Shown: piece by piece, positions 1 to 64,000 of the stretch
How positions within the stretch are numbered: position 1 is the stretch's first letter
Layout: each line of letters begins with the position of its first letter
Program-made: the position numbers and the translations under genes
Assembly: GCF_044704955.1 (NCBI RefSeq)
Contig: NC_091980.1
Location: 129,208,001-129,272,000 of the forward strand
DNA: 64,000 nt
Direction of reading: 5' to 3'
DNA from: Pristiophorus japonicus
Lineage: Eukaryota
Notes under the pieces: model-generated
Databases searched by the model: none
The model's input: the letters and a program-made list of their open reading frames with translations, nothing else
Told to the model about the DNA's origin: nothing

Positions 1-1
1 A

Positions 2-190
2 CCCCCAGCATGGTGGGATTTGGGAATACGGGCAGACATACCTGCATGGATCCGGGTGGGATCGCATGCCTTAGTAATCGGCCAACTCCTGATTGTAGCT
101 TATCTGCTAGTTACAAGCTGTAAGCTCAGGAGAAAAAGAAAAAGAACGCAGTTCCTCAGGCTACTACACAGCCAGGAGAGCCGTTGCTAA
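2..190 (+). CDS. env: C-terminal end of a retroviral envelope (env)-like ORF: Trp-rich membrane-proximal region, transmembrane helix, basic tail; ORF runs in from outside the window
   Basis: Frame 2 reads PPAWWDLGIRADIPAWIRVGSHALVIGQLLIVAYLLVTSCKLRRKRKRTQFLRLLHSQESRC* (TAA 188-190). It lies upstream of a polypurine tract and a long LTR. Confidence 0.6.
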   Translation, partial: PPAWWDLGIRADIPAWIRVGSHALVIGQLLIVAYLLVTSCKLRRKRKRTQFLRLLHSQESRC

Positions 191-569
191 ACACTCAAGG
201 TGTGTAAACAAAGCTTGACCGCGACACTTAGGCGGTTTTGTTATTTCCAGGGATGACTGCGTTTTCATACATGGCCCCCGGGGAGTTTGCAGGGCAGGTT
301 TCTTTGTTTTACGTTTGAGACCGAAATGAGACTCAATGTACAATTACTGCTGTAACCTTAAGTACGTATATGTATGTTGCTGTCGTGTATTGTAACCTGT
401 TGGATTTCTGTGTTTAGTACTGCGTTAAAAGGAATTACGATATATATCGACGGGATCAGTTTAGAGTTAAACTGGGGAAAGTTGGGCAATTTGGGAGACC
501 TAGGGTTTTCTCACCACCCTGAACTTTGACACACTCGAGTGGTGTCTGACTGTGTCAGATGGGGGATTA

Positions 570-1857
570 TGTAGGGGAGGACGAAAACCCCCTCATTTTA
601 CCCAGAAGGAAAAGGGCTGTGGGATCAGTCTGTGCTGTGAATTGAAACCGATGGAAGGAAAATTTTGGGACACAAATGGAGACCCCCCCCGCAGTGTTTG
701 GACTCATAGGAAAGGGAATTTAATTTGGAACTATCTACCAGAAAGTTTGAAATCCTAAAGTGCACATGGAAGAAACTACGATCTTTAATCGAATTTGGGA
801 TTTTTTCAAAGGTCTGCAAGAAAAGGGGTGGGGTCAGTATCAAAAGGGCCAAACTGGACATTGGAACTAATCAAATTGTCTGGGAACTGTATATCCTGGA
901 AACTTGCCCCTTGAAAACATTAACATTTAAACAATGCCACATTCATATTCCAACACCTTTTTCATCAGGCATAGAAATATCTGGCTCAGGCCAGACTAGC
1001 ACAATGGCTACAGGAGGCCAATGCAATCAACACCCACTCAAACCTTGAGTAGGTTAACATCAATCTAAAACTGCTGCAATTTTCAAAATCAAAAGGTCCA
1101 CCAATGAGAAGAATCGACTTCAGCAGGAGAGGCGGACTGGATAATCTGTCTATAAAAAAAGGGTTTCTGATGTCGGAAAAGAAGTGATGATTTTCCCTGC
1201 CCTCGTGATTCAACAACCACAACCACAAGCCTCTCGACACTGAAGGAAAACCAGTGTCCGAAGACACCGAAGATAGAAGAAACAAACCACCAGACTGCGG
1301 AAGGCACAGTAGTGAGTATAACCTCCGGTCCCCAGAACTCCCAACTCAGTTAGGCCAGGAAAGGTGGGAGGTTGGGCATTGTACTGCTAAACTGGTGTAA
1401 AGATTTTCGTTGGGTCCGTTTTAGTGGGATTTAGGGGGATTGTTTTGTTGGTGAATTGCTGTTTGTTGAGTTACACCTTGTCAAATAAATTGGAAGCCTA
1501 AAGTTCCTCTTGGAATCACCTTGTCTCAGTTCTATTGTATTACATCTCCTGATCGTGAGTCTTATGTCAGAACCGTGTAAGGGAAGCTAGGAGCGCCTCG
1601 AAAACGCTCAACTGTGTGTCACAGGCTAGGGAAGAAGGGGTTAGGAGTGTTTGACACTCACAGGTGCCTCACAGGCTAGGCATAAGCTGTGGGGACGCAC
1701 GAGTCTCAAAACCCCCTTCATAAGCTGTGGACACAGTCTCTCCAGGGGTGCTCTTGCAGCACTCAGGGTACCTCACAGGCCAGGCATAAGCTGTGAGGGC
1801 AGAAGCCCAGAGAGAGACAACCAAGGCACAACAACAACCCTGTGAAAACCCTTTACA
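570..1857 (+). mobile_element. 3' LTR (~1.29 kb) of an endogenous retrovirus-like element
   Basis: Purine tract AGATGGGGGA (~557-566) precedes TGTAGGG at 570; ends CCCTTTACA at 1857. TATA-like CTATAAAA ~1150, AATAAA ~1485, short internal repeats (CCTCACAGGC..GCATAAGCTGTG) at ~1615-1800. Confidence 0.65.
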
Positions 1858-4355
1858 CGATAGAGGCCCCAACCTTGAGTAAAGCCATAGCGAGAGCCCA
1901 GGTGTTCATTGCCACCAGTGACAATACGAAGCAAATCTCTCAGCACACAAGTGTTGCTACAAGTACTGTGAAAAAAGTGATGTTGTTTTCAAATCGCAAC
2001 ATACAGGGCAGGTCACACATGCTTGCAGCTGCATGTCCGCAGATGTCTCAGAGTCCACCATCAAGGGTGATGAATGCAAGGCCATTAACACCTTGTTGGC
2101 GCTGTGGGGGTGATCATTGTTTTCATTCATGCCAATTCAAAGGGTACAGTTGCAAGGGCTGTAGAACAATGTGGCACCTCCAACGTCTGTGCAGGTGAGC
2201 TGTAAATCCTGTTACTCCTGCAAACCACCATGGTGCAGATGAGGACAGATCGACGGAAGATCACGATGAACCAGAGCCTCAGACCAAGGTGGCAGAGGTA
2301 CATGGGGTGCACACATTCACCACAAAGTGTCCCCTGATAATGCTGAATGTTGAACTAAATGAACTCCCGGTGTCAATGGGGATGGACACAGGCGCGAGCC
2401 AGTCCATCATGGGCAAAAAGACTTTGGAAAAATTGTGGTGCAGCAAGGTCTCAAGGCTAGTCTTAACTCCAATTCATACAAAATTAAGAACTTACACAAA
2501 GGAATTGATTCCCGTAATCGGCAGTGCTACCGTAAAGGTCTCCTATGATGGAGCATGGCACAAGCTACCACTCTGGGTGGTACCGGGCAATGGTCCCACG
2601 CTACTCGGCAGGAACTAGCTGGGAAAGATATGCTGGAAGTGGAACGACGTCCGAGCCCGCTGACGACACTTCGTGTGCCCAGGTCTTAAACAAGTTCCCT
2701 TCGCTGTTCGAACCAGGCACGGGAAATTCAAAGGAGCAAAAGTGCAGATCCATCCATCAGAAGGCGAGAGCAGTATCGTACATTTTGAGAGAATGGATAG
2801 AGATCAAGCTTGACCGGCTGCAAACAGTAGGCATCATTTCACTGATCGAGTTCAATGAGTGGGCCTGTCCTATTGTCCCAGTCCTCAAGGGAGATTGCGC
2901 CGTCAGAATCTGTGGTGATTACAAAGTAAATGTCAATCGTTTCTCCCTGCATGACCAATACCCGCTACCACAGGCCAGTGACCTCTTTGCAACGCTGGCG
3001 GGAGGAAAGACGTTCACGAAGCTGGATTTGACTTCAGCCTACGTGATGCAGGAACTGGAGGAATCATTGAAGGGCCTCATCTACATCCACACGCACAAAG
3101 GTCTTTTCATTGATAACAGATGCCCGCTTGGAATTTGATCAGCGGCGGCGATATTCCAGAGAAACATGGAAAGCTTACTGAAGTCGATCCCGCGCACTTC
3201 CAGGACGACATCTTGGTTACAGGTCAGGATACAGTTGAGCATCTGCAGAACCTGGAGGAGGTTCTTAGTCGACTCAACTGCGTGGGGCTCAAGTTAAAAT
3301 GTTCGAAGTGCGTTTTCCTGGCACCTGAAGTGGAGTTCCTGGGGAGGAAGGTCACGGCGGACGGCATGAGGCCCACCAATTCGAAGGTGGAGACAATCGA
3401 GAACGCATCGAGGCCACAGAACGTGACAGAGCTGCAGTCATTTCTAGGACTCCTGAACTATTTTGGTAACTTCTTACCGGGCCTCAGCACATTGTTATTA
3501 TCCCTCGTGAAAAACCGTGTGCTTCACTGGAGCTGGTCCCATTCGCTCACTGGGATCCCACCTGCTGAACTGCTCATGAAAAGAGCACTTAAGACAAGGC
3601 TCTCGTTCGTTCACTCTGATCTACATGAACAGGTAGAGAGCAGGCGGCTTTAACAAAGTACATACCATGATAGCACAAATGTGTCATGCGAGATTGAAAT
3701 CAATGATCCTGTATTTGTATTGAATCATGGACAAGGTCCCAAGTGGCTTCCCGGCACTGTCATGGCCAAAGAGGGGAGCAGGGTGTTGCTGGTCAAACTT
3801 TCAAATTGACTCATTCACCGGAAACACTTGGACCAAATCAAACTCAGATTCACGGACGAACGTTAGCAACCCACTTTGGACCCTACATTTTTTGACCCCC
3901 CAACATACACACCAGTGGGAACCGGCACCGCGGTTGGCCACGAAGCAGAACCCATCATCCACAGCAGCCCAGCAGGACCCACCACACCGGGCAGCCCAGC
4001 AAGGCCAGCGGCAGAGCAGCCCAGCGAGGGCCCAATAGATGATTCGCTAATACCGGCATTCACACCGAGACGATCAACCAGGGCAAGAAAGGTCCCAGAT
4101 CGACTCACCTTCTAGTTACACTGTTAACTTTATGGGGGAGTGTTGTTATATATGTAAACTTGTCTATACTCTGTACAGCCACCAGAGGGCTCATCCCCTG
4201 GAGTCCCAAGGGATCCCACAATCCCTTGGGAGCACAGGTATTTAAGGAGGCCTCACAGATTGGAGAAGCACTCTGGAGACCTGCAATAAAAGACAAAGGT
4301 CACATTTTACTTTGAGCTCACAGTGTTCAGTCTGACTCTTTCTCCATACATAACA
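1858..4355 (+). mobile_element. Degenerate Gypsy (Mag-like) LTR retrotransposon, 5'-truncated, most of RNase H/integrase deleted; 3' LTR 4144-4355
   Basis: Gag double zinc knuckle (CWRCGGDH..C..CKGC...HLQRLC), protease MDTGASQS, RT motifs WACPIVPV/RICGDYK/KLDLTSAY/FQDDILV, integrase tail. PPT TATGGGGGAGTG, then a 212-bp TG...CA LTR. Many stops and frameshifts. Confidence 0.9.
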
Positions 4356-4662
4356 GAAGTATGTGGTCTTTGTGATGGAAAGGGTATTGGATCGGATAGA
4401 TTAACTGTGAGGAAGGCTGTAAGCAACTTTAGGACACAGATAAGACAGTTGGCTGTAGAATGAAATTTTAGGTGCAAAAACATGACATGGATAAATACAG
4501 TTGTAGTGTCAACATTTGAATCCATTCCTATGGTGAAGGAGACACATGGGGATCCAACAGGATTTGGAGAGGATGATTGTTATTTGGTATGAAATGCACA
4601 AGTGGATATGTTTATGGAGGGTACTTGATTTAAATGTTTTATTTTGTCTCCTCTAAAAGAGT

Positions 4663-5321
4663 TGTGGCGCGAACCGTGGGATTTTGAGTTCTTGTTATGT
4701 TACCATGACATTTTACAAGCAATGAAATGGACTGCAGTCCAAAAAGGAAGAAAGACTTGCATCCGAATATCTGCTTGCATTAGGACTTCATTGTGGCAGC
4801 CTTGGAATGCTTATTCTCTTAGAAAGAAGAAAGAATTACATTTATATAGCCCTTTCACGGCCTCAGGATGTCTCAAATCTCTTTACAGCTAATCAAGTTC
4901 AGCAGTGTGTTAATGACCAGAGAATCTGTTTTGGTTAGGGATAGATATTGTCAAGGAAACCAGAGAGATCTCCCTCTGCGCTTCTTCGAAATAGCATCCT
5001 GAGATCTTTGACGTCCACCTAAGAGAGCAGACAGTCTAGCGTCTCATCTGAAAGATGGCACCTCCGATAGTGCAGCGCTCCCTCAGTACTGCCCCCTCCG
5101 ACAGTGCATCAATCCGTTAGTACTGCCCCTCTGACAGTGCAGCGCTCCCTCAGTATTGCCCCCTCTGACAGTGCAGCAATCCCTCAGTACTACCCCTCTG
5201 ACAGTGCAGCAATCCCTCAGTACTGCCCCTCCAACAGTGCGTCGCTCCCTCAATACTGCCTGTCTGACAGTGCAGCACTCTCTCAGTACTGTATGAGTGT
5301 GTGTGTGTGTGTGTGTGTGTG
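4663..5321 (+). repeat. Direct-repeat block copy 1 (unique sequence + HE1-like SINE + 33-bp minisatellite + (TG)n); copy 2 at ~11769-12315
   Basis: GTGGCGCG(A/G)ACCGTGGGATTTT...GACATTTTACAAGCAATGAAATGGACTGC... is collinear in both places through to the (TG)n tract. Confidence 0.85.
5067..5291 (+). repeat. 33-bp minisatellite (consensus CTCCCTCAGTACTGCCCCTCTGACAGTGCAGCA), ~7 units
   Basis: ACAGTGC recurs every 33-34 nt (5101, 5134, 5168, 5201, 5234, 5267). Confidence 0.9.
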
Positions 5322-5880
5322 TGGAGGCAGGTTCATTGAATACATTTAAGTTGGAGATGGATAGCTATTTAAAAGATAGTGGAGTGAAGGGTTATGGGGA
5401 ACAGGCAGGAAAGTGGAGTTGAGGCCAAGTTCAGACCAGCCATGATCTTATTGAATGGGGGAGCAAGCTCGAGGTGACAAATGGCATATGCATGTTATTA
5501 TGTAAACCTCTCTGCCTCCTTTAAGACACTAAAATCAACCTGTGGTCCCACTGTCTTATGTGGCTGAAGAAACATAAACATTTTCAGCTGTTGTATTACA
5601 GTATTGCAACGCTAGATTGAAATGCATGAATAGAATTTGCAAGATATACTGTTGTGTATTAATGTTTGGGGGTCACCAGACACCAGAGCCACGGTCGGAC
5701 GTCATCGGGCTGTATGTATGTGTGCTTGGTCACCTGTGTATATAAGCTGGGTGTCTTTGTCACCCTGGCTCTCTTGGGCTGGAATAAAGATAGATCAGGT
5801 TGCACCTTAGTGAGTTTACAGTAACCAGACTTTTGAGTCATTATGTATACGAAGAATTGAAATTAGATCTTCAACATGTC

Positions 5881-7735
5881 TGAATAGCTATCGTAGATTG
5901 GGTATTGTGCAATGAGAAGGGGTTACTTAATAGTCTTGTTGTGCGGGGTCCTTTAGGGAAGAGTGACCATAACATGATTGAATTCTTCATGAAGATGGAA
6001 AGTGAAGTAGTCCAAGCCAAAACTAGGGTCCTAAATCTAAACAAAGGAAACTACGAAGGTATGAGGAATGCTATGATAGTTTCGGAAGAGTGATTAAAAG
6101 GCATGAGGTGGACAGTCAATGGCTAACATTTAAGGAACAAATGCAGGAATTGCTTTCTGACACAAAAACACAAAAGGAAAAGTGGCCCAACCATAGTTTA
6201 CAAAATAAATTAAGGATAGTATTAGATCCAAAGAGCTGTCTGTTATGTATTTAACCCTTTGTAATCTGCATTACAGCTGACCACAGAGGGCCCACCTGTT
6301 GGAGTCCCAAGGGATCCCAGCATCCCTTGGGAGCACAGTATATAAGCAGGCCACCCACGAGGTACCTGCACTCTGGAATCTTATTAAAAGGAGCTCAGGT
6401 CACACTAGCGCTTTACACACAGTACTCAGTCTCACCATTTATTATGAGTGTAACAGACTCATACAATGTTGCCATAAAAAGTAGCAAGCCTGAGGATTGG
6501 GAGCAGTTTAGAATTCAGCAAAAAAGGACCAAGAGATTAATTAAGAGGGGGAAAATTGAATATGAGACGAAACTTGCAAGGAACATAAAAACCGATGTAA
6601 AAGTTTCTCCAAGTATGTAAAAAGAAAAAGATTAGTGAAGACAAATATAGGTCCTTTAGTCAGAAACGGGATCATTTATAATGGGGAACAAGGAGATGGC
6701 AGAACAATTAAATACTTTGGTTCTGTCTTCTCAGAAGAGAACACAAATAACGCAGAAATGCTAGGGAACTAAGGGTCTAGTGAGCAAGAGGAATTAAAGG
6801 AAATGCTTAGTCAACATGAATTTATGAAAGGAAAACCATGTTTGACAAACCTACTGGAGTTTTTTTTGAGGCTGTAACTGAGATTAGATAAGGGAGAACC
6901 AGTGGATGTAATGTATTTTGATTTTCAGAAGGCCTTGGTTAAAGTCCCACAAGAGTTTAGTATGCAAAATTAAAGCACATCGAATTGGGGGTAATATACT
7001 GGCATGGATTGAAAATTCGTTAATTGATAGGAATAAACAGGTTTTTCCTGGGTGGTGGGCAAGGATTAGTGCTTGGACCCCAGCTAATCACATCTATAAA
7101 TAGAGGAGGAAACCAAATGTAATATTTCCAATTTTTCCCCCAGTACAGGAGTAAGGATGTCCTGCTACAGTTTTACACGGCCTTGGTAAGACCACACCTG
7201 GAGTATTGTGCACAGTTTTGGGTCTCTTTAAGCAAGAGAGAGCACAGCAAAGGCTCACCAGACTGATTCCTGGGATGGAAGGATTGTCTTATGAAGAGAG
7301 ATTGGGGTCGATTAGGCCTGTATTCACTAGAAGAGCGATAGGGGATCTTATTGAAACATAAAATTCTGACTGGGTTAGATAGACTGGATGCGGGGAGGAT
7401 GGTTCCCCTGGCTGGCAAGTCTAGAATTTAAAAAAAAGGGGCATAAGCTCAGGATAGGGGGGTAGGAAATTTAGCACTGAAATGAGACGTTTTCACTCAC
7501 TCAGAGGGTAGTGAAGCTAGGGAATTCTTGACCACAGAAGGCAGTGGAGCCCAAGTCACTGAATATATTTAGGAAGGAAATAGATATCTTGATAGAAAAG
7601 ACATGAAGGACGATGGGGTAAAAGCAGAAATATGGTGTTGTGTTAAAGGATCAATTATGATCATATTGAATGGCAATGAAGGGCTTAAAGGGCCAAATGG
7701 CCTACTACTGCTCCTATTTATGTTTTTATGAATAT
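5881..7735 (+). mobile_element. Degenerate, internally deleted CR1-type LINE (ORF2 pieces and 3' UTR)
   Basis: ORF fragments PLGKSDHNMIEF, LTNLLEFF and YTALVRPHLEYCAQFW; similar to the CR1 at 61890-64000. Confidence 0.85.
6241..6455 (+). mobile_element. Solo Gypsy LTR nested in the CR1
   Basis: TGTTATGTATTTAACCC...TATGAGTGTAACA; closely matches the LTR at 12959-13173. CR1 sequence resumes on both sides. Confidence 0.85.
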
Positions 7736-8319
7736 ACATGTCAATATCTTGAAATTACCACAGCAAAAAAAAAAATTATAGGACTGTTCCCACCTGCAGA
7801 AGGGTAGACAACCAGCAGACAGATTTAAGGCAATTGGCAGAAGAACCACAGCTGACTTGAGGAAAGCTTTTATGCAGGGAGTGGTTAATATCTGTACTGC
7901 ACTGCCTGAGAGGCTGGTAGTGGTAGATTGAATCATGGAATTCGACAAGCACCTGAAGGGAAAAAAATTGCAGGGCTACAGGGAAAGTGCAGTGGAGTGG
8001 AACTAGCTGAAGTGTTCTTGCTGAGAGCCAGCACAGGCTCGACCAGCTGAATGTCCTCCTGTGCTGTTAGCATTCTATGACTGAATCCCAGGGCAAGACT
8101 ATTGCATAGCCAAGTGAAATATTGGGCCTATAACAAGTTATGATAAATAGAAAATAAGCAACCAATCAAACTTGCAAGGAGACAAAACCAATCCAATATT
8201 GGACAGTTTATTTACAGTCCAATACTGTAAATTACATTTCACATCAAGAGCCCAGGTCTCTTAGCCTGTACTAAGTCAAAAGTAGGTCAGAGTCTCAATT
8301 ATATAAACACAAGCTTCTG

Positions 8320-10874
<2,555 letters not shown>

Positions 10875-11110
10875 TTTAGTGGTGTTTATTTTTCTGAAGT
10901 ATAAACTTTGTAGAAGTACCAAGATAACATTTAACCAACCTCAAACTCCTGTATTAATACTGAGCGATAATCCAGGGTGTGGCAGTCCTCAATATCCAAT
11001 CAGAAGTTGCAGCCTCTCAGAGCACCAATCAATTAAAGGGAGGAGGTGGATGCACTCCCAGAGCCAGTCAGATCTTTGAAAAGTGAGAATCATTGGCTGA
11101 CAACTCAATG
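10875..11110 (-). promoter_or_regulatory. Promoter and 5' UTR of ferritin A (TATA-like TATTAATA, three CCAAT boxes, no IRE)
   Basis: Mirror of 24750-24983. TATTAATA at ~10952-10959; CCAAT motifs at ~10996, ~11025 and ~11092. Confidence 0.6.
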
Positions 11111-11768
11111 AGGATCTCAATTGTCCAAAATTTCCTCAAACACAGTTCAAATATTCAGAATCACAGGTTTAAATTAATCCTCTACTCTTTGGGCTAATTA
11201 ATTGGGATGATTAAATCAGCTATCAGAAACACTTAAACCATAAGTGCCAACTTTATAAGGGGGAATAAACTGTAAGGTCCACATTATGACAAAACTAACA
11301 TTAAAAACTTTTCAAATTATAATTTAGTTCCCTGTATCCACGTTGCACTGTAGTCCCTCTGGTGCCCACCGGTCACGGAAAGCCTCAAGCAGACCGGCAG
11401 ACACCGCGTGCTCCCTCTGCAGGGATACCCGGGCACTGACATAGCCGCGGAAGAGAGTCAGGCAGACAGAGAGAACACCCCATCGTCCGTGCTCTGCCTG
11501 GAGCAGTTAATGGCCACCTTGAAAGATTCATTGAATCCTCTGTTATTTGCAAGTCAGTGTATTTTTTATAGTTCTGAATTGTTCAGTGGGTTGGTCATTT
11601 GCAGGTATCTGTGGATGCAACATCCAAAGACAGAGCAGTGAGTCTGCAAAGCAACCGACAGCGGGTCAGGTGACTGGACAGTGCGTGTGAGGAATGTGAC
11701 AAGCGCAAGTGCTCAGATACTCCATCACTTCCAGGTTTAGTGAGCACCTGTACACACAGGAGCTAGAA

Positions 11769-12315
11769 TGTGGCGCGGACCGTGGGATTTTCAATTCTTG
11801 TTATGTTACGATGACATTTTACAAGCAATGAAATGGACTGCTGTCCAAAAAGAAAGAAAGACTTGCATCCGAATATCTCCTTGCATCTGGACTTCATTGT
11901 GGCAGCCTTGGGAATGCTTATCCTCTTAGAAAGAAGAAAGAATTCCATTTACATAGCCCTTTCACGGCCTCAGGATGTCTCAAAGCTCTTTACAGTCAAT
12001 CAAGTTCAGCAGAGAATGACCAGAGAATCTGTTTTAGTTCGGGATACATATTGTCAAGGAAACCAGAGAGATCTTCCCTGCGCTTCTTCAAAATAGCATC
12101 CTGAGATCTTTGACGTCCACCTAAGAGAGCAGACGGTTTAGCGTCTCATCTGAAAGATGGCACCTCCGATAGTGCAGCACTCCCTCAGTACTGCCCCCTC
12201 CGACAGTGCACCAATCCCTCAGTACTGTCCCTCCAACAGTGCGGCGCTCCCGCAATACTGCCTGTCTGACAGTGCAGCACTCCCTCACTACTGTGTGTGT
12301 GTGTGTGTGTGTGTG
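11769..12315 (+). repeat. Direct-repeat block copy 2 (paralog of 4663-5321; ~4 minisatellite units)
   Basis: Collinear with 4663-5321. Confidence 0.85.
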
Positions 12316-13173
12316 CGACCATCAAGCAAAGCTTGCAATGTGTGTTGAAAGGCTCCCTGCAGATTGTCCCAGCTACTGCACCAGACCCCACTCACTCACC
12401 AGGATTCCCCCAGCTGAGCTGCTCATGAAAAGAGCGCTTAAAACAAGTCTCTTGTCCACCCTAACCTCTATGATCACGTGGAGGGCAAGCGACATCAACA
12501 GAGTGTGTACCATGGCCATGCAAATTTGTCACACGATATTGAGATCAATGATCCTGTGTTTGTGCTCAATTATGGACATGATCCCAAATGGCTCGCTGGC
12601 ACGGTTACAGCCAAAGAGGGGAATAGGGTTTTTCAGGTCAAACTGACCAATGGACAAACGCATAGAAAACATGGACCAAATCAAATTGCGGTTCTCCAAC
12701 AGCTACGAACAACCTGAAGAGGACCCCACCAAATTTGACCTTCCAACACACACAAGTGGCAACTGACATCATAGTTGACCACGAAACCGAACTCATCATC
12801 CCCAGCAGCCCGGCAAGGCCGGCTGCCCAACAGGCCAGTGAAGAACGGACCAACCCACCCTCACCAGCATTTGTACGGAGACGATCGATAGGGGAGCGCA
12901 AAGCCTCAGATCGTCTCACCTTGTAAATAAGTGTACTGTTGACTTCACAGGGGAGTGATGTTATGTATTTAACCCCTTGTAACCTGCATCACTCCTGACC
13001 ACCAGAGGGCCCACCTGTTAGAGTCCCAAGGGATCCCAGCATCCCTTGGGAGCACAGTATATAAGCAGGTTGCCCACAAGGTACCTGCACTCTGGAATTG
13101 TAATAAAGGAGCTAAGGTCACACTTGCTCATTGCACACAGTACTCAGTCTAACCATTTATTATGAGTGTAACA
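12316..13173 (+). mobile_element. Gypsy 3' fragment: integrase C-terminus, PPT and 3' LTR (12959-13173)
   Basis: LSY.TRPHSLT.IPPAELLMKRALKT and VFVLNYGHDPKWLAGTVTAKEG; purine tract AGGGGAGTGA before TGTTATG...TAACA. Confidence 0.85.
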
Positions 13174-14358
13174 ATCAGCTTCTCCATAAATGTATCTATT
13201 TGTATTCAGTCCCATTGTGCATTTCATACCAAATCACAATCATCCTCTCCAAATCCTACTGGATCTCCATGTGTCTCCTTCACCCCAAGAATGAATTCAA
13301 ATGTTGACACTGCAACTGTATTTATCCAATGTTTATAAGTTAATTAGTTGAGAACTGCAGTGAGTGAAATGAAATTGCTGTCTTCAGTCATTCCTCGTTA
13401 ATGTCTTTGCATCTCTCAAAGTTTCCCGTCACCTTATTCGATCTGTGCTATTGTATGAAAATTCAGCAATGGCAAAGGAAGCTTCTCACCACCTTGGGCT
13501 TGCTGTGCCTATCGCCATCCCGATTCATCACAGGGAGTGACATTGAATTCAAAGAGATCTTGTGGAAAGGATAAAAGGATCCCCAAACCCAATAACCCCA
13601 AGGCCTGAATCGAAGTCTCTGGTGCCTACCATGGTGGCCAGTGAGTGTGACCATGTGATGTCCATCAGTTTGCTCGAAGCCCTTTGTGACTGCAGGACAG
13701 TCACTGCATCTTGGATCCTTCGGCCTATACAAGTATAAATACACAGACACGTGTTCGGTTCAGGTGGGTCAACTGTGCTCATTGATGGCATCTCCCCCGA
13801 AAGGGCAATGCCTGTGGCGTGATTGGCTCCGGATCAGAATCACTGCCATCCCCTCTGACCCATCTAAAGCAGAGTTTTAATCGAAGCCAACACCTCTCAT
13901 CAGCTAATCCAGGACTGAACCACTTCTGCACTGAAACCAGACGTCACAGCTTTGGATCTCAGAGAAACACCAACATGAAAGGAAAAGGACCAGAGGGGAG
14001 AGATGAGAATTTTTTTTACGCTACGAGTTCTTTTGATCTGGAACATGCTGACTGAAAGTATGGTAGAAGCAGATTTAATAGCAACTTTAAAAAGGTGAAT
14101 TGGATATATAGGTGAAAAGAAAAATATTGCAGGGCTATGGGGAAGGAGCTGAGGAATGGGACTAATTGGATCGCTCATTCAAAGAGCCTGCACAGGCACA
14201 ATGGGCTGAATGGCCTCCTTCTGTGCTGTATGAATCTATGATGAGGCACACTTACAGAACAAATGAAGAGGGTGTAAAAAAGATTTACAAGGATGATACC
14301 AGAAATGTGAGGGTATAGCTATACCTATCAGGAAAGAATGAACAGGCTGGGTCTCTTT

Positions 14359-14620
14359 GCCTAGCCTCCCCTATTTGCTTCATCAATATCACTCCAATGG
14401 TTGTGACGGCCTCATGGCAATTTTATATTCAAACACATTGGTTCATGGTAATGTTGACATTTGATTGTAGGTTTGTTTAATCCATTATATGTGAACTGTT
14501 GCTTTCCAGAAACCGGAGCAGGATGAGTGGAGCAATGGTCTGGAGGTGATGCAGAGAGCTCTGCAGATGGAGAAGAATGTGAACCAGAGTCTGCTGGATC
14601 TGCACAAACTCTCCACTGGG
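14359..14620 (+). pseudogene. Orphan ferritin intron-2/exon-3 fragment (exon part 14510-14620) inserted inside a CR1 fragment
   Basis: TTTCCAG|AAACCGGAGCAGGATGAGTGG...CTCTCCACTGGG encodes [37 protein letters not shown]. The flanks rejoin as continuous CR1 sequence. Confidence 0.9.
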
Positions 14621-15037
14621 TCACTTGAAAAGAGAAGGCTGAGGGGTGAGCAAATAGAGTTCCATATAATTATGAAATGTTTGATAGAGTAGATACAAAG
14701 AGAATGTTTTCACATGTGGGGCAGAGCAAAACTAAAGGCCATCAATATAAGGCAACTGATTCCAATTTGGCCAAGCTGGTCAGTGCCAGTTTTAATGCTC
14801 CACAAGAGCCTCCTCTCTCCTTGCTTCATCTAATCCGATCAACATATCACTCTATTCCTTTCTCTCCCATGCACTTGCCTAGCCTCCCCTTAAATATGCT
14901 ATTTGCTTCATTAATATGACTCCAATGGTTGTGATGGCCTCATGGCAATTTTATATTCTAACACATTGCTTCATGATAATGTTGACATTTGATTGCAGGT
15001 TTGTTTCATCCATTATACGTGCAATGTTGCTTTCCAG

Positions 15038-15660
15038 AAACCAGAGCAGGCTGAGTGGAGCAATGGTCTGGAGGTGATGCAGAGAGCTCTGCAGATGGAG
15101 AAGAATGTCAACCAGAGTCTGCTGGATCTGCACAGACTCTCCACTGGGAGCATCGACCATCATGTAAGTTTCTCATGTGGGCTTTTGGGTAAGTTGGAGG
15201 TTGTGGAACCTTGCTGTGTTTGCGCCTAATTAAAGGATTACCACGCCCAATAGCTTTGTTGGTGGATTTTTATTGAGCTTTGGGAAGGGACGGAGGAAGG
15301 TGGCCTCCTGTGGACATTGTCTAGTAAATATGTCTCAGTGATCCCAGGATCTGATCACTTATTGTGCAGTAAGTTTAATCTCATTCCATCAATTTCACTG
15401 CTTGACTATACTCCACTTCAAGAGGATTAAAATTTAAATTCTCAAGTGGAAGCTGACATTCCTTGATATCTGCTGCTGGACATAACTAGTTTCCTTCTTT
15501 CAGTTGTGTGACTTCCTGGAGACCCACTACTTGGATGGACAAGTGAAGATGATCAAGAAGCTTGGTGATCACATCACCAACCTGAAGAGACTGGGAGCCC
15601 CCCAAGTATGGCCTGGAAGAGTACCTGTTTGACAAGCACACGCTGGGGGAGAGTCACTAA
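15038..15660 (+). pseudogene. Ferritin pseudogene B (exons 3 and 4 only)
   Basis: Exon 3 at 15038-15163; exon 4 at 15504-15660 is 157 nt (+1 C in the run at ~15598-15603) and has E137G. No exon 1 or 2 found upstream. AATAAA ~15776. Confidence 0.9.
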
Positions 15661-17479
15661 ACTGACTGGATGAAGCTTATTGTGCTTAGTACTTGTATTT
15701 CTATAATTTAGACCCAGTCCTGTAGGGAATGATGGCTTGTGACTTTGTACAAAGAGCTGAGACCCATCACTGTAAATAAACTGTTCAACATTGGACTGGG
15801 TTTTGTCTCCTTGTAAATTTGAGTGGTTGCTTATTTTTTATTTAACATAACTTGGTTTACATCAAACAAGAATTAAACTGAGCTGTGCAACAGTGTGATG
15901 GCATTCAGTCCTATGAAAGTTGTTTATCCTCTAGTGTAATGCCGATTGTATTAACTGGGATATACCTGTTGTAAGATCTAAAACGTTGAAGGGTGCATTT
16001 AGACAATTGACAGCCCCATGGGATATTGGTCCAGTGACCAAAAACCTGATCAGAGGTATGTATTAAGGACGTACAGAGATGGTTAGGGAGGGATCTCCAG
16101 AGCTTGGACCTTAGATTTCTGTACAACATTACCTGGTCTCACTATCTGCTCTTACATAAATAACAATTAAATCCAACAAAATGCAAGTAGCTGTAAAATG
16201 TGTTCAACACCAGGAATGTTTTCCATTAAACCAGTTTGCACTATTTCAGTCCAGTGAAGAATAAGTCCTGGATTAGCTTCCTATTTAGTGTACCTGCCCT
16301 GTGAAGAGCAGTTTGTATTCAGTAGCTGCTACAGATCCTGTTCAGTTATCCAGGCAGTTCAGTAATGGAACTCCCAATTGCTGCTATAGGCTTTCTGTTA
16401 AGTTTTGTAGGCAGACAAGCAATGTCTCAGCACACTGAGCTCTGGGCACTACAATTGGGTGAGGAAGGAAAGCAACACGTGGCATCAGCTTGCTGTCACA
16501 GCTTCATTGGTTAGTGTGGATACCCTATGGGTGTGGTTCTGGGACAGCTTCTCTTCCGCCCGCTCCCATCATGGTTGAATAACGCACCAACACAACCTCC
16601 ATTCACATGAATAAGGAATTGGGTAAGGTATTGAAGGACTAACGGTACTCCAACAAAATATAATCCTTCTGGGATGAGTAAATATATTTCATTAATTCCA
16701 CAAAATAAAAGGCCCAAGAAGTTAAACCCATTTTTCAAATGCCCTGGCCCCAATGCCAACATTCTCAATTTTTTAGCCCACTATCAATTTGTATTTAGTC
16801 CCACTGTGCGTTATATAACCATCACCCTGGATTGGATCTCCATTTCTCTCCTTTATGGCTATGGATGGATTCAAATGTTAATGCTGCAGCTCTAAAAATC
16901 CAGTGTTTACAAGTTATTTTTAGGAATTTAGCTGAGAACTGTATTGGGTGCAATTAAATTGCCATGTACAGACATTCCAGGTTAATGTCTTAGCAACTCT
17001 CAAAAGACCCTTTGAGGTATCAATGTTACAAAATTCAAAAATTGATGAGCCACAGTTCCATGAGTCAGCCTGGGTCTGCGTGCTGATGGATTTGAAGGCT
17101 CCATGTATTCAACAAAGTCTCCAGCTCACTCGATGTGAAACTTTACAGGTGCTCATGTTTTAAGAATTACTTACAATTTACAGCACAGAGAAAGACCATT
17201 TGGGCCAACTGGCCCATGCTGTGGTTTATGCTCCATGTGAGCCTTCTCCCACCCCACTTCATCTCGACTTATTAGCATATCCTTCTATTCCTTTCTCCCT
17301 TGTGTTTATCTAGCTTCCCCTTAAATGCATCTATACTCTTTGCATTCAGAGTTATTACTACGTGTAGCTCAGTAAACGCACCACTGCTGCTGTGGATTCT
17401 CTATTAAGCTGTGTGGGCAAAGAAGTGAGTAACAGCTACAGAGACCAGCAATGTCTGAGCTCAAGGCCAGCATATATTA

Positions 17480-20400
17480 CCCGTTCCTAATTGCCCTTGA
17501 GAAGGTGCTGGTCAGCCATTTTCTTGCACCGCTGCAGTCTTGTGGTGAAGATACTTCCACAATGCTGTTAGGGAGGGAGTTTCAGGATTTTCCTCCAGTG
17601 ACGAAGAAGGAATGGTGATATATTTCCAAGTCAGGTTGGTGTGTAAGTTGGAGAGGAACTTGCAGCTGATAGTGTTCCCAAACTTCTGCTGCCCTTTTCC
17701 TTCTAGGTGTTAGAGCTTTTGGGTTGGCAAGTGCTGCTGAAAAAGCCTTGGTGAGTTGCTGCAGTGCATCTTGTCGATGGTACACACTGCAGCCATGGTG
17801 CACCGGTGGTGGAGGCAGCGAATGGTGAAGGTGATGGATGGGATGCCAATCAAGAGAGCTGCTTTGTCCTGGATGGTCTCATGCTTTTTCCGTATTGTTG
17901 AAGTTGCACTCATCCAGGTCAGTGGAGAGTATTCCACCACACTCCTGACTTGTGCCTTGTAGATGGTGGAAAGGCTTTAGGTTGTCAGGATGTGAGATAC
18001 ACACTGCAGAATACCCAGCCTCTGACCCGTTCTTGTTACCACAGTGCTTATGCAGCTGGTCTAGTTAAGTTTCTGGTCAACGGTGACCCCAGGTTTTGAT
18101 GCTTGGGAATTCAGTGACAGTGAATGCTAAGTGCAGGTGGTTAGAATCTTGCTTGTTGCAGATAGCCATGGTCTGGCATTTGTGTGGCACCATTGTTACT
18201 TGTCCCTTATCAGCCCAAGCCTGAATGTTGTCCAGGTCTTGCTGCATTTAGGCGTGGACTGCTTCATTTCTCAGGTGTTGCAAATTGAACTGACCACTGT
18301 TCAATCATCAACAAACATCTCCACTCCTGGCCTTTATGATGGAGGGATGATCATTGATGAAGCAGCATATGATAGTTGGCATAGGACACTGCCCTGAGGA
18401 ACTCCTGCAGCTATGTCCTGGGGTGAGATGATTGACCTCCAGCAATCACAACCAACTTCCTTTGTGCTAGATATGACTCCAGCTAGTGGAGACTTTTCTA
18501 TATTCGTATTGACTTCAGTTTTACGAGGGCTCCTTGATGCCGCACTCAGTCAGAAGCTGCCTTGATGTCAAAGGCAGTCACTCTCACTTCACCTGTAATT
18601 CAGCTCCTTTGTATATGTTTGGACCAAGGCTGCAATGAGATCAGGCTCCTGGCGCAACCCAAACTGGGCATCGGTGAACAGATTATTGATGAGTGCCACT
18701 GTCAACAACATCTTCCATCACCTTGCTGATAATTTGCGCACAGGAATCTCCCACAAGCAGCAAATGATAATGACTGCGAAGTCAGGTCGCTCATTGCAGT
18801 GCAGGCAGGCACAGCAGGAGGGGCAAAGAAGCGGCGAGAGTAGAAGGAAGTGACCGGGGCCCAGGAGAGGCGTGAGTCTGGGGCGCAGAAGAGGTGAGAG
18901 CCCAGGGGCAGCACAAGCAAGCCCACACTGCCATATGTGTGCACGCTCAGTTTGTGCAGCAGCACTAGTCTCCAGTTGTCTTGGGTAATCCTTGCCACTG
19001 GACCAAGACCTAGCTCTGTCAAGCCCATGTGATGGCTGGTGTGCATGGCCACCACACGTTAAAAAAATCCAAGCACAGGCATCTTCCGCCCTCCAAGATG
19101 TAGTTCAGCATCTAGAATATTAGGTCCTTCATTGAAACACCTGTGAACTCATTCCTTTTTGGCGAGGAAGCAAGTCATCCTCATTTCGAGGGTCTGCCTA
19201 TGATGATGATGAATTGACTGATGGGGCGATAATTGGCCTAAATGGATTTGTCCTGCTTTTTGTGGACAGGATGTACCTGGGAAGTTTTTCACATTGTCGG
19301 GTGCATGCTACTGTCTCTGTACTGGAACAGCTTGGCTCGAGGCGCGGCTAGTTCTGGACCATGAACCGGATAGGATGATGTCGGGGCCTATTGCATTTAC
19401 AGTATCCAGTGCACTCAGCTGTTTCTTAATATCATGTGAAGTGAATTGAATTGGATGAAGGCTGGCTTCTGTAGTGGTGGGCACTTCAGGAGAAGGCCGA
19501 GAAAAATCATCCATGAGACACTTCTGGCTGAAGGTTGTTGCAAATACTTCAGCCTTGTCTTTTGCACTCACGTGCTGGGCTCCGCCATCATTGAGGATGG
19601 GGTTATTCATGGAGCCTCCTCCCTCCATTTGTTGTTTAATCGTCCACCACCATTCATGACTGGATGTGGGGGCAGGACTACAGAGCTTTGATCTGATCCA
19701 TTGATTGTAGGATCGCTTAGCTCTGTCTGTAGCATGTTACTTTCACTGTTTAGTATGCATGTCGTCCTGAGTTGCAGCTTCCCCAGGTTGACACCTCATT
19801 TTTAGATGCAGCTGGCGTTGCTCCTGGTATCCTCATCTGCACTCCTCATTGAACTAGGATTGGTCACTTGGTTTGATTTTAAAGCTCGAGTGAGGGATAT
19901 GCTGGGCCATGTATTTACAGATTGTGGTGGAATACAACACTGCAGTTGCTGATGGGCCACAGTGCCTCATGGATGCCCCATTTTGAGCTGCTAGATCTGT
20001 TTTGAATCTATTCCATTTAACACTGAGGTTCAGCCACTCACCACGAAGGAGGGTGTCCTCAATGTAAAGACAGGACTTCGTCTCCAAGGACTGTGTAGTG
20101 GTCACTGCTACCAAAGCTGTCATGGACAGATGAATCTGTGAAAGGTAGATTGGTGAGGACGAGGTCAAGTAGGTTTTACCCTTGTGTTCGTTCTCTCACC
20201 ATCTGTCGTAAGCCCAATCAGGCAGCTATATCGTTCAGGACTCAGCCCGCTTGGTCAGTGCAACAGAGCCACTCTTGGTGATGGACATTGAAGTCCATTG
20301 CTAGTATCAGTGCTTCTTCCAAGTGGCCTTCAACATGGAAAAGTACTGATACAAGCTGAGGGAGGCTGATAGGAGGTAATCAGCAGGAGGTTTCCATGCC

Positions 20401-20620
20401 CATGCTTAACCTGAACCCATGGGACTTGATCGGCTCGAGAGTAAATTTTGAGTACTCCTACCGCTACTCCCTCCCGACTGTATACCACTGAGCTGACACC
20501 TCTGGTGGGTCTGCCCTTCCGGTGGGACAGGACATACGAAGGGATGGTGATGGAGGAATCTGGGACATTGGCTGAAAGGTATGATTCTGTGATTGTGACT
20601 ATGTCAGGCTGTTGCTTGAT
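17480..20620 (-). mobile_element. Degenerate LINE (CR1/L2-group-like, endonuclease and RT pieces), interrupted by an RTE-tailed short element
   Basis: Minus-strand ORF pieces QPDIVTITESYL (APE endonuclease), KDKAEVFATTFSQKC and MVEYSPLTWMSA (RT C-terminus). Confidence 0.75.
18745..19210 (+). mobile_element. Short non-autonomous element with an RTE-type 3' tail
   Basis: Ends GCAAGTCATCCTC...GAGGGTCTGCCTATGATGATGAT, the same tail as the RTE fragments at 20621 and 49849. Confidence 0.6.
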
Positions 20621-23600
20621 TATCATCGTCATAGGCAGTCCCTCGGAATCGAAGAAGACTTGCTTGCACTCCTGAAGTGATTTCTTTGGTGGCTGAACAG
20701 TCCAACACGAGAGCCACAGATAGTCGCTGAGGAAAGGGATTGGTGGGATTGGTTTGCCGCACGCTCTTTCCGCTGCCTGCGCTCGATTTCTGCATACTCT
20801 CGGTGATGAGTCTCGAAGTGCTCTGCACCGTCTCGGATGCACTTCCACCACTTAGGGCGGTCTTGGGCCAGGGACTTCCAGGTATCAGTGGGGATGTCGC
20901 ACTTTATCAGGGAGGCTTTGAGGGTGACCTTATCGCGTTTCCGCTGCCCACCTTTGGCTCGTTTGCCATGAAAGAGCTCTGTGTGGAGCTCTTGCTTTGG
21001 GAGTCTCGTGTCTGGCATGTGAACTATGTGGCCTGCCCAGCGGAGCTGATCGAGCGTGGTCAGTGCTTCAATGCTGGGGTGTTAGCCTGGACGAGGACGC
21101 TGATGTTGGTACGCCTGCCCTCCCAGGGGATTTGTAGGATCTGGCGGAGACATCGTTGGTGATATTTCTCCAGCAACTTAAGGTGTCTGCTGTACATAGC
21201 CCATGTCTCTGAGCCATACAGGAGGGCAGGAATTACTACGCCCTGTAGACCATGAGCTTGGTGGCAGTTTTGAGGGCCTGGTCTTGACTAGCCTGTGGGA
21301 CAGTTCTCCCCATTTTGGCACAAGATTCCAGATGTTAGTGAGGAGGACTTTGCAGGGTCGACTGGGCCGGGTGTACCATTGTCATGTCAGAAGCCGGTGC
21401 CGAGGTCGATGCCGGGTGGTCAGTCCTGATTTATTCTTATTCATGTTTCTCGTAGCGGTTTGTTACAACTGAGTGGCTTGCTAGGCCATTTCAGAGGGCA
21501 GTTAAGAGTCAACTCCATTGCTGTGGGTTTGGAATCGCATATAGGCCAGACCAGGTAAGGACGGAGATTTCCTTCCCTAAAGGCATTACTGAAGCAGATG
21601 GGTTGTTATGACAATCCGATAGCTCGCTGGGCAACATGACTGATACTAGCTTTTTATTCCAGATTTTCATTTAATTAACTGAATTTAAATTCCCCAGCTG
21701 CCGTGGTGGGACTTTGGTTCATTAGTCCAGGCCTCTGGATTACTCATCCAGTAACATAACCACTATGTTACCGCACTCTTTGCATCTCTCAATGGCACTT
21801 TTGGATTATCGATGTCACCACAACTCATACGTTGATGAGACACAATTCTACAAGTCATGTTGGGTTTTGCGTGCTGATGAGTTTGACAGCTTCATGTTTC
21901 AGATAAAACAAATTCTTCAGCTCACTCGATGTGAAAAACTTTACAGATGCCCTTGTTTTAAGAATTACATAAAATTTATAGCACAGGAAAAGGCCATTCA
22001 GTCTGGCAAATTGCAGTGGTGAGCGGTTCTTCTTGATCGTAAAACGCATCAAGGATGAGGTGAGGAACCGAATGGGACAAGATCGATTTAATTGTCTTTC
22101 AATCATGAGCATGGAGAGCGAAGTACTGAGAGGACTTGACTTCACACACTGAGCCTCCTCCCAACCTCATTTAACCCTATCAGCATATCCTGCCAATCCT
22201 TCCTCCCTCATTTATCCAGGATGTTTATCCAGCTTCCCCTAAAACACCTTCTATGCTTTTTGTCTCAACTATTCCTTTCGATAGCGAGTTAAATATTCTA
22301 AACACTCTCTGAGTAAAGAAGTTTCTTTTGAAGTCTCTCATTATTAATTCTAACTTTCTATATAATTCTATGGAGATCAGAACTGTTCACAATACTGCAA
22401 GTGATGTCTAGCCAAGGTTCTATATAAATTTAACATGCTGCACGGGGATGTGGTTCAGTTCACCTCAATTGTCTTGTCCCTGTGGCCGAGGAGCTCCTTC
22501 CGGAGTCACAGTGTGGATTTCGTCCCCTACGGGGAACAACGGACATGATCTTTGCAACCTCTGGTGGGTCTGCCCTTCCGGTGGGACAGGACATACGCAG
22601 GGATGATGATGGAGGAATCTGGGATATTGGCTGGAAGATATGATTCTGTGATTATGACTATGTTGGGTTGTTGCTTGATTAACCTGTGGGGCAGCTCTCC
22701 ACAGTTTGCCACAAGATTCCGGATGTTAGTGAGGAAGACTTTGCATTATTGACTTGGCCGGGTGTACCATTGTCAGAGGTCGGTGCCGAGGTCGATGCCG
22801 GGTGGTCGTCCTGTTTTGTTCTTAATGTTTCTCGTAGCGGTTTGTTATAACTGACTGACTTGCTAGGCCATTTCGGAGGGCAGTTAAGACTCAACCACAT
22901 TGCTGGGCTTGGAGATCCTTCCCTAAGGACATTAGTGAAGCAGATGGGTTTTTACGACAATCCGATAGGTCCCTGAGCAACATACTAGTTTTTTTATTCT
23001 AGATTTAAATTTAATTAACTGAATTTAAATTCCCCAGCTGCCGTGGTGGGTCTTTGGATCATTAGTCCAGGCCTCTATGTTACCGTATTCTTTGCATCTC
23101 TCAATGGCACATTTGGAGTATCGATGTCACCACAATTCATATGTTGATGACTCACAATTCGACAATTCAGGTTGGGTTTGTGTGCTGATGGGTTTGACAG
23201 CTTCATGTCTCAGACAAAACAAATTATTCAGCTCACTTGATGTGAAAAACTTTACAGGTGCCCATGTTTTAAGGATTACAAAGAATTTACAGCACAGAAA
23301 AAGGCCATTCAGCCTGGTAAATTGCAGTGGTGAGCGGTCCTTCTCCAACGTAAAATGCATCAATGAGGAGGTGAGGAACCGAATGAGACAAGATCGATTT
23401 AATAGTCTTTCAATCATGAGCATGGAGAGCAAAGTACTGAGAGGACTTGACTTCACACACTGAGCCTCCTCCCAACTTCATTTAACCCTATCAGCATATC
23501 CTTCCAATCCTTCCTCCCTCATGTGTTTATCCAGCTTCCCCTTAAACGCATCTATGCTTTTTGCCTCAACTACTCATTTCGGTAGCGAGTTAAACATTTT

Positions 23601-23765
23601 AAACACTCTCTGAGTAAAGAAGTTTCTCTTGAAGTTCCTCTTCGATTATTAATTCTAACTTTCTATATAATTCTATGGAGACCAGAACTGTGCACAACAC
23701 TCCAAGTGTTGTCTTGCCAAGGTTCTAGATAAATTTAACATGCTGAACAGGGATGTGGTTCAGCT
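20498..23765 (+). repeat. Local tandem duplication: unit 1 ~20498-22460 (with RTE insertion), unit 2 ~22557-23765
   Basis: CCTCTGGTGGGTCTGCCCTTCCGGTGGGACAGGACATACG at ~20499 and ~22558. Paired ORFs 21765/23077 and 21855/23127. Both units end AAATTTAACATGCTG.ACxGGGATGTGGTTCAG. Confidence 0.85.
20621..21285 (-). mobile_element. 5'-truncated RTE-clade LINE (ORF2 C-terminus and (ATG)n tail)
   Basis: ORF 20629-21018 MPDTRLPKQ.L..EL.HGKR.KGGQRKR; tail GAGGGACTGCCTATGACGATGATA. Absent from the duplicate unit at ~22680. Confidence 0.85.
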
Positions 23766-24749
23766 GCAGGCGTTCCTCACTCTGAGCTCAGAACTGTGCT
23801 AATGGCTAACCCTCATCTGTGCCTTTTTTCACTAGAATTGACTATTTCAATGCTCTCCTGCTCACCTTACATGCTCCATAAACTTAAGCTTATCCAAAAC
23901 TCTGCTGCCTGTATCCTAACACACATAACCCCTGTGATTGTGGACCATCATTGGCTCCCGGTCTGACAGCGCCTCAAATTCAAAATGTTTATCCTTGTAT
24001 TTAAATCCCACCATGGCCCCTCCCTCACCTCTTTTCCCAGCACATTGATAACATCGGTGCTGTTTCCTGCTCTCACAGTAAACTGGAAAATTTAATTCAC
24101 TACGTTTCCAATTTCTACCTTTCACTCACCTTCACATGGTCCATCTCTGTTCCTTCCCTTCCCTTTCTCAACTTCTCTGTCTCTATTTCTAGACATAGCC
24201 TATCGACAAATATCCAATGAGATGTTTGGATGTTGCTTCAAACCTGCAGATACCTGCAAATGACCAACCCACTGAACAATTCAGAACTATAAAAAATACA
24301 CTGACTTGCAAATAACAGAGGATTCAATGAATCTTTCAAGGTGGCCATTAACTGCTCCAGGCAGAGCACGGACAATGGGGTGTTATCTCTGTCTGCCTGA
24401 CTCTCTTCCGCGGCTATGTCAGTGCCCGGGTATCCCTGGAGAGGGAGCACGCGGTGTCTGCCAGTCTGCTTGAGGCTTTCCGTGACCGGTGGGCACCAGA
24501 GGGACTGCAGTGCAACGTGGATACAGGGAACTAAATTATAATTTGAAAAGTTTTTAATATTAGTTTTGTCATAATGTGGACCTTACAGTTTATTCCCCCT
24601 TATAAAGTTGGCACTTATGGTTTAAGTGTTTCTGATAGCTGATTTAATCATCCCAATTAATTAGCCCAAAGAGTAGAGGATTAATTTAAACCTGTGATTC
24701 TGAATATTTGAACTGTGTTTGAGGAAATTTCGGACAATTGAGATCCTCA

Positions 24750-24983
24750 TTGAGTTGTCAGCCAATGATTCTCACTTTTCAAAGATCTGACTGGCTCTGG
24801 GAGTGCATCCACCTCCTCCCTTTAATTGATTGGTGCTCTGAGAGGCTGCAACTTCTGATTGGATATTGAGGACTGCCACACCCTGGATTATCGCTCAGTA
24901 TTAATACAGGAGTTTGAGGTTGGTTAAATGTTATCTTGGTACTTCTACAAAGTTTATACTTCAGAAAAATAAACACCACTAAA
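24750..24983 (+). promoter_or_regulatory. Promoter and 5' UTR of ferritin C
   Basis: GCCAAT 24761, GATTGG ~24828 and ~24857, TATTAATA 24899-24906, Kozak-like AAAATGG. No C-N5-CAGUGH stem-loop. Confidence 0.6.
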
Positions 24984-27534
<2,551 letters not shown>

Positions 27535-28129
27535 CAGAAGCTTGTGTTTATATAATTGAGACTCTGACCTACTTTTGACTTAGTACAGGCTAAGAGACCT
27601 GGGCTCTTGATGTGAAATGTAATTTACAGTATTGGACTGTAAATAAACTGTCCAATATTGGATTGGTTTTGTCTCTTTGCAAGTTTGATTGGTTGCTTAT
27701 TTTCTATTTATCATAACTTGTTATAGGCCCAATATTTCACTTGGCTATGCAATAGTCTTGCCCTGGGATTCAGTCATAGAATGCTAACAGCACAGGAGGA
27801 CATTCAGCTGGTCGAGCCTGTGCTGGCTCTCAGCAAGAACACTTCAGCTAGTTCCACTCCCCTGCACTTTCCCTGTAGCCCTGCAATTTTTTTCCCTTCA
27901 GGTGCTTGTCGAATTCCATGATTCAATCTACCACTACCAGCCTCTCAGGCAGTGCAGTACAGATATTAACCACTCCCTGCATAAAAGCTTTCCTCAAGTC
28001 AGCTGTGGTTCTTCTGCCAATTGCCTTAAATCTGTCTGCTGGTTGTCTACCCTTCTGCAGGTGGGAACAGTCCTATAATTTTTTTTTTTTGCTGTGGTAA
28101 TTTCAAGATATTGACATGTATATTCATAA

Positions 28130-29990
28130 AAACATAAATAGGAGCAGTAGTAGGCCATTTGGCCCTTTAAGCCCTTCATTGCCATTCAATATGATCATAA
28201 TTGATCCTTTAACACAACACCATATTCCTGCTTTTACCCCATCGTCCTTCATGTCTTTTCTATCAAGATATCTATTTCCTTCCTAAATATATTCAGTGAC
28301 TTGGGCTCCACTGCCTTCTGTGGTCAAGAATTCCCTAGCTTCACTACCCTCTGAGTGAGTGAAAACGTCTCATTTCAGTGCTAAATTTCTTACCCCCTAT
28401 CCTGAGCTTATGCCCCTTTTTTTTAAATTCTAGACTTGCCAGCCAGGGGAACCATCCTCCCCGCATCCAGTCTATCTAACCCAGTCAGAATTTTATGTTT
28501 CAATAAGATCCCCTATCGCTCTTCTAGTGAATACAGGCCTAATTGACCCCAATCTCTCTTCATAAGACAATCCTTCCATCCCAGGAATCAGTCTGGTGAG
28601 CCTTTGCTGTGCTCTCTCTTGCTTAAAGAGACCCAAAACTGTGCACAATACTCCAGGTGTGGTCTCACCAAGGCCGTGTAAAACTGTAGCAGGACATCCT
28701 TACTCCTGTACTGGGGGAAAAATTGGAAATATTACATTTGGTTTCCTCCTCTATTTATAGATGTGATTAGCTGGGGTCCAAGCACTAATCCTTGCCCACC
28801 ACCCAGGAAAAACCTGTTTATTCCTATCAATTAACGAATTTTCAATCCATGCCAGTATCTTACCCCCAATTCTATGTGCTTTAATTTTGCATACTAAACT
28901 CTTGTGGGACTTTAACCAAGGCCTTCTGAAAATCAAAATACATTACATCCACTGGTTCTCCCTTATCTAATCTCAGTTACAGCCCAAAAAAAAACTCCAG
29001 TAGGTTTGTCAAACATGGTTTTCCTTTCATAAATTCATGTTGACTAATAATAATTTACTTTAATTCCTCTATAGCAGTATCTGCATTACCCCTTTCCTTT
29101 GTGAAAACAGATGCAAAGTATTCGTTACGAACCCTACCAACATCTTCCGCTGCCACACAAAGATTACCCTCATGTTCTCTAATAGGCCCTACCCTTTCTT
29201 TAGTTACCTTCTTACTCTTAATATATTTATAGAACATCTTAGGGTTTTCCTTAATTTTACTGGGCAAGAATTTCTCATTCTCTCTTAGCATTCCTAATAT
29301 CCTTTTTAATTTTGCCTCTTAACTTTCTATATTCCTCTAAAGATTCTAAAGTATTTAGCCGTTGATATATGACATAAGTGTCCCTTTTTTTCTTAATCGT
29401 CCACTAAGTCCCTAGACATCCAGAGGGCTCTAGAATTATTTTTCCCAGCCTTTTTCTTTAAGGGAGCATGTTTGGCCTGAGCATTCTGGAACTCCTCCTT
29501 GAATGCCTCCCACTGTTCCGACACTGATTTACACACAAGTAGCTGTTTCCAGTCCATTATGGCCAAATCATTCCTTAACTTAGCAAAATTAGCTTTTCCC
29601 CAATTTGGAACTTTTATTCTAGGCCTATTCTTGTCCTTATCCATAACCAGCTTGAATCTAACTGAATTATGGTCACTGACACCCAAGTGCTCCCCCACTA
29701 AGACCCCTTCAAACTGCCCAGCTTCATTTCCCAAAATTAAATCCAAGACTGCCCCTCTCGTGTTGGTCGTGCGACATACTGACGAAAAAAGTTCTCTTGA
29801 ATGCATCTCAAGAATTCCGCACCTTCATACCCTTCACACTAAATTTGCCCCAATCAATACTTGGATAGTTTAAAATCCCCTAATATTACTCCCGATGGTT
29901 TTAAGACTTCACAGCAATTTGCCTAAATATTTTCTCCTCTATCTCCTTCCCACTGTTTGGGGGGGTCTATAATACACACCCAGCAGTGCG
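28130..29990 (-). mobile_element. CR1-type LINE fragments: duplicated part 28130-29070 fused to a different CR1 subfamily 29070-29990
   Basis: ORFs AVLDLILGNEAGQ...GEHLGVSDHNSVRF and KIKENPKMFYKYIKSKKVTKERVGP...YFASVFTKE. Confidence 0.85.
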
Positions 29991-32924
29991 AACTAACAGT
30001 TCTCGCTTGGCATCCCATGGAATTGTACCTGCTCTGGGAAGAGCAGTTGGTATCCAGCACACTGCTAAAGATCCCATTAGGTTATTACTGGGAAGTTGCT
30101 CAGTAACCAAGCTCACGGCTGCTGCTGCAGACTTTCTGATCAGCTTTGTGAGCTGAGATGCAAATAATTGCTGTACAGACCAGCAGTGTCTGAGCTAACT
30201 GAACTTATCCTGGGGGCTGGAATGTGGTGTTGGAGAATCAATTGTTAGCGGCTTGCTCTCCACAAGAATGGGAGCAAGATACAGCCCACGAGTCAGCTCC
30301 GCCATTCAATAAGATCATGGCTGACCTTCAAACTCAACCCCACTTTCCTGCCTGATCTTCATATCACTTGTTTCCCCTAGAATCCAAAAATCTTTCGATC
30401 TCAGCCTTGAGTATACTCAACGGTTCAGCATCTCCAGCTCCTGGGGGCTAAAGAATTCAAAAGATCTTTTAGTGTGGAAAGTGAGGATAGTTTATTGTGC
30501 TTGATCCTGACACCCCGCCTTGCCAGCCACCCCCGCATCCCCCCACCCCTCCCAACTCTTGGTTGCCTATCCTGCCATCACTCACTGTCTAGGCTCCCAC
30601 ACGAGTAAGGAATTGGGTAAGGTATTGAAGGGTGAGGAATAGGTGTGGAACTGTACTCCAACAAAATATCCATCTATAAGGAGTAAATGTATTTCATTAA
30701 ATACACTAAGCTAAACACCAAAGTTAAATAGATACTCGTCCCGAAAATCTCACTTTTTCCATCCCCCCACCACCACGCCCCCACCCACCACCATCCCCAC
30801 AGGCCTGTTCCTTCAGTGTATAAACCCAATACCAGCAGCTCCTCCAGAACTGTATTGATTGATATTCAGGCCCATTGTGCATTTCATACCAAATAGCAAT
30901 TGTCCTTTCCAAATCCTATTGGATTCCCATGTGTCTACTTCATCCCAGGAATGAATTCAAATATTGATGATGCTGCCGCTAGCAATAATCCAGTGTTTAC
31001 TGATTAATTTATAGAACTTGGCTGAGAACTGCAGTGCGTGCAATGAAATTGCTGTCTTCAGCTGTTCCATGTTAATGTCTTTGCATCTTGGCAAGGCATT
31101 TTTGGGGTTTCGATATCACCACATTTCACACGTTGAGCTGCAATTCTACCAGTCGGGTTGGGTTTGCAGTTGATGTGTTCAGCAGCTTCACGTTTCAGAC
31201 AAAAGAGTCTTCAGCTCACTCGATGTGAAACATTTTGCAGGCGTCCATGATTTAAGAATTACATAGAATTTACAGCATTAAAAAAGGCCATTTGGCCCAA
31301 TGGGTCCATGCCGGTGTTTATGCTCCACACGAGCTCCTCCCACCCCTCTTCATCTCAACCCATCCGAATATCCTTCTATTCCTTTCTCCCTCATGTGTTA
31401 CCTAACTTCTCCTTAAATGCATCGATGATAGATAGATATTCCTGATAGATGTAATCTCTCAGTTCTGCTATCATCCTTGTAAATAATTTTTGCTCCTTCT
31501 CCAGTGCCTCTATATCCCTTCTGTGAAATTCTTCTGAGAGCAGAGAAGACTAAGAGGAGATTGGATAGAGGTGTTGAGATAGAGTAAATAAAGAGAAACT
31601 GTTCCAATGGTCGAAGGGTCGATAACCAGAGTGTGCAGATTTAAGGTGATTGGCAAAAGAACCAGAGGTGACACGAGGGAAACTTTTTTACATAACAAGT
31701 GGTTATGATCTGGAATGCACGGCTTGATAGGGTGGTAGATACAGATTCAATAGTAGCCTTCAGTGTGGATATGGATAAATACTTGAAGGAGAAAAAATTA
31801 CAGTGACATGGGGAAAGAGCGGGGGAGTGGGAATAACTGGATTGCTCTCCGAAAGAGTCGGCGCAGACTCGATGGGCCGAATGGCCTCCTTCTATGCTGT
31901 ACTATTCCATGAATCTATCTGACTCTATGGAGACCAGACTGTGCACTGTACTCCAAGTATAGACTAACCCAGGCTCTATACACATTGAACATGCTGAACT
32001 CGGATATGCTTCAGCTACAAGCACTCCCCACACTGAGGTCAGAACTGCACTAATGGTTAACTGTTTGCATCTCACACAATATACCCGCTCAATGTTCACC
32101 CCACTCCATGACGATACGTTTCCGACAGTCTGACCACAAAGGAGCACAGCCCTGGGGGCAGCTCCCTGAGTGGGCTGGAAATTACACGTCTGTTTGTCTG
32201 GAAGAGAAATTTCTGTCTTTACATTCAAAGGGATTGTGTGATGGGGAAAATTATTGAAAGGAAGGTCAAGTCTAATGGGTCTCGCTTCCAAAGAATCTGA
32301 TAATGACAATGACTAACTCTGGTGTAGGTTCCATAACACATAAAGATGTTTCCGATTAATTTATTCAATCTTTTGTATATTAAATCATGGGATGTGGACA
32401 TCGCTGGAAAGGCCAGCATTTATTGCCCATCCCTAGTTGCCCTTGAAAAATGAAAGACTTGCATTTATATAGCGCCTTCCACAACCACTGGACTTCTCAA
32501 ACGTTTTACAGCCAATGAAGTTGTACTGTGGGAAACACAGCTGTCAAATTTACGCACAGCAAGCTCCCACAAACAGCAATGTGATAATGACCAGATAATG
32601 TTTTTGTTATGTTGATTGAGGGATAAATATTGGCCCCAGGACACTGGGGAGAACTCCCCTGCTCTTCTTAGAAACAGTGCCATGGGATCTTTTTGAATCG
32701 CTGAAGTCTATGTGGTGAAGGTGCTCCCACAGCGCTGTTAGGGAGGGAGTTCCAGGATATTGATCCAGCGACGATAAAGGAACAATTGTAGGAAAAGTCA
32801 TCAAATAGCAAAGGATGCATCTCAGCTCCTTGAGCTTTTTGAAAATAGCAAATTATCATTTCATTCACCTGAGAACGTTAAACAACGAGACATTTTCAGA
32901 TTCGAGGGAGGTCAAGGAACCCAA

Positions 32925-33204
32925 AGACAGTGACATCACCGAGACTGATCTCCCAAACCTGCCTGTTATCCAAAGCTCTGATTGGCTCTGGGTCTCGACC
33001 CCGCCCCACATTCCCTCTTCTTTGTTAATTGGTGCCTGGAATCAGGGAAGATTCCTAACTGGCTCTCAGGGATTGTCAATCATCATTGGTGATGTCACTC
33101 CCTGTTTGAATGCAGACTGTCCCAGTAGTATAAATACAGGAGCATGTGTGAGAAAGGGTCAGTGCTAGAACTGTGTAGGTGATAGTGTAATTTAGATAGC
33201 GAAG
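32925..33204 (+). promoter_or_regulatory. Promoter and 5' UTR of ferritin D: TATA, CCAAT, GC box, two CRE/AP-1-like TGACATCA sites
   Basis: TGACATCA 32931-32938, GATTGG ~32980, CCCCGCCCC ~33000, TGATGTCA 33090-33097, TATAAATA 33129-33136. Homologous to the promoters of E and F. Confidence 0.65.
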
Positions 33205-37748
<4,544 letters not shown>

Positions 37749-37886
37749 AGCTTGTGTTTATATAATTGTGAGCTTATACTGTAGAGAATGTCAGCTTGTC
37801 TTTGTGCAGGCTGTGATGTGAAATGCAATTAACTGTAAATAAACTGTCCAATATTGGACTAGGTTGTCTCCTTGTAAATTTGAGTG

Positions 37887-38485
37887 GTTGCTTATTGTCA
37901 GAAGGAGGGAGCCGGGCGGGGAAGGAGGGAGGCGGCCGGTGGGAAGGGAGGGAACCGACCGAGCGCGGGTGGTGGGAAGGGAATGGAGCCGTTCCAGACG
38001 GCTGGAGGGAAAGAGAGAAGGCTGCAGGAAGCCTCAGAAATTGAGGAGCCATTTCCCGACGGCAAAAGGGGGAGGTCGCCGGGAAACGGCTGCATCAACT
38101 TTGAGGCTTCCTGCACCCTTCGCACTGCTGCAAGAAGCCTCTGTGCTGATGGCAATGTACTTTCATTAAAAAATGTTCAAAAACTAAACAGCTACAAAGA
38201 ACTACAAAAATGGCCGAGTGCCAATGTTTTTTTCACACTGAGCATGCGCGAATGCTCCAACGCGCACGTGCAGCGTTGCCGGCAGGAAAAAAACTAATTT
38301 AAATAGTACCCGCCCCCTCCCACTTACAAAATCGGCGCGAGTGTAGGCTCCGCCCCCCTGGGCGCCGCGCCAAACAGACAAGGAGCTGCAGGGCTCTCCA
38401 GAATCGCGAGTTTTGTTTTAGGCGCGAAAAACGGGTGCCCAGCGCGGAGGGGCGCCCATTTTTTATCATGTGGAAACTTGGGCCC
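37887..38485. mobile_element. GC-rich non-autonomous element fragment inserted just after the ferritin D poly(A) region
   Basis: Abrupt switch to CpG-rich sequence ending ATCATGTGGAAACTTGGGCCC; absent at the homologous position of copy F. Confidence 0.55.
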
Positions 38486-39184
38486 TTAGTGTTGCATGTT
38501 GAAGATCTAACTTTAATTCTGTTTATACCTTGGGAGCCATTTATCATCTTGCAGTTAAATGTTTGTGTTGCAATGAGAGGTGGAGAGAAATGCTGTAACA
38601 ACAACTTGCTGATTTTTTTTGTATAGCTCCTTTTTAAACATAAATGGTCCGAAGGCATTTTGCAGGTGTGTCTCTAAATAGAGACCAGAAAGATAACTAA
38701 ACTTGTGGTCAAACAGGAAGGTTTTAAGGGAGTGTCTTACAGGAGGGTGAACGGAAGCGAATTGGCAGGGTGTGAACTCTAAGCTTGGGCCAAAGTAATT
38801 CCTTCCACTGGTGATAGATATTCTTTCTGCTCCATGCATCAATGGTAACTCTTTTTAATCTTTCAATACAATAAGCTCTCAGCTGTTGTAATTTTGTTAA
38901 AATGCAAGGAGTGTGCCAAAGAATTACAGTCGAACCATTTCATTGCCAGGAAGAATTCAATTTCAAGAATGGTAACTGCTCTGGGAAGAACAGTTTATAT
39001 ATTAATTGGAAGTAAGCTTCCACTACTCCCACTGTATAGGTCCTGTGGGATATACTGCACGTTGCTCATGGAACCAAACTCCATGCTGCTGCTGCAGACT
39101 TGTTGGTCAGTTTTGGGGGTGAAGTCAGACTTTGGAGAGACCAGCAATGTGGGAGCTCCGTGAAGCCAGAGTACTACGTTGGTG

Positions 39185-39736
39185 GTGGTCTCAAATCACC
39201 CCACCCCCCCCCATCATTTCTAGACCCAGGAATTATAGTAGTGAACAGAATACTCAGTTACAGACAGATCTTTTGGTCTCAACCGTCACAATGCTTTTAT
39301 TCAAGTTACTGAAGATTGCATAGTAAGAAGTCTTTGCCGACATTCGGGGTGTGGCAAGCAGGTCCTACAGAATTCAACGAACCCCCAAATTGAGAACTAC
39401 CGCTAACGGACCAGAAAGGATTGGTAAGCATAGTCCCTGTCTGTCCTGGAGTCTAACCTAGCTAGAATTAGGTATTGGGAGGTGTAATTTTACTGTTAAA
39501 CCCCACCCCCCTCCCTTGAATGTGTAATGTATTGTTCTTTATTAGAGTGATTAGTTTGACATTGTATTTTCTTGAGTGTAATAAAATCGAAGTTCTTTTG
39601 CATCAAACCAGTGTCCTTTGCACTTTGTCACATCCCCTAAATAAATCCAGAGTTTAGAACCCAAGGGAATGGGAGCAATTCAAACCGCTCAAGTTGGGCA
39701 GAGGTGAACCTGACCCCTGGGACCACCCCCTTATAT
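39185..39736. mobile_element. LTR-like fragments interrupting a Gypsy gag
   Basis: AATAAA ~39580 and a CCCCCTTATA end abutting truncated gag; an opposite-strand AATAAA at ~39296-39301. Confidence 0.4.
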
Positions 39737-40201
39737 AGTGTGCACAAATCATCGTATGATTTCTCCTTGGGTTTCGCTGGAGTGAGCCGATTCTTCATGA
39801 GGCCATACGATGATGCCTCGCAGAGGGTGAGGAGGATGGCCCTTTGTTTGGCAGCGCTCTCTTCCCCATCTAGTTTGTTGGCCACGAAGTAGTGGTCGAG
39901 TCGCTCCACAAAAGTTTCCCAATCATCTCTCTCCAGGATGCCCACTGTTTTCTGCATCTTTGGGTTCACTATCTGTATCTCATCGCCAGTTGCTGTGTAT
40001 GGAGAAAGAGTCAGACTGAACATATGAGCTCAAAGTAAAATGTGACCTTTGTCTTTTATTGCAGGTCTCCAGAGTGCCTCTCCAACCTGTGAAGCCTCCT
40101 TAAATACCTGTGCTCCCAAGGAATTATTGGATTCCTTGGGACTCCAGGGGAAGAGCCCTCTGGTGGCTGTACAGAGTAAATACAAGTCCACATATATAAC
40201 A
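39737..40201 (-). mobile_element. Gypsy 5' fragment: LTR 39991-40201, PBS and gag start; same family as 1858-4355
   Basis: LTR matches 4144-4355 in reverse. PBS TGGCGATGAG; gag DWETFVERLDHYFVANKL...RAILLTLC. Confidence 0.88.
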
Positions 40202-40217
40202 TCCCACACTAACCAAT

Positions 40218-43200
40218 TGTGATAGTCACGGAGCACAAGGCACAAATGTTTTTAAGATAGAGCAGCTTTCTGGAACTCTCTGTGGAAGCTGCTTCTTGTC
40301 AGGTTTATTAAACACTCTGGTGCAGTAACACAAGATGCCCAATTGGTTGAGCTACAGACATTACATTTCTCCCTCCTTAATGAAGAAGTTATTATAACAA
40401 CAATCATCACACATAACTTGCATGGTTATACGTAACAAAGGATATGAACTTATTTTGCCGTATTTACAAATTAAACTTATTCACTTGTTTTCTGTTTCGA
40501 AGAGGATACTTTTGCTCTCAAATAGAACCTTCCAAACATGGTATTGAACTTAAACTCAATCGAGGCTGATCCTGAGGAACGTTTTCCTCTAAGGGCCCTT
40601 AATTTCCATTTGAACTCTCTCTATCTTCAGGCTGTTTGTTTTCCCAACTCGGACTCAGATTAAATTATGATTTTTCTCTTGAATTTGTTTCCAGTACATT
40701 AGGTGTAGGATATGCTACTGGTGTATCAAAACTGTCTGATGAGTCAGAAATAATTAAATCATTCCCACCTTCAACTCCTTCCATGTCTGAAGGTAAAATA
40801 TGATCAATGTGAACAAACCTAACCTATCAAACATCTTGACCAAATATCTTCACCAATCTTCCGAATAACCACTTTACCCATTTATAGTGATGGTCCTTCA
40901 TGCTCACCACCTGATTTAATTTCACACTTCTTTCTTTTACTCTACCTCTATCATGATTTTCTTTCTGTCTTAATTGTATCTCTTCTACAGACTGTGCCAA
41001 ATTTGGTTTGAACAATGAGAATCTGGTTTGTGGCTGTCGTTTGAAAAACAACGTTGCTGGTGTTCTACCAGTAGTTGTATGAGAAATATTACGGAATGTA
41101 ATTAGAAAATTAGCCAATTTGTGATCGAATGACAACTGTCATTTCTTTGGATTTGGATCCAACATTTGTTTGATGAGGGCACGTTTTACAATTTGTAGAG
41201 TGTGCTCTGCTGCACCATTTGAAGCAGGGTGGTACGGTGTTTCACATCATTTTTGCTCGTGAACTGTGCAAATTTTTCTGAATGAAATTGTGGTCCATTA
41301 TCAGAAACAATTTCTTCTGGGAGGCCAAATGAAGAAATTAAACTTTGCAAAATGTCGAATGTTTTACTTGTTGTAATTTTCCACATTGGAAACACCTCGA
41401 GCCACTTCAAATGGCTATCAATCACAATGAACAATTATTATCCTTCTAGCTCAGCAAAATCAATATGTAGCCTTTGCCACACCTTGGAAGGCCATTTCCA
41501 TTGCTGTAATGGTACTGATGGTGGTTGCTTGCTTAACGATTGACGTGTCGTACACTGACTCACGATGTACTCTATATCTTTATCAAGACCTGGCTACCAT
41601 AAGTAACTACGTGCAAAACTCTTGGTCGAGCACATTCCCAAGTGCTGGTCATGGAGGTCTGTTAATAATTTGGACCTGAATTTATTTGGTATAACCACTC
41701 TTGCACCCCACATCATACAATCTTTATCGACTGATAATTCATTCCTATGAAAGAAGAATGGGTGAATATCTTTGTCTTTTACTGGTTTGGGCATCCATTT
41801 GCAATATGCTCATACACATTTGACATCACTGGGTCATATTTGGTTGCTCTACCAATCTCCTCAACTGTGACTGGCAGTTCATCATTGTATGAAAAATAAA
41901 ACACTTCTTCCCTATTGGGTGTAACTTGTGATGGGGAAGTCAATCTAGACATAGCATCAGCATTACTGTGATCAGCTGATCGTCTGTATTCAATATCATA
42001 TGTATATGCTGATAAAATCAAAGCCCATTTCTGCGTTCGGGTTGTAGCTAATGTTGGAACTGGGGACTTTGGATGGAGGATTGCTGTCAGGGTCTTATAG
42101 TCCGTAACGATGGTAAAGTTACCACCATACAAGTATTTGTAAAACTTCTTGACCCCAAAAATTAATGTAAAGCTTCCCTTTCAATTTGTGCATAATTACT
42201 CTCACTGGCACTGAGAGTGCATGAAGCAAAAGCAATTGGTCTCTCCTCCCAACTATATGCTACATGAGAGATCACTGCCCCAACTCCATACGGAAAGACA
42301 TCACATGCTAGCTTGATTTCCTGAGATACTTCATAGTGAACTAACATGGTGCTCTCTACCAAGTTGCTTTTACACTCCTTGAATGCTGTATCGCATTCTT
42401 CTGACCACTTCCAATGGATCTGTTTTTTCAATAGTTCATTCAGTGGATGTAATACTGTCGACAAATTTGGTAGGAACTTCCCATAATAGTTCAAAAGACC
42501 CAAAAATGATGGAAGTTCAGTGACATTCTTGGGAGTGGGTGCATTTCTGATTGCATCCAGCTTTGCCATGGTTAGATATAAACCATCTTTGTCTACTCTG
42601 TACCCCAAGTACTCCACTGAGTTTTTAAATAACTCACACTTACGAGCAGACACTCGTACTCTGTGCTTCTCTAGCCATTTGAGGACTTCATTTAATATGT
42701 TATTATGAATTTGCCTATTTGGTGCTGTTATCAGAATATCATCTAAATAACATTATACCCCTTCAATACCTTGCAAAATCTGGTTCATCACCCCTTGGAA
42801 TATGGCAGGAGCAGAAGATACTCCAAACGGTAGCCTATTCAATTGATATGGGCCTAGATGAGTATTTATAGTCAAGCATGACTTGGACTCCTCATCTAGT
42901 TCAAGCTGTAAGTAGGCATTCGTAAGATCCAACTTTGAGAAGATCTGACCACCTTTCAGTGTTGTGAACACATCTTCTACATTTGGCAATGTATTGGGGA
43001 TATTACCCTCTAGAACCTGGTTTACGGTTACTTTATAATCACCACACAATCGTATCTTACCATCAGACTTAGGTATAACAACAATGGGTGTAGCCCAATT
43101 ACATCGATCTATCTTAGAAATAATGTTTTCAGTTTCTAGTCTTTTGAGTTCTTGCTCAATTTTCTCCTTGAGTGCATATGGTATGGAACTTGGCTTGTAG

Positions 43201-44869
43201 TAAACCGATCTAGCGTCCTTCTGCACCCTGACACTCGCTTTGAAGCCTTGGATCGGACTGCCCGTTTTCCAGAACACCTTTGGATAATTCTTGATGACCT
43301 CATCCGTTGATGCAAATTTCATTTCAACACGAAAAATCTTACTCCACTACAACTTCAGTGATCCCAACCAATTTCTTCCTAAAAAGGCAGGCTTGTCTCC
43401 TGCCACTGCTATTAGAGGCAAGCTCAGAACTTGATCCTTGTATTTCATTGATACGGTGATACAACCTACCACAGAAATGTTCTCTCCCAAGTAGCCTCGC
43501 AGCTCTATCTTGGATTTCTCCAGTTGGAAATCACACAATTTGTCGAGGTATAGTGACTCCGGTACTACACTCACGGATGCACCCGTGTCGATTTCCATGG
43601 GTATCTTGAATCCCACAACATCTATGTGGATTATGATACTTTTCGAATCGCTGTCCGTTAACCTCGTGCTCCAGATGACGTTTAACTCTAACATCTCCTC
43701 GTCCTGTTTTTGTTTTTCCATGCTGTGTAGTATCTGGGGATTTTTACTCATAGCTTTGAAAGCTGAACAAATAGTTTTGAAAACTGGTTTACCATTTTTT
43801 CGGCATGGCTTCGCAAGCTGTCCAGATTTCCTGCAGAAGAAACACTCTGCCTTCACATTTGGACAACTTTGAGCAATGTAATGTCCCAGGCTCTGATAGC
43901 AGGATGTCAATGCTCTCTTACAATTTCTAGTTTCTGAGACTTTGGGCCTGCACCGCCTTTTACTTTGAACCTGCAGGCGATTAACCTTGGTTGTCTGGCG
44001 ACTGAAAATAATAGAAATTCTCATGAATATTGGTCGGCCATGCTCATCGACCTAGATGTCTGACAAGCTATATCAAAGGTCAAGTCAGACATTGTCAATA
44101 ACTTTCTTCTGATCACGAACAAAATGGTCCCACAATGCTCGGTTCTGAAAGTTTCAAAAATTACAGCGAATAGATAGCTTTTTTAATGCTACAATGTATT
44201 CACTGATATTTTCATCAGCCTTTTGACTTCATAAACCGAAACGATAGCTTTCTGCAATTTCCAAGGGTATGGGGTTGTCATGCTGTGAAAATCTCCTCAA
44301 GCATTGTGTCCTTTGACCGGCAGGCACAAGCAAATTTATCAGCGTTTTATACAACTCAGGCCCAGCTTCAGTTAAGAAAATAATTTTCTTTTCCATCACC
44401 GCCCCGTTCTGGTCTGCATTCTCTGGGACTTTGATTATGCTATTTGCAGCAAAATACATTTCTAGCCAATCCACATATGCTTTGAACCTTTCCCGGTCAT
44501 GTTTATATTCCCTGAAATGTCACATCACTCCCATAGTTGCAGCCATTTTAACTCTGGCAGTTCAACAGTGTGCTCATAATTTACCTCAAATTTGTAGCTG
44601 TAATTAAAATACAAAAACTCTCAAAGTCTCTCTGTCAGCTGGCTGAATCATTCACCAACAAAAATTTCAGCTTTGTTTTATCCGATTATCCCATTCGTTG
44701 CCACCATTTGTGATAGATTCACAAATCACACAGCACACAAGCTTTTACGATGGAGCAGCTTTCTGGAACTCTCTGTAGAAGCTGTCTCTTGTCAGGTGAC
44801 TTGACTGTTTATTAAACACTCTGCTGCAATAACACAATATGTCCACAGTGTGGAGCTACAGACATTACA
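40218..44869 (-). mobile_element. Full-length but degenerate Gypsy (Mag-like) element with both LTRs
   Basis: LTRs 44709-44869 and 40218-40365; PBS TGGTGGCAACGAATGGGAT (tRNA-Leu-like); PPT AAGGAGGGAGAAA. Gag, protease IDTGASVS, RT YLDD, RNase H ACD..PYGVGAVISH, integrase IVSDNGPQF. TSD CCAAT (40213-17) / CCACT (44870-74). Confidence 0.93.
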
Positions 44870-47800
44870 CCACTGAAGCTGTGACAGCAAGCTGATGCCA
44901 TCTGTTGCTTTCCCTCCTCACCCAATTGTAGTGCCCAGAGTTCCATGTGCTGAGATATTGCTTGTCTGCCTACAAAGCTTAATAGAAAGCCGATAGCAGC
45001 AGTGGTGAGTCCAGTTACTGAACTACCTGAATAACTGAACAGGATCTGTAGCAGCTATTGAATACAAACTGCTCTTCACAGGGCTGATACACTAAATAGG
45101 AAGCTAATCCAGGACTTTTTCTTCACTGCACTGAAATGGTGCAACATTAATTTACTGGCAAAAACCCTCTATGTTTAACAAATGTCACATCTTGTTGGAT
45201 TGAATTGTCATTTAAGCAAGGGCAGATAGTTGGAACAGTTAATTTTATACAGCTTCTAAGTCCCAAGCTCTGGAGATCCCTCCCTAAACATCACTGTACT
45301 TCCTTAATACATACCTCTGACCAGGCTTTTGGTCACTGGGCCAATATCCCATTGGGTTGTCAGTTGTCCGAACACACCCTTGAACATTTTAGATCTTACA
45401 ACAGGTGCCAGACTATCTCAGTCGATACATCAACATTACACGAGAGGAAAACACATTTCATAGGACTGAATCCCATATAACTGTTGCACAGCTCAGTGCA
45501 ACTCTTGTTTGGTGTAAACCAAGTTATGTTAAATGAAAAATAAGCAACCACTCAAACTTACAAGGAGACAAAACCCAGTCCAATGTTGAACAGTTTATTT
45601 AGAGTGATGGGTCTCAGCTCTTTGTACAAAATCACAAGCCATCATTCCCTACAAGACAGGGGTCTGATTATATAAATACAAGTACGAAACACAATAAGTT
45701 TGATCCCATCAGTCAGTTTAGTAACTCTCCCCCATGGTGTGTTTATCAAACAGCTACTCTCCCATGCCATTCTTAGAGGCTCCCAGTCTCTTCAAATTGC
45801 TGATGTGATCTCCCAGCTTCTTAATCATCTTCACTTGTTCATCCAAGTAGTGAGTATCCAGGAAGTCACAAAACTGAAAGAGGAAAACGAGTTATGGCCA
45901 GTGCCAGATATCAAGCAACATCCGAACTTATCCCTCGAAAGTTGTGATTTTAATCCTCTTGGACTGGAGAAAAATCAAGTGGGGTAATTAAGATTGATGT
46001 AAATTTGCTCTAATGACGCTCCAACTCCTATACAATGGGTGCTTAGATCCTGGAAACACATTTATGTCCACAGGAGGCCAACCTCCCGGTCCTCTCCCCA
46101 AATAACTGAAGAACCCAGGAGAGATACTCCAACACAACACTATTGGGCAGAGATCTTTGGAATAGGCTCGAGGACAGCAATATTCCAACTTACCCAAAAA
46201 CCCACATGAGGAACTTACATGAGGGCCGGTGCTCCCGGTGGAGAATTTGTGCAGATCCAACAGACTCTGGTTCACATTCTTCTCCATCTGCAGAGCTCTC
46301 TGCATCGCCTCCAGACCATTGCTCCACTCATCCTGCTCTGGTTTCTGAAGAGGCAGTTTACTTACAATCAATTAATCAAAATATGAGAAAGTAGAAGGAA
46401 AACAGGTGAAAAAGCAACGAGACACCCAGAATATAGAATTACTGCATTCCACCACCAGAACCATGGAATAAAATTGGAACCAATTGCTTTAGAAAGTATT
46501 TAAAACAATCAGTCCATGGGGATCCTGAAAGAAGGCAAATCGTTTATTGAATCAAACCTTGATGTCAGACATGATGATCCGTCCTCCACGCTGATTCTGG
46601 AATTCCATCAGTTTCTCAGCGTGCTCACGTTCCTCATGTGACTGCTTCTTGAAGAACTCAGCAAAGTGACGCAGGGCAACATCATCCCAGTCAAAGTAAA
46701 AGGACTGCAAAGAGAATTTCAAACAGCTTTTTCAGACATTGATCTTCATATACAAGGCAAGATTATTTTTCCACTTAGTTAGCTAATTCTGAATCTTTCA
46801 AAAATAATTACCATTTGTTCACTAGCTAAAGTGCAATTCACTTCACTAATTGGAGTTGGATAGCCACTCCTTCCTATAACAGGATTAGAGATGTCCAGTA
46901 AAACTCAATTCTACTCCTGGACAAGTAATAGTTCCTGTCATTCACACAAGACATTAAACAGAGGCCCTGTCTGTCCTCCGGTGGATGTGAAAGATCTCAA
47001 GGAAGCGAGATTTACACTAGGCCTATATGCTCTAGAGTTTAGAAGAATCAAAGGTGGTCTCATTGAAACAAACTACAAAATTCTTACAGTGCTGGACAGG
47101 GTAGATGCAGGGAGGATGTTTCCCCTGGCTGGGGAGTCAAGAACCAGGGATCACAGTCTCAGGTTAAGGGGTCGGCCATTCAGGACTGAGTGGAGGAGAA
47201 ATTTCTTCCCTCAGATGGTGGTGAATCTTTGGAATTCACTACCCCAGAAGAGTATAATCAAGACAGATCAATAGATTATTCGATATTAAGGGAACAAAGC
47301 GATATGGAGACAGTGAACGAGGTGGAGATGAGGTAGAAGAAACGCTGTGATCTTATTGAATGATGGAGCAGGCTCGAGGGGCCAATGGCCTACTCCTTTG
47401 CTCTAGGTAATACTTCAGAGAGCAGAGGAGAACGCTGCAGTGTCCTGGCTAATATTTATCACTCAACCAACACCACTAAAACAGATGATCCGAACATTAT
47501 CTCATTGCAGTTTGTAGGAGCTTACTGTGCTCTAATTGGGTGCTGTGTTTCCTATATAACAGGTAACTACACTTAACTACTTCATTGACTACAAAGCACG
47601 TTGGGACATTCCAAGTTAGTGAAAGGCACAATAGAAATGATTATTCTTCCATTCTAATCCAAGTTTGGGCATGGAGTGAGAAAAATCCTCCACTCCAGTA
47701 GTTTACACAGCAATAGTGCAATAGAGATCTCAGCAGTGAGCAGGGCTCCAACACCAGGATTCTCAGTACTTCACCTCCAATTAATGAGAACACTAGTGAG

Positions 47801-48160
47801 GACCTGCCCACATTTCACTCACTACAGTCCTCCCACTGAAATTGAATGTTGTTTCAGGTCAACAGGCCCCTGACCAGGTTTGTGCTCTTCTGTCATACAC
47901 TCAGGCAGCAGCTGAGCTGGTTTCAGATATTAAACCTCAATAGAGGGAAGTTTTTACAGGAAGCAGTCCATTAAATCAACAAGATCCCCCTGCATTACAC
48001 ACCTGAAGTCCTCACTGCCCAAAGACTCTTCTCCCCCAGGGAAGGAAGTCCAGAGAAATACAGCTTAAAGCCGGTTCATCAAACTGGAGAATTGCCAACT
48101 TTTCAGAATGCAGCAACAAGGAATACAAGACTCATCATGGAGAGGTAAACATAGGAGGAA

Positions 48161-49333
48161 CATAGAAACATAGAAAATAGGTGCAGGAGTAGGACATTCG
48201 GCCCTTCGAGCCTGCACCACCATTCAATAAGATCATGGCTGATCATTCACCTCAGTACCCCTTTCCTGCTTTCTCTCCATACCCCTTGATTCCTTTAGCT
48301 GTAAGGGCTATATCTAACTCCCTCTTGAATATATCCAATGAACTGGCATCAACAACTCGCTGCAGTAGGGAATTGCACAGGTTAACAACTCTCTGAGTGA
48401 AGAAGTTTCTCCTGATCTCAGTCCTAAATGGCTTACCCTTTATCCTTAGACAATGTGCCCTGGTTCTGGACTTTACATCCTTCGGAACATCCTTCCTGAA
48501 TCTAACCTGTCCAGTCCCGTCAGAACTTTATATGTTTCTATGAGTTCCCCTCTCATCCTTCTAAACTCCAGTGAATACAGGCCCAGTCGATCCAGTCTCT
48601 CCTCATATCTCAGTCCTGCTATGCCGGGAATCAGTCTGGTGAACCTTTGCTGCACTCCCTCAATAGCAAGAACGTCCTTCCTCAGATTAGGAGACCAAAA
48701 CTGAACACAATATTCCAGGTGAGGCCTCACTAAGGCCCTGTACAACTGCCGTAAGACCTCCCTGCTCCTATACTCAAATCCCCTAGCTATGAAGGCTAAC
48801 ATACCATTTGCCTTCTTCACCGCCTGCTGTACCTGCATGCCAACTTTCAATGACTGATGAACCATGACACCCAGGTCTCGTTGCACCTCCCCTTTTCCTA
48901 ATCTGCCGCCATTCAGATAATATTCTGCCCTCGTGTTTTTGCCACCAAAGTGGATAACCTCACATTTATCTACATTATACTGCATCTGCCATTCGTTTGC
49001 CCACTCACCTAACATGTACTAGTCACCCTGCAGCCTTTTCGCATCCTGCTCACAGCTCACACTGCCCCCCAGCTTAGTATCATCTGCAAACTTGGAGATA
49101 TTACACTCAATTCCCTCATCCAAATCATTGATGTATATTGTGAATAGCTGGGGTCCCAGCACTGAGCCCTGCGGCACCCGACTAGTCACTGCCTGCCATT
49201 CTGAAAGGGACCCGTTTATCCCAACTCTGCTTCCTGTCTGCCAACCAGTTCTCTATCCACGTCAGTACATTACCCCCAGTATCATGTGCTTTAATTTTGC
49301 ACACCAATCTCTTGTGTGAGACCTTGTCAAATA
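48161..49333 (-). mobile_element. 5'-truncated CR1 LINE (RT C-terminus and tail reading (CATAGAAA)n on the plus strand) within ferritin E exon 1
   Basis: ORF 48473-49015 WQMQYNVDKCEVIHFG...LYRALVRPHLEYCVQFWSP. Confidence 0.9.
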
Positions 49334-49637
49334 TGTGGAAAACCCTGGACATTCTGGCTAGGGCGATGACCAGCTTGTTACCCTGATGGCTCATTGCAAA
49401 AAGCAGCTTGTAACTTAACTGCACAGACCAAGGCCCCAGTTTGATCGCCAGCCTGTGCAGAGTTAACTGATCTGTTGCTAGACGTGCTACAGCGTGCCTG
49501 GTGAAACATCAGGAGGAAAGAATGAACTTGCATTTCTACAGCGCCTTTCACATCATCAGGACATCCCAAAGTGCTTTACAGCAAACTTATAGTACGTTTA
49601 TTTTGAAGTATAGTCACTGCTATAATGTAGGAAATGC

Positions 49638-49849
49638 CTCATCACCGAGAGTATGCAGAAATCAAGCGCAGGCAGCGGAAGGAGCGGGCAGCAAACCTGT
49701 CCCACCCACCTTTTCCCTCAACGACTATCTGTCCCAACTGTGACAGAGACTATAGTTCTCGTATTGGACTGTACAGTCACCTAAGAACTCATGTTAAGAG
49801 TAGAAGCAAGTCTTCCTCAATTCCGAGGGACTGCCTATGATGATGATGA
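49638..49849 (+). mobile_element. Short RTE 3' fragment inserted in an HE1-like SINE
   Basis: (ATG)n tail; TSD AGGAAATGC at 49629-49637 and 49850-49858. Confidence 0.8.
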
Positions 49850-51548
49850 AGGAAATGCAGCAGCCAAAATGTGCATAGCAGGATCCCAAACAGCAATGTG
49901 ATAATGGGCAGATAATGTTTTAGTGATGTTGGTTGAGGGATAGTTATTGGCCAGAACACCTGGGAGAAATCCCTGCTCTTCTTTGAATAATAACATGGGA
50001 TCTTCCAAATCCACCTAAGCCCCATTTACCATCTCATCCAAAGAGTGCAGCATTCTTTCAGTACGGCACTGGAGTGTCAGCCTGGATTTTGTTCTCAAGT
50101 CTCTGGAGTTTGGCCTGAAACCACAACCTTCTGACTCTGAAATGAGAATGTTATCACTGAGCCAAGGCAGCTAAGTTTCCAATTCCTGTTCAGTATAGTG
50201 ATGTGAGCTGAAAGGTTTGTGGATCACAGACAAGAACAGAACTAGGCTTGGCTGGAATACCATCAACAAATGAAGAGTCTGGGAACACTCGCTGTCTAGA
50301 TTCACATCAACTATGGCCATTGGAGTGAGGTATCAGAGGGCTGCCAGTACCATTAAGAGTCAGCACCTTCAGGAGAGAAGGGAGAACAAGAATTCCTCAA
50401 TGCTCCACTGAATTTGCTTTTAAGCATGTCAAGATGGTGGAGATTCTTCATGTTGCTCAATGTAAGGGAAACCAAACTATGTGTGATGTGACAGTAAATA
50501 TAATGGAAGCTCTTACACTGAGGAGGTGAGGTTGCACGTGACACCTTTATGGACCATTACGGCAGGTGGAGCCGTTTCTAGGATCTAGATACCTAGCATC
50601 TTATGTAACAGCTGGCTCCATTTCAGGAATGAAATAAAATAGAGTTAAGAGTAGTGGAAGATCATATTGTGATGTAGTCCCTAATAATAGAAAATATGAT
50701 GCATCCAGAATTGGCATTATATTGTATAAAATGATTGTATTTATGCTGCAGAATGCTTGTGTTCTAGAATTTTCTTTTTGAAGGAAAGACAATATCAAAT
50801 AGGAGTTTCCTGACTAGCTTATCCTTTCAGTGTTAGAAACAGGTTAGGTGAGAGTTGCTAAGATGGATATTTTCCTTCTGGAATAAACCAATGCATATTG
50901 AAAAATCTTCAGGAAGAAGGTGTTTGGGCAAACCCTTGCTTTATTTTGGAGGGAGACCAGCCAAAGAGCCACAGACCTTTTTTTTACACAATGGCATCAC
51001 GTGCAAACAGAACAGTGATGCATTTTCAGGCAACTTGCATCATTGCATCTTGTTCAAAAATGAACAAGAACCATGGTTTATTAAACACTTTCTTCATGGT
51101 GACAGCACTGCTTTAAAAGGGCTGCCTATGTGAATAAAATATAAATGCACAGCCCTTCACAGGGTGCCTCATGATCTAATTCTATCGCACATTGCAAATG
51201 AATGTCATGTGGTCTATTTAACGAATGGCCGCTGCGTTCCACTCCATTGGCCACCCCAACCCAAATTCAGCTCGGGTTTTTTCTGCCTGTCCCCACTTCC
51301 GCCCCGCTGTTGCTGACTGCTGCAAGCACGCCAGCAAAGCGCGCACTGCCGCTATTCCGCCCCATTTCAATCCGTCCCAAATTTGCGAAAACATTTCCAT
51401 GAACCGTTGAACGGTGTCCCTGACAGCTTTTTCTGTCGGCCCACCTTGTCTGCTCTCTCTCTGCCCTGGCAGTGCAGCGGCCATTGATCTGCTTGTTGAC
51501 AGCAACCTCACAGTCCTTCTGGTAATTCTGACACACCTGGGAAGCCAT

Positions 51549-51750
51549 CTTCACTATGTATATTGCACGATTACTGCTCACTATCAGCTGCACAGTTCTA
51601 GTATTGACCCTTTCTCACACAAGCTCCTGTATTTATACTGCTGGGACAGCCGGCATTCAAAGAAGGAATTACATCACCAATGATGATTGGCTCTCAAGGA
51701 TTGTCAATCAGGAATCTTCCTTGAATCCAGGCACCAATTAACAAAGGAAA
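51549..51750 (-). promoter_or_regulatory. Promoter and 5' UTR of ferritin E
   Basis: TATAAATA ~51637-51630, CCAAT boxes and TGATGTAA ~51676-51669; homologous to the D and F promoters. Confidence 0.6.
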
Positions 51751-54029
51751 CATAGAAAAATAGGAGCAGTATTAGGCCATTGTGCCCTTCGAGTCTGCAC
51801 CACCATTCATTATGATCATGGCTAACCCTCTATCTCAACACCATATTCTCACTTTTTTGGGTAGGGGGTGAGACCCAGAGCCAATCAGAGCTTTGGAAAA
51901 TATGCCATTCGGCACAATCAGTACATGCCAACATTTATGTTCCACTCGAGCCTCCAGTCTTTCCTCCTCTAAATCTATCAGCATAACCCTCTATTTTCTT
52001 CTCCTCATTTGCTTGTCTTTCCTCCCATTAAATGCTTCCATACTATTCACTTAAATCATGCCCTGTGGTAGCGAGTTCAATATTCTCACCACTCTTTGCA
52101 TAAAGATATTTCTCCTGAATTCCCTATTGGATTTCTTGGTGACTATCTTATATTGATGGCCTCTAGTTTTGCTCTTCCCCACAAGTGGAAACATTCTCTC
52201 TGTATCCACTCTATCAAAACTTTCATAATTATAAGGACCTCTATTAGGTCACCCCCCAGTCTTCTCTTTTCAAGAGTAAAGAGATCCAGCCTGTTCATCC
52301 TTTCCTGATAGGTATACCCTCACAGTTCTGGTATCATCCTTGTAAATCTTTTTTACACCCTCTTCAGTTGCTCTGTAACTGTGCCTCATCATAGATTCAT
52401 ACAGCACAGAAGGAGGTGATTCAGCCCATTGTGCCTGTGCAGGCTCTTTGAAAGAGTGATCCAATTAGTCCCATTTCTCAGCTCCTTCCCCATAGCCCTG
52501 CAATGTTTTTCTTTCCTCCTATATATCCAATTCCCTTTTCAAAGTTACTGTTGAATCTGCTTCCATGGCCCTTTCAGGCAGTGTGTTCCAGATCACAACT
52601 CGCTGCGTAAAAACAATTCTCATCTCTCCTCTCTGGTCCTTTGCCTTTCATGTTGGTGTTTCTCTGAGATCCAAAGCCGTGACATCTGGTTTCAGTGCAG
52701 AGGTGGTTCAGTCCTGGATTGGCTGATGAGACACGTTCGCTTGGATTAAAACTCTGCTTTAGATGGGTCAGAGTGGGTGGCAGTGATTCAGATCCAGAGT
52801 CACCAATCATATCACAGGTCCTTCTAATTATGAAAAATTTGATAGAGTGCATACGGAAAGAATTTTGAAACACCTGAACCGAAAATGTATCTGGGTATTT
52901 GCACCTGTATTGGTCGAAGGATCCAAGATGCAGTCACAAAGGGCTTTGAGCAAATTGATGGACATCACGTGGCCACCCTGGTGGGGACCAGAGATTCAAT
53001 TCAGGCCTGTGGTTACTGGGTCTGAGGGAACCTTTGATCCTTTTACAGGATCTCTTTGAATTCAGTGTCACTCCCTGTGGGGAATCAGGATGGCGATAGG
53101 CACAGAAAGCCCAAGGTGGTGAGAAGCTTCCTTTGTCATTGATGAATTTTCATACAATAGCAAAGATCGAATAAGGTGACAGGAAACGTCGAGAGATGCA
53201 AAGACATTAATGAGGAATGACTGAAATGAAATTGCCATCTTCAGTCATTGCAGTCCTCAACTAATTAATTTATAAGCATTGAATAAATACAGTTACAGAG
53301 TCAACATTTGCATCCATTCCTGCAGTGAAAGAGACACAGGGAGATTGTGAGATTTTCACTTCAGGTGGTTCTAAATTCTTTCTGTATCCACTCTATCAAA
53401 CCTTTCATAATTATAAGGACCTGTGGTGTGATTGGTGGCTCCAGATCTGAATCACTGCCACCCACTCTGACCCATCTAAAGCAGAGTTTTAATCCAAGGG
53501 AACACCTCTCATTAGCTTATCCAGATCTGAACCACTTCTGCATTGAAACCAGATGTCACAGCTTTGGATCTCAGAGAAACACCAATATGAAATGCACAAA
53601 TGGATAAGTTTATGGAGGAGCTGTATTGGGTTTATTAATTTGTAAAACAGAGAATGTTGAAGGGTATAGGGGCAGGAGAAATATCTATTGTTCTTGCTTG
53701 GTGTTTTCAGTTAACTGCGTTATGCATTTAATAAAATACATTTACTCCTTCTGGAAGGTTTATATTTTATTTGTGTACAGTTCCACATAGTTACCTCACC
53801 CTTTAATGCCTTGTATAAGTTCTTGTTCATGTGGCAGCTAAGGTAGACAGGTTATTCTATCCAAAGAGACACAAAACAGAGAACATTTTAAGAACCAAGT
53901 CGAATCCTCTACCCAAAAGGAATCCACACTTTCTGCCCCAAGAGGCTAAGGGCCAGTAAGTAAATATGGCATTTCAGGTGTATTTCCCAATCACCATTAG
54001 TACCATGGGTTCAGGGAGCTCCCACAATG

Positions 54030-54815
54030 TGTTGTAACCAGAGGTGAAGAGAAATGCTGTAACAACAGCTTGCCGATTTATATAGTTGTATTTACAGCGT
54101 AAAATGTTTAAGACATTTTAAAGGAGTGTCACTAAACAAAATGTGAGTGTGTCAGATGAGACAGGAAAGTTTTAAGGAATGTCTTAGAGAAGGGGCAGGA
54201 AGAGAATTTTAGTAGTGTGAACTCAGAGCTTGGGCCAAAGTAACTGCTTCCACTGGTGATAATTAGTCATTCTGTGCCCACAAAACTGACCAGAAAGTCA
54301 ACAGCAGCAACATGGAGCTTGGTTCCAAGAGCGACCTGCAGTGTATTCCACAGGAACTACTCAGTGGGATTGGTAGCTTACTTTAAATACCTAAACTCTT
54401 CTCCCCAGGGCAGATACCATTCTTGAAATTGGATTGTTCTTGGGAATGAAATGGTGTCACTCAATTCATTGGCAAACTCTGTTTGCATTTTAACAAAGTT
54501 AGAGCAGTGAGAGTTTGTTGTATTGAGGGATTAAAGAGAGCTGCCATTGATGCAAAGAGCAGAAAGAATATTTTTCATCACCAATAAAAGCAGTTACTTT
54601 GGCACAAGCTCTGGGGAATTCACACCCTGAAAATTCTCTTCTCACCCCCTTGTCTAAGACACTCCTTAAAACCTTCCTGTCTCATCTGACACACTCAAAT
54701 TTTGTTTAGTGACACACCTGCAAAATGCCTCAACATAGGAAAATGTCGAAAGGAGCTATATAAAAATCAGCAAATTGTTGTGTTACAGCATTTCTCTTCA
54801 CCGCTGCTGCAACAC
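54030..54815. repeat. Local inverted repeat (~230-bp arms at 54030-54260 and 54577-54815, ~315-bp spacer)
   Basis: GTGTCACTAAACAAAA...GTGTGTCAGATGAGACAGGAA matches TTCCTGTCTCATCTGACACAC...TTTTGTTTAGTGACAC in reverse. Confidence 0.8.
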
Positions 54816-55188
54816 AATCATTGAAATGCATGAAGACAATTTGCTCCTTAGGTAAAAACCAAATTGAAATTAGATCTTGAACATGCAACCCTGAATATCC
54901 AGCTCAATAAATTAGATTACACCTGAAGGAAAGAGGAAAATAAAGCTGTTACACAGCCCAATGGAATTCTTGTCTGATGGAAACCAAATGTCAATCTGAA
55001 GATAAGCAAATCACTCAAATTTACAAGGAGACAAAACCCAGTCCAATATTGGACAGTTTATTTACAGTTAGTTAATTACATTTCACATCAAGAGACCAGG
55101 TCTCAGGCTGCACAAAGACACAAGCTGACATTCTCTATTCGGACAGTCACACACACAATTATATGAACACGAGTACTGAACACAAGCT

Positions 55189-59479
<4,291 letters not shown>

Positions 59480-59790
59480 CTTCACTATCTATATTACACT
59501 ATTACTTCTCACTATCTCCTGCGGAGTTCTCAAATTCACACTATTGTGCTCAAGTTCCTGTATTTATACTATTGGAACAGCTGCATTCAAACAGGGTATG
59601 ACATCACCAATGATGATTGGCTCTCAGGGATTGTCAATCAGGAACCTTCCATGAATCCAGGCACCAATTAACAAAGGAGAGGAGGTTTGGGGGCGGGGCT
59701 GGGGGAGATCCAGAGCCAATTAGAGCTTTGGGAAACACAACATTTTGGGAGATCAGTCTCGGTGATGTCACTGACTTTGGGTTCCTTGAA
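59480..59790 (-). promoter_or_regulatory. Promoter and 5' UTR of ferritin F
   Basis: TATAAATA 59568-59561, TGACATCA ~59599 and TGATGTCA ~59763 (plus-strand reading), CCAAT boxes, GGGGCGGGG ~59690. No IRE. Confidence 0.65.
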
Positions 59791-61889
59791 CATCTTCAAA
59801 TCTGAAAGTGTCTCATTTTTTAACACTCTCAATTGATTGAAATGAACATTTTTTACTTTCGCCGAAGGGGTTTTTCATAATCTGGCGAAGTTTGTTACTT
59901 GCAAGTTTCTGTGGCATTGAGGCAATATTCAAAGCTATCACATCGTCTTGGTGAATTGACAAACCAACCATTGACCAGTGGAATGAGAATTCCATCCTGG
60001 GGGTGGTGTGAACTGCCCCCAGTTCGAATATAGAGAATGGCCATGTGTCTGAGGATTGGCTACATGGGGGCATCAACGATCTGTCATTTTTATTCTCATG
60101 GAATGATGCCTGGTAAAATTCAATATAGTGAGTGAGAATGAGAGGGAGTGAACATTACTGAACACATTGTCACCCACAGACACGTCTCCATTTGATAGAG
60201 GGATTCAAAATCATGAGGTGTCTGGACAGAGTCGATAGACAGGAACAGTTCCCATTGGCAGAAGGGTCGAGAACCAGAGGACACAGATTTAAAGTGACTG
60301 GCAAAAGAACCAAAGGCGACATGTTTACACAGCGAGTGGCTGGGATCTGGAATGCAATGTCCGAGAGGGTGATGGAGGTAGACTCAATCGTGGCTTTCAA
60401 AAGGGAATTGGATAAGTACCTGAAGGAAAAAAAATAGCAGGGTTGCGGGAAAGGGCGGGGGAGTGGGACTAGCTGAAGTGCTGTTGCAGAGAGTCGGCAC
60501 AGGCTCGATGGGCTGAATGGCCTCCCTCTGTGCTGTAACCATTCTATGATTCTATGATTTGCTCCGGCGTGTTTTGGGGCAGGCCTGATGGACCAACTGG
60601 TCTTTTCCTGCCCCTCAATTTGGTGTGTTGGACGCATCCTTTTTCAGTCACCTTTCAGTGAGGCGAAAGAATATTTAAATTCGATTGAAATGATGAACCT
60701 CAGATATGCTCCAACTGCCTGGTTCATCATAGATTCTATCAGCACAGAAAGAGGCCAATTGGCCCATCATGCCTGTGCAGGCACTTTGAAAGAGCGATCC
60801 AATTAGTCCCACTCCTCAGCTCCTTCCCCATCACCCTGCAACTTTTGTCCTTTTCAAGTATATATGCAATTCTCTCTTCAAAGTTACTGTTGAATCTGAT
60901 TCCACCGCCCTTTCAGGCAGCACGTTCCGGATCACAACAACTCGCTGCGTAAAAATAATCGTCCTCATCTCTCCCCTCTGGTCATTTGCCTTTCATGTTG
61001 GTGTTTCTCAGAGAACCAAAGTCGAAATATCTGATTTCAGTGCAGAAGTATTCAGTCCTGGATTAGCTGATGAAAGGTGTTCCCTTGGATGAAAACTCTG
61101 CTTTAGATGGGGCAGAGGGAGCGGCAGTGGTTCAGATCCAGTGCCACCAATCACACCACAGGCACTGCCCTTTCGGGGGAGATGCCACCAATGAGCACAG
61201 TTGACCCACCTGAATCGAACATGTGCCTGTGTATTTACACCTATATTGGTCGAAAGATCCAAGATGCATTAAATGCCCTGCAGTCACAAAGGACTTCGAG
61301 CAAACTGATGGACATCACATGGTCACAATCAATGGCCAGCCTAGTGGGCACTAAATACTGTCATTCGATATATAGTGAATGGTAACTTCTTTGAGATGAA
61401 TATACATGGAATGACATGACAACAATTTCAGTGTACTCACTGCAGTTCTGAACTAATTTTATAAAATTAACTTGTGTAAAAATGGAGTTGAGGGTGGATT
61501 TCCCAATCACCAATTGTACTTCCCTTGGCCCCAATACCATCGCTCACTCAATGAGCTCAGACATTGAGTGTGGAGTCCAGCATTCTGTGCTACTTTGCCC
61601 ACCAAGCTGAACAAAAAGTCTATAGCAGCAAGAATGAGTTTGGTTGAGTGAGCGACCTGCAGTGTATCCTACGGGAGTAACTCAGAGCAGCATTGATAGC
61701 TTACTTTAAATAAATACTTAAAGTGGGAGTGTACATTTGGAATGAAATGGTTAAACACTAACAGACTGGAAAACTCTCCATGCCTTGAACATTACAGCAG
61801 CTGACATGTTGTTGCATTGATGGTTAAATTGTTGCCATTGATGCAAAGGGCAAAGAGAATATTCATCACCAGTGGGAGCAGTTACTTGT

Positions 61890-64000
61890 ATAGAAACATA
61901 GAAACATAGAAAATAGGAGTAGGCCACTTGGCGCTTCGAGCCTGCACTGCCATTCAATAAGATCATGGCTGATCATTCCTTCAGTACCCCTTTCCTGCTT
62001 TCTCTCCATACCCCTTGATCCCCTTAACCGTAAGGGCCATATCTAACTCCCTCTTGAATATAGAAACAGAGACATAGAAAATAGGTGCAGGAGTAGGCCA
62101 TTCGGCCCTTCGAGCCTGCACCGCCATTCCATGAGTTCATGGCTGAACATGCAACTACAATACCCCATTCCGGCTTTCTTGCCATACCCCTTGATCCCCC
62201 TAGTAGTAAGGACTACATCGAACTCCTTTTTGAATATATTTAGTGAATTGGCCTCAACGACTTTCTATGGTAGAGAATTCCACAGGTTCACCACTCTCTG
62301 GGTGAAGAAGTTTCTCCTCATTTCGGTCCTAAATGGCTTACCCCTTATCCTTAGACTGTGATCCCTGGTTCTGGACTTGCCCAACATTGGGAACATTCTT
62401 CCTGCATCTACCCTGTCGAAACCCGTCAGAATATTAAATGTTTCTGTGAGGTCCCCTCTCATTCTTCTTGCATCTACCCTGTCTAAACCCATCAGAATAT
62501 AAAATGTTTCTGTGAGATCCCCTCTCATTCTTCTGAACTCCAGTGAATACAAGCCCAGTTGATCCAGTCTTTCTTGATATGTCAGTCCCGCCATCCTGGG
62601 AATCAGTCTGGTGAACCTTCGCTGCACTCCCTCAATAGCAAGAATGTCCTTCCTCAAGTTAGGAGACCAAAACTGTACACAATACTCCAGGTGTGGCCTC
62701 ACCAAGGCCCTGTACAACTGTAGTAACACCTCCCTGCCCCTGTACTCAAATCCCCTCGCTATGAAGGCCAACATGCCATTTGCTTTCTTAACCGCCTGCT
62801 GTACCTGCATGCCAACCTTTAATGACTGATGTACCATGACACCCAGGTCTCGTTGCACCTCCCCTTTTCCTAATCTGTCACCATTCAGATAATAGTCTGT
62901 CTCTCTGTTTTTACCACCAAAGTGGATAACCTCACATTTATCCACATTATACTTCATCTGCCATGCATTTGACCTATCCAAGTCACTCTGCAGTCTCAGA
63001 GCATCCTCCTCGCAGCTCACACTGCCACCCAACTTAGTGTCATCCACAAATTTGGTGATATTACATTTAATCCCCTCGTCTAAATCATTAATGTACAATG
63101 TAAACAGCTGGGGCCCCAGCACAGAACCTTGCGATACCCCACTAGTCACTGCCTGCCATTCTGAAAAGTACCCATTTACTCCTACTCTTTGCTTCCTGTC
63201 TGCCAACCAGTTCTCAGTCCACATCAGCACACTAACCCCAATCCCATGTGCTTTAACGTTGCACATTAATCTCTTGTGTGGGACCTTGTCGAAAGCCTTC
63301 TGAAAGTCCAAATATACCACATCAACTGGTTCTCCCTTGTCCACTCTACTGGAAACATCCTCAAAAAATTCCAGAAGATTTGTCAAGCATAATTTCCCTT
63401 TCACAAATCCATGGTGACTTGGACCTATCATGTCACCTCTTTCCAAATGCGCTGCTATGACATCCTTAATAAGTGATTCCATCATTTTACCCACTACCGA
63501 TGTCAGGCTGATGGTTTATCATTCCCTGTTATCTCTCTCCCTCCTTTTTTAAAAAGTGGGGTTAAATTGGCTACCCTCCACTCCATAGGAACTGATCCAG
63601 AGTCAATGGAATGTTGGAAAATGACTGTCAATGCATCCGCTATTTCCAAGGCCATCTCCTTAAGTACTCTGGGATGCAGTCCATCAGGCCCTGGGGATTT
63701 ATCGGCCTTCAATCCCATCAATTTCCCCAACACAATTTTCCGACTAGTAAGGATTTCTCTCAGTTCCTCCTTCTTACTAGACCCTCTGACCCCTTTTATA
63801 TCCGGAAGATTGTTTGTGTCCTCCTTAGTGAATACCAAATCAAAGTACTTGTTCAATTGGTCTGCCATTTCTTTGTTCCCTGTTATGACTTCCCCTGATT
63901 CTGACTGCAGGGGACCTACGTTTGTCTTTGCTAACCTTTTTCTCTTTACATATCTGTAGAAGCTTTTGAAGTCCATCTTAATGTTCCCTGCAAGCTCCTC
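61890..64000 (-). mobile_element. Relatively young CR1 LINE (ORF2 RT, continues beyond the window) nested on a second CR1 3' end (61890-62060)
   Basis: ORFs 63503-63976 and 62265-63494: KSPGPDGLHPRVLKE, YLDFQKAFDKVPH, GVSQGSVLGP, KFVDDTKL. Two CATAGAAA tails. Confidence 0.93.

What the first reader, a model, noticed from the sequence alone, without database searches (positions are those of the whole stretch)
24899..24986. All cluster ferritins appear to lack an iron-responsive element
Seen: in A/C, D, E and F a TATA box lies only ~75-90 nt upstream of the ATG, implying 5' UTRs of ~50-60 nt. None contains the C-bulge/5-bp stem/CAGUGH loop. Established: canonical vertebrate H, M and L ferritin mRNAs are repressed by IRP1/IRP2 through a 5' UTR IRE. 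Inference: this family is uncoupled from IRP control and could be translated regardless of iron level, with regulation moved to transcription. That would suit an inducible iron-withholding or stockpiling role.
Basis: partly seen in the sequence, partly recalled or inferred. Interest (0 to 1): 0.8.

Follow-up and report, generated by a model that had tools for sequence, protein, structure and literature searches.

The report
Shark ferritin array with decayed iron-switch
A shark carries a huge array of roughly 300 ferritin genes whose iron-sensing RNA switch is broken (a remnant is still visible in most copies), so these iron-storage genes probably escape the iron control that governs ordinary vertebrate ferritins.

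Summary
The five ferritin starts here belong to a 5.6-Mb tandem array in a shark genome, estimated at about 290-330 copies. None of 140 copies examined has an IRE within 110 nt of the ATG under a 22-motif SIREs-like scan, while the genome's ordinary H and M ferritin genes score perfect IREs. Processed retrocopies support a short, unspliced 5' UTR.

New: in the main subfamily (102 of 140, including A/C) the IRE decayed in place. A remnant lies 42-48 nt before the ATG; the consensus matches the M-gene IRE at 18 of 23 bases, with the loop changed from CAGUGU to CAAAGU and the lower stem lost. D/E/F-type UTRs show no significant remnant.

Intact copies keep ferroxidase residues under purifying selection (dN/dS 0.21); one third of fully seen copies are broken. 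The family is chondrichthyan-wide, with IRE-less paralogs beside the M gene.

Loss of IRP control is well supported but not assayed. An inducible iron-withholding role has no direct support.

The parts
24762..24862 (+). CCAAT/ATTGG boxes of gene C promoter (24762, 24829, 24858)
   Evidence: 3-5 such boxes in 117 of 140 array promoters versus 1 in the H and M promoters
24899..24906 (+). TATA-like box of gene C (TATTAATA; family consensus TATAAATACAGG)
   Evidence: this block matches the TATA-like block of the IRE-bearing M gene
24928..24983 (+). Predicted 5' UTR of gene C (~55 nt, unstructured). An AUG at 24928 lies at the predicted cap site
   Evidence: start inferred as TATA+29..31 from retrocopy 5' ends; fold -3.1 kcal/mol, z 0.72; upstream AUG
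24936..24958 (+). Decayed IRE remnant: C8 at 24942, loop CAAAGT at 24948-24953, upper stem 2 of 5 pairs, 15 of 23 bases identical to the M-gene IRE
24984..27537 (+). Ferritin gene C, intact, 174 aa; exons 24984-25085, 26422-26568, 26970-27095, 27385-~27537; polyA signal at 27642
   Evidence: the intron 1 and intron 3 joints are seen in contigs of runs X1/X2
8317..10959 (-). Ferritin gene A, intact, 174 aa (ATG 10874, TATA 10959, IRE remnant 10922-10900); inverted duplicate of C
14510..15651 (+). Ferritin fragment B: two exon-3 pieces and exon 4, no 5' end
33129..37747 (+). Ferritin pseudogene D, type II UTR (TATA 33129, ATG 33205); stop in exon 2 and frameshift in exon 3
45721..51637 (-). Ferritin pseudogene E, type II UTR (TATA 51637, ATG 51548); exon 1 split by a ~3.3-kb insertion
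55190..59568 (-). Ferritin gene F, intact, 176 aa, type II UTR (TATA 59568, ATG 59479)

Best explanation
These are members of a chondrichthyan-specific ferritin family. Inferred history: it arose by tandem duplication of an IRE-bearing ferritin gene at the locus that still holds the M gene, lost IRP control, and one offshoot was amplified into a ~300-copy array. In the main subfamily the IRE decayed in place: loop G16 and U17 changed to A, the upper stem acquired mismatches, and the 3' lower stem was lost together with ~90 nt of UTR. IRP1/2 should no longer bind, so mRNA from a TATA plus multi-CCAAT promoter with a ~55-nt unstructured leader is translated whatever the cytosolic iron level. Output is then set by transcription and gene dosage, giving bulk ferroxidase-competent ferritin in the cells that switch the array on, while the single-copy H and M genes keep normal iron homeostasis. 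Shown: sequence anatomy, remnant, copy number, selection, residues. Inferred: loss of IRP binding, iron-independent translation, bulk-output role, order of events.
For: 0 of 140 with a SIREs-type motif near the ATG; both controls positive. No C-N5-CAGWG ahead of a family-type start inside the array. A profile built from 71 type I UTRs without reference to the IRE ranks the IRE first of 628 windows in both the M and H upstream regions; 3 of 175,714 background windows score as high. G16 kept in 4 of 65 and U17 in 9 of 65 unique elements. Median fold energy -2.8 versus -8.9 kcal/mol for the M IRE. Retrocopy L149 is spliced and collinear with the genomic UTR to -44; L152 to about -56 (TATA+29), as in the H control retrocopy (TATA+31). 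dN/dS 0.21 over 61 intact CDS; E27, Y34, E61, E107 and Q141 kept in 61 of 61. Family-type paralogs without IRE lie within 92 kb of the M gene. Spliced family contigs in two relatives. Human FTL IRE loop mutations give the highest ferritin excess (PMC3585816).
Against: No binding or translation assay. No RNA run of this organism, so the start site rests on two retrocopies. In yeast three-hybrid tests a G3-to-U loop change only slightly lowered IRP binding (10.1101/524991), and SIREs motif 7 has A at n16; 6 of 103 copies keep C8 and 5 of 5 upper-stem pairs. Type II UTRs (D, E, F) show no significant remnant (rank 127 of 628). 34 of 102 fully seen copies are broken; dN/dS among 40 close pairs is about 0.5. 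The trees do not place the family as sister to M, so descent from M rests on location and core-promoter likeness. The remnant matches the H and M IREs almost equally.
Confidence: 0.72

Rival explanations
1. One reading: the array is an inducible (infection or inflammation) iron-withholding system, with IRE loss selected so that ferritin is made when iron is low.
For: IRE loss would permit this. Teleost ferritin isoforms respond to infection and IL-1beta (PMC4117605), although those all carry IREs. The TATA/CCAAT, CpG-poor promoter (CpG o/e 0.22) suits regulated transcription.
Against: No conserved inducible element found: ARE-like sites in 18 of 102 type I and 0 of 38 type II; MRE-like 7-mers lie at scattered positions. 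NF-kB and STAT sites were not scanned. No expression data under challenge.
Confidence: 0.22
2. Largely neutral birth-and-death: the array grew by segmental duplication in a 5.9-Gb repeat-rich genome. The IRE decayed under relaxed selection because H and M do the regulated job, and most copies are dispensable.
For: 34 of 102 copies broken. Near-identical segmental and inverted duplicates. dN/dS about 0.5 among close pairs. The remnant is no more conserved than its flanks (0.79 versus 0.76 and 0.70).
Against: Overall dN/dS 0.21 and near-invariant catalytic residues. 58 distinct intact proteins among 67 CDS. The family persists in chimaera, sharks and rays, with large 90%-identity clusters represented by several species. 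Spliced contigs in relatives.
Confidence: 0.2
3. The remnant is a weakened but working non-canonical IRE (or binds another factor), giving graded iron control of part of the array.
For: The 5' arm and the C14-G18 pair are often kept; 6 of 103 copies keep C8 and a full upper stem. Single loop changes can be tolerated. The position is cap-proximal.
Against: CAAAGU is not among the 22 SIREs motifs. Both G16 and U17 are changed. The lower stem is lost and the predicted folds do not form the IRE hairpin. No excess conservation. Gene C keeps only 2 of 5 pairs. Rfam gives no match even for the best remnant.
Confidence: 0.1
4. The real transcripts start further upstream and splice an IRE-bearing non-coding exon onto the UTR.
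For: No direct 5'-end data. An AG-ending T-rich tract exists at 24955-24965. Run X2 has low contig cover over 24663-24904.
Against: Retrocopies L149 and L152 run unspliced through that tract to -44 and about -56 and stop near TATA+29. The RF00037 search found 8 genomic hits, none on C4 (82 candidates scored). The remnant already sits in the proximal UTR.
Confidence: 0.04

Closest known systems
Vertebrate cytosolic H/M ferritins (FTH1; teleost and amphibian middle subunit)
   Same: Four exons with the same phases; ~176-aa subunit; ferroxidase residues; top PDB matches of family member P0009 are frog and human H/M ferritins.
   Different: H and M mRNAs carry a 5' IRE (all five salmon isoforms, PMC4117605; this genome's L014 and L011). 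The array genes form a separate chondrichthyan clade, have no working IRE and number ~300.
Mammalian mitochondrial ferritin (FTMT)
   Same: IRE-less, ferroxidase-active, transcriptionally controlled ferritin (PMC13010531).
   Different: FTMT is a single intronless gene with a targeting peptide, thought to be a retrocopy. The array genes keep introns, have no presequence, and lost the IRE by point decay in place.
Hadal snailfish fthl27 tandem expansion
   Same: Tandem amplification of a ferritin gene in a fish, linked to ROS tolerance (14 copies versus 3; PMC10746142).
   Different: About twenty-fold smaller; teleost lineage; the passages seen do not address the IRE.
Atypical IRE-less invertebrate ferritins (sponge HdF2, EmF2)
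   Same: IRE-less paralogs beside IRE-bearing conservative ferritins (PMC8395497).
   Different: Those are low-copy, divergent, and predicted not to bind iron; the shark copies keep the ferroxidase centre.
Hereditary hyperferritinaemia-cataract syndrome FTL alleles
   Same: Loop and stem lesions of a ferritin IRE that release translation from IRP (PMC3585816).
   Different: Single pathogenic human mutations, versus multiple fixed lesions in a gene array under purifying selection.

Membership tests
IRE (Rfam RF00037 / SIREs) | Apical loop CAGWGH or one of 22 accepted motifs | tested here: not met
   0 of 140 within 110 nt of the ATG; commonest type I loop CAAAGT, 50 of 103
IRE (Rfam RF00037 / SIREs) | C8 bulge plus 5-bp upper stem | tested here: not met
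   Gene C: C8 present, 2 of 5 pairs; only 6 of 103 type I copies have C8 and 5 of 5 pairs
IRE (Rfam RF00037 / SIREs) | Lower stem and stable hairpin; covariance-model score | tested here: not met
   Median -2.8 versus -8.9 kcal/mol; no Rfam match for gene C or L047
IRE (Rfam RF00037 / SIREs) | IRP1/IRP2 binding and iron-dependent repression | not testable with these tools
   needs EMSA or reporter assays
IRE-derived remnant (homology) | Sequence and positional homology to the parental IRE beyond chance, type I UTRs | tested here: met
   rank 1 of 628 in M and H; background 3 of 175,714; consensus 18 of 23; TATA-to-element spacing mostly 38 nt versus 47 in M
IRE-derived remnant (homology) | Same test, type II UTRs (D, E, F) | tested here: not met
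   rank 127 of 628; 20% of background scores as high; a C/T-N5-CTGTGY register is only suggestive
H/M-type (ferroxidase) ferritin subunit | Ferroxidase residues E27, Y34, E61, E62, H65, E107, Q141 (human numbering recalled; offset checked) | tested here: met
   61, 61, 61, 57, 60, 61 and 61 of 61 intact unique CDS; gene C has all seven, but E134K at the three-fold channel (7 of 61)
H/M-type (ferroxidase) ferritin subunit | 24-mer assembly and iron oxidation | not testable with these tools
   no assay; no structure prediction run
FTH1 orthologue | Groups with tetrapod and teleost H; lies next to bestrophin (synteny recalled) | tested here: not met
   L014 on C14 meets both; the array genes do not
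Chondrichthyan IRE-bearing M-like gene (L011) orthologue | Groups with L011 and its ray counterparts | tested here: not met
   separate clade in the quick tree; dN 0.18, dS ~1.6 to L011

The most novel reading that the evidence does not exclude
Cartilaginous fishes replaced post-transcriptional iron control with gene dosage for a whole ferritin class. An ancient family with a naturally inactivated IRE (lesions of the same kind as in human hyperferritinaemia) was amplified to hundreds of ferroxidase-competent genes that make bulk ferritin regardless of iron, for iron loading or oxidative protection in a specific tissue such as germ line, yolk or blood cells.
Probability: 0.35. Interest if true: 0.82.

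Novelty: new variant of a known kind. Interest (0 to 1): 0.64.

Why it matters
The ferritin IRE is the textbook case of translational control, and vertebrates usually have a handful of ferritin genes. A ~300-gene, 5.6-Mb array of catalytically intact ferritins with a visibly decayed IRE gives a graded natural series of IRE mutants for testing what IRP binding needs. It shows that a vertebrate lineage tolerates in bulk a lesion type that causes disease in people, and it points to unstudied iron or redox physiology in sharks. Ten literature searches found no description of it (open-licence library only), although automated annotation already names many such genes.

Tried and rejected
- Rfam scans of the window, the gene C upstream region and L047: no IRE.
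- RNA search: no RNA holder listed for this organism. Contigs of X1/X2 do not cover the UTR at usable likeness and cannot give starts or levels, so their depth is not used as expression evidence.
- Plain identity scoring of the remnant was partly confounded by A/T-rich windows: in the H upstream region a poly-A/T window scored 14.7 versus 14.6 for the IRE. It was replaced by a composition-corrected profile.
- A type II remnant (CTGTGY register) was rejected as not significant.
- Two pattern hits outside the array (C3:131.68 Mb, C18:17.14 Mb) are not ferritin genes.
- L152 as a genomic copy with its own promoter: rejected, no promoter homology (242 of 300 shuffles score as high); a TATA-like word upstream leaves slight doubt.
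- Glycogen-synthase synteny did not tell H from M; bestrophin did.
- The careful protein tree did not finish; only the quick tree is used.
- ARE and MRE scans gave nothing conserved in position.
- Piccinelli & Samuelsson 2007 is not held. Earlier-findings look-ups were empty.

Full report
CHECK OF THE OBSERVATION. The coordinates mark the TATA-like box (24899) and ATG (24984) of an intact four-exon ferritin gene, C. The window holds five ferritin 5' ends and a fragment. A and C are intact 174-aa genes and arms of a 4.8-kb, 99%-identical inverted duplication. F is intact (176 aa). D has a stop in exon 2 and a frameshift in exon 3; E has exon 1 split by an insertion; B has no 5' end. TATA-to-ATG distances are 85, 85, 76, 89 and 89 nt. 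Rfam finds nothing in the window at gathering level and no IRE upstream of C at E up to 10.

THE WINDOW IS A SMALL PART OF A VERY LARGE ARRAY. The window lies at G000:C4:129.21-129.27 Mb of a 5.9-Gb genome. Two exact start-codon patterns match 109 and 63 times; apart from three listed outliers (C2, C3, C19), all listed places are on C4, and 9 matches were not listed. I listed 166 array positions and examined 140 of them; 26 were not fetched. Of the 140, 68 are intact, 34 broken and 38 incomplete within the stretch fetched. An independent set of 136 exon-4 hits spans 127.80-133.40 Mb, and only 68-77 of them belong to listed genes, which gives a rough estimate of 290-330 copies. Named relatives are shark 'ferritin heavy chain B-like' and similar proteins, closest from a sawshark, with 90%-identity clusters of 69-180 members represented by four shark species. 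In a quick tree of 72 proteins (the careful search did not finish) the array proteins group with chimaera, shark and ray sequences (SH-aLRT 94, unstarred), apart from both IRE-bearing genes.

CONTROLS IN THE SAME GENOME. RF00037 gives 8 hits, none on C4; only 82 candidates were scored. Two are intron-containing ferritin genes with perfect IREs. L014 lies tail-to-tail with a bestrophin gene and groups with tetrapod and teleost H (the FTH1-BEST1 synteny is recalled). L011 on C19 I call M-like. I implemented the SIREs rules (PMC2896125, first third of the text; motif table from PMC12230718 section 12). Both controls score motif 1 with no mismatch. None of 140 array copies has any of the 22 motifs within 110 nt of the ATG; 8 of 140 have weak hits further upstream. 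A genome-wide pattern for C-N5-CAGWG 18-45 nt ahead of a family-type start gave 14 hits, none in the array. Seven further copies with divergent starts also show no IRE in their displayed UTRs, by a simpler scan.

THE UTR IS SHORT AND UNSPLICED. No RNA run of this organism was listed, so I used processed copies; a splice-junction pattern gave 6. The H retrocopy L154 begins 31 nt after the start of the H TATA box, and a dispersed M 5' fragment (L003) begins at TATA+30, which calibrates the method. The family retrocopy L149 is fully spliced and collinear with the A/C-type genomic UTR to -44. L152 lacks intron 1, keeps intron 2, is collinear to about -56 (TATA+29) and shows no promoter homology beyond. 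L150 and L153 are 5'-truncated and uninformative. This supports a ~55-nt leader with no upstream exon. It also shows some germ-line or early-embryo transcription. Contigs from two relatives (X1, X2, RNA status guessed) join at the predicted intron 1 and intron 3 boundaries.

Array UTRs fall into type I (102 of 140, including A/C) and type II (38, including D/E/F); one copy was reassigned. In 56 of 110 unique UTRs (69 of 140 copies) the best match to the 23-nt M IRE core beats dinucleotide shuffles at p up to 0.05, at -41 to -51 and mostly at -42 to -48 (copies are not independent). To avoid circularity I aligned 71 unique type I UTRs without reference to the IRE (two disrupted copies and those without a recognisable TATA block were dropped) and built a composition-corrected profile. 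The IRE ranks first of 628 windows in both the M and H upstream regions, and 3 of 175,714 background windows score as high; the background included one Rfam IRE hit. The consensus matches the M IRE at 18 of 23 positions. The lesions: loop CAGUGU to CAAAGU (50 of 103 copies; G16 kept in 4 and U17 in 9 of 65 unique elements); GA to AG in the 3' upper stem; loss of the 3' lower stem. The element sits about 38 nt after the TATA block versus 47 in M, while the stretch to the ATG shrank from 142 to about 45 nt. Fold energy falls from -8.9 to a median of -2.8 kcal/mol (minimum -7.9, n = 64). Gene C keeps 15 of 23 bases and 2 of 5 pairs, and its leader is unstructured. The remnant is no more conserved than its flanks. 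Type II UTRs fail the same test (rank 127 of 628), so for D/E/F the IRE is simply unrecognisable.

ORIGIN. Within 92 kb of the M gene on C19 lie an intact family-type gene (L009) with the same TATA/CCAAT promoter, three or four broken family-type copies and a divergent IRE-less paralog. The TATA block of both array types matches that of the M gene. I infer tandem duplication at this locus, IRE decay, then transfer and amplification on C4. The trees do not resolve which IRE-bearing gene is sister to the family, so the order of events is inference.

THE PROTEINS ARE UNDER SELECTION. Among 61 unique intact CDS, mean dN/dS is 0.21 (0.034/0.161), and about 0.5 among 40 very close pairs. E27, Y34, E61, E107 and Q141 are invariant, E62 is kept in 57 and H65 in 60 of 61 (numbering recalled, offset checked). 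A and C carry E134K at the three-fold channel, as do 7 of 61. Promoters have 3-5 CCAAT boxes in 117 of 140 copies, against 1 in H and in M, and gene C's promoter is CpG-poor. ARE-like sites are not conserved (18 of 102, 0 of 38).

HOW IT MOST LIKELY WORKS. With the loop and stems broken, IRP should not dock near the cap, so translation should not respond to iron, and output is set by transcription and dosage (confidence 0.72). Against full certainty: a G3-to-U loop change only slightly lowered binding in yeast three-hybrid tests (10.1101/524991, two thirds of the text read); 6 of 103 copies keep C8 and five stem pairs; and an AUG occurs within the last 60 nt in 47 of 140 copies, in gene C at the predicted cap site, which could dampen translation. 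What the bulk ferritin is for is open. Immune withholding (0.22) has no direct support, and neutral turnover (0.2) explains the pseudogenes but not the conserved catalytic centre. Two shark transcriptome papers mention ferritin once each, without saying which gene: among the top transcripts of eye and skin (10.1101/364992, one passage) and in liver (PMC5568229, one passage).

COMPARISON AND NOVELTY. IRE-less ferritins are known: mammalian FTMT (PMC13010531, passages) and atypical invertebrate ferritins (PMC8395497, passages). Tandem expansion is known in the hadal snailfish, 14 copies (PMC10746142, passages). All five salmon H/M isoforms keep IREs (PMC4117605, passages). Loop mutations of the human FTL IRE cause the strongest hyperferritinaemia (PMC3585816, passages). 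A ferritin history review showed nothing on a shark array in the passages seen (PMC11719527). Ten searches of the open library found no account of a shark ferritin array or its IRE status (listings and abstract starts only). Subscription papers and genome-paper supplements were not seen and may list the expansion. Verdict: a real feature, a new variant of a known kind, interest 0.64.

Noticed in passing
L163:6773-6967 (+), L164:6419-6786, L011:1578-1730 (G000:C19, ~93.128-93.142 Mb): An intron-containing ferritin gene tail-to-tail with the M gene, on a CpG island, with a ~31-aa Arg/Leu/Ala/Gly-rich N-terminal extension and no acidic residues in it. It looks like a mitochondrial presequence (judged by eye; no predictor run). 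Exon 1 is 100% identical to a 207-aa protein named only 'ferritin heavy chain B-like'. [quoted passage not shown]
   Followed up: partly
L162:8932 to L161:~5880 (-), G000:C19: A divergent ferritin paralog (~65-70% identical to gene C) with the family TATA block, a long IRE-less leader and altered ferroxidase-region residues.
   Followed up: partly
L002-L005 (C10, C12, C17, C18): Four dispersed ~95-nt copies of only the 5' end of the M ferritin mRNA, each with an intact IRE and ending near the same point in the UTR; possibly template-switch retro-insertions.
   Followed up: partly
L009 (G000:C19:93,047,000-93,056,999), ATG at 8484 (-): Intact family-type gene next to the M locus in which E61 and E62 are replaced (A, D). 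Its very short UTR keeps a CAGAGT hexamer without stems.
   Followed up: partly
window 27385-27537 and 8317-8469: Genes A and C carry E134K at the three-fold iron-entry channel and end two residues early (174 aa); E134K occurs in 7 of 61 intact CDS.
   Followed up: partly
type II intact copies, e.g. window 59479 (gene F): Cys replaces Tyr at position 26 in 17 of 61 intact CDS, matching the 17 type II rows; many copies also have Cys at position 6.
   Followed up: no
window 6787-11611 and 24247-29070: 4.8-kb inverted repeat at 99% identity; similar head-to-head pairs recur at C4 129.48/129.49 and 129.69/129.70 Mb, suggesting palindromic segmental duplication.
   Followed up: no
L152 (C11:6,522,080-6,525,104): Partly processed copy (intron 1 removed, intron 2 kept) whose older remnant still has five upper-stem pairs around a CAAAAT loop, hinting that the loop decayed before the stem; single case.
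   Followed up: partly
window 1980-3653, 33972-35845, 42162-44459, 48473-49015, 62265-63976: Decayed retroelement ORFs (LTR-type and LINE-type by appearance, labels recalled) fill the intergenic and intronic space.
   Followed up: no
L008 (G000:C3:267,221,558-267,221,592): An isolated IRE-like hairpin scoring 35.1 bits against RF00037, with no ferritin coding sequence within 1.5 kb.
   Followed up: no
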